IMG/VR virus record: IMGVR_UViG_2974586258_000001
Location: 1 to 64,000 of that record
DNA: 64,000 nucleotides
Direction: 5' to 3' (one strand)
From: a virus
Lineage: Duplodnaviria; Caudoviricetes
The notes beneath the pieces were generated by a model. It was not told where the DNA came from, ran no database searches, and worked only from the letters and a program-made list of their open reading frames with translations. A program made the position numbers and the translations under genes. Below are positions 1 to 64,000 of this stretch, piece after piece; within the stretch, counting starts at the first letter, position 1, and the number at the start of each line of letters is the position of its first letter.

Positions 1-20
1 ATATATCAGAAGGATACTAA

Positions 21-272
21 ATGAAAATACCACTATCAATACTAAAAGAGTATGTTGAGACATTGGAGAAGTTAGAAATTGACAATTTAAATCTAGAAAT
101 CATGGATAACCGTATTGGCCCCGATTACTGTCTAGTTATATCTGAGGAGCACAAACTAGTTAATGTAGAAGTAAACCATGCACAAAAACAACCTAGATAC
201 ATTGATGCTAAATTTTCTTTACAGCCAGTTAAGATTGCTACATTGGTCTTGAATAATGATTATACTAAATAA
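21..272 (+). CDS. hypothetical phage protein
   Basis: 83-aa ORF with AAGGA RBS upstream. Confidence 0.7.
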   Translation: MKIPLSILKEYVETLEKLEIDNLNLEIMDNRIGPDYCLVISEEHKLVNVEVNHAQKQPRYIDAKFSLQPVKIATLVLNNDYTK

Positions 273-540
273 ATTACAACAATATTTAAGAAACAGACGA
301 ACAAGAACAAACATTCGTGTTATGATTGAAATCAGCAGAGATTACAAGACATTCATTAAAGTAACACAACTACAATTAACACGATCTCAGTTTTACAATA
401 TGACAGAACAACAACGGTTTAATTTATTGCATGATGCAATTGGTGGTGTTGAGTGGGGAAGTATCTATGATGAGCTAGGCTTGGCATTACTATTTATTAG
501 TTTGATATTAATATTGGTGTTTGGTGTCGTTATTATCTAG
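256..540 (+). CDS. hypothetical protein with C-terminal transmembrane helix
   Basis: 94 aa; hydrophobic C-terminus LGLALLFISLILILVFGVVII. Confidence 0.65.
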   Translation: MIILNKLQQYLRNRRTRTNIRVMIEISRDYKTFIKVTQLQLTRSQFYNMTEQQRFNLLHDAIGGVEWGSIYDELGLALLFISLILILVFGVVII

Positions 541-675
541 GCGACCTCACACTAGTTTATCAATTGCATAAAATAGTAATCTAATACATTAATCACACAA
601 TAATATTATAATATGTCGGCCTCGACTTGGTTAGACCTTGTTGAGGTTTAGTTGTATAAATAAGAGGAGATTAAA

Positions 676-987
676 ATGGATAGAGAACAATTTATTACGA
701 ATAGTTGTAAATCATTTAGAGAAATACAAAACATACCATTCGGAAAAGAACGGAGAACACAATTATTGTTGTGGCTTCAAACACAAACAAAAGAAATGAG
801 CTGGCACATACCTTATGGTTTTATTGTTAATAAAAGACATCAACTAATTGTTAATAAAGACCCAGATTTACAATATCTTATTAAGAAAGGAATATTGATT
901 CAGATTAATAAATTATTGACACTAAGAACTAGCTATAACTATTTAGTATTGGCTGATAAATACAACAAGAATGGCACATTGAAATAA
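676..987 (+). CDS. hypothetical phage protein
   Basis: 103 aa; GAGGAG RBS. Confidence 0.75.
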   Translation: MDREQFITNSCKSFREIQNIPFGKERRTQLLLWLQTQTKEMSWHIPYGFIVNKRHQLIVNKDPDLQYLIKKGILIQINKLLTLRTSYNYLVLADKYNKNGTLK

Positions 988-998
988 GGGAGATAAAC

Positions 999-1331
999 AT
1001 GACACTATCAGAACTGAAAGAATTAGTAGAACAAATGGAACAACAGGCTACTAGACAACGCTTGAACTTAGAAGATATACAAGTAGTTATCGCCACACAT
1101 AAAGTTGGTTTGATTGGTGTAACACCTAATACAAATATCAAATATATTAATTTAGGTTTTGATTGGGACAGAGGTAAACTAATCATTTATCCTGAACAAA
1201 CATTACGAGAGATTGACAGGGATGAAATTAAAACACTCAAGGATAAATATGAAGAGTTAGGTTGGAGTAAATATAAGATTGACAAGATAGTCAAAGAGAA
1301 TAAGAAACTGAAGGAACAATTGAATAAGTAA
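999..1331 (+). CDS. hypothetical phage protein
   Basis: 110 aa; GGGAG RBS; GFDWD motif typical of small phage proteins. Confidence 0.75.
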   Translation: MTLSELKELVEQMEQQATRQRLNLEDIQVVIATHKVGLIGVTPNTNIKYINLGFDWDRGKLIIYPEQTLREIDRDEIKTLKDKYEELGWSKYKIDKIVKENKKLKEQLNK

Positions 1332-1396
1332 TATAATAATAATAGAGGCGACCTCGTTGTAGGTTCGCCTTCCTGTATTTAAGTAGAAGGAGAAAT

Positions 1397-2173
1397 ATGA
1401 AAATAGATAAGAGTGAAAGAGATGCAGCGATTTTAGATATAGTTTATAATGGCGGATTTCCAATAACACAAATTGTATCAAAAGAGTATTTAGAAGGGAT
1501 TGACACATTTGCAGAACCAACTAAACAATTTATAAACAAGTATGGGCACGTAGCGATAACACTAAAAGGAAATAGGGATTTAACACTAAGAACATTGCAA
1601 GAGATCATGGCTGGTACAACGCCACCGGAAGGTACAGAATTATTTTGTGTTGTCACTGAGAACGACAATTACAGAAAACCAGATAATATGACATTAGACG
1701 AACATTTTGAATTGTTATTAAAGGAACCAAACCAATTTAAATTCCTACAAAGTTGTGGTTACACAGAAGTTAAGAGAACTGCCCAAGAGTTTAAGAGGAA
1801 GCAGTCAGGCTTCAATGCTAAAGAACCCGGTTTTGTTTATGTTGTTAGATACTATAATGAGGACATTGAGTTTATCAAATACGGCATAACACATAACTAC
1901 ACAGACAAACGTCATGATGAACAGGCAGGAGCTGCAAAGAGAGTCGGAATACATTATGATTGGGAAGTTTTGTTTAAGTCGCCCATGTCTAAAGGGAAAC
2001 AAGTAGTTGAAGTAGAGGCTACATTAAAGAAGCTGACAAAACAAGCAATATACAAGCAACAACATAATATAACTAAAGACATATTTCCAGATGGTTACAG
2101 TGAGACTCTTCCGATAGATTATGTGATTGATGTGTTAGATTATGTTGAGAATACAGAATGGTCTTTGGACTGA
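1397..2173 (+). CDS. GIY-YIG-superfamily (T5orf172/Hef-like) endonuclease domain protein
   Basis: C-terminal GFVYVVRY...FIKYGIT...KR..EQ...IFPDGYSETL matches the C-terminus of the ORF at 58427. Confidence 0.65.
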   Translation: MKIDKSERDAAILDIVYNGGFPITQIVSKEYLEGIDTFAEPTKQFINKYGHVAITLKGNRDLTLRTLQEIMAGTTPPEGTELFCVVTENDNYRKPDNMTLDEHFELLLKEPNQFKFLQSCGYTEVKRTAQEFKRKQSGFNAKEPGFVYVVRYYNEDIEFIKYGITHNYTDKRHDEQAGAAKRVGIHYDWEVLFKSPMSKGKQVVEVEATLKKLTKQAIYKQQHNITKDIFPDGYSETLPIDYVIDVLDYVENTEWSLD

Positions 2174-2180
2174 CGATATA

Positions 2181-2215
2181 GGGGCGACCTCAAAAGAGGG
2201 TTGCCTTTTCTTTTG
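2181..2215 (+). terminator. intrinsic terminator
   Basis: GGCGACCTC-AAAA-GAGGGTTGCC hairpin followed by a T-run. Confidence 0.7.
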
Positions 2216-2795
2216 CTTGAAATATACCCCACCCCGCCATATGAGATTGTTTGTATAGCCCCTGTACTAGACTTCCTACCTTAGAAAATATCCTCATGAT
2301 AGATAGTCATAATGTTGCAGATATATCGCCAAAGGGTTAATCAACCCAAATGCGACCTATTATCATTATCGCTATGATTCTCAAATATCAGGCACATATT
2401 TCACGTGCTACAAGTGTGTCAAATGTTAATAAAAATAATTCTCATTAAACTTTAGATTCAATATCGCAATAAACTATTATTTAATAATTAAACTACAATT
2501 TAAACTATATTTATTTTTAAAATTATATTGACTTATCAAGGAAGTTATGACTCACATTTAGACTTCGTTGAGTGTTCCAATTGAAACTAAAACATAAAGA
2601 CAAATGATAATAATTATCAATACTATTTAGATTCAAATGAACCGAATTACCTTCGGCATTTTAGGATTACCTTATTTAACATAACTAATACTAATATTCA
2701 TATTGGTTACGCCTACCGAACGGGATTCTGAGCTAGAAAACAATGGTTGACAAGATGATAAAATTAAGCTAGAGGATAGACCAGCCCTGACTTCA

Positions 2796-2812
2796 TGCAA
2801 CTTTCATGCCAA
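2796..2812 (-). promoter_or_regulatory. sigma54 (-24/-12) site
   Basis: Minus strand TTGGCATGAAAGTTGCA; GG-N10-GC spacing; 1 mismatch to TGGCACG-N4-TTGCW. Confidence 0.6.
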
Positions 2813-2971
2813 GTTATATTAGCTGAGGATAATGTGAGAGATAACGATATAGACTAAAGATTACAGAAGCCTAGTTGCCTTTGAGGTTGTCCCGAATCGC
2901 CTTGTGCTAAATGATAATCATTGACGTTTAGATTCTCAATTCGTCTGACTATCAATTGAGGGCTGTGCCCT

Positions 2972-2988
2972 CTGGCACCTTTGGTGCT
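2972..2988 (+). promoter_or_regulatory. sigma54-like site
   Basis: CTGGCACCTTTGGTGCT; GG-N10-GC spacing. Confidence 0.45.
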
Positions 2989-3254
2989 ATTAATCAAATA
3001 AGAATGATTATCGTTTGTATTATGACTTTCATTGCTGTTTGAGATGCAAGAATGCAAGCATAAAAGAAAAATTAATACAATGATTGTTTGTTGTTGTACA
3101 TAGAAGAGGCTATTGTCTAACAATATTAACAATATTGCCATCCAACACCTCTTCTGAAAGTGCAATATTACTATTAAAAGAGCAATGAGTTAGCATTAGT
3201 GTCATAAGACACCGAGACCATAGAGGTCTCAATTGGCCTCATATTTCATAAAAT

Positions 3255-3468
3255 GAAATAATATTATATAACCAAGATTGCAAAGCAATTTTGTTTATAT
3301 AATTGAGGCTGCAAATAAACTTATACAAGATGAAGTCTTTAAGAGCCGAAAATATATAAACAAAGCAATTTTATGATAATTATTCTCTGAATAATTTGAA
3401 TATTAAAAATTGACTTGGTTATATAATATTATTTCGGCTTCGCCGTTCCGCCTCGCCGAAATAATATT
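3255..3468. repeat. nested inverted repeats
   Basis: 22-bp perfect inverted repeat 3255-3276/3414-3435; 14-bp stem hairpin 3425-3468. Confidence 0.85.
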
Positions 3469-3837
3469 TAAATGTAGGCTCGACGTTAGGATTAATGTTA
3501 AAAGAGAATTATTTTTATTTAGTTTATTATCTGTCTTTCTATTTATATTTTCTTTATATTTCAATAACTTATTAAATTTGTCAATTTTATTTGATTAATC
3601 TTGTATGTCTAGTTTTATTATGGGTTCTATTTGCTCTTGTATTAAATCGGGCTGTTAGGTAAGTAGTTGTATTGATATACTCTGAGAAATTGATTATGGT
3701 TGTTTCTGGATAGATTATATTTAATGTTTGCAGGCGCTCAATTGTTCACTTTTATATTATTGATAATAATTCTTATTCAATATTATATTATAAGCAAAAG
3801 AAAAGGCACCTTCCGGTGCCCTTATAACTTAAATTAT

Positions 3838-4032
3838 TTACATTTTATTACATGTGTAATCAATGAAAGCAAAACCACGCTCTATCCATCCTGCCGTTAC
3901 CATGTCGTCAATAAACAAAGGGCCATTAGTATTGCATTGTTCATATGTACTGAATTGAGAGGTAATAGGCGACTCGCATACCATGTCACCAGTGTTGTTA
4001 AGTGTGCACGCTATAATAATAAGTTCAAACAT
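3838..4032 (-). CDS. small early protein (paralog of 5168-5359)
   Basis: MFELIIIACTLNNTGDMVCE; GAGG RBS; own promoter. Confidence 0.7.
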   Translation of the reverse strand: MFELIIIACTLNNTGDMVCESPITSQFSTYEQCNTNGPLFIDDMVTAGWIERGFAFIDYTCNKM

Positions 4033-4083
4033 TTCTGTCTACCTCTGCGTTTCGGTCAGGCCCTTGCCTCACCTTCTGAAATA

Positions 4084-4112
4084 AGTATAACAAAGGACTT
4101 ACCAAACCGCAA
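4084..4112 (-). promoter_or_regulatory. sigma70 early promoter
   Basis: TTGCGG-N17-TATACT with an A/T-rich UP region. Confidence 0.7.
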
Positions 4113-4141
4113 GCCCTCAAAACAAAATAAATCCGATATTT

Positions 4142-4157
4142 TGTGATGTGTGTCACA
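4142..4157. promoter_or_regulatory. CRP-binding site
   Basis: Perfect TGTGA-N6-TCACA followed by TTT. Confidence 0.6.
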
Positions 4158-4159
4158 TT

Positions 4160-4414
4160 TTATACTTCACCAGCACCTAATATAATTTTCTGTCCCGATG
4201 TATCAACTACAGCACAACACCAATATATTTTATTTTCGTCTGATATTGTCATCATGTGTAATTGCACAGGTTTATTGTTGAGGTGGCTTGATGTTTCTTC
4301 TGATAATTCTATAAGTGTTGAATCATCAGCAATTAATGATTTGTTACCAAACTTTTTGAGATATTTTAAATCAAGTTTAACTAAGTCGTAATAACTCATC
4401 TCTTCAACTTTCAT
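4160..4414 (-). CDS. hypothetical early protein
   Basis: 84 aa; start overlaps upstream stop (ATGA). Confidence 0.7.
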   Translation of the reverse strand: MKVEEMSYYDLVKLDLKYLKKFGNKSLIADDSTLIELSEETSSHLNNKPVQLHMMTISDENKIYWCCAVVDTSGQKIILGAGEV

Positions 4415-4680
4415 GTTTTATTCACCTCGTCTATATCATATTGACTCAATTCATCATCATAAGCCATTGCATGGACTCTCACAGAAGATACTAGATAATT
4501 AATCTCCGAGAGTTCATTTTGTTCCAATCCCTCTTTGTCTATTGAGACAATAATGGCACGTCCTAGACATTTAGATTTAAATTTGTCTGTTTTTGAATTG
4601 TTCAATTGTTGTTCGGCTATAATTGCGTGTTGTTCGTCAATACAGATCAGTTTATAGTAAATGTTTTCCATGATGTTCAA
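4411..4680 (-). CDS. hypothetical early protein
   Basis: 89 aa; GAGGA RBS. Confidence 0.7.
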   Translation of the reverse strand: MNIMENIYYKLICIDEQHAIIAEQQLNNSKTDKFKSKCLGRAIIVSIDKEGLEQNELSEINYLVSSVRVHAMAYDDELSQYDIDEVNKT

Positions 4681-5167
4681 TCCTCTAGTGCCTTATCTAA
4701 ACAATACTCGCAAGCATTACAACTGAAGCAATAACGGCACCCACAACCTACCTCTCCACAATCGCAACAATCATATAATTCAAAACAAGTTAAACCTGTT
4801 CCATCTTTGTTTATACACCTTGATAACTTTTTAATTTCCATAATATTTAATCCTTAACTATAATATTAAATTTATCAAGTTTAATCAGTGCTTTGCGATA
4901 ATCTTTATCCGTGCAATTTTCAGACAGATAACCGATCAATTTAATATAATTTGAATATTTCATTGTTGGTTTAGTATATGTTGATTTTCTGTTAATCATC
5001 GTTAATCCCTCAAATCCCTAGAATTCTACGGTTAATCTTTAATTCCCGTTTAAGTCTAGCACAACGGGCAACCATTGCAAATCGATCCGGTGTTGTTAAT
5101 GTCGAACCTGATGCGCTTTTAGGGGCTGCCAGTGATTTTAGTTTGAAATTAGTCATTTGTCCAGTCC

Positions 5168-5359
5168 TTAATAATCATCCAGAATGATACATTTCAAAGA
5201 CTCCAGTTCTAAAAGGTTAGGAATCTCCTTTTCCAATTGAGTATAGCAAACAGATTCACGAAATGCAATATCAAGAATATGATCTTCGCACTCAACATCG
5301 CCTGAATTATTAATGATGCAAGCTGTCAGTACAAGTCCGAAAATTTGAGCCGTTACCAT
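5168..5359 (-). CDS. small early protein (paralog of 3838-4032)
   Basis: MVTAQIFGLVLTACIINNSGDVECE; ATG at 5359 with AAGGA RBS. Confidence 0.65.
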   Translation of the reverse strand: MVTAQIFGLVLTACIINNSGDVECEDHILDIAFRESVCYTQLEKEIPNLLELESLKCIILDDY

Positions 5360-5608
5360 AGTATTTAATCCTTTTATGTTTCTGTATTTATTACCTTTAT
5401 CAACTATTGTCAAATCAAAAACTATTAATTTTGATTTGTTTAATGTTTTCCTCATGCAGCTTGGCGGATTCCTTCATCACTTTATTGTTATGTTGAATAC
5501 CTTTGATGGTTGCAACAAACATCAAGCCGAGTACACATCCAAAAAGCATTGCTGTCATCATTTTCTTAATCTCCTTTGGTTTGGCCCCTTGCCTTACCTG
5601 ATGAAATA

Positions 5609-5637
5609 ATTATAAACAAAAGGGCTGCATGATGCAA
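5609..5637 (-). promoter_or_regulatory. sigma70 early promoter overlapping a terminator hairpin
   Basis: TTGCAT-N17-TATAAT; overlapping hairpin AAAAGGGCTGCAT-G-ATGCAACCCTTTT. Confidence 0.75.
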
Positions 5638-5661
5638 CCCTTTTAGTTAAATTATTTTAAT

Positions 5662-6099
5662 TTATTTTGATGTTTTCAGCTTCTTAAGCAACTTTGTCAG
5701 ATAGTAAGCATTAATTTCTGCCATCTCAGATTGATTTGGGGATGAAAAAATATCCCTTGCATATTCTAACGCTCCGATCTCTTCTTTTGTAATCTCAAAA
5801 CCCAACATTGCTGTTTGATGTGCCTTTTTTACTTCTTCGGTAATCTCTTCATCTTTGAAACTCCAAATACTTTTTAAGTAAATATATGCATCTGACATAA
5901 TATCTTTAATTGAGTGATACGGTTCACCAACAGACCAAACATGGTTCGATAATGTGCTGTCAATTTGAACAAACCGATAAAACTTACCATATTTTGCGAT
6001 ATACATACTTTTAAAGTCTAGACCATTACTTTCAAAAGTTGCAACCAGTTTAATATTCTCAAATCCAGCATCTTTCAAAATTTTGATTTCGTTTTTCAT
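5662..6099 (-). CDS. hypothetical early protein
   Basis: 145 aa; begins MKNEIK. Confidence 0.8.
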   Translation of the reverse strand: MKNEIKILKDAGFENIKLVATFESNGLDFKSMYIAKYGKFYRFVQIDSTLSNHVWSVGEPYHSIKDIMSDAYIYLKSIWSFKDEEITEEVKKAHQTAMLGFEITKEEIGALEYARDIFSSPNQSEMAEINAYYLTKLLKKLKTSK

Positions 6100-6157
6100 G
6101 GTGTTTTACCTTTTGTTTAGTATGTTGGTTAAAAGTTTTCCTCTACAAGATGCGCTT

Positions 6158-6186
6158 ATAATAAGCGCATCAAATCAGAAGATCAA
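6158..6186 (-). promoter_or_regulatory. sigma70 promoter with GATC in the -35 box
   Basis: TTGATC-N17-TATTAT; -10 lies inside the perfect palindrome 6149-6171. Confidence 0.55.
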
Positions 6187-6193
6187 CAACTAT

Positions 6194-6376
6194 TTACTTA
6201 ATATCTACGAAAAATGAATCTTCTGGTTTTCCTAACATAAAATAAAGATCTCCTGTATCTTCCTTGACTTTCAAAAAATAAGCCAATTCTTGGTATTGTT
6301 CCGGTTTGTTGTTAGTCCATGCCGAAAATACATCTTCCCTGTACAGAATAACCACTTCATTATTTATTGCTTTCAT
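6194..6376 (-). CDS. hypothetical early protein
   Basis: 60-aa ORF in the co-directional cluster. Confidence 0.6.
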   Translation of the reverse strand: MKAINNEVVILYREDVFSAWTNNKPEQYQELAYFLKVKEDTGDLYFMLGKPEDSFFVDIK

Positions 6377-6570
6377 TCTTCATCATTCCAAAGATCTCGC
6401 TTGTTGTTCCGTTGAGTCTTGTTCAATTTCCGGCCTTTGCTTGTCCGTTCTGCTGACTCTTCAAAATTGAAACGGGCTTTCTTCTGAATTTTGGTTACAT
6501 TGCTATTGGTAAAAGACATATAATTTATTTCCTTTTATATTTAAATTTATTTGAATGTTTGAAATTTAGT

Positions 6571-6909
6571 TTAACAAGTTACGTTGTTTTCATCTCTGAA
6601 GGCTTGAACCCAGCCTCTCAGCTTTTCGACTTCTTTTGTATTATAGCGGATCAAGATGCAATGTCCAGAACTAATGACAGTATTTTCTACTTGATCAATC
6701 TCAGTTTCAAGCTGGATCCCGCTGTCAAAAACCTGTCCGGTTTGATTATGCTTGTATGCAATATAACAATAACGTTCATTATTTGAATTCATAATTTGAT
6801 AAACCTTTTTGAGTAGCCAGATTGTAAACAGAAAACCTGCGGCAATGGGGGCGATCATTATCAGTAGTAAAATTATTATAATCGCCCAGTCTAAGGAATC
6901 ATGTTCCAT
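6571..6909 (-). CDS. membrane-anchored hypothetical protein
   Basis: N-terminal hydrophobic helix. Confidence 0.65.
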   Translation of the reverse strand: MEHDSLDWAIIIILLLIMIAPIAAGFLFTIWLLKKVYQIMNSNNERYCYIAYKHNQTGQVFDSGIQLETEIDQVENTVISSGHCILIRYNTKEVEKLRGWVQAFRDENNVTC

Positions 6910-6921
6910 TGTATGACTCTC

Positions 6922-7374
6922 TTAGTTAACACAAAAGACAGTGTATTCTCCCGCTTCTGTCTCACTGAAATCATAGCCGCTAAAGTGATGACCTGCCCCA
7001 TCATGTGAAATAATACCATTAGCAAAAGCTGTCAACATCTCATCATTGTTTGCAATAATGATCCCCAGTGCTTCATATGCATCAGCCTTTTGAATTTTTC
7101 GGATTGCATCAACTGGGATCCCTGTCACGTCAGACATAAACCAATCAGAACCACAGCCAAGAACATATGTATCACTCGCCAACTCATCTTTCATGATATC
7201 AAGAATATCATCATTACTGATAATACGATATTCACGGCCATCAAAATCTACATAAAAATCATTGTCAAAATTATCAGCAACATCTGCGATCAATTGTTTA
7301 ACATCAGAGTAAATATGATCACCGGAGTTGTGGGACAGGATAGCATTAACAATGGCTTTGATTTCGTTTTTCAT
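6922..7374 (-). CDS. acidic early protein
   Basis: 150 aa; Asp/Glu-rich; DGAGHHFSGYD motif. Confidence 0.8.
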   Translation of the reverse strand: MKNEIKAIVNAILSHNSGDHIYSDVKQLIADVADNFDNDFYVDFDGREYRIISNDDILDIMKDELASDTYVLGCGSDWFMSDVTGIPVDAIRKIQKADAYEALGIIIANNDEMLTAFANGIISHDGAGHHFSGYDFSETEAGEYTVFCVN

Positions 7375-7503
7375 GGTGTTTTACCTTTTTAGGTTGAATT
7401 AAGAATACTTTCTTTTCTAACTTTCTGGGTCTAATTATACAGTGATTTTCTTTCTTTGCAAGGTTTTATTTTTTTGTTTGTCCCTCTTTAATGTCCAATT
7501 AAC

Positions 7504-7713
7504 TTACTTAAGTTTAACACTGATAGTCTCACTGTCAACAGAAACAAAAGAATAATTTTGCAAGATATCATTAAACTTTTGTTTGGCTTGCTCAAAATTT
7601 TCCGCAATTACTTCTCGATTAATAAACGCACCTGGATTGGTTTTAGTTTGAACAAATGCGGAACAGTTATAAGCTTGTTTGATCGCCATGATTGACCCCT
7701 TGGTTATGTGCAA
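7504..7713 (-). CDS. hypothetical early protein
   Basis: ORF downstream of a TTGCAT-N17-CATAGT promoter. Confidence 0.6.
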   Translation of the reverse strand: MHITKGSIMAIKQAYNCSAFVQTKTNPGAFINREVIAENFEQAKQKFNDILQNYSFVSVDSETISVKLK

Positions 7714-7804
7714 TTGTGTGTCTGTCTATGACTATGACGCAAAAACAAACTTAATGCAAGATCTTTTTTCTAAAAATATTTTGATTTATTTTATGTAAGG
7801 ATGC

Positions 7805-7833
7805 TTGCTTTATCTTTTGTCGTGCTTTATAAT
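7805..7833 (+). promoter_or_regulatory. sigma70 promoter oriented against the gene cluster
   Basis: TTGCTT-N17-TATAAT with an upstream A/T tract. Confidence 0.7.
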
Positions 7834-7998
7834 ATCATTACAAACTAGAAAACGGACTACCATCGTCTTTAAATATGGCTAAGATACTTGCAAAAGATCG
7901 AAGGTTGATCGCCGGTAGCACGTCTAGAACAAATTTAATATCAAATGAAAATAACGCCAGCTTGTTAGGCTGGCAATTGTTTGAGCATTAATTATCTG

Positions 7999-8469
7999 TT
8001 ATGTCATAATAAAATGATCTCCCATTCTTAAGTGATATTTTGCCTTTTCAATTGCCTGCTTTTGTGCCTCTTTAAAGTTACCATTAACAACAAAATCCGA
8101 TCCAGTTTCACCTAGGATACCACAATTAATCTGCACTTTCCACGATGTTCGGTTGTCCTTATCACAATAGATCGAAATATTGTGGTTATCATAATGTGAG
8201 CCCTCATCGAAACCTTGCACATAGTATCGAATGATTTTCTTTTGTTCATCTTTGATCCATTTCAAATCAGGTGAACAAAAATATTCCATAGCCTCAATTG
8301 AATGTAACATAAAATTGTCGGTTTCGTCTTGTTCTGACTCAATTTTGTCGTGTACCTTTTTAATTTTCTGGTCTATACGATATTGTAACTCGATGTAAAA
8401 ATCATAATTTTCGTAACTAATCTCTTTCATCATTTCATCGAATGACATATTAGAATAAAAATTGATCAT
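7999..8469 (-). CDS. hypothetical early protein
   Basis: 156-aa ORF with AAGGA RBS. Confidence 0.75.
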   Translation of the reverse strand: MINFYSNMSFDEMMKEISYENYDFYIELQYRIDQKIKKVHDKIESEQDETDNFMLHSIEAMEYFCSPDLKWIKDEQKKIIRYYVQGFDEGSHYDNHNISIYCDKDNRTSWKVQINCGILGETGSDFVVNGNFKEAQKQAIEKAKYHLRMGDHFIMT

Positions 8470-8471
8470 TT

Positions 8472-8651
8472 TTAGATTTCCTTGATAAAGATGCAGGATA
8501 AAACAGAATGAATTGTTTTATTTGTTTCAAGATATTGATTGATCCCTTTCTTGGCGCTTTCATAATCTTTGGCTCGATACTCTTTTGTCATAGTTCTAAA
8601 TTGTCCAGTAAAATCGTCAATGAAATCAATAACAAAGATAAAAGTTTTCAT
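8472..8651 (-). CDS. hypothetical early protein (59 aa, below the ORF-track cutoff)
   Basis: MKTFIFVIDFIDDFTGQF...; ATGA overlap with the upstream gene. Confidence 0.65.
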   Translation of the reverse strand: MKTFIFVIDFIDDFTGQFRTMTKEYRAKDYESAKKGINQYLETNKTIHSVLSCIFIKEI

Positions 8652-8842
8652 TTTATAAACTCCATTAACTCACTATAAAAGGCCGATTCAGTTTTAACAG
8701 TATAAACAGCACCATCACAAAACGCAAGATCTTTTATCTTTTGCTTATGTTCGGGTTTCAACTCCCTAAAGGCTTGCCAGATTGTCCCACCTTGCCAGCC
8801 GTGAACCTTAAGCAACAATTCCAGAACTGTGAGAGATTGCAT
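8648..8842 (-). CDS. hypothetical early protein
   Basis: 64 aa; GWQGGTI motif. Confidence 0.7.
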   Translation of the reverse strand: MQSLTVLELLLKVHGWQGGTIWQAFRELKPEHKQKIKDLAFCDGAVYTVKTESAFYSELMEFIK

Positions 8843-8853
8843 AGCAATAAACC

Positions 8854-9213
8854 TTACTTTGGGAAATTATCTTTTATAAATTTTAAAACTTCCTTAATTG
8901 CGCCTTTTCCCTCTTTATCTCGCTGGCGATCATACCACGACGGGCAAACATCATGCAACCTAGATCTGAGTGTATCCAGATGAATCGACCAGACCACTTT
9001 AAAACCGTCTATGTCGTATGACTTGCCAGTGACGGATATCCATGTCCGTCTGCCGTTTGGTAGATCGCTTACATACAGGTTAACAGGTTGATTTTGATCG
9101 ATTGCAACCAATAGTCCGTCAAAATTAGCCAAAACCTTGTAATCTTTTAAGCTGGATGCATATTCCTGACGCTGTGCAAAAGTAGCGTTATTCATATCCA
9201 TGTTAGAACTCAT
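8854..9213 (-). CDS. hypothetical early protein
   Basis: 119-aa ORF. Confidence 0.7.
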   Translation of the reverse strand: MSSNMDMNNATFAQRQEYASSLKDYKVLANFDGLLVAIDQNQPVNLYVSDLPNGRRTWISVTGKSYDIDGFKVVWSIHLDTLRSRLHDVCPSWYDRQRDKEGKGAIKEVLKFIKDNFPK

Positions 9214-9394
9214 ATTCGATCACCCCGTGTTCGTTAATGATTTGTGCTTTATAATAGCCGCCTTTTGATGCAATCGCATAGGCTTGCGCCATTGTAAGAT
9301 TGTCGCGGACATCCGGCAAGCTGTTTTCATATTCCATTAAAATCAATGTGAACATCTCAGTCAATCCTCTTTCGTTAACCTCGTTTCGTTTCAA
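9203..9394 (-). CDS. hypothetical early protein (true start may be the ATG near 9355)
   Basis: First gene after the leftward promoter; GAGGA RBS before an internal ATG. Confidence 0.6.
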   Translation of the reverse strand: MKRNEVNERGLTEMFTLILMEYENSLPDVRDNLTMAQAYAIASKGGYYKAQIINEHGVIEYEF

Positions 9395-9401
9395 TGGTGC
9401 A

Positions 9402-9516
9402 ACTATAGCAAGGGCAGATCAGAAGATCAAGACGCAAGACAACAAAAAGATGATAAATTTTTCTGAAAAGAAATCACACAAAGATGTTGATCTTGGTTGT
9501 CTGCTTTTGCTAGTAT
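9402..9516. promoter_or_regulatory. divergent sigma70 promoter pair, both with TTGATC -35
   Basis: Minus: TTGATC(9430-9425)-N17-TATAGT; plus: TTGATC(9487-9492)-N18-TAGTAT. Confidence 0.6.
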
Positions 9517-9581
9517 TTACCTCGACGGCAAACAATACCGGATTGTAGAAAAATCCAAACAAAATTTGAGAGATTAAACAA

Positions 9582-9776
9582 ATGAAACAAGATAAAGCAT
9601 TCTATCAAAACCTCCCCAAAGTTAATGGGTTCAAGTGGTCATATTTTGATAACGGGTTGCACTCTTTCACAAAGAAAACGGACAAAGGTTATCTAGAATG
9701 CAAGATGACAGAACAAGATATTCAAGATCCTGATCAGTTTGAATTTATGTTATCTCGTGGCCTTAGCCGAAAATAA
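9582..9776 (+). CDS. hypothetical early protein
   Basis: 64 aa; downstream of the plus-strand promoter. Confidence 0.7.
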   Translation: MKQDKAFYQNLPKVNGFKWSYFDNGLHSFTKKTDKGYLECKMTEQDIQDPDQFEFMLSRGLSRK

Positions 9777-9868
9777 TTTAAATTTTTCTTTGTCTGGGGC
9801 TTACAATACAAAATCAGGGATTTTGCTACCGAAAGAGAAAATTATTTAAATAATTTTCTCTTTTTCTA

Positions 9869-9897
9869 TTGCACTATGTGAGCCCTTGGTTTATACT
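9869..9897 (+). promoter_or_regulatory. sigma70 promoter with no downstream ORF
   Basis: TTGCAC-N17-TATACT. Confidence 0.7.
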
Positions 9898-10007
9898 GTA
9901 TTCAAGAGGTGAGGGAAAGCAGAGAGAGAGAGAGAAACGAGCGGAGCCTGTGAGCCGCAGCCGAGAGGCTAAAGGGTAGGGTGGTGGAACCTGCCTGACG
10001 TTCGCCA

Positions 10008-10054
10008 AACGAGAATGATTATCATTCAAATCGTAAATGAGAATGATTCTTATT
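10008..10054. promoter_or_regulatory. tandem Fur-box-like sites
   Basis: AACGAGAATGATTATCATT and AATGAGAATGATTCTTATT, each 1 mismatch to AATGANAATNATTNTCATT. Confidence 0.7.
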
Positions 10055-10332
10055 CGCTCCAAATTTCGCATTTGGATTCTGAATATCATTTTCCTATTGT
10101 ATATAAATTTTTTCGGTTATGGATTGGAAAATCCGTTTTATGGTCGAGATCTCATTTTTGAAAATTAATCTGAAAAATGAAACAGTCCTTTGTTTCTCAT
10201 TTTTCAATCTTGAAACTCGAAATGTGATCGAGACCTCAAAATTTTAGATGCTAATAATAAAAATGAATATGGTCTCAGGGTCTCATTTTTAAATTACAAT
10301 CAATAATTTTAAATGTTCCTCAATGTCTCAGA

Positions 10333-11034
10333 TTATTTAGATTTAATAATTTCAACAACGTTTGGGTAGATCCTTAAGTCAATTGTATCCATCTCATATT
10401 TTAAATCTAGTGCATGTTCTAATTTTCGAGACAACCAAGCATTGTACGCATTAATTTCATTATCGAAATAACCAAGATGTTCCCTCTTTTTAGTTCTTGG
10501 ATTACTACAACGAGATATGAATTTTTCTCTATTGTTATTCCAATTGACACCAATTTTATATATCCCTCTTCTTGATTTAACATCCATTGTGAAATTATTT
10601 AACCATGTAGGCACAAAAACACAAGTTTCTGGTGAATATATTTTGTTATCTTGTGATAACAAATCTTTATCTATTGCATAACCATCAATGTGGTTTTCAA
10701 TAAACCATTTTCTAAAATTACTAAACATTAACCACTCTTCGCAAACAGAAACTTCTCGATATGTTGGATAGACTTCACGTTGGTTTTTATCATAAACTCT
10801 CGCCAAGATACCAGTCCATACGGAATATATAGGACATTTGAGTTGTTTCTTATTGAAACAAGGGTGTGTTCTGTAATCTGCATCGTTTATTCCATAATTA
10901 AATAGGGATTTTCGTTGTGCATTAGTATAATTATTTACAGGATAATTTTCTCTCAGATATTCAGAAAATTCCGATGCTTTCGACATTTTAATCTCTTTCT
11001 CCACTTTAAACCTCTTGGTTGTTATCATAATCAA
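10333..11034 (-). CDS. HNH-family homing endonuclease with AP2-like C-terminus
   Basis: YSVWTGILARVY...VCEEWLMFSNFRKWF...IDKDLL..NKIYSPETCVFVP; C-terminal HLGYF. Confidence 0.8.
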   Translation of the reverse strand: MIMITTKRFKVEKEIKMSKASEFSEYLRENYPVNNYTNAQRKSLFNYGINDADYRTHPCFNKKQLKCPIYSVWTGILARVYDKNQREVYPTYREVSVCEEWLMFSNFRKWFIENHIDGYAIDKDLLSQDNKIYSPETCVFVPTWLNNFTMDVKSRRGIYKIGVNWNNNREKFISRCSNPRTKKREHLGYFDNEINAYNAWLSRKLEHALDLKYEMDTIDLRIYPNVVEIIKSK

Positions 11035-11370
11035 TTTTATATTTTTTCAAAACTTCTTCACAAAATATTAATAATGGTTCCACAAATACATCAGCTTTAA
11101 TCTCCTCATCACAAACTATTAACTTATTAACCCATGACAAATCAATTTCAACAATATCGTATGGTTTTTGTTGCATAAAATTTTCCTCTTTAAAATTATC
11201 AGATTACAAATAATATTATAACATATCGTATGGTTTTTAATAAATAATACTTTGTTATAATAAATGTTTTCTATTTTACTTTCAGTTATATCAATGTATT
11301 ATCGAGACTCCAAACGTTAAGCATGAATTTATTCCCTGGGTCTCAAAAATTGATAGTTGTTAAAACCTCA

Positions 11371-11463
11371 TAGGAAGCTATCTGATGCATTACATGCCAT
11401 TCAGGCTACAATGGTATTCCTTTAATCTAGGAATTGATTTAAAGCACTGTACAGTGCGTTATA
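11371..11463 (-). repeat. dispersed ~90-bp imperfect palindromic repeat, copy A
   Basis: Reverse complement shares TATAACGC, AATCAATTCCTAG, ATACCATTGTA and AGCTTCCT with copies B-D. Confidence 0.6.
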
Positions 11464-11562
11464 TGCAATACCTAGGACAGACAAATGGACAAGGTAAACA
11501 ATAAATAAAGAAAAGCCAAGGATTATCCTTGGCAAGGGGTAATTTTATAATCTGTTATTCCC

Positions 11563-11859
11563 TCACCGCAACATCTCCGTTGGAATAAAATAAACCACAA
11601 GTTGATCTTTTTCAAATTCTTCTAGCTTATGATATTTTCGATTATCGAAATCAATAGTTGCTTTTGCATATAGTTCTTTAAAACCATTTAAATCTTTTGA
11701 TTCTAAAAAGAATTCAAAAACATATTCATCAATAATTGGCCTGCCGTTAGTGTCCCTTGCAAAATTAATACAAGTGTAATAATCCATATATTTCTCTGGC
11801 ATATTAATAATCAAACTCTTGATTCCTGATTTGTGATGTTTAAATTTTAATTCTTTCAT
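11563..11859 (-). CDS. hypothetical protein
   Basis: 98-aa ORF. Confidence 0.7.
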   Translation of the reverse strand: MKELKFKHHKSGIKSLIINMPEKYMDYYTCINFARDTNGRPIIDEYVFEFFLESKDLNGFKELYAKATIDFDNRKYHKLEEFEKDQLVVYFIPTEMLR

Positions 11860-12272
11860 TTGTAGTAGTCCTTGTTATAAATTAAATGATCTTCTTTAAA
11901 AGCTCGAAGAGTTAACTCTTTAAGTATCTGTTCATAATCTGCACAAATAAGATCATTCTCTGTAGGCAAGAAAATATGTGCAATCTTGTCTGCTTCTTTA
12001 ACAAACTCAATCAATTCGTTATATTCTAATTCGCCCAATCCAAAGCAGTGACCTCTTGGAATAGGTTTAGATAAATCAAAAGTCCCGTTGGATTCTTTAA
12101 AATACTGCAAAACATAATATAAGGATGGATCTCTGCGATCTAAAATATGAACTATCATAGATTCACCTTTAAATATTAGCATTGATTCTAGTTTCATCCA
12201 ATTTAACTCATTTAAAATTGGAAAATTATAAAGGTCTGTATTAATTAGAAATTTATTTTGTTTGTTGTCCAT
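11856..12272 (-). CDS. hypothetical protein
   Basis: 138-aa ORF with RBS. Confidence 0.75.
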   Translation of the reverse strand: MDNKQNKFLINTDLYNFPILNELNWMKLESMLIFKGESMIVHILDRRDPSLYYVLQYFKESNGTFDLSKPIPRGHCFGLGELEYNELIEFVKEADKIAHIFLPTENDLICADYEQILKELTLRAFKEDHLIYNKDYYK

Positions 12273-12284
12273 TTATATTTCCCT

Positions 12285-12515
12285 CTAGCTTTCAGGATAC
12301 GATTCAAGAATATTGTCAATAGCTTGTGATAATCCACCCTCATTAAATGTAAAAGCTGTAGATTTAAAACAAACACGCATTTTATTTACAAAATGTACAC
12401 CATCTCTTTCAAATCTGCAACGATCTGGGATAATTTCATAGTCTCCATCATTTCGTTCCAACCATTCAATATGGTGTTTCTGTAGTTTCATATTATCCCT
12501 CCTGTTGTTTATCAT
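12285..12515 (-). CDS. hypothetical protein
   Basis: ORF with GGAGGG RBS before internal MKLQK. Confidence 0.65.
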   Translation of the reverse strand: MINNRRDNMKLQKHHIEWLERNDGDYEIIPDRCRFERDGVHFVNKMRVCFKSTAFTFNEGGLSQAIDNILESYPES

Positions 12516-12699
12516 ACATCTTCTGAGACATGCCTTCTGTCACTTGGCTTAATGCTTCCCGTAAGTGCATACTAATGTTGTAAAGGTCATTAACTTCTTC
12601 AACCATCCACATATCATGTTCTGACTCACGCATCAATCTTTCCGCACGAACTAAAGCATTTATGTAACCACTTAGGCACTCCTTCCCATATTCTGTCAT
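12493..12699 (-). CDS. hypothetical protein
   Basis: 68 aa; AGGAG RBS. Confidence 0.7.
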   Translation of the reverse strand: MTEYGKECLSGYINALVRAERLMRESEHDMWMVEEVNDLYNISMHLREALSQVTEGMSQKMYDKQQEG

Positions 12700-12750
12700 T
12701 TTCTTCTCCTTTTCTAAATTAAATTAACTGTACTTGTTTACTCTTATTCA

Positions 12751-12853
12751 TAAATCAATTCTAACCTATCTAAATCGCTCTATAACGAATTCCTAGACAA
12801 AGGTAATACCTTTGCATACCCTGACACCAAGAATGCAATACGGAGCTTCCTGT
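12751..12853 (+). repeat. dispersed palindromic repeat, copy B
   Basis: CGCTCTATAACGAATTCCTAG...ATACCTTTGCA...AATACGGAGCTTCCT. Confidence 0.6.
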
Positions 12854-12929
12854 GAAGTTTAATTGGTTATCAATCTTAAATTTGAAATTCCGTTCAAGGT
12901 CTCATTTTATGCTTTAGTTCTTAATTTTA

Positions 12930-13211
12930 TTAAGCATCACTACTTGCGTCAAAAACACCTTTCCAACTTGCAACATTTTTATCTACCCAAAATGCATTGC
13001 CATATCTGTTGTGGTGGTCTGGAAGTTTATGAATATCATCTTGTTCCCAACCATCTAGTTCAAGGACAACTGTCCTACCTGTTTTAACACACCAAGCAAG
13101 TGCTGCTTGAAAGTTATCAAATCCACGAACAGGTTTAATAATGTGACCTGATTCACGATATAATTTTGCTTTCTTTTGGGTGGTACAGTGATACAATCTT
13201 GTTGGTTTCAT
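12930..13211 (-). CDS. small protein, possible ADP-ribosyltransferase-like fold
   Basis: N-terminal RLYHCT..KA..Y..SG.I motif. Confidence 0.5.
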   Translation of the reverse strand: MKPTRLYHCTTQKKAKLYRESGHIIKPVRGFDNFQAALAWCVKTGRTVVLELDGWEQDDIHKLPDHHNRYGNAFWVDKNVASWKGVFDASSDA

Positions 13212-13222
13212 TTTATTTCTCC

Positions 13223-13429
13223 TTATTTAACAGTAAATGATTTCCCACACTTGTCACATTTGTAGTTCTCATAGTAACAACTGACTCCTACTAACCTTGC
13301 TGGATAAGAACAACCACAAGGAAAGAATTCATAATCTAATTCTACCTCTCTTTGTGTACTCATATCAACAACAAGTGTATAGCCATATTCTTTGTGTGAA
13401 ATACATTTAAGGTTCATGTTCTTAACCAT
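13223..13429 (-). CDS. small Zn-ribbon protein
   Basis: CGC...CDKCG motifs. Confidence 0.6.
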   Translation of the reverse strand: MVKNMNLKCISHKEYGYTLVVDMSTQREVELDYEFFPCGCSYPARLVGVSCYYENYKCDKCGKSFTVK

Positions 13430-13560
13430 CTCTTTGATTTGATAAGCTAAGTATCACACAACCGAGATACCTTTGCAAGAACTTTATAGACTCTTGTGAT
13501 AAATTTTTGGTTTGGTATGAGGAAAAGGAAAGATAAAAAGAAAGCAGGCTTGTTGGTGTA

Positions 13561-14826
13561 TCAATACTTTATATCGATCTTGCAATTAACTTTAGAACCT
13601 AGTCTATCTTCGAATGCCCATTCCATAACTTCAATTAGTTCTTGCCTATCTTCACGTTTGACAATAAAGCTGTCGTGAACACACAGGATACATTTGTTTT
13701 GTTGAACGAAATAATTGATTACTTTTGCTGCAATACTACTGTCAACACATTGTAATCTTAGACCTACAATGGCATTAGATTGGAACTTCTCAAGCAGATA
13801 CGGGTTATTATCAATAATAGCATATAGAATTTCCATTGGGTCTATAATAATTTTAGGAATCTGTTTATTCTTGTACAATTGTTTTGTATTTAGATTTTTA
13901 CTGATCCACTGGCTAAGTGCCATCACATAGCTCGCATCATTACGACAATTCAGTCTGATAAGCATAGCCATTTTTGCAAGTTTACGTAACAACTTCTTAT
14001 CATAACCTACAATTTCAATATTATAAGGATCAAAATCATCATCAAAATCGTACTTTTGTTCTGTTGCCAAGATACTTGGATGAAGTGCTGTATAATCACA
14101 CTCTGTTACGGGAGAACCATCAATTGTGATCTTTGCTCGTTCTTCTGATGGCAGAGATTGAACAACACCTTGTGCATTGTAGAACCGCCCTCCTTCATCA
14201 AAAGAATTATTGAAAATACGCATTGTATTAACAAACAAACGTTGTCCGTTTTGATCACGAATATCAAATTGTTCACTTAACTCATTATACAATTTCAACT
14301 CCTTAATCATTGCTCTTGTTTCTTCAACAGACTTAAACTGTTTGGGTTTACGGTTCTTATCACGAAGTTCTAATACACTCTCAAGGAGAGGTTTGTTAGT
14401 ATCTTGCAATAATACGTATAAGTTTTCAAAAATCTCTTCTGATAATGTTAATACAGATTGTTCAAAACAAGCATCTCCGTTGTCATCATAGTGACTGAAA
14501 CCACCTTTGTCAAGGATACAACCACATTTCTGCATAACATCCAAAAACAACCTAAAGGATTTATAATCTATTGGACTTGCCTTACTCTTTTGTCCATTGA
14601 TGATTGGTTTATTATAGAACATATTACGGTCTAAGGTGATATAAATATTGTCGATACCATTAGTGATTGTACGAGATAGATTGTAAACCATACAATTAAT
14701 TATTTGTTTAATTTGTTTTGTTTTATTGTCTGATAGCGTAACGATATTGTATTTATTGAATATAGAAAATAGCCAGTCTGATGCTGGCTTGTATTCTTTG
14801 TTTATAGTTTTAGCTAATAAGTACAT
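13561..14826 (-). CDS. minimal family-A/T7-RNAP-superfamily polymerase-like protein
   Basis: GGRFY...QSLP...TECDYTALHP (motif A), RKLAKMAML (motif B-like), LQCVDS and LCVHDSFIV (motif C). Confidence 0.65.
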   Translation of the reverse strand: MYLLAKTINKEYKPASDWLFSIFNKYNIVTLSDNKTKQIKQIINCMVYNLSRTITNGIDNIYITLDRNMFYNKPIINGQKSKASPIDYKSFRLFLDVMQKCGCILDKGGFSHYDDNGDACFEQSVLTLSEEIFENLYVLLQDTNKPLLESVLELRDKNRKPKQFKSVEETRAMIKELKLYNELSEQFDIRDQNGQRLFVNTMRIFNNSFDEGGRFYNAQGVVQSLPSEERAKITIDGSPVTECDYTALHPSILATEQKYDFDDDFDPYNIEIVGYDKKLLRKLAKMAMLIRLNCRNDASYVMALSQWISKNLNTKQLYKNKQIPKIIIDPMEILYAIIDNNPYLLEKFQSNAIVGLRLQCVDSSIAAKVINYFVQQNKCILCVHDSFIVKREDRQELIEVMEWAFEDRLGSKVNCKIDIKY

Positions 14827-15365
14827 TTATTATTAATCCTTTATTATTATAATATAAAAAAAAGTATATAAGAGAGGTCAACTTCATTTTAATACTCCTA
14901 AAGTGCCTTCAGCCCTTGCCAGCTCTGGCTTAGAGGCACCTAAAGTGGCAAGACAGGGGTGTAATTTACATATTCAATTACTCATCTTTTTCCATACCAT
15001 TTTCATACTTCTCTAGCATTTCTTTACAGAACATTACAAGTGGTTCAACAAATACACTTGCTGTTACTGTGTCATCTTCAGTATCAAAATAGATATCATT
15101 AACCCAACTCAAATCCACTTTGACTTTATCATATGGTTCCATAGTGCTCTCCTATTTTGTTGGTGTAGATTATATATTAACATTTAAACCCGTGTTTTCA
15201 AAATAACGTTTAGTTCTATGTTATAACTTTTAGTTATAAATAACAACAATAACCCCCTATCATAGACCAAATTGTATTTAAAATTTGATATAAACATAAA
15301 ATAACAAGATAATAAAACATGGACACAAAGAAAGCCTCTTCCAGTTTATGGTTGAGGCTTTTATT

Positions 15366-15613
15366 TTATTTGTTTTTCATACTCTCAACAAACATTCCCC
15401 CGAAGGTTGTAAGTTTCTTCTTAGTTCCTTTCTTTCCATCGATTAGAAATCCACCTGTTGTCATAATACAATAAGCAGTACTTCCAGACCAATAACCATT
15501 AACTTGGTCTGTTAACTTCTTTAGTAGTTGTTTCTTTGCAAGTTCAACATCCTTGCTTTGTGGGCCACACCAACAACTATTGAATAGTTTGAAAATTACT
15601 TCGTCAAAAACAT
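15366..15613 (-). pseudogene. frameshifted small gene
   Basis: ATG with RBS at 15613 is out of frame, across a T5 run, with an ~80-codon open frame (DEVIFKLF...) ending at TAA 15366. Confidence 0.5.
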
Positions 15614-15782
15614 TATTGGTCCTTCTTCAATCTCCTCTACAATACAATCATAATAACTGTCATCGTTGTTAACTTCACCTTCTACTTCTCCTGCAATATC
15701 TCTTGCTTCTGAAGAAGATTCTGCATCAACGTACACTGTTTCTGTATATTGGAAAAACTTTTGTTACTTTGTATTTTGCCAT
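15596..15782 (-). pseudogene. frameshifted small gene
   Basis: MAKYKVTKV / FQYTETVYVDAESSSEARDIA joins if one T is removed from a T5 run near 15755. Confidence 0.55.
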
Positions 15783-15785
15783 TAT

Positions 15786-16055
15786 TTATATTTCCTCGAT
15801 CTTTGTCGTCCAACCAATACCATATACATTTTTATCTACAATTTCAATATATGTTTTTTGCTTCTCTATTGTACTCTTAATCTTAGATCGTTCTACTGTA
15901 TATGTATCTTTTAAATTATCTAGATATACTCCAACAGACATATAAGTAGGACTATGAAACCATTTATACATAATCTCTTCTAATGTCCCTGTCATGTAAA
16001 AGTAAGGTTCTGTGTAACCGTCTAATATTTGTTCAAACTTATAAAGTTTTGTCAT
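15786..16055 (-). CDS. hypothetical protein
   Basis: 89-aa ORF. Confidence 0.7.
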   Translation of the reverse strand: MTKLYKFEQILDGYTEPYFYMTGTLEEIMYKWFHSPTYMSVGVYLDNLKDTYTVERSKIKSTIEKQKTYIEIVDKNVYGIGWTTKIEEI

Positions 16056-16060
16056 CGTCT

Positions 16061-16264
16061 TTATTCCATCTTAAAGTCAATGTGCCCTGTTTGACGGCAT
16101 TTGACTTTGAAAACAGAACCGTCATGAAACTTAACACCAATAAACTCTGAATGTTTAGTTACAAAATGATGGCACAAAGTATGGATTGTGTCAATCACAT
16201 ATTCATAAGTATCTTCTTCGGTTACTCCCAAATCATCAGCATCAAAAATAATATAGTGTCCCAT
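16061..16264 (-). CDS. hypothetical protein
   Basis: 67 aa; GGAGG RBS. Confidence 0.7.
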   Translation of the reverse strand: MGHYIIFDADDLGVTEEDTYEYVIDTIHTLCHHFVTKHSEFIGVKFHDGSVFKVKCRQTGHIDFKME

Positions 16265-16289
16265 TTTAACCTCCTTCTCTAAAACCTTA

Positions 16290-16378
16290 TATAACGCTCT
16301 ATAATCAATTCTTAGGTGTTTAGGCTATGTGTGTACTGCCCATACCTAAACTATTCAATACAGGGCTTTCTAGGTGCC
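16290..16378 (+). repeat. dispersed palindromic repeat, copy C
   Basis: TATAACGCTCTATAATCAATTCTTAGGT...ACCTAAACTATTCAATACAGGGC. Confidence 0.65.
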
Positions 16379-16654
16379 TTATTTTTGATTATTGATTGCT
16401 TTGCTAACCCTATTATAAATATAATAGACAAAGATTAATAACATATGCCCCCAGAACCAGTAATAGGCGAAGGGTAAGGTGGCTTCCCAAACACCCAATC
16501 TAATCCAACCAGTTGCTTGTGCAAATACAACTATACAACTAATGATAATAGATGAAACATAACTACTTCCCAACAAAACACCAATAAGATTAGTTACTGC
16601 CTTCAAATCTTGTCTAAACATATGCAAAAGTTCCTTAACAACCTTATTATTCAT
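16379..16654 (-). CDS. two-TM membrane protein
   Basis: Two hydrophobic stretches; GGAGG RBS. Confidence 0.7.
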   Translation of the reverse strand: MNNKVVKELLHMFRQDLKAVTNLIGVLLGSSYVSSIIISCIVVFAQATGWIRLGVWEATLPFAYYWFWGHMLLIFVYYIYNRVSKAINNQK

Positions 16655-16671
16655 AAAACCTCCTGCGATAA

Positions 16672-16755
16672 GTTATAATCAATTCTGATAGCGTTCCGCT
16701 ACCCTTGTATTGGTCTGCACCTAACTATTGATTCTAGGTACCTCTGAGAGCGTTT
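16672..16755 (+). repeat. dispersed palindromic repeat, copy D
   Basis: TATAATCAATTCT...GCTACCCTTGTA...ACCTAACTATTGATT. Confidence 0.6.
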
Positions 16756-16764
16756 AATTGTGTA

Positions 16765-17343
16765 TCATACAACCTTCCAAGGAACATATACTTCACGAAT
16801 ATCAATTTCTTCTTGTTTTCCGTCTTGATATTCAATTGTAATATTATGGAAATTATATTTCCCATCTACAACTTCTTGTTGTTTGACTACTTTGACATTT
16901 TGATTGTTATAGATAACATCATTTGTCAAGAGTTCACCAACGTATTGAACTTGATAGCCGATCCCCATTTCTTCTTCAATATCTGACATAATCTTAACAC
17001 TAAAGTCATTGTCTTCTAGAGACAGGGATATAATATAGTCTCGTACTTTCTGGGCATCTTCCCTATTCGTCCATTCGAAAGATTCACCAGACTTTCGTGC
17101 CGGTTGGTAGGATTGTGCAACAAATTTATCCTCAAAGAAATATGCACGAAAACCAACATAGGTGTCTGTGCAATAATGGTTAGCAATCCAGTAACATTTT
17201 AATCGAGGATTCTTTTCATCTTGTTGCACATATTCTTGACAGATACCAAGTTCGAGTTGTAGAGTTGATAGATCCCAAGTACAACTGTCATCACGATTTG
17301 ATTCCGATTTATCAAGATTTTCAATAATGTCTTTGAATTTCAT
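16765..17343 (-). CDS. hypothetical phage protein
   Basis: MKFKDII start with AAGGA RBS; CTDTYVG motif. Confidence 0.75.
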   Translation of the reverse strand: MKFKDIIENLDKSESNRDDSCTWDLSTLQLELGICQEYVQQDEKNPRLKCYWIANHYCTDTYVGFRAYFFEDKFVAQSYQPARKSGESFEWTNREDAQKVRDYIISLSLEDNDFSVKIMSDIEEEMGIGYQVQYVGELLTNDVIYNNQNVKVVKQQEVVDGKYNFHNITIEYQDGKQEEIDIREVYVPWKVV

Positions 17344-17353
17344 TCTTATTTCC

Positions 17354-17629
17354 TTATTTATAAAGTTTGTTGAATTCGATACGAAGAAGCATTTCATCCC
17401 TCATTTTCATTTCTTCAATCATGTTTCTCAGTACAGTTTCTCTGAATTTTCTATCAGAGCACATCAACACCAACTTACAAGCATTAGTAATAGCCTCAAT
17501 TCTTTCGTCTGATTTTGTGTTTGGGTTGCACACAATTTCTCTTTGCTGTTTAACTTCATCTATGAAGTCTTGTTTCGTCCATCCTTGCAGAGAACCATCA
17601 CCCACCACGATGCTAAGGTCATTGTTCAT
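17354..17629 (-). CDS. hypothetical protein
   Basis: 91 aa; downstream of a TTGACA-N17-TATAGT promoter. Confidence 0.7.
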   Translation of the reverse strand: MNNDLSIVVGDGSLQGWTKQDFIDEVKQQREIVCNPNTKSDERIEAITNACKLVLMCSDRKFRETVLRNMIEEMKMRDEMLLRIEFNKLYK

Positions 17630-17694
17630 TTCTTTTCTCCTGTTTGTTTATCTGTAGTAACTATAACCTAACTGAATTTATATGTCAACACATT

Positions 17695-18540
17695 TTACAA
17701 ACTATTTGATAGGTTGCTGAATACTTTCTTGAGTTCTTTGTTATTCATCTTCATTTTTCCGATAAAAGTGTCAAGTTGGTGGCGAAGTTTCAAATCAACA
17801 ACTAACAAATTCTTAACATCAACTGCCTTTGTTTTATCAATAACGAACAGACTCTTCTTGTGTTCTTCATCAAACTTTTGCATAGAAAGTTGGCATTGTT
17901 TTCTGGATATTAGTTTTTTATATTCATTGAAACTTAACAGGAAGTCAACATAATCCCTGCAATGTTCAGCAAACTGAGTATACATTTGTGCAAGTTCTAC
18001 GTCAGTATTGACTTCATACATTTTAGATTCAACTTCATTAGTTACATTTTTAACTTGACAATTTGAATTATTATTTTCTTCTTTAGAACTCAAAATTTCA
18101 TTTTTCTCTTTAGATTCTACTGTCACTGTTGCTTCCCCTTTAACAAATTTATAAATACTTTGTAACTTTTCTTCTAAATTTGATTTCAGAACGCTTTCAA
18201 GAATAGACAACTCTTCTTTTGAGAATGATACTTTAACTGCATTATTTCTTGCATCAAATCGACCTTTTAGTTGGTTAGACTCTTTAGATGCCCAAACACA
18301 ATTGTTCAAACTATAAGGTTTTTCACTATCAATTCGTTCAATAGTTGCCTGATGATTATGGTCTTTTGTTTTAACCAAAGTAATACCAGTATAAGCACAC
18401 GTTGGGTCTTTGTCTAAGTACTTGCAGAACTTTACAAACTCATCTTTAGTAAATTTAAGTGGGATTTTTCTACGAAAACACCCCGCCATTTTATCCTGAT
18501 ATTTTGCTTCAATTTCAGCTTTTGAAAAGAAAGACTTCAT
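17695..18540 (-). CDS. T4 Srd-like (putative anti-sigma/decoy) protein
   Basis: RRKIPLKFT...CAYTG...TIERIDSEKPY..NN......NQLK resembles T4 Srd; ATG at 18540 with GGAGG RBS and a TTGACA-N17-TATATT promoter. Confidence 0.55.
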   Translation of the reverse strand: MKSFFSKAEIEAKYQDKMAGCFRRKIPLKFTKDEFVKFCKYLDKDPTCAYTGITLVKTKDHNHQATIERIDSEKPYSLNNCVWASKESNQLKGRFDARNNAVKVSFSKEELSILESVLKSNLEEKLQSIYKFVKGEATVTVESKEKNEILSSKEENNNSNCQVKNVTNEVESKMYEVNTDVELAQMYTQFAEHCRDYVDFLLSFNEYKKLISRKQCQLSMQKFDEEHKKSLFVIDKTKAVDVKNLLVVDLKLRHQLDTFIGKMKMNNKELKKVFSNLSNSL

Positions 18541-18651
18541 AACACCCTCCTGAGTTGATAAGTGTAATATAACAGGATACATAATATATGTCAAGTATAA
18601 ATTTCAGACAAAAGAAAAGCGACCACGAAGGTCGCTCTACAATAAAAGATT

Positions 18652-19304
18652 TTAACTATCAAAACCAACTACAAGATAAACATCTTCTCCGTGCTCATTT
18701 TTTATTCTTCCAATTTCTTCCAAGAACCATCTGTACATTTCACCAAGAGATTGTTCTGATTTCCATTTGCACTGCACATGTGTTGGGTTCTTAGTTAGTG
18801 TTTTGTACATCCAATAATCTTCTTGTTCCACAACAAATACCTCTGTGCCTGAAACCCCACCACACCAGCATTCAGGATCTTTCCCTTTAGCTACTGTCTC
18901 TTCATAATGCTCTACAGAAACTACACCACCTTGGGACAGATGATTGCTCCAACCTTTCCATTCAAGATTTTCATTGACTGTCATGTGAGTATATGAGTGA
19001 TCTCCCAGCCAACAACCAAATTCTTCTTCATCGTCCCAACGACCATGCCATTTATTATACAAGTCGCCTGTACGGTCTTCTACAACACTAATAAATTCTG
19101 GAAGTCCACGACCTTCCGCAATTGGTTGCAAAGGTTCATGACGATAACAACCAGCAAAACCATAACCATTACGAACACCTGCAAGAATAGCAAACAGTGT
19201 GTAATTTCGATCAAAATCCCAATTTGTTTTAATTGGTTGTTTTGAAACTACATTACCCTTTTCATCTTTTACTACTTTGATAAAACCACCGTGAATATCA
19301 CCAT
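18652..19304 (-). pseudogene. MG(C)DIH-type phage protein with a 5' frameshift
   Basis: RBS and ATG at 19304 are out of frame with DIHGG...RNYTLFAILAGVRN...PIAEGRGLP. Confidence 0.6.
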
Positions 19305-19525
19305 TTTAATCTCCTTAATTTATTTCACATTTTTGTTTGTTTAGAACTTCATTCTGGATATAGTTTAGATCACCAAATTGGATATTGTCAAGGCCCTTTC
19401 TTGATAGATCCCCACGCCAAGAAGGTCTAGTTAGTTTATCTTTTCGTTCTTTGATTTCTTGTTCGAGATTTTTATAATCCATAATTACTCTCTTCCCTTA
19501 CAAACAAATATTAAGATCTTTATAG

Positions 19526-20152
19526 TTATTCTACATCACCTTCAAATCGAAATCCAGCATCATAAAGGTCTGAAGCAAATTGTTGGTACAGGCTTGACCA
19601 ACTACCTTTGTAGTCGCAAACTTCTTTCATTTTGTCAATTGTCTTCTCTTTATGTGTCTTTACAGGATAACACATCTCTTCTCGGAAAACCACACAAACA
19701 CCAAGCATATCTGAGTTTTCTGGGTCAACAAACTGAACCACAACCATCGGAATTGACAATTTAAATTTAGCTACAATCTTACATTCCTTGTCAATAAAAT
19801 ATTTCTTAACTTCTTCCATCAATTCGTAATTGTTTGGATTCCTGATAACGCATTTGTCACCTACTTCAAAAACTTTCTTGACTGGTTGTTTCATTTGTTT
19901 CTCCTTATGTTCTTTGTTGGTATCTTCTTTGAAAAGTTTGCTATTTGCTGGGATAAGTCCATGAGCAGGATGAAGTTTGTATTCTGGAATTCCGAGCAAC
20001 ATCATTTCTTCAATGGAAGATTTTCCCATATATGTACGAGAATCATCTTTGTATACTGTATTATCAATAGAAACATAAAAATGATGCTTAGAAGAATAAC
20101 TTACATTGAAATGTTTTGCTACTTCTGGTGTATCCCAAACATAAAATGACAT
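19526..20152 (-). CDS. hypothetical protein
   Basis: 208 aa; LYDAGFR C-terminal motif. Confidence 0.75.
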   Translation of the reverse strand: MSFYVWDTPEVAKHFNVSYSSKHHFYVSIDNTVYKDDSRTYMGKSSIEEMMLLGIPEYKLHPAHGLIPANSKLFKEDTNKEHKEKQMKQPVKKVFEVGDKCVIRNPNNYELMEEVKKYFIDKECKIVAKFKLSIPMVVVQFVDPENSDMLGVCVVFREEMCYPVKTHKEKTIDKMKEVCDYKGSWSSLYQQFASDLYDAGFRFEGDVE

Positions 20153-20169
20153 ATTAAATTCTCCTTTAA

Positions 20170-20907
20170 TTATTTTATAAACAAATTATAAACCAGCTCA
20201 TTCTGGTTGTCAACAATTTTTAATAGCTGAACATCTTCAATTGTCAAATTTTTAGGGTCTAAACCAATCTCAGCAATCTTATCATATGCCTTGCAGAAAT
20301 CAAGGTGTTTGTACTTGAGTGTCTTAGGTGTCAGTCGTAATCCACCATAACCCACATAAGTTGATAACTCGAATTCCCAATCCTCAGAAGCATAACAAAC
20401 TTGCCCAGATTTATCAGAATGACTAAGAACAGCAAAATCTGGAATAAAATCAAAATCAACATATTTTATAAATTTATTATTTTCTGTTCCAAAAAGATAC
20501 TTTGGTTCTATTTCAACATGCAATTCTTGATTTAAGTGGTACATAGCATCTCCTGCTTGTTCCGCAATACATAGTAACAAATCTTGAATATGTTGTTTGT
20601 TATCAGAATCACAATATTTTGAAGCCTCTTCTGAAATCTGTTTTAGGATCTTATAAACAGCAATATGGGATAATACCAGATTTTCAGTAGAGTTGACCAA
20701 ATTATCAACATTATTGCTGATATTTTCAAGAGTGTCAATGCTTTCAGCACAAGATAGAATATCTTCTAATGTGCTATTAGCAGAATCAATATCATCTTCT
20801 GAGTATTTATTGTTTGCATAACCTTTAATATTATCAACAGCTTTATCTATTCCTTTGCCATCAAAACTGAGGTCGTTATCTACTCCTAACAAATGTAATA
20901 GACTCAT
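20170..20907 (-). CDS. hypothetical protein
   Basis: 245 aa; AGGAG RBS. Confidence 0.75.
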   Translation of the reverse strand: MSLLHLLGVDNDLSFDGKGIDKAVDNIKGYANNKYSEDDIDSANSTLEDILSCAESIDTLENISNNVDNLVNSTENLVLSHIAVYKILKQISEEASKYCDSDNKQHIQDLLLCIAEQAGDAMYHLNQELHVEIEPKYLFGTENNKFIKYVDFDFIPDFAVLSHSDKSGQVCYASEDWEFELSTYVGYGGLRLTPKTLKYKHLDFCKAYDKIAEIGLDPKNLTIEDVQLLKIVDNQNELVYNLFIK

Positions 20908-20916
20908 TTATTCTCC

Positions 20917-21288
20917 TTAAACTGTATATTGAACATTCAGACCAAGAGATATTAATACACTTTCGCATATTTCACAAGGCTTTGCTAAAACTGGATGACC
21001 TTGCTTATCTAGCCTAGCCACATAAATATTTTTAGCTTTGTGTGCATCTCTACCAAGTCGTCTGACAGCATCAATCTCTGAGTGTAGGTAACAAGATTCT
21101 TCTTTTCCTAAACGTTTAGCTGCTCTTGCTTGGAGTGGGTGAGTTTTTACATAGCTGTTCTGACCAATACTTAATACATTTCCTTTACGGTCTGTAATAA
21201 TTGAACACAATCGTTGTTTTCCACGTTGGACAGGAACAGACTCAAGAATTTTGATTGCCAATTGCAAACTCATAATACTATTCTCCAT
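20917..21288 (-). CDS. CMP/dCMP-type zinc-dependent deaminase
   Basis: HSE...PCEIC zinc motif. Confidence 0.8.
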   Translation of the reverse strand: MENSIMSLQLAIKILESVPVQRGKQRLCSIITDRKGNVLSIGQNSYVKTHPLQARAAKRLGKEESCYLHSEIDAVRRLGRDAHKAKNIYVARLDKQGHPVLAKPCEICESVLISLGLNVQYTV

Positions 21289-21348
21289 AAAGAAAAGGAC
21301 ACCTTGATAGTGTCCTTATATTACAGAACAGCTTGATTGTTGTCAAGA

Positions 21349-22392
21349 TTAAAATGGATCGTAGTCCATATTTTCTTGAACGCTATTAAATCCCTGTCCT
21401 TGTTTAATCATACTATTCGATGATTTAAGTAGTGGATCATACATCTCTTTGTACAGAAGAATATGAGCTTTTGCGTAATCGCTTTTGACTTTTTGCTGGT
21501 ATTTAGATGAAAGGTTCTCCACAACACCACTACCGTTCAACCCAACTAGGTTGTAAGTTTTATCCTTACCTGTTCCTTCAACTTCAACATAAAAAGGTTG
21601 TTGAGTAAAATCATTGTAACTACCAGTCTTAAGTAGGTAATCTACCATCCACTCTACTTTATAAGGGGTTGGTTTGTCAATGACTTTTCGAATATTGTTT
21701 TGTGTATTGAAAATCAATGTTGGTTCTTGATATTCTGTAACAAACTTCTCCAATGCAACTTCAGGATTAAATTTATCATTATCTTCTAAGAACAAATCTA
21801 CAGTGCTTTCAAGACCATACATACTCCCGTACTGGTGTAGGAAAGTTTCCTTATCTTCTAGATTCAACTTACTCACTGCGAGAGCAATCTTACGAAGTTC
21901 AGAGTTGCTGATTTCATAACCTTTCTTTTGGTACTTATTGACACGAAGTATAGAGATAATAGGGAATTTGGTTCCACTATTAAACTTCAACTTCTTGGCA
22001 GCAACATCTTTCCAGAAATCATCATGGAAATAAAATTGCTTGTCATCAAAACTATAGGCACACATACAGATACTAAAGTCGAAGTCAGAAAATATTTCAT
22101 CTGCATTTTTATAACTATCAAAATAAATCAGTTGGAATTCTTTTGTTCCATATTTTGTTGTTTGCAGACTAAGACTGATACTTTTGTCAGTCACGCTATG
22201 CAAATAGACATTATCGTTTGTTTGGATAAATTCAGCAACAGCTTCTCGACTAGAGAAGTACATGTCCACATCGTTTACAGGTTGTCCTGTCATAATAGAA
22301 AGAATGCAACCTCCTGCAATAAACGTGCCATCAGGGACATATACACCTTCAAAGTAATTCTCAATACATTGCTTTTGGTAATCAAGATTCAA
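21349..22392 (-). CDS. nucleotidyltransferase (CCA/poly(A) polymerase-like head)
   Basis: FIAGGCILS...VNDVDMYF...FDFSIC...R..KYQKKGY. Confidence 0.75.
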   Translation of the reverse strand: MNLDYQKQCIENYFEGVYVPDGTFIAGGCILSIMTGQPVNDVDMYFSSREAVAEFIQTNDNVYLHSVTDKSISLSLQTTKYGTKEFQLIYFDSYKNADEIFSDFDFSICMCAYSFDDKQFYFHDDFWKDVAAKKLKFNSGTKFPIISILRVNKYQKKGYEISNSELRKIALAVSKLNLEDKETFLHQYGSMYGLESTVDLFLEDNDKFNPEVALEKFVTEYQEPTLIFNTQNNIRKVIDKPTPYKVEWMVDYLLKTGSYNDFTQQPFYVEVEGTGKDKTYNLVGLNGSGVVENLSSKYQQKVKSDYAKAHILLYKEMYDPLLKSSNSMIKQGQGFNSVQENMDYDPF

Positions 22393-22810
22393 TTTTATTC
22401 TCCTTTTGTAAGATACTTCTGATTCTTTCTAGAGTGTACTCTTCCTCTACTCTGTTGTCAACAAGATCTTTCAGTATCTGGAAGATTTCCCATGTAGTGT
22501 TATCAATTTGTGGGTTCAGTATCTTTAGTAATTGCTTATCCCAGATATCAATATTTCTTGGATTAGAAACTATATCAGAATCAAAAGATAACTTCATAGG
22601 TAAACCAGAAAGTGGTCCAATTACCTTACGATCCTCCATAAGAAACAGGGATCGCTCAAACTGATAACAACCCCTTAAAACGTGGACATTAAATTCATAC
22701 ACTACAGTATATTCTTTAGTATCACCCTGAAATACCTTACAGACTATACCTTGTGTACCTGATTTATAGACATAATGTTCCAATCTAACACTATCTATCT
22801 CCATTTTCAT
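22382..22810 (-). CDS. hypothetical protein
   Basis: 142-aa ORF. Confidence 0.7.
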   Translation of the reverse strand: MKMEIDSVRLEHYVYKSGTQGIVCKVFQGDTKEYTVVYEFNVHVLRGCYQFERSLFLMEDRKVIGPLSGLPMKLSFDSDIVSNPRNIDIWDKQLLKILNPQIDNTTWEIFQILKDLVDNRVEEEYTLERIRSILQKENKIES

Positions 22811-22846
22811 ACCTCTGCACAGTTTAAGAAAAGCATATAAACATCC

Positions 22847-23887
22847 TCAATATACGCTTTTATATTCGCAAATGTCAAGTAATTTATTCAAGATAAACAA
22901 AGATTCATTTTCAAAGCATTCTGTGCTCCAATCTACACAATGTTGGAAATTGCGTTCACGAAGTTCAGTGTGTAACTCTTGTTCATAATCGTAAATCTCT
23001 TGATGTGTGGCTGTAAACATTCTTAGTTTATGAATCTTCTTTATTTTAGATAAAGATCTTAAATTTCTAATTCTTTCATCAACATTAAAAGACCTGCCAA
23101 CTTTAATGAACTTATTGTCAAAACTCAAGATATATAGATAATCAATTTCATCTTTTCTTTCAGGGTAATATCCGTTACCATTGCCTAATTCTTTTTGTCT
23201 ATCTTTCCTACAACCACTACATTGTATTTTGCCATTTATAAAACTTTGGTAACTGATCTCTTGTTTTCCATGTATTTTGCAAACAAACTCTAGACGAGAT
23301 GAAAAGTTTTTATATTCGGAAGCAAAACCTATAAATTCATAATTAGATTCTACGCAAATTTTAATGCAACTTTCTATAACTTCATTAATAGGTTTTCTCT
23401 TTTGCTCTGCTTTTATGTTGTTTGCACAAACAGGGCATCCACACTTTCCGTTAATAGTGTTGTGTATTGACGCAACCCACTTATGTCCATCTTTTAAACA
23501 TTCAAGATTTAATTTTGTCTTTTGATCTTTATATTTTTCGGCAAAACCATGAACAACAAACCTATCCTCCCCTGCCCGACGAGCAAGAATTAGGTATTGC
23601 CAAGACTTCCATTTAGGATTAAGCGCACAACCGCAAGGTTTGTTACCGGCCTTTAAATTCCCTTTTGTACAAATAAAGTAACCATCAGGAAATAACTCAG
23701 TATCTGGAGAGCAAACATCACAAGTTACTCTGAAAACAGTAGATCTTCCTATCTTTCCATGTACCGCAATAACTTTTAATTTTCCATTATTAAAGGTTTG
23801 CCCAATAAAGTCCTCATGTTTATCATTTTTCTTTTTAGATCTTGTTACACTATCAATTACTTCTTTGCTCATTAGCCCTCTTAACAA
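22847..23887 (-). CDS. Hef-like/GIY-YIG homing endonuclease with Zn-finger repeats
   Basis: CDVCSPDTELFPDGYF...KPCGC...CPVC...YLYIL...IKVGRSF. Confidence 0.75.
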   Translation of the reverse strand: MLRGLMSKEVIDSVTRSKKKNDKHEDFIGQTFNNGKLKVIAVHGKIGRSTVFRVTCDVCSPDTELFPDGYFICTKGNLKAGNKPCGCALNPKWKSWQYLILARRAGEDRFVVHGFAEKYKDQKTKLNLECLKDGHKWVASIHNTINGKCGCPVCANNIKAEQKRKPINEVIESCIKICVESNYEFIGFASEYKNFSSRLEFVCKIHGKQEISYQSFINGKIQCSGCRKDRQKELGNGNGYYPERKDEIDYLYILSFDNKFIKVGRSFNVDERIRNLRSLSKIKKIHKLRMFTATHQEIYDYEQELHTELRERNFQHCVDWSTECFENESLFILNKLLDICEYKSVY

Positions 23888-24087
23888 TCTTCACGGTTTA
23901 AATTATCTAGTTGTTTTTGTAGATCCATTTTCCTCAGTTCATAAATAACATCCTTCCAGAAATTTTTACGGAACTCTGTTTTAGAACCATTATAAATAAT
24001 ACGCGCTGCATACACAGCCCTTTTAATGTCTCCATTCTTCTTTGAAATCAAAGAATCGATGGCTTCTTGAATTGTATTGTGTGCCAC
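23881..24087 (-). CDS. hypothetical protein
   Basis: 68 aa; GGAGG RBS. Confidence 0.7.
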   Translation of the reverse strand: MAHNTIQEAIDSLISKKNGDIKRAVYAARIIYNGSKTEFRKNFWKDVIYELRKMDLQKQLDNLNREDC

Positions 24088-24153
24088 AAATACCTCCAGT
24101 TATTAAAGTATACAACTATATTAACATAAATATTTAAAAATGTCAAGACTTAA

Positions 24154-25623
24154 TTATTGATATCTATCGTATTCAACGTACTTTACATTTAGACCCGAAT
24201 AAACATGTTGCATGTTCTTTTCTGTACTGACAAAAATACACTGACTTTCATACTTCTTCCACTCTTTTTTATCGAGAGTAAAGTAACTGTCTGTAAATAC
24301 GATGATTTTGTCTTCTTTCTTGAGTTTTTGTTTATCTAAGAATGGTAACATAACATCAGGTGTTGTACCTCCATTACCAATAAATTTGTAATCGTTTATT
24401 TCTTTACTGTTTTGTTTTGTATAATGCTTGATAGATTGAGGATAAACTATAATATCCCAACAAGCAACAACAATTTCAAACTGTTTGTATTGCTTCATGA
24501 TCCCACAGGTCTCGATAAGCATAATCTTCCGTTCCTTGTTGGAAATGGAACCACTAGTGTCAAAAAACACAAAAGCTTTTACTGTTGGCTCTGGTTTTTT
24601 ACCAACACGATACATACCAAGTTTAGGATCTAACATATTGTTTTGTTTCATAAACAAAGATAGACCGTGAACACGACGATGAAGTTTCTTAGGATCGTAC
24701 TCAGACTTGTTAAGTCCGTTTAGACTTTTTCTTAGTATCCTTTTCCAACTGATAACGGGTTTAGACATATCTTTGATTTGTTCAATAATTCCACCACTTC
24801 CATAACCAATATCCTTTGCTGTCTGAACAAAAGCTTCTTTAATTCTGTTATTATTCATCTGCACAGAAGATTGAACATCATTGGTATTTTGACTACCACC
24901 GTTATTCGGTTTATCAGGAAGACCTAATACTTCTTTGACAAACTTATCAAAATCTGAAGGTTTTCCAGAACCATAGCCGTCACTATATATGTGGTCATCC
25001 AGAGGCTGTCCGTCTTGTCCTGAATTCCAGTCATCATTGTTTTCTTGTTTATCTTTAATTAAATCATCATAAATAATTTCAGATGTAAAGCTCTTAGGTT
25101 TATATTTTTCTTTCAGACACAACAGTTTAAAAATTGGTTCTTGTTTTATTGTCTTTTCAATACTACCCCAAATTTTAGTACAAGCATCTGCATTAATTCT
25201 ATAATCTGCTGCTTGATTGTAGATAGCTTTATCTCTTGTTCCAACACGAGTAAAGTGGTCATGAATACAGTGTGACAACTCATGAACTACACAAAACTGT
25301 AGAAACTTTACAGACTTCTTAGAATACATTAATTTAAAATCTTCTTCTGATTTTATAGAATGAAATTGGTTATTTTTCATTTTGTTAACACAAATATCAA
25401 GTTCAGATTTAGTTAGTCCTAACACAAACAATGGGTTAATGATCAACTTTTGTCCATCAGTTGCACATGTAGGAATATAGTCCACGACTTCAATTTTTAA
25501 TTGTGTACTAACAATACCAAACAATTTCATCTCTTTATTTGATGAATTAATCATACCTAGACGAACACCACGTATTAGTGCTTCCGCATCTTTCTTGTGT
25601 TTTTCTGTGATTTCAATGTTCAT
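24154..25623 (-). CDS. DUF2201-type metallopeptidase plus vWA domain protein
   Basis: TCATDG, HELSH (HExxH), N.AADY.IN, MIDAS DTSGS, GGTT, FTD. Confidence 0.85.
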   Translation of the reverse strand: MNIEITEKHKKDAEALIRGVRLGMINSSNKEMKLFGIVSTQLKIEVVDYIPTCATDGQKLIINPLFVLGLTKSELDICVNKMKNNQFHSIKSEEDFKLMYSKKSVKFLQFCVVHELSHCIHDHFTRVGTRDKAIYNQAADYRINADACTKIWGSIEKTIKQEPIFKLLCLKEKYKPKSFTSEIIYDDLIKDKQENNDDWNSGQDGQPLDDHIYSDGYGSGKPSDFDKFVKEVLGLPDKPNNGGSQNTNDVQSSVQMNNNRIKEAFVQTAKDIGYGSGGIIEQIKDMSKPVISWKRILRKSLNGLNKSEYDPKKLHRRVHGLSLFMKQNNMLDPKLGMYRVGKKPEPTVKAFVFFDTSGSISNKERKIMLIETCGIMKQYKQFEIVVACWDIIVYPQSIKHYTKQNSKEINDYKFIGNGGTTPDVMLPFLDKQKLKKEDKIIVFTDSYFTLDKKEWKKYESQCIFVSTEKNMQHVYSGLNVKYVEYDRYQ

Positions 25624-25687
25624 AAGTTCTCCATAAAAGAAAAGGACTACCTAAGTAGTCCCTATAATAACATCTTGTGTCGTCTTG

Positions 25688-26839
25688 TCAAGCATTGTCC
25701 ATGAGGTTTTTAATCTGTTGTTCAAATTGTAGGTTATCTTTCAGTAGAGTTGTAAAACTTGGGTTGTCTTTGCGAATTTGCATGATGAAATCTACCTTAC
25801 CATGTTCCTGTCCAAGTTTACAAATCTTGGTAATATAATTTACAATAATTTCTTTCTCGTCTAGCAGGTTGTTGGCAATAAATTTAACAAGATTTTTACC
25901 GTAATCAACACAACAAGTCTCATTATTTCTGATAGAATTTGTTAAATGATAGACACAACTCGATAGGACACTAAAGATTCCTGCAAGTCCTACATCCTTG
26001 TCCAACTGTTTATCAAACTTACCATTCAAAATCGTCATTGGATCTGGCAGTTTAATAGCTGCCTCATAAAGTGGATAAATTTGCAAAAACTTATCATTAC
26101 CAATAGACCCATCAACGGAAACCATTGCAATCTTATCACTACAATTTCCATGTTGCAAATCCCAGAAAACGTCACTGGCTGCCTTCATAGAACGTCCACT
26201 TGCAAAACTAGGGCAATCATCTTCACTACCATATTCATACAACTTATCTGGATTATTATGAATGTATTGATAAATTGCTGAGTGGATATTTACTATACTT
26301 CCATAATCTTCTAGCCAATGTTGTGCTTCAGGTTCCATTTCAACAATAATCATTCGGTTAGCCAAAGGACCAAGAATTTCAGAGGAGGCTCCATTATCAA
26401 ATACCCGATTTCCTGCAAGACAAATCTGCATCTTTTTAGGTAGCGGTTTTCCTCCACATTTTCGTTCGTTAATCAACTGATAAAGAACGTGTGCCATTGG
26501 TGTGTCAATATTAGTAATCTCATCTAAAAACAAAATACCTTCAAAATCTGGTTCCATCGGGATAAGAGCACTTTCAGAAAGCTTCATAAACAACTTACCA
26601 TCTTCATAGACAGGGATACCTTGCCCAACCAGATCAGTTGTATCGTGGTGACTCAGAATAACAGTTACACAGTTACCATTGTACACTTTATCTGCATATT
26701 GTTGTGTAATCTCTGTCTTTCCGACCCCAGAGGGAGCAAGGATACAGACAGGTTTGTTCAGTCGCTTACCAAGCGCCAGCATTTCAGGCAACTCACGAGT
26801 ATTAATTCGAGTATTGTACAGCCATTGGGTCTTAGACAT
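25688..26839 (-). CDS. MoxR-like AAA+ ATPase
   Basis: Walker A APSGVGKT, Walker B ILFLDE, AGN sensor, PLANR arginine finger. Confidence 0.85.
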   Translation of the reverse strand: MSKTQWLYNTRINTRELPEMLALGKRLNKPVCILAPSGVGKTEITQQYADKVYNGNCVTVILSHHDTTDLVGQGIPVYEDGKLFMKLSESALIPMEPDFEGILFLDEITNIDTPMAHVLYQLINERKCGGKPLPKKMQICLAGNRVFDNGASSEILGPLANRMIIVEMEPEAQHWLEDYGSIVNIHSAIYQYIHNNPDKLYEYGSEDDCPSFASGRSMKAASDVFWDLQHGNCSDKIAMVSVDGSIGNDKFLQIYPLYEAAIKLPDPMTILNGKFDKQLDKDVGLAGIFSVLSSCVYHLTNSIRNNETCCVDYGKNLVKFIANNLLDEKEIIVNYITKICKLGQEHGKVDFIMQIRKDNPSFTTLLKDNLQFEQQIKNLMDNA

Positions 26840-26859
26840 TCATTTTCTCCTTATTTAAG

Positions 26860-27729
26860 TCAGAATTCAAAATCATACATAATTGGTTTTCTTCCTTCAT
26901 TGACAATATTATACAACTGAATGTCCTCTTGTGTCAATGGTTCTTTTCTATCTTTTCCAAACAAACTGTCTAAGTGATTGTAATGTAACGTATTTTCAAC
27001 ACGTAGAATTTCATTTGGTAGGATAAAGTACAACCATTTTCCATCAATATCGATACGTAAGCTTGGATAGTTTTGTCCACCTGAAATTAAGATTCTAGAG
27101 TATCTATTATCAATCTGAAATTCAATAAAATAATGATAGGCTGCCATTCTATCAATAAATTCTTTAAATCTAGATTGTTTACTATACCATTGATAAATAA
27201 CGTGATTATTGCTCATCGCACCGATAAGACTACAAATCAAAGCAGCATTCATTTTAATATCTAAACGATAATTATTATCTTTTCCAATAATTGTAAATTT
27301 GTTTCCAGAAATTATAATATTCCGATCTGGAACTTGTGTATACCTAAGTTCTATATCCCTTTTCATACTGTAATCCTTCTTGTATTCTTGAATCTCAAAT
27401 TTAGCCCTTTTGTTCAGAATCATATTAAAGAATTCATCAATATAAAACTCTGATCTAGGTAACGGAACATAACCACGTTCTGATCTGTCTCTTGACCAAA
27501 GTGGCATACTCTGTTTTGTATAATACGCATCAAAATTCTCACAAAACAATTCATATCTATCTTTCCATAGTCTAATGAATTCAATCAGATTATAAATCTC
27601 TTTTTCGAATTTGTTGTTTTGTTCTCGTGCTACATTATAACTTAATGCGTTCAAATTAGATGGAAAATTTGTATATGAAGTATCAAAGTTTCCATAGTAC
27701 AAGTGTTTGTATTTATCAAAATCAGTCAT
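26860..27729 (-). CDS. hypothetical protein
   Basis: Long ORF; likely start MTDFDK. Confidence 0.7.
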   Translation of the reverse strand: MTDFDKYKHLYYGNFDTSYTNFPSNLNALSYNVAREQNNKFEKEIYNLIEFIRLWKDRYELFCENFDAYYTKQSMPLWSRDRSERGYVPLPRSEFYIDEFFNMILNKRAKFEIQEYKKDYSMKRDIELRYTQVPDRNIIISGNKFTIIGKDNNYRLDIKMNAALICSLIGAMSNNHVIYQWYSKQSRFKEFIDRMAAYHYFIEFQIDNRYSRILISGGQNYPSLRIDIDGKWLYFILPNEILRVENTLHYNHLDSLFGKDRKEPLTQEDIQLYNIVNEGRKPIMYDFEF

Positions 27730-28243
27730 CTTTAAATTCTCCAAAATGTTTAACTGTTTCAAAATAGTCAAAACGATCTATATTGTTCAAATTTTCATGT
27801 CTAGTTAACCAATCAGCCACTTCGTTAAGAGCAAACCCACTATGCCCACGAATCCACCTGACCTTCAAACTCTTACTATGGAATACGTTACCATATTCTT
27901 GTACAAAGTCAAGCATTTTCCTACAGATGGGTGCGTTGCTGGGAAGTCCTTTAATAGCTCGTGTAAAGCTCTCTGAGACTCCCCTGTTGTCGTTTCTAAC
28001 CTCTACCCTGTACCCTAGCATCAAATAAGGAATGGATAGCTCTAAAGCAGTCTGAAGCCCATCTAGCTCTGCAAGTGCTGAGTTATGCGGACACTTAAAT
28101 CTCATTGTTTTCAACTGCCCATTGTGAGAGATAACAACAGAAGCATACCCATACCTTCCTGATGCATCACAAAAGATCCAAACTGGATGTGTCAAGTCTT
28201 GCGTATTAAACATTTGTAGAAAATTTAAAATTTTGTAGAACAT
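27722..28243 (-). CDS. rnhA: ribonuclease HI
   Basis: IFCDAS...NSALAEL...RNDN...WIRGHSG...NEVADWL. Confidence 0.85.
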   Translation of the reverse strand: MFYKILNFLQMFNTQDLTHPVWIFCDASGRYGYASVVISHNGQLKTMRFKCPHNSALAELDGLQTALELSIPYLMLGYRVEVRNDNRGVSESFTRAIKGLPSNAPICRKMLDFVQEYGNVFHSKSLKVRWIRGHSGFALNEVADWLTRHENLNNIDRFDYFETVKHFGEFKDD

Positions 28244-28385
28244 TTTTAGTCCTTATCCTTGCCAAGATGGTGCCATTATAGAGAAGTATGGTAGAAACAC
28301 AAGCTAAAATTTTCTAAAATTGTTGTTGACACTATGAACAAGTATGCTAAGATTGGGTTAACTTAAACATGAAGGGAGATAAGAC

Positions 28386-28661
28386 ATGAACGAACAACAG
28401 TACTATAAATGGAAAGCCGATACATATGAAGCTCTTGTTGCTTCTGGTATCTATAGTGCGGAGCAGGCGCAGATTGTTATTGACTGGTTCGATAGTATTA
28501 AAGGTACCAGAGAACGTCAATGGTTTGTGGATGAACTTGCAGATGCGTTGTCCAAGCATTGGTCTGACTATCCATATGAAAACTTTGTCTATAAAACAAT
28601 GACAACTCGTGCTTGGCTGTATGCTGACAAAATCCTACATAAACATAAGGAGCAAAACTAA
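28386..28661 (+). CDS. hypothetical protein
   Basis: First gene after a TTGACA promoter at ~28327; GGGAG RBS. Confidence 0.75.
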   Translation: MNEQQYYKWKADTYEALVASGIYSAEQAQIVIDWFDSIKGTRERQWFVDELADALSKHWSDYPYENFVYKTMTTRAWLYADKILHKHKEQN

Positions 28662-28894
28662 TGTGCAAAAAGTCACCAGAACAATGCAATGCAAAAGTAA
28701 AGTGCAAATGTTGTATCAAACGACAAGTGATGTCGAAACTTCGTGATGCTTATCTAGAAGCGAAGGAAAATGGCGAAGTTAAATCTTACAAAATTATTGT
28801 TGACAGTGAACAAGAAACTGGTAAACTAGGTCTCAATGAAGTAGATAATCAGTTTGAACAACAACACTATGTAATTGAAATTAAAGGAGAATAA
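28661..28894 (+). CDS. hypothetical protein
   Basis: TAATG translational coupling. Confidence 0.65.
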   Translation: MCKKSPEQCNAKVKCKCCIKRQVMSKLRDAYLEAKENGEVKSYKIIVDSEQETGKLGLNEVDNQFEQQHYVIEIKGE

Positions 28895-29111
28895 GATGTC
28901 ATTGACAAAAGATGAAATCAAAGATACTATATTCGAACTTGAGTGTGAACGAGATGAACTTCAAGCTCTGCTTGATACAATGAGATACAGTGGTTGGTCA
29001 GAATTTGAAGAGATTATTGAAAAGGTCACACAAGAATTGCAGGAAACAAATTGTTGGATTGAGTACAACAAACAACTATTGAAAGATCTTGAAGACATTC
29101 CCCACTGTTAA
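28875..29111 (+). CDS. acidic coiled-coil hypothetical protein
   Basis: AGGAG RBS before internal MSLTK. Confidence 0.65.
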   Translation: MKLKENKMSLTKDEIKDTIFELECERDELQALLDTMRYSGWSEFEEIIEKVTQELQETNCWIEYNKQLLKDLEDIPHC

Positions 29112-29137
29112 TCCTAGATTAACTGCATAACAGCAAA

Positions 29138-29341
29138 ATGAGGAGAAATATGATGAATAAAGGACTTGACATCCTCACAATTAAAGATTACTCTACAAAT
29201 CTGGAATCACTATCAACAGACAAGCTAAAGAAGTTGCTTCATGTGGCAGTTGATGATATAATGAGTCAACGAGAATTGCTTGCTGAGACAGAAGTCTATG
29301 CAGAAACACTTAGGATTATTTTGAATCGTAGAGGGGAATAA
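29138..29341 (+). CDS. hypothetical protein
   Basis: GAGGAG RBS. Confidence 0.65.
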   Translation: MRRNMMNKGLDILTIKDYSTNLESLSTDKLKKLLHVAVDDIMSQRELLAETEVYAETLRIILNRRGE

Positions 29342-29343
29342 TT

Positions 29344-29589
29344 ATGGAATATAAATACCCACAAGAACTTGTAGACTTTCTTACTGAGCAAGAAGGAGAA
29401 GGTTCTGAAATATTTACTACACAAAACTCTGACAGCACTGTTTGGATCATTACGTATCCTTCTTTGAAAGACTATATTAGTATTATTGAGTGGTATCAAG
29501 GGGAAGACACATATAATCATGTCAACTTGATGGATAAGGCATTTAAACGGTTTAAACTAGTTGTTAAAGAATTGGAGAATAAACAATGA
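29344..29589 (+). CDS. hypothetical protein
   Basis: 81-aa ORF. Confidence 0.7.
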   Translation: MEYKYPQELVDFLTEQEGEGSEIFTTQNSDSTVWIITYPSLKDYISIIEWYQGEDTYNHVNLMDKAFKRFKLVVKELENKQ

Positions 29590-29963
29590 ATATAAAACAA
29601 GAGCGAAAATTCATCCAGCAACTTTTGGAAGAAGGCCAAATTGATACACTTTCAGTCCAAGTTATTGCATTGAACATCTTTGCTAACAGCATTGGATATA
29701 AGGCTGTTGATGGAGATATCAGGAAAGGATTTGTTGGTTATGACCATAAGACTTGGAACGTAACACATAATATTTCATTGGAGGAAATGCAATATAGATT
29801 TAATCATGGACTTTATCCTTGGGAATCAACTGTACCTAATAAAATTAGAGAAGAGAAAAACTCAAAACGAATTGTAAACAGGGTTTCTCTTCAATATAAT
29901 AAACGCACCACAAAACAATTGACAACTCAACTAGAGTGGCTTAATTTTGTAAAGGAAGACTAA
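29586..29963 (+). CDS. hypothetical protein
   Basis: 125-aa ORF. Confidence 0.7.
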   Translation: MNIKQERKFIQQLLEEGQIDTLSVQVIALNIFANSIGYKAVDGDIRKGFVGYDHKTWNVTHNISLEEMQYRFNHGLYPWESTVPNKIREEKNSKRIVNRVSLQYNKRTTKQLTTQLEWLNFVKED

Positions 29964-29964
29964 T

Positions 29965-30297
29965 ATGAGTTTTATCAATTTCAATTTTTATTCTTTCTCG
30001 CTGGAAGAAGAACTTTCTGTCGAAGCAGAGGTAGATTACAAAGAGCCTAATTACAATGGTAATTTTTCAGATTTGGATTATCGTGGAGGATATGATATTC
30101 TGAGTCTAGATGTTTATCATGAAGATGGTGAGCCTGTTATTGTGACAGGATACAAACAACAGTTGTTGGATAATGAAATCCGTGATAAACTTAATCAATA
30201 TTTGCGTTGTATGGAAATTGAAGATAGTAGGTATGAAGTGAACTTTGGTGAAATAAATAATGATAGTATTTATTATTATGAAGGAGATTATGATTGA
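29965..30297 (+). CDS. acidic hypothetical protein
   Basis: 110-aa ORF. Confidence 0.7.
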   Translation: MSFINFNFYSFSLEEELSVEAEVDYKEPNYNGNFSDLDYRGGYDILSLDVYHEDGEPVIVTGYKQQLLDNEIRDKLNQYLRCMEIEDSRYEVNFGEINNDSIYYYEGDYD

Positions 30298-31553
30298 CAA
30301 CTGATGATGCACTCAATTTTATCCTTGAAGGTAGAAACTGCCTTATCACAGGAGCTGGAGGTAGTGGAAAGAGTACACTAATTCACTCCTTGTCTAACTT
30401 CTTTGATGGTGTTATGATTAAAGCTGCACCAACTGCTCTTGCAGCTCTTAATGTAAATGGCAGCACTACACACAAAGTATTTGGTCTTGATTTTGGTGTC
30501 TTTGTAGATGGTCTGACATTAAAGAAAAACTTGAAGAAAGAGTATGCTGCTGTTTTGAAGTCAGATACTTTTCAGATTTTAGTATTGGACGAAGTTTCAA
30601 TGATTCGTTCAGATAAATTACAGGAAATCGATTGGACACTAAAGAAATATAAAAACAACAATTTACCTTTTGGTGGTGTCCAAGTTCTAATGTTTGGTGA
30701 TCCGTTACAACTCAGTCCTGTAGTCAAACAAGAAGAAAGGAAACTGTTAAAACAACACTATAGTTCTGAGTTTTTCTTTGATTGTCAGGCATTTCATGAA
30801 GGCAATTTTGAACACATTAAACTTGAGACTGTATATCGACAAACAGACCCAGAATTAAAAATTCAACTAGAAAACATACGTTTAGGAAAGAATGACAAAG
30901 ACACTCTTGACTATTTTAATAGTCGGTGCTACAATAGTAAAACAGTTAGCCATAAAGACGATGTGCTTCAGTTATGTGCAACTAATCAAGAAGTTGATAT
31001 GATTAATAGTTACGGTCTGAACCAACTAAATACACCCATTAAAACATTCAAGGCTGTTCGTAAGGGCATTTTTAAAGAGACACCAGTTTCAGAGCAACTT
31101 AATGTTCGTGTTGGTGCAAAAGTAATGATTTGTGTCAACCATTCAGAACTGAAGTATGTCAATGGTTCTCAAGGTATTATTACAAAGCTGTACAGAAATG
31201 GTGCTGATGTAGAACTTGATAACGGAGAGGAAGTTAACATTGAATGTAATACATGGTACAACTATGAACCTTACTTGAATAAAAGAACAGGCAGAATTGA
31301 AGATCGTGTTATTGGAGAGTACCGACAGTTGCCCTTGAAACTTGCTTATGCTTTAACAGGCCATAAGTCTCAAGGTCAAACTTTCAAAGAAGGTATTCTA
31401 AATCTTGGCAGTAGACCATTATTTGGGGATGGTTTAGCATATGTGATGTTGAGTAGGTTTACCGATCTTGATAATTTAAGGTTTACAAGACCATTAACAA
31501 AATTAGACATAAAGCAAAATAGTAACGTGACTAACTGGTATGAAAGAAATTGA
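30294..31553 (+). CDS. SF1B Pif1-like DNA helicase
   Basis: GAGGSGKS, LDEVSM, FGGVQVLMFGDPLQLSPV, YRQ, QLPLKLAYALTGHKSQGQT, YVMLSR. Confidence 0.9.
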   Translation: MTTDDALNFILEGRNCLITGAGGSGKSTLIHSLSNFFDGVMIKAAPTALAALNVNGSTTHKVFGLDFGVFVDGLTLKKNLKKEYAAVLKSDTFQILVLDEVSMIRSDKLQEIDWTLKKYKNNNLPFGGVQVLMFGDPLQLSPVVKQEERKLLKQHYSSEFFFDCQAFHEGNFEHIKLETVYRQTDPELKIQLENIRLGKNDKDTLDYFNSRCYNSKTVSHKDDVLQLCATNQEVDMINSYGLNQLNTPIKTFKAVRKGIFKETPVSEQLNVRVGAKVMICVNHSELKYVNGSQGIITKLYRNGADVELDNGEEVNIECNTWYNYEPYLNKRTGRIEDRVIGEYRQLPLKLAYALTGHKSQGQTFKEGILNLGSRPLFGDGLAYVMLSRFTDLDNLRFTRPLTKLDIKQNSNVTNWYERN

Positions 31554-31565
31554 GAGGTTAAATGG

Positions 31566-33356
31566 ATGGGGAGATTTTTAGGTCACTTTCAATGTATTAA
31601 TGCAGATTGTGGATCTTCTGATGCACTGGCTTTATATTGCGATGAAGATTCTGAAGGAAATGAGAATGTAAATGGTACTTGCTTTTCTTGTGGGAATTGG
31701 TTCTCTCATAACAAAATAGCAAGGTCTAGTTTAGGGGAAGAATTGGGGGTAAAGTTGAATAGTAATTTTTCTGGGTACAATAGAAAAGAAAAGAAAGTGA
31801 TTACAGATTATGAAATTGAAAATGTAAAAGAAATTTCTGAGTTTGATTCCACAAGTTTTCGTGGGATTAATTTAAAAGTCAATGAACGTTATGGTGTCCT
31901 TACTGAGTATGATGATGCAGGAAATCCATACAAACAATATTATCCAGCAACAAAAGAAGGTAAGTTGGTTGGTTACAAGGTACGTATTATTGCTGACAAA
32001 GATTTCTACTCAATTGGATATGTAGGTGCGGATTGTGATGTGTTCGGAAAAGATGTAACAAAGAATGCAAAACACGTAATCATTTGTGGTGGAGAATTGG
32101 ATGCCCCTAGTGCATATCAAATGTTGGTTACTTACTTTCACAAGAAAGGTTATGCAAACAATATCCATGTTGTATCGACAGCAGTTGGTGAATCTGGTAG
32201 CGTAAAACATATTAAAAATAACTATGAGTTTTTTGACCAATATGAAAAAATCTATTTATGTTATGATAGTGATGAAGTAGGTAAAGAAGCACAAGAAAAA
32301 GTAGCAGAAGTGTTGCCTCTTGGTAAAGTATATTTGATGGATTTGCCAGAGAAAGACCCTAATGATTGTTTGACGAAAGGCAAAGATAAAGATTTTGTTA
32401 ATTCTTATTATGCCGCTAAAAAATTCTTGCCAACTGGCATTAAAGATAGTAGTATTATGTATGAGGCGCTGCTTGAACGTGCAGTGATGAAGAAGATACC
32501 CCTGCCACCTTTTATGAAAGGTTTGTCTATGTTGTTTTGTGGTGGTATTCCTCTAAAAACAATTATCAACTTCGGTGCAGGTAGTAGTACAGGTAAAACA
32601 ACTATTGTAAACGAACTTATTCATTATTGGTTGTTTAATAGTCCTTATAAAGTTGGTGTTGTTACTTTGGAAGCAGACGTTGCAGAATATGCAGAGTGTC
32701 TTTTATCTCGTCATATCCAAAACAAACTGCAATTGATTGATGATCCACAAAAGAAACTTGAGTATCTTCAATCTGATTACGTAAAAGAAAAAGCACACGA
32801 ACTCTTTTTTGATGAAAATGGAGAACCACGCCTTGGTGTAATTGATGATCGTGATGGTGATGTTAGAACTATACAGAAGAAACTTGAGTACTTGATTGTT
32901 GCTGGTTATCAGATTATTTGCCTTGACCCATTTTCAGATTTGATTGCTGGTTTTAGCCCAGAAGATACTGAACTTTTTATGAAGTGGGAAAAGACTATGG
33001 TGAAGGTTCACGATGTATGCTTTTTGAATATCCAACACATCAGGAAATCAAGTAACACTAAAGACTCTGCATCAATTGGAGGTATGATTACTGAAGAAAG
33101 CTTCCACGGCTCAAGCTCAATCTTTAAATCTGCCCATGCTAACGTACTTTGTACTAGAAACAAGATGGCTGAAGATCCAGTAGAACGTAACACTACAAAG
33201 GTTAGTGTAAGTAAATGTCGTTGGTCAGGATTTACAGGTATGGCAGGGTCATGGTACTATTGTAATCAAACACATACATTACATGACCTTGATGATTATT
33301 TTAGCAAAAAATCAGAACAAGTTGTATTGAGTGACGGTTTTGAAATAGAAATGTAA
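31566..33356 (+). CDS. T7 gp4-like DNA primase-helicase
   Basis: N-terminal Zn finger, TOPRIM (GGELD, YDSD.VG, KDPND), DnaB-type helicase (GAGSSTGKTT, KCRWSGFTG). Confidence 0.9.
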   Translation: MGRFLGHFQCINADCGSSDALALYCDEDSEGNENVNGTCFSCGNWFSHNKIARSSLGEELGVKLNSNFSGYNRKEKKVITDYEIENVKEISEFDSTSFRGINLKVNERYGVLTEYDDAGNPYKQYYPATKEGKLVGYKVRIIADKDFYSIGYVGADCDVFGKDVTKNAKHVIICGGELDAPSAYQMLVTYFHKKGYANNIHVVSTAVGESGSVKHIKNNYEFFDQYEKIYLCYDSDEVGKEAQEKVAEVLPLGKVYLMDLPEKDPNDCLTKGKDKDFVNSYYAAKKFLPTGIKDSSIMYEALLERAVMKKIPLPPFMKGLSMLFCGGIPLKTIINFGAGSSTGKTTIVNELIHYWLFNSPYKVGVVTLEADVAEYAECLLSRHIQNKLQLIDDPQKKLEYLQSDYVKEKAHELFFDENGEPRLGVIDDRDGDVRTIQKKLEYLIVAGYQIICLDPFSDLIAGFSPEDTELFMKWEKTMVKVHDVCFLNIQHIRKSSNTKDSASIGGMITEESFHGSSSIFKSAHANVLCTRNKMAEDPVERNTTKVSVSKCRWSGFTGMAGSWYYCNQTHTLHDLDDYFSKKSEQVVLSDGFEIEM

Positions 33357-33367
33357 GGAGATATTTA

Positions 33368-35644
33368 TTGGAAAATGTAAACTATAATAGCCTATTTGCA
33401 AGTGATATTGAGGCAAACGGGCTTCTTGACAGTGTTGATAAAGTTTGGTGTATCGTATCTCAGGATATTAATACTGGAGAGTTTTACGTTTTCCATGATT
33501 ATCCTGAATTTGACAATCAGATTGTAATTGACCCAGAAGATAACAAAGAGTATAAAATCCCAGAAAGAAAAGGTAGTTTGATAGATGGTGCCCGATTTTG
33601 GTATAAAATTGGATTGAATAGTGGTAAGATTATTTGTCATAACGCCCTATCTTATGATAAACCTTTGCTTGAGAAGTTTTACCCAAAATGTATTATACCT
33701 GTTGAAACATGGCACGATACACTGATTCAAAGTAAGATTCAATGGTACGACCGCCCTTGCCCTAAAGGGGCACGAGGGACACATGGTCTTCAAGCCTATG
33801 GTGTTCGTCTTGGTGTAGAAAAGCCAGAGATTAACGATTGGTCTTTCATGGATATTATGAAACTGCACCGTTGTATTGAAGACGTTAAAATTCAAGCTTT
33901 AACTTATAAGTATCTTGAAAAAGAGCGTGTGATGGTGAAAGAAAAACTTGGTATTGATTTTTCTGAAGCATTTGAAAACGAAACAAAATACAGAACTAAT
34001 GCTACAAAACAAGAATCAAATGGTGCAATGGTGGATGTTCCTTTTATGCACAAGTGTGTTGTAGAGTTGGACACCATTATTGAAGAACTTCGTGCAGAGA
34101 TTGAACCACAACTACCAAAACAAGTTAAGCCAAAATCTACAAAAGTCACAAAATCAGATCTTGGTATGTCTTTAGGCTTGAATCTTAAAGATTCTCATAG
34201 TATTAAAGACGGTATCGCAGTGGCAGATAAACCTTATTATAAACCAACAACTAATATCTTTAAGACAGAAATTAGAAAAGGGTATCAGGGTTTTTATAAG
34301 GACAGATACAAGACAGGAACTTTTGTAAAACTAAAAGAATGTCGTGATTTTATAAAAGAGCACTACCCTGAAACAAGCCTTAAAGATTGGTTTATTGAGA
34401 AAAAAGAGGATTCTTTTAAGATTTTAACTAAATCTGTTTGTGATTATTTTGAAATAGAATCTACTTCTGATGTTGTAGTTGGCCCTTTTACAAAAGTAGA
34501 ATTCAATGACACTACCCTAACTCAGGGGGAAGTTGTAAAATCTTTCTTAATTTCTCAAGGATGGAAGAATGCACCCGAATGGACCCTGAAGAAAGATAAA
34601 GAAGGGCAGTTTATCAGAGTACAACAAGATACTGAAGTACGCTGGCCTGAAAAACCATTATTTGGTGATCCTAACAATCAACTTGTTCGTATTGTAAAGA
34701 AAGGACAACCTCTGGTTGTAGCTCCTAAATTGACAGAAGAGTGTTATGAAGAGTTGCCCGAAGGGTTGGGTAAAAAGATCGCAGACTACAATACTTACCA
34801 ACATCGCCGTAGGTTTTTGCTTAATGATAAAGATGATGAGAAAGGTTTATTGAATCTCGTAAGACCTGATGGTAGAATTACATGCGGAATCAATAACTCA
34901 GCTACCAGTACACTCAGATCATCACATAGTAATTGGGTTAACGCGCCGGGGGCTGGAGCATTGTATGGTGAACAAATCCGTAGTTGTATTATAGCCCCAG
35001 AAGATAGAGTCTTGGTTGGTGCTGATATGAAATCTGCTCAATTGTCAATTGCCGCTTATTATGCAAACAACTATGATTATTATCTGGCTGTGGCAGATGG
35101 CAAAGAAATTAAGACAGATGAGTTTGGTAATGAGCTTATTCATCCTGTATCAGGAAAACCTTGGTATCTTGGTGAATCAGGGCACTGTGTTAACGCAAGA
35201 GCATTTACATTAGTTTCAGAGGGGGAGTGGAAACGTGCAGTTGAAACGCAAGATCAAGAATTAATTCACCACATTTCATTGCTTCGTAAGAAGAGTAAAG
35301 GTGGTAGCTTTGCAACTATCTTTGGTGCCAGTGGAAAAAAGGTAGCACAAACTCTTGGTATTCCAGAGGCAGTTGGTGAGGCAAAGAAACAAGCGTTCTT
35401 GAGTAACATTGGTTTGGATGAAGTAATTAATATTCTCCAAATGATGGTTAACAAGAATAGCAGGTGTGATGGTGGTTACATCGAGTTACCTTTTGGGTAT
35501 TATGCTTGGTGTAAAGCTCCGCACAAAATCTTTAACTACTTAGACCAAGGCACTGAAGCTGCTTGTCAAAAATGGGCTGTCAACTACTTTGAGGAAAAAG
35601 CTACAAGATTAGGTCTAGATTATAAAAAAATTCTGGATTACCAT
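33368..35644 (+). CDS. polA: family A DNA polymerase, exon 1
   Basis: Exo I DIEANG, Exo II HNALSYD, motif A ADMKSAQL, motif B RKKSKGGSFATIFGA; exon ends ...LDYH. Confidence 0.9.
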
Positions 35645-35716
35645 AGGTAACATTGTGGCCTTGTATGGTGACATACATTGAATAACTCTTTTAATTGCTG
35701 GAAACCCTAAAGCTTC

Positions 35717-35745
35717 TTGACAAAACTAATTTATTATTATATAAT
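35717..35745 (+). promoter_or_regulatory. consensus sigma70 promoter inside the intron
   Basis: TTGACA-N17-TATAAT upstream of the HNH RBS. Confidence 0.75.
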
Positions 35746-35778
35746 AATGTGTAATGTCATAAAACAGAGGATAATACA

Positions 35779-36171
35779 ATGGGCAATCAGCAGGTAAGCT
35801 TGGAAAATCTATATAGAATTAAACCCTTAGGTGATACACTTTTCCACGATGGATTGGGTAATATTTTCAGTACAAAAAGAGGAAAGTTGAAGAAACTAAC
35901 TCTAATACCGCATGGTGGAAAAACTAAGAAAACATATTATAGGGTTAAAGCTTTGGGTAGGTTGTGGATGGTACACCACTTGGTTTGTATTGAAAAATAT
36001 AATCGTCTAATGTTTTCCGGAGAATCTGTAAACCATTTAGATGGAGATACTGAAAATAACTCACCTGAAAATTTAGAATTTTCAACTCACGAAAAACAAT
36101 GCATTCACGCAAAGCAAAATAAACTCTATTGCTGTGGAGAGGATTGGCATAAAGCTCGTAAGTTGATATAG
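35779..36171 (+). CDS. intron-encoded HNH endonuclease
   Basis: VHHLV...VNHLDGDTENNSPENLE.ST...H. Confidence 0.85.
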   Translation: MGNQQVSLENLYRIKPLGDTLFHDGLGNIFSTKRGKLKKLTLIPHGGKTKKTYYRVKALGRLWMVHHLVCIEKYNRLMFSGESVNHLDGDTENNSPENLEFSTHEKQCIHAKQNKLYCCGEDWHKARKLI

Positions 36172-36384
36172 GTTTTGTCAAGAAACTTCAGAGACTATCG
36201 AAAGGTTAACAACAACCTTATTTGTTGTGAGAACTGAGTAGAGTAGGTGTGTAAGCTTATGACACATCGAAATGGAGAGGTTCTGTTGTAGGTCAACAGA
36301 ATGTGATATAGTCCGATCCTGCGGGAAACCGTATGGCTGCACGTAACGGTGCGGGGTTAGTGTTGCGACTAACCTGAACTGTTG

Positions 36385-36588
36385 GATGAATTTGCAGTTG
36401 AGTCCCATAAAGATTGCGCAGAAGAAGTTGGTAAGGTTATGGTTGAAGCTTATCATGAAGCATCTATAGCTTGCTGGGAATGGCACAAAAAACACTCCAA
36501 GTGGTTTACTGGAGACTCATTACCTAATTTCATGTTTGACTTAGCTGCTGGTTTTAAAGTAGGAAAGTCTTACTGGGATATTCACTAA
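36385..36588 (+). CDS. polA: family A DNA polymerase, exon 2
   Basis: DEFAVE...FKVGKSYWDIH, a typical PolA C-terminus. Confidence 0.9.
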   Translation, partial: DEFAVESHKDCAEEVGKVMVEAYHEASIACWEWHKKHSKWFTGDSLPNFMFDLAAGFKVGKSYWDIH

Positions 36589-36626
36589 ACAACAATTTAA
36601 ATTAACAACAAAGAAGGAGACAATTA

Positions 36627-37157
36627 ATGTCTATTAGTAAAGCAAAAGGTAAACTTGGTGAAATGGAAGTGATTGATGGTGTAACTTTTAACTTCATCAA
36701 TCTGCGAATTCCTGTCAACAAATTTGAATCTGATAAAAAAGAGTACAATGTATCTTGTACCATCAGTGAGGATGATTTCGATGAAATCGAGGAACATAAG
36801 TATAAAGTTTCTACAGAAACTGTCAAAAACGACAAATATGAAAGTCGATTCAAGGTTCCTGTTCCTTATCCTGACCAACGCAAACAATGTGTTGTTCGAT
36901 TTGGTTGTTCTAATCTCCGCAAGGATAAGAAGACTGGTGAAATGGTTGAGGTAGATTATGAACTTGAACTTCGCCCCAAGGTATTTCATGTAGTTGACGG
37001 AAAAGAAGTTGACATTACTGACAAGATGTTGTCTAATGGTTGTAAGGGTTCTGTATTCTACCAGACTCACACAAACAGTTTTGGGACTATGTGCTACCTA
37101 AGGAAGATTGTATTGGATGAAGTTGTAGAGTATGTTAAAGAAGAACTAAGCGTGTAA
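36627..37157 (+). CDS. putative ssDNA-binding protein (OB-fold, gp2.5-like)
   Basis: Position after the polymerase; SNGCKGSV motif; beta-rich sequence. Confidence 0.5.
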   Translation: MSISKAKGKLGEMEVIDGVTFNFINLRIPVNKFESDKKEYNVSCTISEDDFDEIEEHKYKVSTETVKNDKYESRFKVPVPYPDQRKQCVVRFGCSNLRKDKKTGEMVEVDYELELRPKVFHVVDGKEVDITDKMLSNGCKGSVFYQTHTNSFGTMCYLRKIVLDEVVEYVKEELSV

Positions 37158-37213
37158 TTAAATAAAATTATAATAAAGGCATTCATATTATTTGATGTAA
37201 GCCCTTATTTAAA

Positions 37214-37453
37214 TTGGAGAGTAATATGAAAGTAAAACAACTAATTGAATTACTGAAAGAAATGCCAGAAGATTACGAAGTGTTCAGTATATGTGACCAT
37301 GGACAACAACCTGAACGATCGCAGGAACCAATGATTGCTTGTACCCCACAAGATTATTATAATAGTTATTCTTTTGAAACTTATATGGAACCTCATGAAG
37401 CAGAAGATGAAGGTTATGATGAAGAAGATCTTGTTTATTTTGTATTGCTATAA
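37214..37453 (+). CDS. hypothetical protein
   Basis: MKVKQLIELLKEMPEDYEV motif common in phages. Confidence 0.75.
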   Translation: MESNMKVKQLIELLKEMPEDYEVFSICDHGQQPERSQEPMIACTPQDYYNSYSFETYMEPHEAEDEGYDEEDLVYFVLL

Positions 37454-37465
37454 ACGGAAGATATA

Positions 37466-38440
37466 ATGGCTGTAAAGAAACCAGAGAATTCAGAAGGTTT
37501 TATAGGCAAAACCTTCAATAATGGAAATTTAGAAATAATAGGAGTTGCAGAAAGAAAACACAATAATATAATGTTTAAGGTAATTTGTAAGATTTGTTCT
37601 CCAGATAAAGAGTTATTTCCTGAAGACTATTTTACTATATCAAAAACACATTTATTAAATGGTAAATTGCCTTGTGGTTGTTCTACTGCTCCTAGGTGGG
37701 ATGAGAGCAAGTGGTTAGTTCGGGCAAGAAGGGCTGTAGAGAACAAAACTTTTATCATTCTTGGTCTTGCTGAAAGTTTTAAAGGATATCTTACAAAGGT
37801 GAGTTGTAAGTGTAAAATAGATGGTCATACTTGGACATTATCGCTTGATAATATAACTCGCGGAATAAGTGGTTGTCCCGTCTGTTCCAAGAAATATAGA
37901 CCAACAGAAGAAGAAGCTTTGGATAAATGTATTGTAATTTGTAAAGAAATGAATTATGATCCGATAGGTTTTCTTGCTGGTTATACAAACGCAAATAAAA
38001 CAATATTTGAATATGTCTGCCCACATCATGGATTACAGAGAGTAAGATATAGTTCATTTATTCATAAAGGAAGTAGGTGCTGGGATTGCGCCAAGGATGT
38101 TGGTAACGGTAGAGGTTACTATCCTAAAAGAGCAGAGGAACAAGATTATTTATATGTGATGAACTTTGATGATAAATATATCAAAGTTGGAAGGAGTTTT
38201 GATGCTTACACAAGAGTTGGTCAGTTACAATGGGAATCAGGATGTTCTAATATAAGAACTGACCATATCTATACTGCAACACATAAAGAAGTTTATAATT
38301 GTGAACAAAAGTTACATTCAATACTACGGGATCATGGTTTGCAGTACAATACAACATGGTCAACGGAAACATTTCATAATCATAGCGGGCACGTTTTAAA
38401 TGAATTACTTCCATTCTGCGGACTAGATAAATTTTATTAA
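37466..38440 (+). CDS. Hef-like/GIY-YIG homing endonuclease
   Basis: Paralog of 22847; CKICSPDKELFPEDYF...LPCGC...YLYVM...IKVGRSF. Confidence 0.75.
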   Translation: MAVKKPENSEGFIGKTFNNGNLEIIGVAERKHNNIMFKVICKICSPDKELFPEDYFTISKTHLLNGKLPCGCSTAPRWDESKWLVRARRAVENKTFIILGLAESFKGYLTKVSCKCKIDGHTWTLSLDNITRGISGCPVCSKKYRPTEEEALDKCIVICKEMNYDPIGFLAGYTNANKTIFEYVCPHHGLQRVRYSSFIHKGSRCWDCAKDVGNGRGYYPKRAEEQDYLYVMNFDDKYIKVGRSFDAYTRVGQLQWESGCSNIRTDHIYTATHKEVYNCEQKLHSILRDHGLQYNTTWSTETFHNHSGHVLNELLPFCGLDKFY

Positions 38441-38465
38441 TTTAAATTAAAATAAGGAATAATAC

Positions 38466-39185
38466 ATGACTAAATTTTCAGGTACAATTGAAAAACTTTA
38501 TGTAAAATATGTTGATAAAGTTAAAAAATATAGCGTTAGTATTGTGAATTCTAATAACTTCTATGGACTGGGTTTGCACAATGATAAATTTGTAAAAGTT
38601 GGCGATGTTGTTCTGAAAGAAGGTATGCAAGTTGAGTTTGAATACGCAGGGCAATTCAAAAATATTGATATGAATACCTTTAAAATTATTCAACAAGAAG
38701 TGCCGAAAGAAGTTAAGAAAGCAAAAAATGACAAAGACTTAGCAATTCGTCTTGGGAATTCTATTACAATCGCAACACACTTGACTAAAAGCAAACTGGA
38801 TATTGTTGCTATTGCTAAACAAGTCATGCCAATGGTCGATGAACTACGTGATAAACTAGCAACCAAACATACAACCATGGACACATATAGTCTGGGAGCA
38901 CGTCTGGGCCAAGCAGCTATAATTGCTGCTCAATACACAGCAAGCATTGATGATTTTATTGGTTTTGCTGAAGAACTGTTTGAAGAGATTTGTCAAGCTG
39001 AAGAAGATCTAAAGAATCCAAAAAAAGTGAAGAAAGAAGAAACTAATAGTGTCCAAAATAATCTTACACAAAGCCAGCATAATGTTGCAACACCTGTCTA
39101 TAATGAGCCGTCGGTTTATTGGGATAACGATATTCCGTTTGCCCCGATTGGTTTGCAATACCCTCAACTATTGTGGAGCATGTAA
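38466..39185 (+). CDS. putative SSB-like protein with an internal SSB-tail motif
   Basis: N-terminal OB-like region; VYNEPSVYWDNDIPF near the C-terminus. Confidence 0.55.
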   Translation: MTKFSGTIEKLYVKYVDKVKKYSVSIVNSNNFYGLGLHNDKFVKVGDVVLKEGMQVEFEYAGQFKNIDMNTFKIIQQEVPKEVKKAKNDKDLAIRLGNSITIATHLTKSKLDIVAIAKQVMPMVDELRDKLATKHTTMDTYSLGARLGQAAIIAAQYTASIDDFIGFAEELFEEICQAEEDLKNPKKVKKEETNSVQNNLTQSQHNVATPVYNEPSVYWDNDIPFAPIGLQYPQLLWSM

Positions 39186-39232
39186 TGAAGTGGTGTGGTG
39201 AGTAGACTTACAATGTTAAGAGAGGGATCACT

Positions 39233-39430
39233 ATGCAAAGGAGAGTTTTCTTTAATGGTAACTATTACTGTGTCCAAACCATGGAAGGGTTATTACGGTT
39301 AAAACATAGATGGTGGCATGATGTGAATGTGAAGCCAAATTTTACCGCAGCGGAATTAGCGTTTACTTACAAGTATCGCTTAAATAAGCGGCAAGATTAC
39401 AATTGGACCGATTATCAGATGAAAATTTGA
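39233..39430 (+). CDS. hypothetical protein
   Basis: 65 aa; GAGGG RBS. Confidence 0.5.
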   Translation: MQRRVFFNGNYYCVQTMEGLLRLKHRWWHDVNVKPNFTAAELAFTYKYRLNKRQDYNWTDYQMKI

Positions 39431-39506
39431 CTGTGTAAGAAGTAATCAAGACTGAGTAGGTTGATGAAAAACGGTTCCCAATCTCACGAAAGATATACCT
39501 ATAAAT

Positions 39507-39529
39507 AAACCCCTCATTTGAGGGGTTTT
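39507..39529. terminator. bidirectional terminator between convergent modules
   Basis: AAACCCCTC-ATTT-GAGGGGTTTT. Confidence 0.75.
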
Positions 39530-39642
39530 ATCCTATTTGCAGTTATTCCAAGAAAAGTCATTGACAGATTACCTGAAACTCCTATTCTATTCTCTGTATA
39601 AAAATTATTAGAGAATGTATGAGACCAAATATAGTAAAGGTG

Positions 39643-42219
39643 TCAATTTATTTGTCTCCATTTATTAGCCACATATACAAACCTAACAGGTTGGTTCAGT
39701 AACAACGCCACATCTGCGTTAGTTTTGGTCTGTATTGTGGCCCCATTCTTGATGGTGATCGCGTTCACACCACTACCATTGAACAGAGTTAGCTCTCGGC
39801 CATTAACCCCACCGGTAATGCCAACAAGGTTAAAGGCCCCCGCTTGCGGACTTAACATAACTACGGTTAACGTATCAGAGACAAGTGTATAATCTGTTGT
39901 TGTTGGGACTGCTACAAATTTATAACCCAAGTTATGTGTTTGGAAATTGTTTCCAAGGCTTGGGCGGGTATTGTCGTATACAAAAGAGTCAGAGAACTGG
40001 TTCCCACGGGTGATATTATTCACTGAAGTGATCGCGGCTGTTTCAATTGAATTAGTACCAAGAACAGGATCTGTAATAGCTTGAACCCATAAGGTTTTAG
40101 CGCTGTCTTTGAAGCTGTTGCCTACTACTTGAATCCCAACACAATTACCTTCTGTTTTTATTTGATAAAAACTTCCAGATGGTGCATCAAGAAATATATT
40201 ATCCTTGATAATAGCAGTACGTACATATGTACCAATAAGAATAGCCTCTCTTTCGTGACTATCGAACTGATTTCCTTGAATAATAATTCCAGAATCTATT
40301 GATTTATCTGTTGGGGTGGCGTTGTCTATTTCAATATGGTTTCTACAATATGCCATACGATTATTTAGTACAGTCACTCTATTGTATTCAAAACCAGCTC
40401 CCCGAGGAGATGAGTTATTAATAAATACATTTCTTGCAAACCCTGATATGTAGTTGTCTCTAATTGTTGCACCTACTGTATATCCTTCGTTGAGGGCCAT
40501 ACCATATGTATCACCACCAGTATATGGGCTAGTAGGATAGGCCCTATTTCCGAATAAACGGTTATTTGCTATTACATCTTCTCTAGACCTTGCAGCTATG
40601 CCCCGCCAACAGTTAATTCCTGTATTTCCAGTAAATACTGACCCATAACTTCCCCCATGAGATGTAGCCATATTAAATTTAGCATTAATTACTGTACATG
40701 TTTTCATAAAACACATAAGACTCGGCATTTCAAAATATGTTATATCAAATGTTTGGGAAGGATTATCAAAATGACATGATATCGCACCACAACCTTGTGA
40801 GCTGATAGTTTTTATGGCATTAAAGGAAAAGTAATTTGGATTTCCGGGGTTTATAGATCCGAATGTAATTTGGGTACTAGCATCAAGAAACACTCTACAA
40901 GACTCTGCTGTGCAATTATGACTATAAACGAATTGTATTGATGCACCAGGTAGCTTCTTGTTATTAAATTTACACCCAGAGACACTAAATTCCCTTCCAT
41001 AATAAATCTCGACTGCTGACCCAGTACCATTCCGTATAAACTTGATACCAGAAATTGAACCAGTGACTCCGTTTATTTTTTTAATGGTGGATATAGTTCT
41101 TACACCTGAATCAGGTTTAGGAGTTAATGGGTACTGGTTGAACACCAAGGGAGATACTGGTGTAATTACTGTGGGTGTTTTTGAATATACCTCAAAAAAT
41201 TCACCGAACCAGCTAGGGGAACCAGATGCTGTAGCAGTACCCAACTGCATAGTTCCAGCATCAGGGGATAAGCACATTGTAGAGCTATGTATAATACCTA
41301 AATCTCCAGCTGCAAATGGAGTTGTATCTCCTATTGTAATAGTTGTTGAAGAGAATGTAGAAATCGGGGATGTTAGTGGGACTTCTGAACCAACTGTACC
41401 TGATAACTTAAAACCAAAGTTTTTGAATGTTACTGTCCCCGTCCCTAAAATTTCGACAGGGGTGGTATACTGTTTATCTACCCCTGTTATGAACAGATAT
41501 TTTCTATTCATGACTAATGGAATTGAATTTGCCACAGCATAATCTAATGCTAGTGCAACATAAGGTGCATCATCATCTATTCCATTGCAAGGTGCATTGA
41601 ACATCTCTGGAGTAACATAAGTAATTGCTGTGTTTAGTAGTAATCTATTGCTCTGGTCTTCCCATGCAGTGGGGCCAAGTCCTCCTGAACTTGCCGGGGT
41701 AGATCCAGCAGGGATTGTTTTTGGTACTGCCCCCTTCCATGCATACCCTTTACCTTCCAATTCAAATAACAGAGCTTGTTTTGAATCAACAATGGTGGCT
41801 CCCTGTTCAAAACTCCCTGCTACAATCGAATACCCAACCTCTGCATAACTTCTCCTCAAAGACTCCCTTATTTGTGGTGTAAGTTTAACAATAGCATCTA
41901 AAGAATAAACTCTCCAATTAACATCCCCTACCGGAGTAACTCCCATGTTAATTGGGTTTGTAGTTGTTGCATTAGGTGCATACCACATTGATCCATCTGT
42001 AAACTTGCGCAGTTGGTTGAAAACAAGTTCCTGCTGTCCTGCTTGCCAATCTAATGGATCTTTAAAATAAAAATTATCAAGAAGTGCTTTACGGACACTT
42101 GGTACTTTACTACCATCTTCTACAATTACTTCTTCTGTTGCAGTACCATTGACAATTTGATGAATTTGTTCACCAGCGGTAATTGTCTTTTCGACTGCGG
42201 CTTGATATGTTAATGCCAT
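39643..42219 (-). CDS. tailspike / depolymerase (beta-helix)
   Basis: N-terminal LRRSYAEVGY...GSFEQG...YAWKG..PK TSP-type module; VTPEMF...DDAP; Asn/Gly beta-helix repeats. Confidence 0.85.
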   Translation of the reverse strand: MALTYQAAVEKTITAGEQIHQIVNGTATEEVIVEDGSKVPSVRKALLDNFYFKDPLDWQAGQQELVFNQLRKFTDGSMWYAPNATTTNPINMGVTPVGDVNWRVYSLDAIVKLTPQIRESLRRSYAEVGYSIVAGSFEQGATIVDSKQALLFELEGKGYAWKGAVPKTIPAGSTPASSGGLGPTAWEDQSNRLLLNTAITYVTPEMFNAPCNGIDDDAPYVALALDYAVANSIPLVMNRKYLFITGVDKQYTTPVEILGTGTVTFKNFGFKLSGTVGSEVPLTSPISTFSSTTITIGDTTPFAAGDLGIIHSSTMCLSPDAGTMQLGTATASGSPSWFGEFFEVYSKTPTVITPVSPLVFNQYPLTPKPDSGVRTISTIKKINGVTGSISGIKFIRNGTGSAVEIYYGREFSVSGCKFNNKKLPGASIQFVYSHNCTAESCRVFLDASTQITFGSINPGNPNYFSFNAIKTISSQGCGAISCHFDNPSQTFDITYFEMPSLMCFMKTCTVINAKFNMATSHGGSYGSVFTGNTGINCWRGIAARSREDVIANNRLFGNRAYPTSPYTGGDTYGMALNEGYTVGATIRDNYISGFARNVFINNSSPRGAGFEYNRVTVLNNRMAYCRNHIEIDNATPTDKSIDSGIIIQGNQFDSHEREAILIGTYVRTAIIKDNIFLDAPSGSFYQIKTEGNCVGIQVVGNSFKDSAKTLWVQAITDPVLGTNSIETAAITSVNNITRGNQFSDSFVYDNTRPSLGNNFQTHNLGYKFVAVPTTTDYTLVSDTLTVVMLSPQAGAFNLVGITGGVNGRELTLFNGSGVNAITIKNGATIQTKTNADVALLLNQPVRFVYVANKWRQIN

Positions 42220-43217
42220 TAGAAATCCTCCTTTTTTAATTTAGACGTTTTAATTAGATCAAAAACAAGTTGATCAGAGCAAACATTTAGAAGTTCAATA
42301 GATTTAAATGTGGTGTCTTTATGTGAAAGATTTTTATTTTTTGCTTCAGAAATAATCTTTTGCTCAGTTTTAAATACGTCATAATGTGTTCCAGACCATA
42401 CTGAAATAATGGTAGGTACTATGTTATATTGCAATTTCAACTGTCCAAATCTAGTGTTTAATTTAAAAGACCTACCTATTTTTAAATACTCGTTATTGAA
42501 ATTTAAAAGGTATAAAAAGTCTCTATCATCCTTACGTTTAGGATAATACCCAAACAGCCCCGGAGCGACTCCGCAATCTCTGGCACAAGCCATGCAACCA
42601 TTTCTTTTATCTTTAAAATCAGTAAATGTTATGAATTTAACTCCATGTTGTGGACACCTATACTGTAGTTTTGACTTTTGGTTTATGTAGCCGTCAGGAA
42701 ACCCTAAGAAAGTGTAATTTCTCTCTTTACATATTTTTTCGCAGTATGTAAAAACTTCTTCATATGACATTCTTTTCAATACACTTAATTTTTTGTTGCG
42801 ACATATTTTACAACAGGCACCATTATGCATAATATTTACAAGACTAGATTCCCAAATATTACCATCTCTTAGGCATTCACATTTTACTTTTGTATTTTGC
42901 CCGTGAAAAATTTCAGTATAATCGTGAACAATAAAACCTTTTTGTTTTGCTGCTCGTTTTGCTTTTATCAAAAACTCGTAAGCATTCCAGTTACGTTTCT
43001 TAGCACACCCACAAGGTAATTTGCCAGCCCTTAAGTCCGATAGTCCACAAGTAAAATAACCTAAAGGAAACAGTTCTTTATCTAGCGAACATACTTTGCA
43101 AACAACTTTATATTTTGAATGTTTTGATTTTTCCAACAGTTCAACAACTTCCAATCTACCATTATTAAATGTCTCACCTACAAAATCTTCTGCCTTCTTT
43201 CTATAAGTTAGTGACAC
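42219..43217 (-). CDS. Hef-like/GIY-YIG homing endonuclease
   Basis: CKVCSLDKELFPLGYF...LPCGC...FLYLL...LKIGRSF. Confidence 0.75.
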   Translation of the reverse strand: MSLTYRKKAEDFVGETFNNGRLEVVELLEKSKHSKYKVVCKVCSLDKELFPLGYFTCGLSDLRAGKLPCGCAKKRNWNAYEFLIKAKRAAKQKGFIVHDYTEIFHGQNTKVKCECLRDGNIWESSLVNIMHNGACCKICRNKKLSVLKRMSYEEVFTYCEKICKERNYTFLGFPDGYINQKSKLQYRCPQHGVKFITFTDFKDKRNGCMACARDCGVAPGLFGYYPKRKDDRDFLYLLNFNNEYLKIGRSFKLNTRFGQLKLQYNIVPTIISVWSGTHYDVFKTEQKIISEAKNKNLSHKDTTFKSIELLNVCSDQLVFDLIKTSKLKKEDF

Positions 43218-43223
43218 TATGTA

Positions 43224-43484
43224 TTACTCCTCTTTTTCTTTTGGAGAACTAGGTAAAGTGCTTTGTGGTAAGTTACCACCAAATCTGAAGCTTAAAAACT
43301 TACCTAATAAATTTTGATGTGTTACTAAGAACCCATAAGCAAATAGCAGCCATTCATCTATTTTTAAATGGTAACTATACCAACAAAACATAATTGTCAT
43401 ACAAAATAAACCAATATGGTTCCATAATTTTGTATGGGATAATCTGTTGTCTTTAGGATCTGTAAATAAATCTGAAAATTTCAT
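43224..43484 (-). CDS. small membrane protein, holin-like
   Basis: RLSHTKLW..IG motif with two TM segments. Confidence 0.55.
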   Translation of the reverse strand: MKFSDLFTDPKDNRLSHTKLWNHIGLFCMTIMFCWYSYHLKIDEWLLFAYGFLVTHQNLLGKFLSFRFGGNLPQSTLPSSPKEKEE

Positions 43485-43524
43485 ATGTTTCTCTTTTACA
43501 AATTGGTGCTATGTTTAAATAATA

Positions 43525-43965
43525 TTAACCTAAGATGTGAGGTGTTATTAAAACTAACGAGAGGGTGTAATATAGTATGGTGAATCTTTCTTGTTGTTTT
43601 ATTGTGAAATAAATATATTCTATCGCCACCATGTACGAAGTTTGAAAATAATAAAATTTGTAGTAATCAAATAAGGACAATAGTGTAGAAAAAACCGCAC
43701 ACAATGCAAAAATTGACATCAATATATGGTAGTTTTTATTTACAATGTTATTTGTAATAACAGAAGATATCATTAGTAAATCAATAAAAGAAAGTACAAC
43801 CAAATAAAACAAAACATCTTGTATTCTACCTGTGCTGGCGTAGTATGATAAGACTAACTGTATTGATAATAGTGTTATAATGACAAAACAAACATACCTG
43901 TATTCTTGCTTTGATATAAAAAATAACAGTACAAAACAGAAAATATAGATAAGAAGGCTTAACAT
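43525..43965 (-). CDS. multi-pass membrane protein
   Basis: Highly hydrophobic 146 aa; GGAGG RBS. Confidence 0.65.
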   Translation of the reverse strand: MLSLLIYIFCFVLLFFISKQEYRYVCFVIITLLSIQLVLSYYASTGRIQDVLFYLVVLSFIDLLMISSVITNNIVNKNYHILMSIFALCAVFSTLLSLFDYYKFYYFQTSYMVAIEYIYFTIKQQERFTILYYTLSLVLITPHILG

Positions 43966-43986
43966 AACTTACCTCCTTACCCTGTA

Positions 43987-44307
43987 TTATTTCCTATTTT
44001 GATCTTTAATAAGTTCTTTGATCTCTCTCATAACATCATCGAATTTATCATCTAATTTACTATCTAACCTTGTTATCTGATCTTTTATTGGGCCCATTTT
44101 ACGGTCTAATGTTTCATCAAGCTTATCTTGTGTTACTGCCATAGCTTCAAGCTTTATAAATTTTTGGTTTAGTTGATTAAAGCGTTCGGTGGAATCTTTC
44201 TTAAAATCTTTATAGTCCCCCCACAACTGGGAAAGTAACCAACTCAAACCTGCTGTCAGAAGGAGCCACAAAGCTTTACCAATGGTAAAGAAAATTTCTA
44301 CAGGCAT
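43987..44307 (-). CDS. TM plus coiled-coil protein (possible holin)
   Basis: N-terminal TM helix followed by heptad repeats. Confidence 0.55.
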   Translation of the reverse strand: MPVEIFFTIGKALWLLLTAGLSWLLSQLWGDYKDFKKDSTERFNQLNQKFIKLEAMAVTQDKLDETLDRKMGPIKDQITRLDSKLDDKFDDVMREIKELIKDQNRK

Positions 44308-44315
44308 AAACTAGA

Positions 44316-44726
44316 TTACTCCATGAATTTTGGTTGTTGTGGGAAAACAATATACGGGAAATTTTCAAGTGATGTTATATCACGAAGTGCTTGCCTGTAT
44401 TCAAGAAACTCAGAAATTTGTATGTCAGAATATGTTGTTCCTTTTCCTGACATATTTTCTTCAAAATGACGAGTAGCAATCCAATCAGTATCTTTCAGGA
44501 TTTTATTTCGTTGTTGCAATATTTTGTTTGTTTCTTTTAGTATAACTTCTTCTGGGGTTTCTACAGATTCATAAATTCCACCATATTTTCCACCAACTAA
44601 ACGAAACTGGTCTAATTTTTCATCATTTTTTACTGAATACTCACCACGAGTTTGTAAATCTTCAATATTTGGTTCAAAATCGCACGTACTTAGTAGCTGA
44701 CCTTCTTTATTAAATATATAATACAT
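44316..44726 (-). CDS. tail fibre assembly chaperone
   Basis: RNKILKDTDW...YRQALRDIT...FP..P. Confidence 0.85.
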   Translation of the reverse strand: MYYIFNKEGQLLSTCDFEPNIEDLQTRGEYSVKNDEKLDQFRLVGGKYGGIYESVETPEEVILKETNKILQQRNKILKDTDWIATRHFEENMSGKGTTYSDIQISEFLEYRQALRDITSLENFPYIVFPQQPKFME

Positions 44727-45424
44727 TATTTAACTCCAATGATAAAGTACGTGGCAAAGTTTCCTGGGTAGGCAGTACCATCAACTAATACGGTAACAAC
44801 ACGACCTGATGTGGTTACTTGAAAACTAGCCATATCATTGTTGCCGTCATCAGACATATTGGCTGGACTCGCTATCCATTTACACTGGGCCTCACTATAT
44901 CCAGAGGGTAAAGGTATAGTACCACCATTGGCTACTGTACCTGTCAAAATAGAAATGTTAGATGCTGTCAATGTTAATGCATGACTGTGTGTTGGTGAAC
45001 CACTATTAGTTGCAGAGTTTGTACTACCATTACCTACAGTGCTTGGAGTAGCCATGCTGATTGTTCTATTTAGACTTAGATCACCGCCGCCAGTTAACCC
45101 AACACCGGCAGAGATTGCCTTACTATCTACTTCTGATTTACTAAACACGTCTAAATTAGTTCGTGCAACAACTTTATCTAATAGGTCATTTAAATTCTCA
45201 GATTTTTTTAAGAATTCGTTTATTTTTTCTTCAGCAACCCATTTAATGTATTGCCCATAGTTGTTTAAAAGATAGTTCCACTCATCTGCCGCTGGTTTTT
45301 GAGACTTATCCCATCCAGTTTCAATTAGAGAAGCTTGTGGTAATTTTTTATTCGGTCTCTGTGCATTAGGCAAAATAACATCGTTACTCGCCCATACAAT
45401 CAGAGGGTTTGTTGGTTGTGCCAA
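44726..45424 (-). CDS. short tail fibre protein
   Basis: P.A.EWNYLLN N-terminus; NLNDL...ARTNL; GLTGGGDLS; HSH. Confidence 0.75.
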   Translation of the reverse strand: MAQPTNPLIVWASNDVILPNAQRPNKKLPQASLIETGWDKSQKPAADEWNYLLNNYGQYIKWVAEEKINEFLKKSENLNDLLDKVVARTNLDVFSKSEVDSKAISAGVGLTGGGDLSLNRTISMATPSTVGNGSTNSATNSGSPTHSHALTLTASNISILTGTVANGGTIPLPSGYSEAQCKWIASPANMSDDGNNDMASFQVTTSGRVVTVLVDGTAYPGNFATYFIIGVK

Positions 45425-45438
45425 AATTTACTCCTTAC

Positions 45439-46053
45439 TCAAATATCATAAGTTGAAACATAAGATGTAAACATCAATCTACCTCCACTTGTAGGTATAT
45501 CATTGTCATCTGAGAAACCAAAACCTCCCCCGTCATCATCCCCATCAAAGACAAAAGGTATACCAACACCATCTACGACTCTTAAATCTGTAATAAGTGG
45601 CATTAATCCAGCGATATCATCAGCGGTAGTTGCAAGATTAAAACAAGGAGATCCAATAGCAATATCAAAACGATATTTGTCTCCTTTGTAAGTAAAAACA
45701 GACTCATTACCGAGCAACTGATAAAGAACATTAATTATATCAGGGCGTGTTCCATGCTTTTGTGCTTCGCCGGTTTTCAAGAACAATGTTGCTCTGTAGT
45801 CATCGTCATCTAACCCGTTACGATAGATTTGAAAACGAGCTCCTATATCATCCAGATAAACACCACTAGCCTCTGACAATAACCTTCTAACTGCTAGTTG
45901 GTATAAAGTATCATCAATAAGCTTCCACCTATCCAAATCAATTTGCAATATTTTTTGAATATTAGGTTTTTGTAAAGCTTCAGGAAGGTAGTCTAATCCT
46001 TCCTGAACAAAACTCTCTTTTATTTGTATATGGTCAACATTTTTTAATTCCAT
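45439..46053 (-). CDS. baseplate wedge protein (DUF2612-like)
   Basis: ASGVYLDDIG...R...DDDDYR...GT. Confidence 0.8.
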   Translation of the reverse strand: MELKNVDHIQIKESFVQEGLDYLPEALQKPNIQKILQIDLDRWKLIDDTLYQLAVRRLLSEASGVYLDDIGARFQIYRNGLDDDDYRATLFLKTGEAQKHGTRPDIINVLYQLLGNESVFTYKGDKYRFDIAIGSPCFNLATTADDIAGLMPLITDLRVVDGVGIPFVFDGDDDGGGFGFSDDNDIPTSGGRLMFTSYVSTYDI

Positions 46054-46068
46054 AATTTAGTTGCCTCA

Positions 46069-47568
46069 TTATACAATTTGGTTGAAATATACATCAGACT
46101 CTGCTAAAATTAACACATCTTCAATATCTGTATTGAATGTTGCAGAAGAGTATGCACTATCGGGGTCAGATGCTAATTTTATTTCTACAGTTAGTACTTG
46201 AAATTGAATCAAAGGAACAGATGAGGTTACACTTTGTATTAGTTGAATATTATACAGTGTAGGATTTATAGGATATCCATTAATTGTGTCAAGTAAACCA
46301 GAAGTTATGATATTTCTCGCAGAATCTGCTAACGGCCTATTTTGTACTGTTTTATATGAAACTCTAATTGCTACATCTTTTTCTGTGGCCTTTGTGTGAT
46401 AGATAGTTTCTACTTGACCGTCCTCGGTTTCAATGTTATAGTTAACATTACCAAAAGTTGCATTAGAGCAGGCAATCAGTTCATACAACCTTTGAGAGAT
46501 AGATGGTGTATCTCCCCCATAAACTACCGGTACAAATTTATATGGTGGTATACCAGCAGGGCTTGTGGTTCCAGTAGGATTAGAGAATATTTTAACCTTA
46601 CGAACACCGTCTACACCAGTCAACAGCCCGTTGATAATTGCAGAACGAGTTGCAGCGGCAGGAGAACTAATCTGTGAGCTTGCTCTGGCCCGATACTCAC
46701 TGTCTGATTCAATATTTGCACCACTAAAGAATGCCTCAATATTACCACTAGAAACATAACCGGAAGGTTGAGGAGTGATTGTTGTAACCTGACCGATACT
46801 GACTGGGTTCAACCCTGCATCTTCTGCAATGACATCAAACCTGATTGTTTTGTTTCCAATTTGTGGGGAGATTTTAAAATCAACTTTCTGAGACAAACCT
46901 ACCATCTCTGTTGCAGAAGTATAACCTATATACATAGAGCCAGCAACATTATCGATAAAAATACGACTTAGATTTTCGTTAATTGTATTGTCAATAATAA
47001 ACGTCTTAATACTATTGAAGAAAGAGTTTAACTCTACGCTATTTGGTGTTTTGTTAGTTAGCGTTAGATTAAGTGTAGCAGTAACTGAGGTAGTTGTATT
47101 TAAAATGGTAAAAGTATAACTACCTGTATTTATTTGAGAATTCAATAATGTATGTGCAAAAATATTACCTGCAACCAATACATCTTCTTGTAAAATAAAA
47201 GTAGAATTTACTTTGTAAGTTCCGGCAGAATAGGTAGTATTATAAGGCACTGTACTATTGAGCACCATTTCTACACTACCAGTTGCTTTAGTCAAACCAT
47301 TACGATAAATCCCTCTACGAGAAAACAAATCATCAAGATACTTACCTTCAGCACCTTGATATGTCTGACTATTATAAACTTCTTCCATTTGCATCCAGAC
47401 TTGATTTTCTCTGTCTGCTTCGATTGATACAATCTTATCTATTACACTATTGTCGTTAGTATTAATATTAGAACCAAACAAATCTCGGTAGGCTTGTTTT
47501 CTCTGTTCTACAATTTCTGTTAGAGATGGCCTAAGAAAGCCAAAACTATTTAGACCATAAGTTGCCAA
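46069..47568 (-). CDS. baseplate J-like wedge protein
   Basis: AEGKYLD, G.NIESDSEYRAR, VDGV, GIPP. Confidence 0.85.
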   Translation of the reverse strand: MATYGLNSFGFLRPSLTEIVEQRKQAYRDLFGSNINTNDNSVIDKIVSIEADRENQVWMQMEEVYNSQTYQGAEGKYLDDLFSRRGIYRNGLTKATGSVEMVLNSTVPYNTTYSAGTYKVNSTFILQEDVLVAGNIFAHTLLNSQINTGSYTFTILNTTTSVTATLNLTLTNKTPNSVELNSFFNSIKTFIIDNTINENLSRIFIDNVAGSMYIGYTSATEMVGLSQKVDFKISPQIGNKTIRFDVIAEDAGLNPVSIGQVTTITPQPSGYVSSGNIEAFFSGANIESDSEYRARASSQISSPAAATRSAIINGLLTGVDGVRKVKIFSNPTGTTSPAGIPPYKFVPVVYGGDTPSISQRLYELIACSNATFGNVNYNIETEDGQVETIYHTKATEKDVAIRVSYKTVQNRPLADSARNIITSGLLDTINGYPINPTLYNIQLIQSVTSSVPLIQFQVLTVEIKLASDPDSAYSSATFNTDIEDVLILAESDVYFNQIV

Positions 47569-47746
47569 TTTTACCTCTTTACTAATAATTGAAAAGCGTG
47601 GTTCCCCTATTAAATTACTGCGGTAGAGTTCTTATGAGTCCCTTGTAAAGAAACATCAACTTATTCACAAGGTTATAAGTTGATGTTTATGATGATTGTC
47701 ATGACTTACCTCGCAATAAGATAAAAGCCACGTAGGGGCTTTTGTT

Positions 47747-49888
47747 CTAACCCAGCAGCCATTCACCCGCATCTGCATCAACTACTGTCAAATGAATAGT
47801 ACCCAGCCCAGGAACGGTAGCAGGGTTGTTTAGCCCAATCCCCAGGATATTCCCCCCTGTATTAGGATACACTTTTTTAGCTGTACCAGTCACGTCAGTC
47901 ACTTGAATTTTGTGCCCATTGCCGACAAAAGCTGAGTTAGGTAATTTCAGGCCAGCATTACTTGCCCCTCCTGATACCCCAACCGTACGTACTGATTTGT
48001 CTATACTAGCTGCGGTAGATTGGGAAGTTCCAGTTGCGGTAATTTTTGCTACTGAGTTTCTTGTCTGGAACATCTCTTGTCGAATGACTTCTAGTGATTG
48101 GCCGTGTACATAGACATCCACATCATTGAGGCTGGGGGGTGTGCCGACCTGCGCAACCCCAGAAGGGTTGTATCCCCGCACAACGACGCGGTTATGTCCA
48201 CCGATACCGCCCCAATCTACCCAGCCCGCTTCCATGCCGCTACCGATCAGCTCAATATCACAGTTGGTTGACCCACCGTAAGTACCGCCGAAACGAATCC
48301 CCTTAGCTAGAGGCAGGCCAATACCTTTATACTCCTCACCAAGCCACGCCTTTATTATGCAGCTTGACCCGTCGTTTATAATGTTATCGCCATTCCACGG
48401 GTAATATATCCGGCAAGAGCCATCAATTATCGTCCCATTAGCGCCGTTGTAAACGTTCACCATCCCACCCTCGAAGTGCGATTCTATGAATTCATTACCA
48501 TCAGCGCCACCGCCGCCCGCGATGTACAGAGCATGCGATACCCTACTGGCTTGGCTTGGCGCACCCTGGTCTGTGTAGAAAAGAGAATATACGTGAACTT
48601 TTGACCAGCGAGCATTACCCTTCTCGACCAAGAGGTTTTTGTAAGTGTTTGTGGCCTTTTGCCCACTCGTGTGGATGATGATGTCGTCGCAATGAGAATC
48701 ATGCGGTCCGCCAAAGCGCCAGCCATTACCACCGCTATACCCGATGGTGATCGAACTAAACCTACCCTCAAGCCCTTCTGCCAAAGCGACTCCTGCGCCC
48801 CACTCAGTGCGCATACCATCATCAGCAGAGTGATAAATTCGCAGGTTTTTGAATTTATTCGTGCGCCCATAGTATTTGAGACATGTTCCTGATGTTATCC
48901 CGCTGGAATTACCTGGGCGTTGGCGGTTTCCGTTCAGTGCAAAATCAGACAATTCTAGATTATGCGCGCCTTCCTCACTACTAGTTCCAAATAGCGAGTC
49001 GGCGTTTTCCGAGCGAATTATATCAGACCCAGTAGATGCGCTATTTGGCGCTTTGAGCTCTGTTAGGTACTCACCAGCACCCCGCAATACTGTATCTTGG
49101 TACACGGTTACTCGTGAGCAATTAAATGGTGCATTACCGGGTGGCATTATAACTGGGTATTTCAGCGTGTGTGCGATATCCACCGCGCGTTGCAAGATAG
49201 GGGCGTTATCTGGGTTGGACAGTTTAAACCCGAGCCATGAGGCATTTAACTCATTACCTGCAATCACCAGAGTTGCCGTTTTTCCAGTTCCAGCATTTAG
49301 GATATCAATGCCGTTCGGAATGCCTCCGGCCACAACATTAAAGCGGGCATTATCACGGTCTGTGATTGTTAGTTTGGCTCCGACACCGTATCCCCCAGCA
49401 GACACCGAGGAAACAGTAGCAAAAAGTTCATTTCGCAACAGTTCACCGCTCCTGTCAACAAAACCACCGCCAGTCGGGTCTGTCCCAGCAATAACATTCC
49501 CAGCAGCTCCGGAGAAGATCTTATTTAACTTTTTGCTCCACAAGGTATCATTATCGTTAACTAGTGTACCACCATCTTCGAAACTGCCCGCTACGAGATT
49601 ATAGCCTGATTCGGCAGCAGATCTTTCCCAAAGAGTTCTGGTAGTGCTATCTTGCATTGCATTAAACATTTCACTATTTGTAACAGTATCGGTATTTCCT
49701 GATGGGACTAGATCTGACCGTGAAAAAGCTGTTTGTTTAAATGCTTCAAAATCATTGCCCCACTCAACATCTAAGGGTGTACCATCACCCATTCCCAATG
49801 TAGTCTCTTGCCTCAAGCTACCATAAGGATATTGAGGAGAAGGTGAGGATGCGTTAGGTTGATATTTTTCCCATGCTTTTACTGACAT
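47747..49888 (-). CDS. second tailspike / depolymerase (pectate-lyase-like beta-helix)
   Basis: YPYGS N-terminus; WERSAAESGYNLVAGSFEDG; DNAPILQRA...PPG; beta-helix repeats. Confidence 0.85.
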   Translation of the reverse strand: MSVKAWEKYQPNASSPSPQYPYGSLRQETTLGMGDGTPLDVEWGNDFEAFKQTAFSRSDLVPSGNTDTVTNSEMFNAMQDSTTRTLWERSAAESGYNLVAGSFEDGGTLVNDNDTLWSKKLNKIFSGAAGNVIAGTDPTGGGFVDRSGELLRNELFATVSSVSAGGYGVGAKLTITDRDNARFNVVAGGIPNGIDILNAGTGKTATLVIAGNELNASWLGFKLSNPDNAPILQRAVDIAHTLKYPVIMPPGNAPFNCSRVTVYQDTVLRGAGEYLTELKAPNSASTGSDIIRSENADSLFGTSSEEGAHNLELSDFALNGNRQRPGNSSGITSGTCLKYYGRTNKFKNLRIYHSADDGMRTEWGAGVALAEGLEGRFSSITIGYSGGNGWRFGGPHDSHCDDIIIHTSGQKATNTYKNLLVEKGNARWSKVHVYSLFYTDQGAPSQASRVSHALYIAGGGGADGNEFIESHFEGGMVNVYNGANGTIIDGSCRIYYPWNGDNIINDGSSCIIKAWLGEEYKGIGLPLAKGIRFGGTYGGSTNCDIELIGSGMEAGWVDWGGIGGHNRVVVRGYNPSGVAQVGTPPSLNDVDVYVHGQSLEVIRQEMFQTRNSVAKITATGTSQSTAASIDKSVRTVGVSGGASNAGLKLPNSAFVGNGHKIQVTDVTGTAKKVYPNTGGNILGIGLNNPATVPGLGTIHLTVVDADAGEWLLG

Positions 49889-49901
49889 TCAAATACTCCT
49901 C

Positions 49902-50513
49902 TTAAAATTCTTTCCAGCCGCCCCACGAAATGCCTTGCTGGCTCCATTGCAGCAGGGAGTTCCAACTTATTCTTCTAAAATCTTTGTACAAACCTTGCCA
50001 AGTGTTAATCCAAGTGGAATCACCAGTAAAAGGTAGTCTAAAATTAATAAAATGATAAAGCTTCGCTCCATATTCAACTTCACCTAAAGAAGGGCACAAA
50101 TCTTGTGCAGTTTCATCAGGAGATGGGTAATAATAACCGTCACCAAAGTAGGCAACATTGACTTCTTCAAGCTCTTGTGTTATTACTGTCAAATATGCTT
50201 CATACTGCCTAGTTTGCGTATTGAAACTGGAAGTAAAATCTTGTATTCTTAGCACATCTGGTTCTAGACGTACTGTTTCTCTAATCTTGGCATCAACAAC
50301 TTCTTTAGGTATTTTATTTCCTAAGTAACTTTCATAAGGGAAACCAAAATCTAAATTAAACTGCCATTCATTTTGCCAAATTGAAAATCTGAGCAACAAT
50401 CGTTGCCATAGTGAATTTATGTTCTCAGTAACTAATTGGAAATCCCCTGACTCTGTTATCAAGAGATCTCCGGTAGTTTGGTCTAATTGCAAATCTACAT
50501 ACTCGGTCGCCAC
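49902..50513 (-). CDS. baseplate wedge / sheath initiator with C-terminal extension
   Basis: GDL...Q.L..R.....EW..NLDFGFPY. Confidence 0.75.
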   Translation of the reverse strand: MATEYVDLQLDQTTGDLLITESGDFQLVTENINSLWQRLLLRFSIWQNEWQFNLDFGFPYESYLGNKIPKEVVDAKIRETVRLEPDVLRIQDFTSSFNTQTRQYEAYLTVITQELEEVNVAYFGDGYYYPSPDETAQDLCPSLGEVEYGAKLYHFINFRLPFTGDSTWINTWQGLYKDFRRISWNSLLQWSQQGISWGGWKEF

Positions 50514-50522
50514 ATAGACCTC

Positions 50523-51158
50523 TTATAGTTGGGGAGAAGGAATTACACCTCCTCCGTGTGTATGATTATTATAAACTTGTTTTACATTTCTCAAGCTGAT
50601 ACCATCACTTGTTACGAAGTCGCCGTCAGATGTTACTTTTGCCCCATTGATTTTGAAATATTGATCTGTAATGGCTTCAACACTATCCTTTTTGATTGTG
50701 ATTTTTGTTGTGTTGTGCTGGATAATTAGATTTTCAGGATCAATGGAAACTGGAGTTGTTTCAGTAGACAACTCAGAGATAAAACAAATTCCTTGAAGTA
50801 CGTGAGTATCTACATTCTTTTCTAGATCAATAGAAACTTTTCCACCTTTAAAACCATCCATAGGTTTCTCAGGAAACTTTACGACACCGATGTCACCTGC
50901 TTTAATAGGTACTGTTATTTTAATTGTACCACCTTGGGCACTATATGTATGAACTGGGACATCATATATCGTTGGGTATTTATAGTTTAAAAGTTGATCT
51001 ACAGGAGATACACCTTCATATAATATTTCAACATCAACTGTACCTTTTCCGTAATCTACTGCTACAACTTTAGCAGGCATCTGTGTATGTATTTCCTGCA
51101 TCTGTCTTCCGAGGTACAATGAGAGCGCATCATCAAACCTGTTAGATGTTATCTTCAA
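50523..51158 (-). CDS. baseplate central spike (gp138-like)
   Basis: HTQMPAKVV, PIKAGD, C-terminal HTH iron-binding tip. Confidence 0.85.
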   Translation of the reverse strand: MKITSNRFDDALSLYLGRQMQEIHTQMPAKVVAVDYGKGTVDVEILYEGVSPVDQLLNYKYPTIYDVPVHTYSAQGGTIKITVPIKAGDIGVVKFPEKPMDGFKGGKVSIDLEKNVDTHVLQGICFISELSTETTPVSIDPENLIIQHNTTKITIKKDSVEAITDQYFKINGAKVTSDGDFVTSDGISLRNVKQVYNNHTHGGGVIPSPQL

Positions 51159-51222
51159 TTATACCTCCAAGTAAAATATAGCAGAAACATTATGCATAGG
51201 TATTTATTAATAATGTTAACGG

Positions 51223-52137
51223 TTATTGAACAAGAGTCCCTGTTGTTTCTACAAGTTGCAGAGTACTCATCCAGTCCCCACCTTCGTAACTTCCGTTGTG
51301 TGTTACTTTAATTACTTTATAAAATCCATCATAATAGCTGGACTTTAAGTAAATAGTAGATTCTGGAATAATTGCGCCCAATAATTGTGTTTTAACTTCA
51401 AGACCAACATCTTCTTTTGTTGCATCTTGTGCTGCTTTGGCAACTTTGCTCATGTAGGGTTGTTTGGGGGAAGGTGAACCAATCATCCCTGTTTCTTCGC
51501 TTACCTCATAAACAAACTGTTCAAAACGCTTACCAGTTACTGTAACATAACTTGCACCATCTTGGACTGAGAAATTGGCACCAAATTCTTTACAGAACTT
51601 AGAAAGGCTATCTGAACATTTCCCAGAGAATGAACGAGCAGATTGAATTGAACCAGAAACATTAGCAATACGTCCAATCGGAAGTTTCATATCTGAAACT
51701 AGGTCGCTGATAATTTTATTTGCAGAAGTTCCAGCACGATAAGATCTGTTAGTCTTAGCATAAGCTAAATTTTGTTTTGCATCACCAAAGATAAATTTAG
51801 TTTTCCGTGTATGTCTGTCCCAACTATCTTCCATATATTCAACTGCACCCGCAAAGACTTGGACATTATTTCCGTCTTGTCCTGCTTCTAGGATTCCACC
51901 TAATGAATTATCAAGGTTATCTTTTAGATATTGTACAATTGTATCTGGTAAGTTATAGACAGTAACATAGGCTTTGTTTGGTTTGTCTGTATTGTCCTTG
52001 ACAACCTCAAACTCTATCTGTAAACTATCTTTTATTTGGTAAGCATTGTTTTCAGATTTATCAACAGACTCTTGGATATTGATTGTGTTTCCTGTGAATC
52101 TAACTGGCTTACCAATAATAAAATTGTATGTTCTCAC
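51223..52137 (-). CDS. baseplate hub protein
   Basis: VTVYNL, SVQDG, TGMIGSP. Confidence 0.8.
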   Translation of the reverse strand: MRTYNFIIGKPVRFTGNTINIQESVDKSENNAYQIKDSLQIEFEVVKDNTDKPNKAYVTVYNLPDTIVQYLKDNLDNSLGGILEAGQDGNNVQVFAGAVEYMEDSWDRHTRKTKFIFGDAKQNLAYAKTNRSYRAGTSANKIISDLVSDMKLPIGRIANVSGSIQSARSFSGKCSDSLSKFCKEFGANFSVQDGASYVTVTGKRFEQFVYEVSEETGMIGSPSPKQPYMSKVAKAAQDATKEDVGLEVKTQLLGAIIPESTIYLKSSYYDGFYKVIKVTHNGSYEGGDWMSTLQLVETTGTLVQ

Positions 52138-52154
52138 AGGGTGTACCTCTAATT

Positions 52155-52487
52155 TTAACTATCAGGACTATTATACCACAACTCAATTTGTTTTGAAGGG
52201 CCCACATTGTATTGCGTAATTCTGGCACTAAAATCAGCTAGTGCGGCGGCAATAATATCCCCAGAAGAAAGATTGAGACTATAATTGTACGGAGTCAGAT
52301 GTTTTGTATAAGATGATAATTTAAAAGAAACTGTAGGGTCAGCACCTACATCACCAATATACATTGTCCAACTTTCTCCTCGTTCATTGTATATGAACCT
52401 GACTTCATATGTTTTATCATCTATAACAATACGTTGAGTTTGGTCTGGGTATCCATCTTCAATGTCGAATACTTGAGAGGTAGCCAT
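52155..52487 (-). CDS. baseplate protein
   Basis: YNER...W motif; position in the tail module. Confidence 0.65.
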   Translation of the reverse strand: MATSQVFDIEDGYPDQTQRIVIDDKTYEVRFIYNERGESWTMYIGDVGADPTVSFKLSSYTKHLTPYNYSLNLSSGDIIAAALADFSARITQYNVGPSKQIELWYNSPDS

Positions 52488-53215
52488 TAATTACCTCCAA
52501 AACTTAATTTAGATTGGACTTGACTTTGTGGAACAGAGGTTGTTAGTCCTTCATCTAAAAAGATCTTACTAAACGGAGCTGTCAAGTTTTTAGTCTCAGT
52601 AACTGTAACTTCTTTTCTGCGAATTAAATCGGGAACACTACCTTGCTTAGCCCCTTTATTTTGATTTGTTTTTGATGTGTTGTTTAAATCAGCACCAACA
52701 TTTATAGCAAGGACCGTTTTTCCTACAGTAACAGTTCTCATTTCACTAAGTGAAATATTAAATGTCATTTGGTCTGATGGACCTTCACGATTCATATCAA
52801 GCGAGCTGATAACGTAATTACTGATTGCACCTTCTTCAAATTCTAATGATATTCCGGCACGACTATCCCGTGCTGCTTTTAATACTTCATAAGCTTTTGA
52901 AATACGTCCTGAAGATTTTGGAGAATTTGGGTCTGTGTTGGTATCCCATTCTACTTCTTTTCTTACGAGGTATGGTGCAGTAGTAACACGACCAACAAAA
53001 CTAAACTTTCCATCAGGAGAGAATACATGGTCTGTAATGTTAGAGCGTGATTCTATAGGATATTGTGTTTTTTCGTTTTGTAATGAAATATTGTAGTTAT
53101 CTACACTATCAAAAATCATTACAATTTCAGACTCTGGTAGAGCAGAAAGCTTTGAATTTATGTCAGATGCTTTTGTTCCACTCTTTAGGCCAGAGATAAA
53201 CATTGTGTAAGCCAT
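52487..53215 (-). CDS. tail tube initiator / Dit-like protein
   Basis: TQYPIES.SNITDH motif. Confidence 0.7.
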   Translation of the reverse strand: MAYTMFISGLKSGTKASDINSKLSALPESEIVMIFDSVDNYNISLQNEKTQYPIESRSNITDHVFSPDGKFSFVGRVTTAPYLVRKEVEWDTNTDPNSPKSSGRISKAYEVLKAARDSRAGISLEFEEGAISNYVISSLDMNREGPSDQMTFNISLSEMRTVTVGKTVLAINVGADLNNTSKTNQNKGAKQGSVPDLIRRKEVTVTETKNLTAPFSKIFLDEGLTTSVPQSQVQSKLSFGGN

Positions 53216-53386
53216 TATTAATCCCTATGTTATTCATTTATCAATAACATTATAAACTTATAAATAATCTTATCACAAAAACATAAAATATTCAAGAGTT
53301 TAACAATGCTTTAAATATTAAAATTAGAAACAATATTAAAATAAAGGGTTGAATTAACAACCCTTTTAATTTGTTTAAGACTATTA

Positions 53387-55537
53387 TTAGTCTGACATCA
53401 AGTTAATCAGCGTATTACCGAAATTAGAAGTCCCTGCATCTACTTCAACTTTAACAGCATCAGCAAACTTAGTGCCATCAGGAACAACTTTTACATTAAT
53501 AGTTTGTGGTGACTGATTCATCAAAGGAGAAGGCCCTGACATTGGTGCAAGTACAGAAGGAACCCTGATACCTGAGACAGAAGATTGCAAACTTGGTCGC
53601 ATATCTGTTCGCATAGTTGGGGCACCAAATATGCTATCAACAACACTCTTTTGCCAAGGGACAAAATAATCTTGGACAAAATTATGGAACAAGTAGAATG
53701 AGCCAGCTCCCATAGCAACAGGTGTTGCCCCAAATCTTGCTGCTCCTGCTGTGGCAGCTCCAGCTCCCCCTGTTGCAGCCGCTGCTGCACCACCTACGGC
53801 GGTTGCTGCTGGAAGCAACTTAGGAATCATTTTAAGAGCTTTGACGATTGACCACAAAAACCCTGAAAGTTTAGCAAAAGCACTAGCTGCAATTAAAACA
53901 CCTGCTGCTTGCGCTACCCAACTACCTTCAATTTCTTTTAGTGCAGGAATTAATTGTGTCAGAGGATCAAGAATATATTTATTAAGATAATGGTATGTCA
54001 ACAATGAAACATCGTGAACTGTTCCACCAAAATACATAAAACCATCAACTAACCCACCAAGAGCAATACCGATTGCTCTAGCTGCACCTTCATTGTTTTT
54101 AAGTGCAAAAGCTAGACTGTTAAATGTGCGAGTCAAAGCCTCACCAAAGCCTGACATGAAGATTACGTTTTGGAAATTAGTCCATGTTTGTTGTAAGCGG
54201 CGCATAGCAACACCATTACTATTGAGCATTTTTTCAAGTGCTCCGCCTTTCTTGGCTGCATCAGACATCATCTTCCCCATCAAAGGTAAGATATCCTCTG
54301 CGAGTAACTGTCCTTTTTCCATCATTTTAAAAAATTCAGGGGTTGTCAACTCTTTTCCTGAAAATTCCGATGCAGCTTTTCTAAAAAGATCTAATGCTCC
54401 GGGGAGCTGCTCGCCGATTTGATTTTTTACTTCTTCGCTCATCAATTGCCCTTTGTTGGCAATTTGTGTAAAACCAAGAAGTGCTTTTTCAAATCTAAAC
54501 TGGTCAAGCCCGAGAGCTGTGGAGTATTCACTAAGACCAGTAAACAATTCTTGGGTTTGTCCACTTGACATGATTTCTTTAGATGCTACGCTCATCTGAA
54601 CGAAACCTTGAGCTGCTGTCTTCAAATCAAGGCCCAATCTATAGGCTTCATCTCTGATAAATTGAATCTTAGAAGCTGTCTCAGAGGTGCTATCAGATGT
54701 CATAGACATTGCAGCATTAATACCTTCAAACATCTGACCTGTGCGCATAACTGCGGCACCACCAGTAAATGCAAGGTTGGCTGCCGTCAAAGCAATAAAG
54801 GCTGAACGGACTTCACGCAATGTTCCAAGGAAATCTCTGCCACCCGCACTAGCTCGCTTGAAATCACGTTCTAATGCTGCTACACTCTGTCTATATACTT
54901 GTAAGCTAATTGCACCAGATTTTAATTGAGCATTTAATGATGCTACCTGTTGACCCATTGCTGCATTTCCAGCACCTCCAAACATACTTGTACGTCTGAT
55001 ATTTCCCGCACTGATTGTTTCTTGGGCTCTTGCAGATCTATTGGCTTCATTTCGTTGATTTCGTATTGCTTCTCTACGAGCAATCAGCATATCACGAGAA
55101 GGCATAGGGCCCATGAATTGCCCTGCAATCTTATTCTTAAATTGTTCTTGTCGTTTTGCTTCAGATTCTTGCCTGCGAGCATCAATCTCTCTTAATTTTC
55201 TAAGGGTATCATTATGCTTTTTTGTTGCTGTTTCTGTTTGTCTTGCAATTCGTGCTTGTTCTTGGACAGCTTTCTTTGCTTCCCGTTGCTGCATTTTAGT
55301 ATTGGTTCCGGGGGAGAATGGCATAGGGCCAACAAATTGACTCCGGCTGCCACCACCTCCCCTGCCAGATGTTCCTGCAATCCTACGTCCGGCAGACATA
55401 GCAGAACTCATCTTTCCCTGCACCTTTGCCCATTCCGAGCCAACTTTTCGTATAGCCATTAATGCACGTTTATACGAGGTGTTGTCAACTTTGAAGGTTA
55501 CAATATTTGTGATTTTGCTCACATTTATTTCTGTCAC
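53387..55537 (-). CDS. tape measure protein
   Basis: Ala/Gly-rich helical protein; KGQLMSEEVKNQIGEQLPGA tape-measure motif. Confidence 0.9.
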   Translation of the reverse strand: MTEINVSKITNIVTFKVDNTSYKRALMAIRKVGSEWAKVQGKMSSAMSAGRRIAGTSGRGGGGSRSQFVGPMPFSPGTNTKMQQREAKKAVQEQARIARQTETATKKHNDTLRKLREIDARRQESEAKRQEQFKNKIAGQFMGPMPSRDMLIARREAIRNQRNEANRSARAQETISAGNIRRTSMFGGAGNAAMGQQVASLNAQLKSGAISLQVYRQSVAALERDFKRASAGGRDFLGTLREVRSAFIALTAANLAFTGGAAVMRTGQMFEGINAAMSMTSDSTSETASKIQFIRDEAYRLGLDLKTAAQGFVQMSVASKEIMSSGQTQELFTGLSEYSTALGLDQFRFEKALLGFTQIANKGQLMSEEVKNQIGEQLPGALDLFRKAASEFSGKELTTPEFFKMMEKGQLLAEDILPLMGKMMSDAAKKGGALEKMLNSNGVAMRRLQQTWTNFQNVIFMSGFGEALTRTFNSLAFALKNNEGAARAIGIALGGLVDGFMYFGGTVHDVSLLTYHYLNKYILDPLTQLIPALKEIEGSWVAQAAGVLIAASAFAKLSGFLWSIVKALKMIPKLLPAATAVGGAAAAATGGAGAATAGAARFGATPVAMGAGSFYLFHNFVQDYFVPWQKSVVDSIFGAPTMRTDMRPSLQSSVSGIRVPSVLAPMSGPSPLMNQSPQTINVKVVPDGTKFADAVKVEVDAGTSNFGNTLINLMSD

Positions 55538-55615
55538 TTTTCCTCACATTTATATTGTTGTGAAACAAAATAAGCCGCCACCTTTTCAGGGGCAGCCTAA
55601 AAGCTTATCTACAAA

Positions 55616-56008
55616 TTATGACCGTCTAGGTTTGTTGTTCATACGTTCTACTTCGTCATCTTGAACAGCCTGAGCAACATTTTCTACAAATGTTTTCATT
55701 TCAACGTAATCGTTCAACCTAAATAGATCATCCATTGAGATTTCATCCAAAGAGAATATAGTTTCATTAGTAGAACTCAAGACATTAAATCTTAACATAT
55801 CAAACCAGTCGAGATGGGAATTCTCCCCCACATATTGAATAGCTTTTTTAACTATAGGGTTAATTTTGATTTGTTTTGATTTTCTAAGTACTAAGCTTAT
55901 TTCTTCTTTGCTTAACTTTTGGTCTTGTTCAGTTGATTGTCCAGACTTGCTACCTTCAGCGCTTCCTGAACCAATTCTTTGATCTGGTTCAGCGCCTTGC
56001 CGAAAAAA
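55616..56008 (-). CDS. tail assembly chaperone GT extension (-1 frameshift frame)
   Basis: -1 frame is open from 56011 to the stop at 55616; slippery T TTT TTC at 56008-56002. Confidence 0.7.
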   Translation of the reverse strand, partial: FFRQGAEPDQRIGSGSAEGSKSGQSTEQDQKLSKEEISLVLRKSKQIKINPIVKKAIQYVGENSHLDWFDMLRFNVLSSTNETIFSLDEISMDDLFRLNDYVEMKTFVENVAQAVQDDEVERMNNKPRRS

Positions 56009-56367
56009 CTCTTATAGTAGTGTTCTAGGCACTTAGTAAGAATTTCAAGAACTTCGTGTGGCTCTAGGTCATCCATGTCTAACTTGCCAACACCGCCTGC
56101 ACCAGTGACATCTTCTGTAATCAATGCGAACAGTTTCTCGAAACCTTTATCGTCTAGTTCTTCACAAACAAATAGCAATACTCCGGGCACTACTTCACTC
56201 AACCGTTCACCACCTTGCAGTGCTTCAGTTAATGCAGAGGACATAGGTGCAAACAACTTACCAAGTTTAAACAGGTTCTGATATGTCTTGCGTGTACTCC
56301 AATCTGTGATAAAGTAATCTTTCTTATTAGAGAGTGTGACTTCGTGAGCCATCAATTGTTTTGCCAT
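55912..56367 (-). CDS. tail assembly chaperone G
   Basis: Lies between the tube and tape measure genes. Confidence 0.8.
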   Translation of the reverse strand: MAKQLMAHEVTLSNKKDYFITDWSTRKTYQNLFKLGKLFAPMSSALTEALQGGERLSEVVPGVLLFVCEELDDKGFEKLFALITEDVTGAGGVGKLDMDDLEPHEVLEILTKCLEHYYKSFFGKALNQIKELVQEALKVASLDNQLNKTKS

Positions 56368-56497
56368 TATAAAATTCCTTTAGCTTTGTAGTTTAAAATT
56401 GCTTATAATATAGTTATTGTTTTTGTTGCTAAAAAGAGGGTGCCGCTACCGACACCCAACTACATAGCAAACTTTATTATATTTTATATTGCTTATT

Positions 56498-56971
56498 TTA
56501 TACGATACCCAAGAAACCTGCTGCCGCGCCAAGAACACCAGTAGCAGTAGAAGGTGCATACCAGCAATCCAAGACATAGAGTTCCCAGTCGAGTGTGCCT
56601 CCTTCCGATCCATAAGTAAGATCAGGTTGGCGTTGAATATTTGCAAATGAAGCAATAGTCGGACCTTGAGAACCTTCAAGCAGGATGGGGAACCACACTA
56701 GACCTGTAGCATCAGCTTGTTTTTGCCAAGCACTCAGATAGTCATTAAATCCAGAGGCATTCTGAAGGCTCAGTGTAAGTACACCAGAACGGTCACGAGA
56801 AAGGGCGGCAGACGCCTCCCCATCAGTACCAGTCATGGTCATAATATTGTCACTGTTACGACTTACAGTGATTTTAGTATCTGGTGCAAAGCCGTATGCA
56901 CGGACACCACCCAAGTAAAGCTTGACGTTCTTAGGGTCATATGCTTGCAAGGAAAGCAGTTGTGTAGACAT
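56498..56971 (-). CDS. tail tube protein
   Basis: YDPKNV...G.DGE...SG.LTLSLQ.S. Confidence 0.85.
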   Translation of the reverse strand: MSTQLLSLQAYDPKNVKLYLGGVRAYGFAPDTKITVSRNSDNIMTMTGTDGEASAALSRDRSGVLTLSLQNASGFNDYLSAWQKQADATGLVWFPILLEGSQGPTIASFANIQRQPDLTYGSEGGTLDWELYVLDCWYAPSTATGVLGAAAGFLGIV

Positions 56972-56995
56972 TGTTTATTTTCTCCTGTTCAGCAA

Positions 56996-58390
56996 TTAAG
57001 CAGTAATACGGTCAAGTTCAACAAATGCGCGGATCTTGATGAAGTGCAGGCTGTTGTTGTAAACTACCTCGATACGGCAGTTGTCAAGGAAGCGAGCTGC
57101 AAGATCGTTAGTTGGGATTTGATTGCGGGGCGGAATCACAATAATCGGGCTGTAATCTGTCTTACCATCTGAGCTAAACCCATCCAAAATACCACCATTA
57201 CGAATTGCTGGGTTAATTGGGTCATTCAGCCAAATACTGCGCAATACAGGAAGGTCTTGGTCAGACATCTTCATGCTTTGTCCCAAGTTACTACGGCGAT
57301 AGAGATAGCCGAACGTACTTTCGTCCAACTTAGCCTTAAACCAATGGCTAAAGCGGATAGTATCGAAATACTGACCGGATGCTACCTTACCTTCCCAAAT
57401 AACATTCTGACCTTTTACTGTACGATAGACGTTACCATTCTTGTCCCATACAGTCTCACGGTCAGTAACAGAGCTGGCATAGACTGCAATAGATGGCATA
57501 GTCTTCAGGTGCAGTGAATCACCAAAGCTTGGATCTACGGTTGCACATGCCCCTACAATCCCACCTTCACTCCAATCTTCGTCAGCATCAGGATGATAGA
57601 AACCAATGGAGGTATCATATGCCAAAGCTTTCAATTCAGACACAATATCAGTTGTCAATGCAGGATTGACAATATCTGTATCAGCAGAGCTATAAACATG
57701 CATACGATTAGGTTCTGCACTTGCAGCATAAGCAGCAGCGGCTTTGATATCAGTATCAGTATGGCTTTCGGTACTCAGGAAATACCAATTGCTATCTTCT
57801 GCATTAATCAACGGTAGACCAACAGCTACAGTTTCAGAGCTGGTGTTGTTAATGACATACTGGCCTTCCATAGAATAACCGACACTGACTACTTCGGATG
57901 CAGTAGGTGCAATAGTTACAACACCGAGAGCACTAGAAGCAGTGATCAGAGCCCCAATATCAGTATCAGCTTCAAGGGCGGCAGCTACTGCGGTAGCAGC
58001 CTGAGTGGGAGTAGATGCAGCAGACAAGGAAGCAGTCGAGATAACCTTAACAAAAGAACTGGTATTTGTTTTAACGGTAACGTTCAGTGTCAAAACACCA
58101 GAATAAGAAGCTTGATTATAAGTCACAGTTGTGCCAGTATAAGCAAGTCGCCCAACTTTAACTACATCGGGACGGAACTTACCAGCAAAACAGTTTTCAG
58201 CAAAACGATGCACTGGGCTGCCTACTGCAAAACCAGCAGAAACAATACTATCAAGATCGCTGTAAGATTGAACTCGTGTAGTAAAAACATTAGTAGGTGT
58301 AACGAATAGGGGTGTGTCGAAGCCTAGTTGGTCGATTGGACTAGTTCCAAGTGAAACTACTACATCGACAACTTTATCTTTGTATGCCAT
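56996..58390 (-). CDS. tail sheath protein (DUF3383-like)
   Basis: GFDTPLF, KNGNVY, GKVASGQYFD..R..W. Confidence 0.9.
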   Translation of the reverse strand: MAYKDKVVDVVVSLGTSPIDQLGFDTPLFVTPTNVFTTRVQSYSDLDSIVSAGFAVGSPVHRFAENCFAGKFRPDVVKVGRLAYTGTTVTYNQASYSGVLTLNVTVKTNTSSFVKVISTASLSAASTPTQAATAVAAALEADTDIGALITASSALGVVTIAPTASEVVSVGYSMEGQYVINNTSSETVAVGLPLINAEDSNWYFLSTESHTDTDIKAAAAYAASAEPNRMHVYSSADTDIVNPALTTDIVSELKALAYDTSIGFYHPDADEDWSEGGIVGACATVDPSFGDSLHLKTMPSIAVYASSVTDRETVWDKNGNVYRTVKGQNVIWEGKVASGQYFDTIRFSHWFKAKLDESTFGYLYRRSNLGQSMKMSDQDLPVLRSIWLNDPINPAIRNGGILDGFSSDGKTDYSPIIVIPPRNQIPTNDLAARFLDNCRIEVVYNNSLHFIKIRAFVELDRITA

Positions 58391-58426
58391 GAATATTAAT
58401 CCTCTTTATTTGTGGATTGATTAAAA

Positions 58427-59416
58427 TTAAACTAATTTGAGATTAATTAGAGCTGAAATAAATAGATCTTCAAGTATTTCCAAGTCTTTCTCTTCTATTG
58501 TTTCAGTAAAACCATCTTGAAAAATTTCAGGTAATACTACACCGCGCATCAAAGATTTAGACCTTTTTATAAAACTTTCAACGTACTGGGCTATTCTCCC
58601 GTCCTTCCAAGTTTTAATATATAAAATTTCATAGTTAAAATGTGTTTTTGATGCCTGTTCTTCTATTCTCTTTTTAACTTTTAAATTAGTAATTCCAAAT
58701 TTAATAAAGTTGTGGGAATCCTTTGACCACTTTACTATGTAAAATGAGCCAGCTTTGTTTGGCCTGTATCCGTGGCTTGCGCAACTGGGGCACCTAGATT
58801 CTTTGCTTATAAAATCTATGTACCTGACAGTCTGCACTCCATGCGTTGGACATTCGTATTGAAATCTTGCACTAGGTGCAGATTTATAACCATCAACAAA
58901 ACCAATAGGTACGTAATTTTCTGTTTTACATATTTTAACGCACCTCTCCAAGGCTACAGTTTCTTTTGTTTTCAGTCTATCGGCCAATTCCCTGTATTTA
59001 CATTTAGGGCAACCACTAGACCTATTAAGTACATTGTCAGCTCTTGTTATCCAAGTGTGTTTATCAATGTTGCAAAGGAGTTTAATTTTTGTGGACTTAC
59101 CTTTATAATTTTCGGTGAACCCGCAAACCTGAACATCTTTTCCATTTAAATTGCGAGAGATTCTTAGTAAGTATTGCCATGATTTCCACCTATGATTTTT
59201 CGCGCAGCCGCATGGTTTCTTCCCTTCTTTTAAGTGATATTTTGTACTGACGAAATAACCATCTGGAAATAGCTCTCTATCCTTAGAACACTCTGTGCAT
59301 GTAACTTTGAAAGTAGTTTGTTTTCCTTTAATATTCTCATGCACACCTACAACTTCTAACTTACCATCTTTGGATTTCCAACCAATAAAGGTGTTTTCCT
59401 TTTCGCTGTTAGTGAT
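58427..59416 (-). CDS. Hef-like/GIY-YIG homing endonuclease (start uncertain)
   Basis: CTECSKDRELFPDGYF...KPCGC; homology extends upstream of the GTG at 59344. Confidence 0.7.
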   Translation of the reverse strand: MTNSEKENTFIGWKSKDGKLEVVGVHENIKGKQTTFKVTCTECSKDRELFPDGYFVSTKYHLKEGKKPCGCAKNHRWKSWQYLLRISRNLNGKDVQVCGFTENYKGKSTKIKLLCNIDKHTWITRADNVLNRSSGCPKCKYRELADRLKTKETVALERCVKICKTENYVPIGFVDGYKSAPSARFQYECPTHGVQTVRYIDFISKESRCPSCASHGYRPNKAGSFYIVKWSKDSHNFIKFGITNLKVKKRIEEQASKTHFNYEILYIKTWKDGRIAQYVESFIKRSKSLMRGVVLPEIFQDGFTETIEEKDLEILEDLFISALINLKLV

Positions 59417-59431
59417 ACGTCCTCCATAAAT

Positions 59432-59977
59432 TTAAGTAATACTTACATCAGAGACCACTTCCACATCTTGAATGGGACCTCTTATAGTGCTGGTAAGACG
59501 AACACGAAGAAGATCTTCAAATACTCCGTAATCAGAGTCTACGAAAAGGCAGTTAAAAGTAATAACAAATCTAGACCTATCTTCATATTCTTGATAATTT
59601 AGTACTACTCGTTGTTTTATTGCATTTGTGCAAGAAGCAAAAGCGAATCTCGGATCTTTAAAATATTCATAGTTAATCCAAGGAAGATGAAGAGAATGTT
59701 TTATTTTTGCAGCATCATTTAATGTATCACCTTTGCAAACAGTAATGATAAAATTAACTTGGCTATTCCAACTTTGTCTCACAAAACCATTATCATCCAA
59801 TTCTTCATTGGAGTGCCAATTAGGGTCTGCAATAACCGATTGCTCAATCATTACATAGTCATCAGTTTGTTTAGGGATTACAGATTCACCTACCAATATT
59901 AATTTTCTATTTGTTACGGTTTTAATAAAGAAACCTAACTTATTGGTAAGGTCTTGAATTAATGTTTCATCATGCAC
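59432..59977 (-). CDS. tail completion / terminator protein
   Basis: Position upstream of the sheath gene; 181 aa. Confidence 0.65.
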   Translation of the reverse strand: MHDETLIQDLTNKLGFFIKTVTNRKLILVGESVIPKQTDDYVMIEQSVIADPNWHSNEELDDNGFVRQSWNSQVNFIITVCKGDTLNDAAKIKHSLHLPWINYEYFKDPRFAFASCTNAIKQRVVLNYQEYEDRSRFVITFNCLFVDSDYGVFEDLLRVRLTSTIRGPIQDVEVVSDVSIT

Positions 59978-59986
59978 TAAAACTCC

Positions 59987-60406
59987 TTACTCAAAAGCAC
60001 TTGGTTCTAAGATAACTAAATATTGATAACGCGATACGCCAGTATATGGGAAACTAAGAGCACGTAATACAGTAAACCACAACTGTCTACCTGTAATACT
60101 ATTCAATTGCACTTGGTCACTCATAATTCCTGTACCATCAATGCCAACAATCAAAGGGTCTGATGTCCACAAATAATATGATTCATAACTCTTTAGTCCG
60201 GCTTCAGATAATTGACTTTCAAACTTCTTAACAGCATCGCCAGTCAATGGTTGAACAGAACACTTATTAATTGTTTTGTTTGTAAAAGTTATTGTGTTAT
60301 TATCATTCTCAAACGGACTACTTGGGTCTTTTACCGAGGATCTTGAACGTGCATTCAATATAACTTGAGGTAGGAGTGAATTAGACCCAATTAATGAGTA
60401 ACTCAT
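59987..60406 (-). CDS. head closure / neck protein
   Basis: CSVQP motif; position in the neck module. Confidence 0.65.
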   Translation of the reverse strand: MSYSLIGSNSLLPQVILNARSRSSVKDPSSPFENDNNTITFTNKTINKCSVQPLTGDAVKKFESQLSEAGLKSYESYYLWTSDPLIVGIDGTGIMSDQVQLNSITGRQLWFTVLRALSFPYTGVSRYQYLVILEPSAFE

Positions 60407-60918
60407 TAGAATCTACCTCCTTTGTTGAAGTTGTATTCAGCATTCTGTGTAACTTTATATTTGCAGGAGTCACGAAGATCTCCAAAATGAATCATAGCTT
60501 CATCAAACCCTTTCTGTTTTGCCCAATCTGGACTAACCTTCGGATTAGAGAAAGTTCCTGCATCAATAGTAAATTGGATAGACTCAACATACTTCTGACC
60601 TACAACCTTCAATGCAGTTTCTGGCATCTTTCCTGCAACCACAATACTTCTGTAAACATTCTTAATTAATCTGGGAAGTTCATACTTGAAAGATAAAGAG
60701 CTTGTTAACATCACATTACGTTGAGGAAGGTTCCCGTAACCAAATTCATGGATGTTCATCAACTGTGCTGTGGTCATTCCAGAATAATGTGGATCATCAT
60801 AGAAACCAGCTTCAACTTGTGTTTTAACTAGTTGTTCTAATCGTTTCTCAAATCTTCGTAAACCTGACATATCCATTTTTGTTGTAGCTTTCATTTTAAT
60901 CATAAAATATAACTCCAA
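60406..60918 (-). CDS. neck / tail completion protein
   Basis: IHEFG..NLPQR, KGFDEAMI..GDL. Confidence 0.75.
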   Translation of the reverse strand: MELYFMIKMKATTKMDMSGLRRFEKRLEQLVKTQVEAGFYDDPHYSGMTTAQLMNIHEFGYGNLPQRNVMLTSSLSFKYELPRLIKNVYRSIVVAGKMPETALKVVGQKYVESIQFTIDAGTFSNPKVSPDWAKQKGFDEAMIHFGDLRDSCKYKVTQNAEYNFNKGGRF

Positions 60919-60929
60919 GCTACATAAGT

Positions 60930-61433
60930 TTAGTCTTCATAAACAAAAGGGTTTTTAGGGTTTCGATATCGTGAGGTGTAGTCAACAACACCATCAACAC
61001 TATAAGCACCTTTGCTGTTTGGATCTTTACGAACTTCTTCAAATTTATCTTTGCGTACACCGCCGATGATAATGAGGTTATCAAAACCACCAAGGCTTGG
61101 GTCAATGAAGTCTGGATTCTCTGTGATATATTGCAGCAAATCTTTCCAAGCTTGTAATTGTGATCCACCAGTAACAGATATCTGTTCTTGTCCTATCTTT
61201 TCAGTGCGACCTGTTCCTACATTACCAGAACTAACTGTTTTGGATATTAGATACTGAAGACATGAAACTGTGGTGTTCCAAAGGACAAGAGGTTCGTTCT
61301 CAGGTTTATTGTCCACATCGAATTGCAATTCCCACCGAGATAAAAACAAATCAATCGTGGCAGTAGGTAAAAGTTGTTCAGAGATATCCCCGAGGATAAC
61401 TCTAATATAAGCGATTCTTTCCTCGTGAGTCAT
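60930..61433 (-). CDS. head-tail adaptor
   Basis: IRVILGD N-terminus; EKIG..ISV. Confidence 0.7.
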   Translation of the reverse strand: MTHEERIAYIRVILGDISEQLLPTATIDLFLSRWELQFDVDNKPENEPLVLWNTTVSCLQYLISKTVSSGNVGTGRTEKIGQEQISVTGGSQLQAWKDLLQYITENPDFIDPSLGGFDNLIIIGGVRKDKFEEVRKDPNSKGAYSVDGVVDYTSRYRNPKNPFVYED

Positions 61434-61607
61434 ATTATCCTCAGAACTTAAATAGTATTAGATATTTCATATCTGTTGCAAAAATTAATAATTAAATAGT
61501 TTTGGTTCATTAACAAATCTTACCACAAATATATAAAATTTTCAATCTGTTAAAGAACTTTATTATTTAAAACTACTAAATATTTACAACTTATAACACC
61601 TAGCCTA

Positions 61608-61922
61608 TTATTTTGCTTTAGTACGACCGCGAGGTTTTGGGGCTTCTTCAGCTTTAACTACTTCTGTTTCAGTTTGTTTTTCTTCTTGGAAACCAAGCAG
61701 TGTTACAAACGGAAGTTCAAAACATTCTTCAACATTTAATTTGGCATTTGCATGTTCAATCAGAGCACGAATAAAGAAGTGGAAGTTAGGGGTCTGATAC
61801 TCATGGCCATCTTTTGTTACAAAACAATAATCAAAAGAAACTAATGTCTTTTCATAATCAATATCAGAGACTTTGGAAATTGCTGACAATACCTCAGCTT
61901 TAGTTACATATTCTTGCTGCAT
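61608..61922 (-). CDS. hypothetical virion-module protein
   Basis: 104 aa after the capsid gene; basic tail. Confidence 0.7.
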   Translation of the reverse strand: MQQEYVTKAEVLSAISKVSDIDYEKTLVSFDYCFVTKDGHEYQTPNFHFFIRALIEHANAKLNVEECFELPFVTLLGFQEEKQTETEVVKAEEAPKPRGRTKAK

Positions 61923-62005
61923 TATTAATCCTATTTGCTATGCTATATCATAAACAAAGGCCGCCACCCTTAACGGGGGCAGCCTAAGAGCTTACTTACA
62001 AATTA

Positions 62006-62995
62006 TTATACAGAAGTCATCTTGATGACAAGTTCAGGACGAGAGTTTACACACAGTACAGAACTTTCAGTCTCAAGCATCTGGCTACGACCATTCTTAA
62101 CTTCGTTAAGGAACAGGTATGCCTCACGAGCAGTGGTGTTAGCAAATGCAACATGGTCAGCAGGAGCAAAGTGCATGGTGAACATACCTTCAATGCCACG
62201 GGGGAACATGTACGCTTCACCAGTGGGGATATAACCAGAAATATCTTCCATGAAGGTGTAACCCTTGTGGACGAAGTAACGGTTGTTCAGATCACCACCA
62301 AGGCGCTCACGCAGAGGTTCTTGAGTAGAAGCGTAACGATCATATGCTTGCTTAACAAACGGGTTGTCAATCAGCTTTTGGAACCAAGTACGAGAACACA
62401 GAACTACAATGCTATAACCATCAGCACCATTACCAGCTTTATCGATAATAACAGAACGACCTTGTTCTTCGATAGTGGTCAGGGGGTCGATAGTGGTAGA
62501 GGCAAATGCAACAGGAACAGTAGTCTGAGTTTGACCCCAAACAGTGAAATAGTTGTAAGTGCCAGTAGAAGCATCACCACCAGTACCCATGATAGCTTGA
62601 ACCATCAGTTTCTCACGTTGTTCTTGGTGAGTCTTTTGGATCATAGAGGTACGGCGCATAACTACATCTTCTACGGTCTTAGGTGCATTGGGGTCTGCAT
62701 AAGAAACAAAGTTCTGCACATCACCAGCTTGAATAGCGCCATCCAGAGGATAGAATGGGATCTTGAACTGTTTAGCTACAGCGTCTTCGCTTTGAATGAA
62801 GTTACGCTCGCCACCACGCAGGCGACCGGGAATAGCACCACGGTTCCAAGAAACTTTCTTAACTTCACAAATATCAGACTGGTGATATTCTGGAACGAAA
62901 AGCTCCATGTTGGTAACAAGGGTATTCTGACGAGGTGCAACCTCAAGCAGATGGGAAAAATCTAGAAAAGTAAAACCAGTATTAACTACGCTCAT
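62006..62995 (-). CDS. major capsid protein (lambda E-like)
   Basis: R.RGGERN, FAPAD, ESSVLCVNSRPEL; highly biased codon usage. Confidence 0.9.
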   Translation of the reverse strand: MSVVNTGFTFLDFSHLLEVAPRQNTLVTNMELFVPEYHQSDICEVKKVSWNRGAIPGRLRGGERNFIQSEDAVAKQFKIPFYPLDGAIQAGDVQNFVSYADPNAPKTVEDVVMRRTSMIQKTHQEQREKLMVQAIMGTGGDASTGTYNYFTVWGQTQTTVPVAFASTTIDPLTTIEEQGRSVIIDKAGNGADGYSIVVLCSRTWFQKLIDNPFVKQAYDRYASTQEPLRERLGGDLNNRYFVHKGYTFMEDISGYIPTGEAYMFPRGIEGMFTMHFAPADHVAFANTTAREAYLFLNEVKNGRSQMLETESSVLCVNSRPELVIKMTSV

Positions 62996-63022
62996 TTATT
63001 TTAACTCCGAATTATTAAATTA

Positions 63023-63403
63023 TTAACCGACTACTTTATCAGTAACTTTAATGCCTTTTGCTTCCAGTGCAGTAACACCAGCAGCATTGATAGCACCATC
63101 GCTAAATTTCAGCAGATTCTTATTCAGAGTCAGAGCACGTTTAGCAACGACCAGTTTGTACTGAGTACCAACTACAAAATCTTGTGCTTCACGAGTTACA
63201 CGAGCATCGATAAGAACAGAAGCTACGTTGGCAGCATCTGCAATTGCAGCCCAAGTGCCATCAGCTTTAAGCAGAGCACCAGCAGCCATACTTGCAGCCC
63301 AAGTAACAGAAACTTCTTCTACAGAGTAACCAATGTCAGATGCTTCAACAACACCAAGAACTAGGTCAGAGTAGAACTGGGAAATAGATTCAAGACGATT
63401 CAT
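63023..63403 (-). CDS. head decoration protein
   Basis: Ala-rich 126 aa; ALEAKGIKV end; directly upstream of the capsid gene. Confidence 0.8.
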   Translation of the reverse strand: MNRLESISQFYSDLVLGVVEASDIGYSVEEVSVTWAASMAAGALLKADGTWAAIADAANVASVLIDARVTREAQDFVVGTQYKLVVAKRALTLNKNLLKFSDGAINAAGVTALEAKGIKVTDKVVG

Positions 63404-63417
63404 TATTTTAACTCCGA

Positions 63418-64000
63418 TTATTTAGATTTGTTTTCAGCAGCCCATTTGGCAGCTTTAGCTTTGATAACTTCTTGGGGGTCTTGGGCATCAACAACTACTT
63501 TGCCATCTTTACCAACTTCGGTAATAGCAAATTGTTCTTTAGTCTTATTGACCTCTTCTTTCATTGCTTCAATTTGTTCTTTAGCAGATTTAAGAATATC
63601 TTGAATCATATCGAACTCAGCAGTCTTACGAGATTTCATCAGGAAATCAACAACTGCATCAGTCTTCTCTTCAACAACAATACCAGTAGATTTTACAAAC
63701 TCAGTAAATTCGTTCTTTTGTACTTGTTCAGCAGCTTTCAGAATTTCTTCTGCTTCAGCAGCCTTGGCTTTTGCTTTTTCAAGTTCTTCTTTCAGCGGTG
63801 CTTGAGCTGCCTCAAGTTGGGCCTTCAGAATATCTTGGAACTCAGCAGATTTCATTAGTTCTTGGATATCCAATGGTTTCTCCGTTTTATCTTTAGTTTT
63901 ATTAACGTTAATAGTACTATCATCAGAAACAGCAACAGGAGTTGAAGCTTTTTCCAAGGATTCTGTTACAGCTTTGAACAATTTAAGTTGTGTGTCAGCT
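63418..64000 (-). CDS. prohead protease/scaffold, C-terminal part (runs off the window)
   Basis: Coiled-coil Glu/Lys/Ala-rich ORF upstream of the decoration gene. Confidence 0.7.
   Translation of the reverse strand, partial: ADTQLKLFKAVTESLEKASTPVAVSDDSTINVNKTKDKTEKPLDIQELMKSAEFQDILKAQLEAAQAPLKEELEKAKAKAAEAEEILKAAEQVQKNEFTEFVKSTGIVVEEKTDAVVDFLMKSRKTAEFDMIQDILKSAKEQIEAMKEEVNKTKEQFAITEVGKDGKVVVDAQDPQEVIKAKAAKWAAENKSK

Follow-up and report, generated by a model that had tools for sequence, protein, structure and literature searches.

What function could be served by two gene-free stretches of phage DNA that are dense with apparent binding sites for host transcription factors? This question arises from a 64,000-nucleotide window (the whole stretch of DNA analyzed here), which is part of the 122,963-bp genome of a lytic Aeromonas myophage whose nearest named relatives belong to the genus Plateaulakevirus. 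An earlier note had described two such blocks, at positions 2174-3830 (block 1) and 9780-10330 (block 2), had reported Fur, sigma54, and CRP sites in or beside them, and had proposed that they recruit host DNA-binding proteins. Its observations were confirmed in part, and its interpretation was supported in part, as described below. Comparisons were made among seven genomes, namely this phage and six relatives (including PAc, TS9, PhAER-3, PhAER-4, and phiA047), and a seventh relative record, phiA019, was used for its match to block 1.

Both blocks are real and occupy the same positions in the six compared relatives. Block 1 is bounded by the intrinsic terminators of two converging gene arms. 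The terminator at 2180-2208 (+ strand), which is kept in relatives, ends the right-arm genes, and its tail belongs to a 25-nt inverted repeat with 3784-3808. The terminator at 3802-3823 (- strand) ends the left-arm genes. Beyond it lies a cluster of small ORFs at 3838-9562 (- strand) that has several internal sigma70-like promoters, is transcribed toward the left end, and shows the same arrangement in relatives. Block 2 is located between a conserved 64-aa ORF (9582-9776, + strand; phrog_37537, E 7e-17), which is annotated in the six fetched relatives, and a - strand gene for an HNH endonuclease. No coding sequence is annotated in the homologous gaps of the six relatives whose regions were fetched, and no annotated feature is listed under the block 1 match in phiA019. 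Likewise, of 25 window ORFs that are at least 25 aa long and lie in or around the blocks, not one is preserved in all six relatives at full length with an open frame. No tRNA was found in the blocks, and a search of them against Rfam gave no match near the gathering score.

The claim of at least seven Fur boxes was borne out, and their number is far above chance. We scanned with a 19-mer Fur consensus at a cut-off of at least 14/19 and merged overlapping matches, which yielded 24 sites in the whole genome. Eight of these are in the two blocks, where about 0.4 are expected. Block 1 carries five merged sites (dinucleotide-shuffle mean of 0.36) and block 2 carries three (mean of 0.05), and in neither case did any of 500 shuffles reach the observed count, such that site density far exceeds the shuffled controls in both blocks. 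None of 1,000 letter-permuted 19-mers reached eight sites in the blocks, and the 23 other ORF-free gaps of at least 150 nt contain no site. Among 1657-nt intervals of the genome, the best two for Fur-like sites were the two blocks. The six relatives show the same bias: their block 1 sequences total 9,980 nt and contain 16 sites, and their block 2 sequences total 3,310 nt and contain 10, compared to 26 in 96,067 nt elsewhere.

The identity of the motif was also recovered by approaches that begin with the phage DNA. In a prior-free search, the most over-represented of 2,128 11-mers was AATGATAATCA, which is the Fur core and occurs 25 times compared to 2.1 expected. From 125 block sites in the seven genomes, we derived a matrix with the consensus TATAAATGATAATCATTAT. 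When this phage-only matrix was used to scan 50 kb of E. coli K-12, its top four matches fell at fepB-entC (two matches, one of them 19/19), fepA-fes, and fepD-entS, regions that we take to be Fur-controlled. Thus, judged by sequence, the phage sites are indistinguishable from proven enterobacterial Fur operators. A published study of A. hydrophila Fur quotes the identical 19-bp consensus and describes gel shifts in which two of three predicted sites (consensus match of 63-84%) were shifted and the third was not. We infer that the roughly ten Fur-like boxes in the blocks are genuine operators to which Fur would bind, and the phage may therefore read or disturb host iron signaling.

Seven of these boxes are in block 1: box 1 (2352-2376, 14/19), box 2 (2425-2449, 14/19 in the consensus scan), box 3 (2600-2624, containing the perfect 7-1-7 box TGATAATAATTATCA), box 4 (2907-2925, AATGATAATCATT, which equals the consensus core), box 5 (2994-3018, 13/19), box 6 (3369-3393, 14/19), and box 7 (3756-3780, 13/19). 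Three more are in block 2 (10005-10029, 10033-10057, and 10075-10093; 14-15/19). Boxes 3, 4, and 5 and the last two boxes of block 2 are retained in all seven genomes despite block identity of only about 70-75%. Box 1 recurs in PAc, TS9, PhAER-3, and PhAER-4, box 7 is common to phiA047 and PhAER-4, and the stretch carrying box 6 is missing from most relatives.

The note had also suggested that the blocks may lie at a terminal repeat or at the ends of the first-injected DNA, and the terminal repeat proved apt for block 1 but not for block 2. Two linear relatives, PhAER-3 and PhAER-4, begin and end with exact copies of one sequence (direct repeats of 755 bp in one genome and 746 bp in the other), a finding that is new here. 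Because these repeats map to about 2341-3118 of the window, block 1 is probably a genome end. By this homology to two records with neighboring accession numbers, we predict that 2341-3118 (about 778 bp) is present as a direct repeat at both termini, with genome ends at 2341 and 3118. There is no second copy of this stretch in the genome, and the repeat appears to have collapsed to a single copy in a circular-looking assembly; contigs, the form in which this genome was available, do not reveal physical ends. The palindrome GGGTT-AATC-AACCC (2331-2350) contains the predicted left boundary (2340/2341), and the palindrome TTGTC/TAACAA, followed by two copies of TAACAATAT (3111-3136), is found at the predicted right boundary (3118/3119). 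Five Fur-like boxes are inside the predicted repeat; 11-35 bp separate box 1 from its predicted left end, and about 100 bp separate box 5 from its predicted right end. The repeat also includes a nearly invariant AT-rich element (2488-2534) evident in the alignment of relatives. After the repeat comes unique DNA, also non-coding, in which conserved palindromes occur, and both gene arms run outward. Block 2 was rejected as a genome end, given that it is set 7.4-8.0 kb inward of the predicted left end, a distance equal to 6.0-6.5% of the virion DNA.

According to the note, most sites are not positioned over a promoter or ORF that they could regulate. Indeed, no ORF follows the boxes, but two of them overlie conserved sigma70-like promoter elements. 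On the - strand, TTGAAT and TATTAT separated by 18 nt (2607-2636) place the spacer and -10 element under box 3, and this arrangement was the best pick of the promoter script in five of the seven genomes. A second - strand candidate, TTGAGA and TATCAT separated by 17 nt (2911-2939; 10/12 match), is under box 4. Its register is identical in all seven genomes, five of which have the -10 sequence TATCAT. These promoter matches are modest (8-10/12), and the region contains 63 promoter-like matches compared to 40.8 +/- 6.7 in shuffles. Box 2 has a - strand TTGAAT-18-TATTTT arrangement in three of the seven genomes, and neither the promoter scan nor reading of the alignment revealed a convincing promoter at the boxes at 2994, 3369, and 10075.

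Just downstream of the promoter at 2939, a conserved stem at 2835-2904 marks the candidate 5′ portion of a non-coding transcript that would read leftward. The fold signal is stronger on the - strand (column-shuffle z of -6.15, compared to -2.50 on the + strand), and the stem has 14 pairs, two of them compensatory, with G-U pairs on the - strand only. Elsewhere in block 1, a terminator-like hairpin (3273-3300, + strand) has an apical stem whose sequence varies among relatives while pairing is kept, with two pairs changed on both sides in three sequences each. A long AT/GC palindromic stem (3425-3468) is kept in all seven genomes, and none of its 22 pairs covaries.

The other sequence features that had been reported fared less well. 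The “many palindromes” are, as a class, barely above chance: we counted 34 inverted repeats in block 1 whose arms are at least 8 nt long, compared to 23.7 +/- 5.1 in shuffles, and 10 of 200 shuffles reach 34. These palindromes are mostly what AT-rich DNA yields, the exceptions being a few that are both long and conserved. Among them is a perfect 22-nt inverted repeat (3255-3276 with 3414-3435) around nested repeats, whose arms are nearly invariant in relatives and have a sequence that is unique in the genome. Two sigma54 sites are present (2797, - strand, and 2973, + strand), but they are weak, each one mismatch from TGGCAC-N5-TTGC in a genome with seven such sites, and they are not conserved in place in relatives. 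A 42-nt insertion (2950-2991, + strand) that combines a hairpin with the sigma54-like TGGCACCTTTGGTGC is found in the window only and is missing at this place from the six relatives, and a similar element occurs elsewhere in block 1 of PhAER-4. The perfect CRP core TGTGA-N6-TCACA exists as described at 4142-4157, between two - strand ORFs, with a homologous site in one of six relatives; a second perfect core is found at 55508, within a tail gene. With sites that are unconserved or single, recruitment of RpoN or CRP is unsupported.

Block 2 is predicted to be a second control region, in which a conserved promoter would produce a purine-rich non-coding transcript. Reading of the alignment identified the sigma70 promoter TTGCAC-17-TATACT (9870-9898, + strand), in which the two hexamers are conserved despite divergence of the spacer. 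This promoter is absent from the list produced by the consensus scan because its -35 element matches only 3/6. It is followed by a purine-rich non-coding leader (9905-10004, + strand) that contains an (AG)7 run as well as small stems and is shorter in PhAER-3 and TS9. The three Fur-like boxes are located about +100 to +190 from the transcript start, which is downstream of the promoter and not over it. Three copies of TCTCATTTTT and the related GAGACCTCAAAATTTT (10147-10295, + strand) represent a motif unique to block 2.

The best reading of these features, which we advance tentatively and at somewhat less than an even chance, is that iron gates non-coding transcription at the ends of the genome, with Fur binding, promoter activity, and the roles of the transcripts predicted from the DNA. 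In iron-replete cells, host Fur-Fe2+ would occupy the phage operators. Bound Fur would shut the leftward sigma70-type promoters under boxes 3 and 4, within the repeat, and would also obstruct the block 2 transcript. Host iron status would thus control whether non-coding transcripts are made at the ends of the genome and at the boundary of the early region, and phage DNA replication would cause some Fur titration as a by-product. That both leftward promoter arrangements hold register across genomes argues for this scheme, as do the stronger - strand fold signal beyond the promoter at 2939 and the conserved hexamers of the block 2 promoter. Arguing against it, no gene is downstream of any box, and structural covariation is sparse. 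Moreover, transcription proceeding leftward in the left repeat copy would run out of template, and that from the right copy would be antisense into the right-arm genes.

The lack of genes to control beside most boxes is what would be expected if they have no promoter role and simply soak up Fur-Fe2+, which would derepress host iron uptake. Hundreds of replicated copies with about 15 boxes each (counting the repeat twice) would act in this way, and the benefit would be to feed iron-dependent phage ribonucleotide reductases. The phage does encode NrdA, NrdB, and an NrdD-like reductase, and in the Fur titration assay (FURTA), one Fur box on a multicopy plasmid is enough to derepress Fur-controlled reporters. 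Furthermore, the end of an unrelated phage contig (L025) consists of a tandem array with 14 Fur-like sites in about 560 bp that looks more like a sponge than a promoter set. However, TTTAGATTCAA is next to boxes 3 and 4 (as a -35 element on the opposite strand) at a conserved fixed distance, which a pure sponge would not need. Only ten boxes per genome are few, and derepression would be pointless in a host whose DNA is broken down or whose transcription is stopped early; the phage does carry several nucleases. We regard this possibility as unlikely. Also unlikely, and more so, is convergence on a Fur-like sequence by the operators of a dimeric phage DNA-binding protein that recognizes ATGAT(A/T)ATCAT. 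The core is a simple AT-rich palindrome, most early ORFs are without known function, and several host motifs had been screened initially, making one good match less surprising. Nevertheless, the phage-derived matrix finds real Fur operators as its top four E. coli matches, and the sites vary loosely in the hexamer-array style typical of Fur boxes, unlike a tight operator set. In addition, no FUR-family gene was found in the phage genome by a search that was positive in 14 of 14 control genomes.

Location prompts two further explanations. Fur bound near the ends and at a boundary 6-6.5% inside the genome might serve an end process, as a pause in DNA entry after the small-ORF region, as an end shield, or as an architectural cofactor in repeat cutting or packaging. 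Box 1 is indeed close to the predicted left end, five boxes are within the repeat, and the genes between block 2 and the end are small and directed toward that end. However, boxes 6 and 7 are at neither end nor boundary, and to our knowledge, two-step DNA entry has not been reported for myoviruses of this kind. The model for such a landing pad is phage T5, whose injection-stop region is at 7.9% of the genome and is likewise untranslated and repeat-rich with eight boxes for a host DNA-binding protein. The T5 model is itself a proposal, and this phage has a repeat of 0.78 kb compared to about 10 kb, no DnaA box cluster here, and no A1- or A2-like protein among the eight early ORFs scanned, leaving this explanation distinctly improbable. 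Finally, there is a slim chance that block 2 is a replication origin in which the Fur boxes are secondary, where the G/A-rich transcript would form an R-loop and the AT-rich TCTCATTTTT DNA downstream would melt. The order of conserved promoter, purine-rich leader, and AT-rich stretch with a block 2-specific motif resembles the transcription-primed origins of T4, T7, and ColE1, but leader length varies among relatives and the block 1 boxes would be left unexplained.

The note knew of no phage system of this form, but the injection-stop (iss) region of T5 embodies the same idea. It is a large untranslated region near one genome end, with abundant repeats and palindromes, located where a block of small early genes has its inner boundary, and it carries eight conserved DnaA boxes at which abundant host DnaA is proposed, not demonstrated, to bind. 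Here, a cluster of DnaA boxes is absent and the boxes are Fur-like; the iss region is part of a terminal repeat about 10 kb long, whereas block 2 is outside a predicted repeat of about 0.78 kb; and homologues of A1 and A2 were not found among the eight early ORFs scanned. The enterobactin promoters (fepB-entC, fepA-fes, and fepD-entS) share the operator sequence and are ranked first by the phage matrix. Boxes 3 and 4, across the spacer and -10 element of sigma70-like promoters, follow the usual repressing layout for Fur. However, the enterobactin promoters drive iron-uptake genes, whereas no gene follows the phage boxes. FURTA likewise places many Fur-box copies on replicating DNA without a regulated gene, but it is a laboratory artifact used as an assay. 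Text searches of the literature found no natural phage sponge for Fur.

The predicted ends also resemble the short terminal repeats of T7-type phages, in which an exact non-coding repeat of a few hundred bp is present at both ends, with short repeats beside its boundaries and host-type promoters near the end. This phage differs in being a 123-kb myovirus and in having repeat promoters that point left. In addition, its 37 ORFs that reach at least 280 aa, 20 of which were scanned, yielded no phage RNA polymerase, and all are presumably too short for a T7-type enzyme. As a separate observation, 13 IMG/VR contigs that form one group have a perfect Fur box before a protein-coding gene, unlike the boxes in the blocks. 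Cyanophages carry pho boxes, and stx1 in Shiga-toxin prophages is under Fur control, and these are similarly host nutrient-sensor operators on phage DNA. Those boxes precede protein-coding genes, whereas the boxes described here are clustered in gene-free DNA at what is probably a genome end.

The gene-free blocks at 2174-3830 (block 1) and 9780-10330 (block 2) had been read in the earlier note as a candidate decoy or landing-pad system for the host factors Fur, sigma54, and CRP. In our analysis, the observed Fur sites stand firm, and the case for the other factors is weak. The virus record whose first 64 kb form the window is a single contig of 122,963 bp with a G+C content of 35%, and its ends overlap by 143 bp, which gives a circular-looking assembly with an arbitrary start. 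The region of the finding matches seven GenBank Aeromonas phages, with 35-52% of the region covered at 83-87% identity. Five of these relatives are assigned to the genus Plateaulakevirus by classification or near-identity (phiA009, its near-twin phiA019, phiA047, vB_AceP_PAc, and vB_AdhM_TS9), and PhAER-3 and PhAER-4 are matching records without a genus name. All but phiA019 were fetched for comparison. A distant DNA search for further relatives returned only the same seven phage records, and neither a conserved 28-nt pattern nor a 64-amino-acid (aa) protein found a match in IMG/VR.

To describe gene content, we scanned 20 of the 37 genome open reading frames (ORFs) of at least 280 aa. Among these are structural proteins (tail sheath, baseplate wedge protein, tape measure protein, and portal) and proteins for replication and nucleotide metabolism (family-A DNA polymerase, primase-helicase, ligase, NrdA, NrdB, and an NrdD-like reductase). 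No phage RNA polymerase was seen among the 20, and none of the 37 reaches the length that we assume for a T7-type enzyme. Therefore, early transcription probably relies on host RNA polymerase. Endonuclease-like paralogues with 72-81% mutual identity are scattered through the genome (genome positions 22862-23734, 65959-66575, 70569-71113, 101195-101667, 107358-108353, and 111080-112087), and the ORFs that adjoin the two blocks (1397-2173 and 10333-11034) are likewise endonuclease-like. Homing endonuclease genes are abundant in Plateaulakevirus according to the accessible part of one paper. Paralogous phrog_4756 proteins of 421 and 464 aa are encoded at window positions 13561-14826 in the left arm and at genome positions 78678-80072 beside the structural genes.

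Block 1 is the head-on meeting point of two gene arms. The plus-strand genes end at 2173 and are followed by a terminator on that strand at 2180-2208, and the minus-strand genes end at 3838 with a minus-strand terminator at 3823-3802. Block 2 lies between a conserved 64-aa plus-strand ORF and a minus-strand HNH endonuclease gene. Small minus-strand ORFs fill the stretch between the blocks, and eight that were scanned gave no informative family. All six fetched relatives have unannotated gaps at both places, of 1.4-1.9 kb for block 1 and 0.37-0.68 kb for block 2. Furthermore, of the 25 window ORFs of at least 25 aa in or near the blocks, not one persists as an intact, full-length frame in every fetched relative. 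A hydrophobic frame of 43 aa (10037-10168) was rejected as a gene, being broken after 8 codons in phiA009 (alignment read by eye). The region carries no tRNAs, and its five Rfam matches are all far below gathering scores. An extra stretch of ~90 nt in the window (9769-9868) is missing from the six relatives; it contains a perfect 22-nt palindrome (9836-9857) and appears to duplicate the stretch that immediately precedes the predicted block 2 promoter. The hexamer pair GAGACC/GGTCTC recurs as hairpin arms in both blocks (3216-3238, 10228-10236, and 10264-10280). Further long ORF-free stretches occur at 14827-15665 (839 nt) and 11101-11562 (462 nt), and these carry no Fur-like site.

Fur-like boxes were located with the 19-bp consensus that is quoted in the accessible part of a paper on A. 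hydrophila Fur, and overlapping matches were merged. The genome holds 27 raw matches of at least 14/19, nine of which fall within the two blocks. After merging, the blocks together carry eight sites at 14-15/19, and their Fur-like sites include one perfect 7-1-7 inverted repeat, TGATAATAATTATCA; one exact 13-nt Fur core, AATGATAATCATT, is also present in the blocks. At the threshold of at least 14/19, block 1 has five sites compared to 0.36 in dinucleotide shuffles and block 2 has three compared to 0.05, and none of 500 shuffles reaches the observed count in either case. The same holds at 13/19, where eight and four sites are found (0 of 500 shuffles for each). At 15/19, block 1 retains only one site, which is matched by 23 of 500 shuffles, and block 2 retains two (0 of 500). 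When the letters of the 19-mer were permuted, none of 1,000 permutations attained eight sites in the blocks. The two 1657-nt segments richest in Fur-like sites genome-wide are the two blocks themselves, and no such site occurs in the 23 ORF-free gaps of at least 150 nt outside them.

The identity of the motif was also assessed without prior assumptions. The most over-represented of 2128 11-mers is AATGATAATCA, with 25 occurrences versus 2.1 expected, and this sequence is the center of the Fur consensus. A matrix derived only from phage DNA (125 block sites from the window and the six relatives, seeded with AATGATAATCA) was then cross-tested on a 50-kb stretch of E. coli K-12 that surrounds the enterobactin genes. 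The matrix consensus, TATAAATGATAATCATTAT, is found letter for letter in the fepB/entC spacer. The four best matches in this E. coli region lie in three spacers totaling 726 bp, namely fepB/entC (twice), fepA/fes, and fepD/entS, which we take to be classical Fur targets. Because other spacers of the same region rank lower, AT-richness alone is insufficient to account for this result. Judged by sequence, the block motif shares the preference of proven Fur operators, and at this level the Fur boxes are genuine features. No FUR-family gene is present in the phage genome, which makes host Fur the simplest candidate for a protein that would bind the predicted boxes.

In alignments across the relatives, block identity is only about 69-78%, with many insertions and deletions. 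Nonetheless, the boxes at 2600-2624 (box 3), 2907-2925 (box 4), 2994-3018 (box 5), 10033-10057, and 10075-10093 are retained in all seven genomes, meaning the six fetched relatives and the window. Box 1 (2352-2376) is retained in four relatives, and boxes 6 (3369-3393) and 7 (3756-3780) are common to fewer genomes. The window carries an extra duplicated box at 10005-10029, and TS9 has a different extra box. In the six relatives taken together, block 1 holds 16 Fur-like sites in 9,980 nt (1.6 per kb) and block 2 holds 10 in 3,310 nt (3.0 per kb), compared to 26 in 96,067 nt (0.27 per kb) for the remainder of the fetched loci. The difference is less marked than in the window, since some sites also occur in the small-ORF regions of these relatives. 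The near-consensus Fur boxes described in the earlier note are thus borne out both by a density in the blocks far above that of shuffled controls and by their retention in related phages.

The other proposed motifs fared less well. Two sigma54 sites are indeed present, each one mismatch off consensus, but neither is conserved in the relatives. Seven one-mismatch sites exist genome-wide. A sigma54 promoter was expected to combine TGGCAC-N5-TTGC with GG-N10-GC and to be conserved in relatives. Both candidates were rejected as sigma54 promoters, given that the site at 2973 lies in an insertion found only in the window and the site at 2797 lies in unconserved sequence. The 42-nt insertion (2950-2991) consists of a hairpin, GAGGGC-NNN-GCCCTC, followed by TGGCA(C/T)CTTTG(G/A)TGCT. 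A similar hairpin-plus-motif element occurs elsewhere in block 1 of PhAER-4 (about 1150-1200 of L006, the fetched locus), and this type of sequence may represent a small element that moves or recombines. The CRP site at 4142 has the perfect core TGTGA-N6-TCACA, but it is kept in only one of six relatives (phiA047). It is flanked by a stop codon and by a terminator-like hairpin rather than placed at a clear promoter, and a second perfect CRP core resides inside the tape-measure gene. For DnaA, block 1 has one box with one mismatch and block 2 has none, and TTWTNCACA occurs in neither block. Palindromes, said to be numerous, are as a class barely above shuffles, but a few conserved examples stand out: a perfect 22-nt inverted repeat with arms at 3255-3276 and 3414-3435, the long palindromic stem at 3425-3468, and a hairpin at 3273-3300 with an apical stem that varies in sequence but keeps its pairing.

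The linear records for PhAER-3 and PhAER-4 both stop within their own block 1, at the position matching window 2342, and carry an exact repeat at both ends (755 and 746 bp, respectively, 100% identity). Mapped onto the window by homology, this repeat extends from ~2341 to ~3118. On the left, the cut lies within the loop that GGGTT-AATC-AACCC would form, with a boundary palindrome at 2331-2350. The right cut is TTGTC/TAACAA (between C and T), with a boundary palindrome at 3111-3125 and two copies of TAACAATAT directly after the cut. The window genome holds the repeat stretch once, as expected if the assembler collapsed a terminal repeat. From homology to these two records, which have neighboring accessions, we infer that block 1 holds the genome ends in the form of a direct terminal repeat of ~0.78 kb. 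Metagenome contigs, from runs that each hold at most 0.19 of the sampled words, cannot show ends and offer weak hints: a 151-nt contig in run X1 stops at 3117, and a contig in run X3 continues 28 letters past 3088 and stops on the PhAER-3 repeat-end letters. Likewise a weak hint, summed contig depth in run X4 is ~6,200-6,800 at 2403-3004 versus ~1,400-2,900 at 3005-5400, with depth also high to the left of the repeat.

Given the predicted ends, both gene arms would point outward toward the termini, and five Fur-like boxes would lie inside the repeat, with box 1 at 11-35 bp from the left end. Block 2 would be 7.4-8.0 kb inside, or at 6.0-6.5% of the ~123.6-kb virion DNA. The suggestion that the blocks sit at a terminal repeat therefore survives for block 1, to which the PhAER-3 and PhAER-4 repeats map, but not for block 2. 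The genus Plateaulakevirus presumably corresponds to Aeromonas phage cluster 2L372D. In the accessible part of a 2019 paper, members of this cluster are described as myoviruses with an unknown packaging strategy. The predicted ends would now assign a packaging type, short direct terminal repeats, to this phage group.

Most of the sites had been described as not positioned over a promoter or ORF that they could regulate. Four boxes in the repeat are each followed at a fixed distance by TTTAGATTC(A/T)(A/C)A, which on the minus strand reads as a -35 hexamer (TTGAAT or TTGAGA), such that the box covers the spacer and the -10 element. At box 3, the arrangement TTGAAT/TTGAGT, 18 nt, TAnnnT is the best pick in five of seven genomes and can be seen by eye in the other two. 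At box 4, the promoter register is identical in all seven genomes, and the -10 element is TATCAT in five. Box 2 (2425-2449) has the arrangement in three of seven. No convincing promoter was seen at boxes 5, 6, and 10075-10093, and so the description appears correct for these three but may need revising for boxes 3 and 4, and for box 2 in three genomes. The promoter matches are modest (8-10 of 12 positions), and patterns of this kind are very common in AT-rich DNA. The stretch downstream of the predicted box 4 promoter has a consensus-fold z score of -6.15 on the minus strand versus -2.50 on the plus strand; G-U pairs are possible on the minus strand only, but no more than 2 of 14 pairs are compensatory. 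Block 2 has a predicted plus-strand promoter (TTGCAC, 17 nt, TATACT, with TATAAT in two relatives) with conserved hexamers and a divergent spacer. Next come a purine-rich leader without a conserved ORF, then the boxes, and then the motif TCTCATTTTT, which is absent from the rest of the genome. The block 2 boxes are thus downstream of this promoter and not over it.

Simple regulation is disfavored because no gene lies downstream of the boxes and the promoter direction is odd. We tentatively favor iron-gated non-coding transcription from the blocks, a reading that is plausible but short of probable. Fur-Fe2+ would sit on the boxes, where it would silence the leftward promoters of the repeat and impede the transcript of block 2, and the non-coding RNAs might act in replication priming, repeat processing, or other regulation. 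It is unlikely that the boxes serve as a Fur sponge, and the fixed -35-like partner of the boxes argues against a pure form of this function. A T5-like landing pad for DNA entry, protection, or packaging is improbable, as is the proposal that the boxes are operators of a phage protein. Slimmer still are the chances that block 2 alone, with its promoter and leader, is a transcription-primed origin.

Conflicts between hosts and pathogens, and between phages and hosts, turn in large part on iron, for which Fur is the master sensor. The presence of ~10 predicted Fur operators at the DNA ends of a virulent phage, across a whole genus, suggests that phage development is tuned to host iron status, that the phage rewires the host iron response, or that a host repressor serves a structural role at genome ends. 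Such Aeromonas phages are being put forward for treating farmed fish. Water, gut, and blood are very different in iron content, and therefore an iron-gated step, if present, could affect how the therapy performs.

No paper on decoy Fur boxes, or on such boxes within the terminal repeats of phages, turned up in text searches, whose coverage leaves out most subscription journals. An IMG/VR scan for the perfect Fur 19-mer yielded 32 contigs, none related to the Aeromonas phage. Thirteen of these form one group (~36% G+C), each with a perfect 19-mer. The only group member read, contig L019, encodes a family-A polymerase and a small terminase. Its perfect box (11113-11131) is in a spacer just past a terminator and ~200 nt before the next gene, an arrangement that suggests conventional regulation of a phage gene by Fur. 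Another contig, L025, is from a true phage unrelated to the Aeromonas phage, and its genes include those for a large terminase, a portal, a tail protein, and a protease. At its end is a tandem array (10757-11325) with 14 Fur-like sites in ~560 bp, including three perfect 19-mers, that is built from an 89-nt unit repeated 4.3 times at 99% identity plus 45-nt variants. This array, within which the contig breaks off, is upstream of head and packaging genes that run leftward. The genus Plateaulakevirus is therefore not alone in carrying Fur operators in phage DNA, and the form of the L025 array hints at a use beyond promoter control.

More broadly, some lytic phages might use Fur-operator arrays in gene-free DNA at genome ends as a device that goes beyond ordinary promoter control, although we consider this doubtful. 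As a sponge, such a device would strip Fur from the host chromosome as phage DNA multiplies. As a checkpoint, it would place DNA entry or end processing under Fur-dependent control, similar to the T5 landing-pad idea with Fur replacing DnaA. If the device exists, the 14-box array of L025 would be a second and stronger instance. The nearest described idea is the injection-stop region of T5. According to the accessible part of the source, this untranslated, repeat-rich region is conserved in 25 T5-like phages and has eight DnaA boxes, through which membrane-bound DnaA is proposed to retain the DNA as it enters. We rejected membership of the Aeromonas phage blocks in this family, given that they lack the DnaA-box cluster, that the terminal repeat is ~0.78 kb whereas that of T5 is long, and that no family corresponding to the T5 A1 and A2 genes was seen in eight early ORFs in a scan of limited sensitivity. 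The blocks may nonetheless work in a way similar to the T5 injection-stop region.
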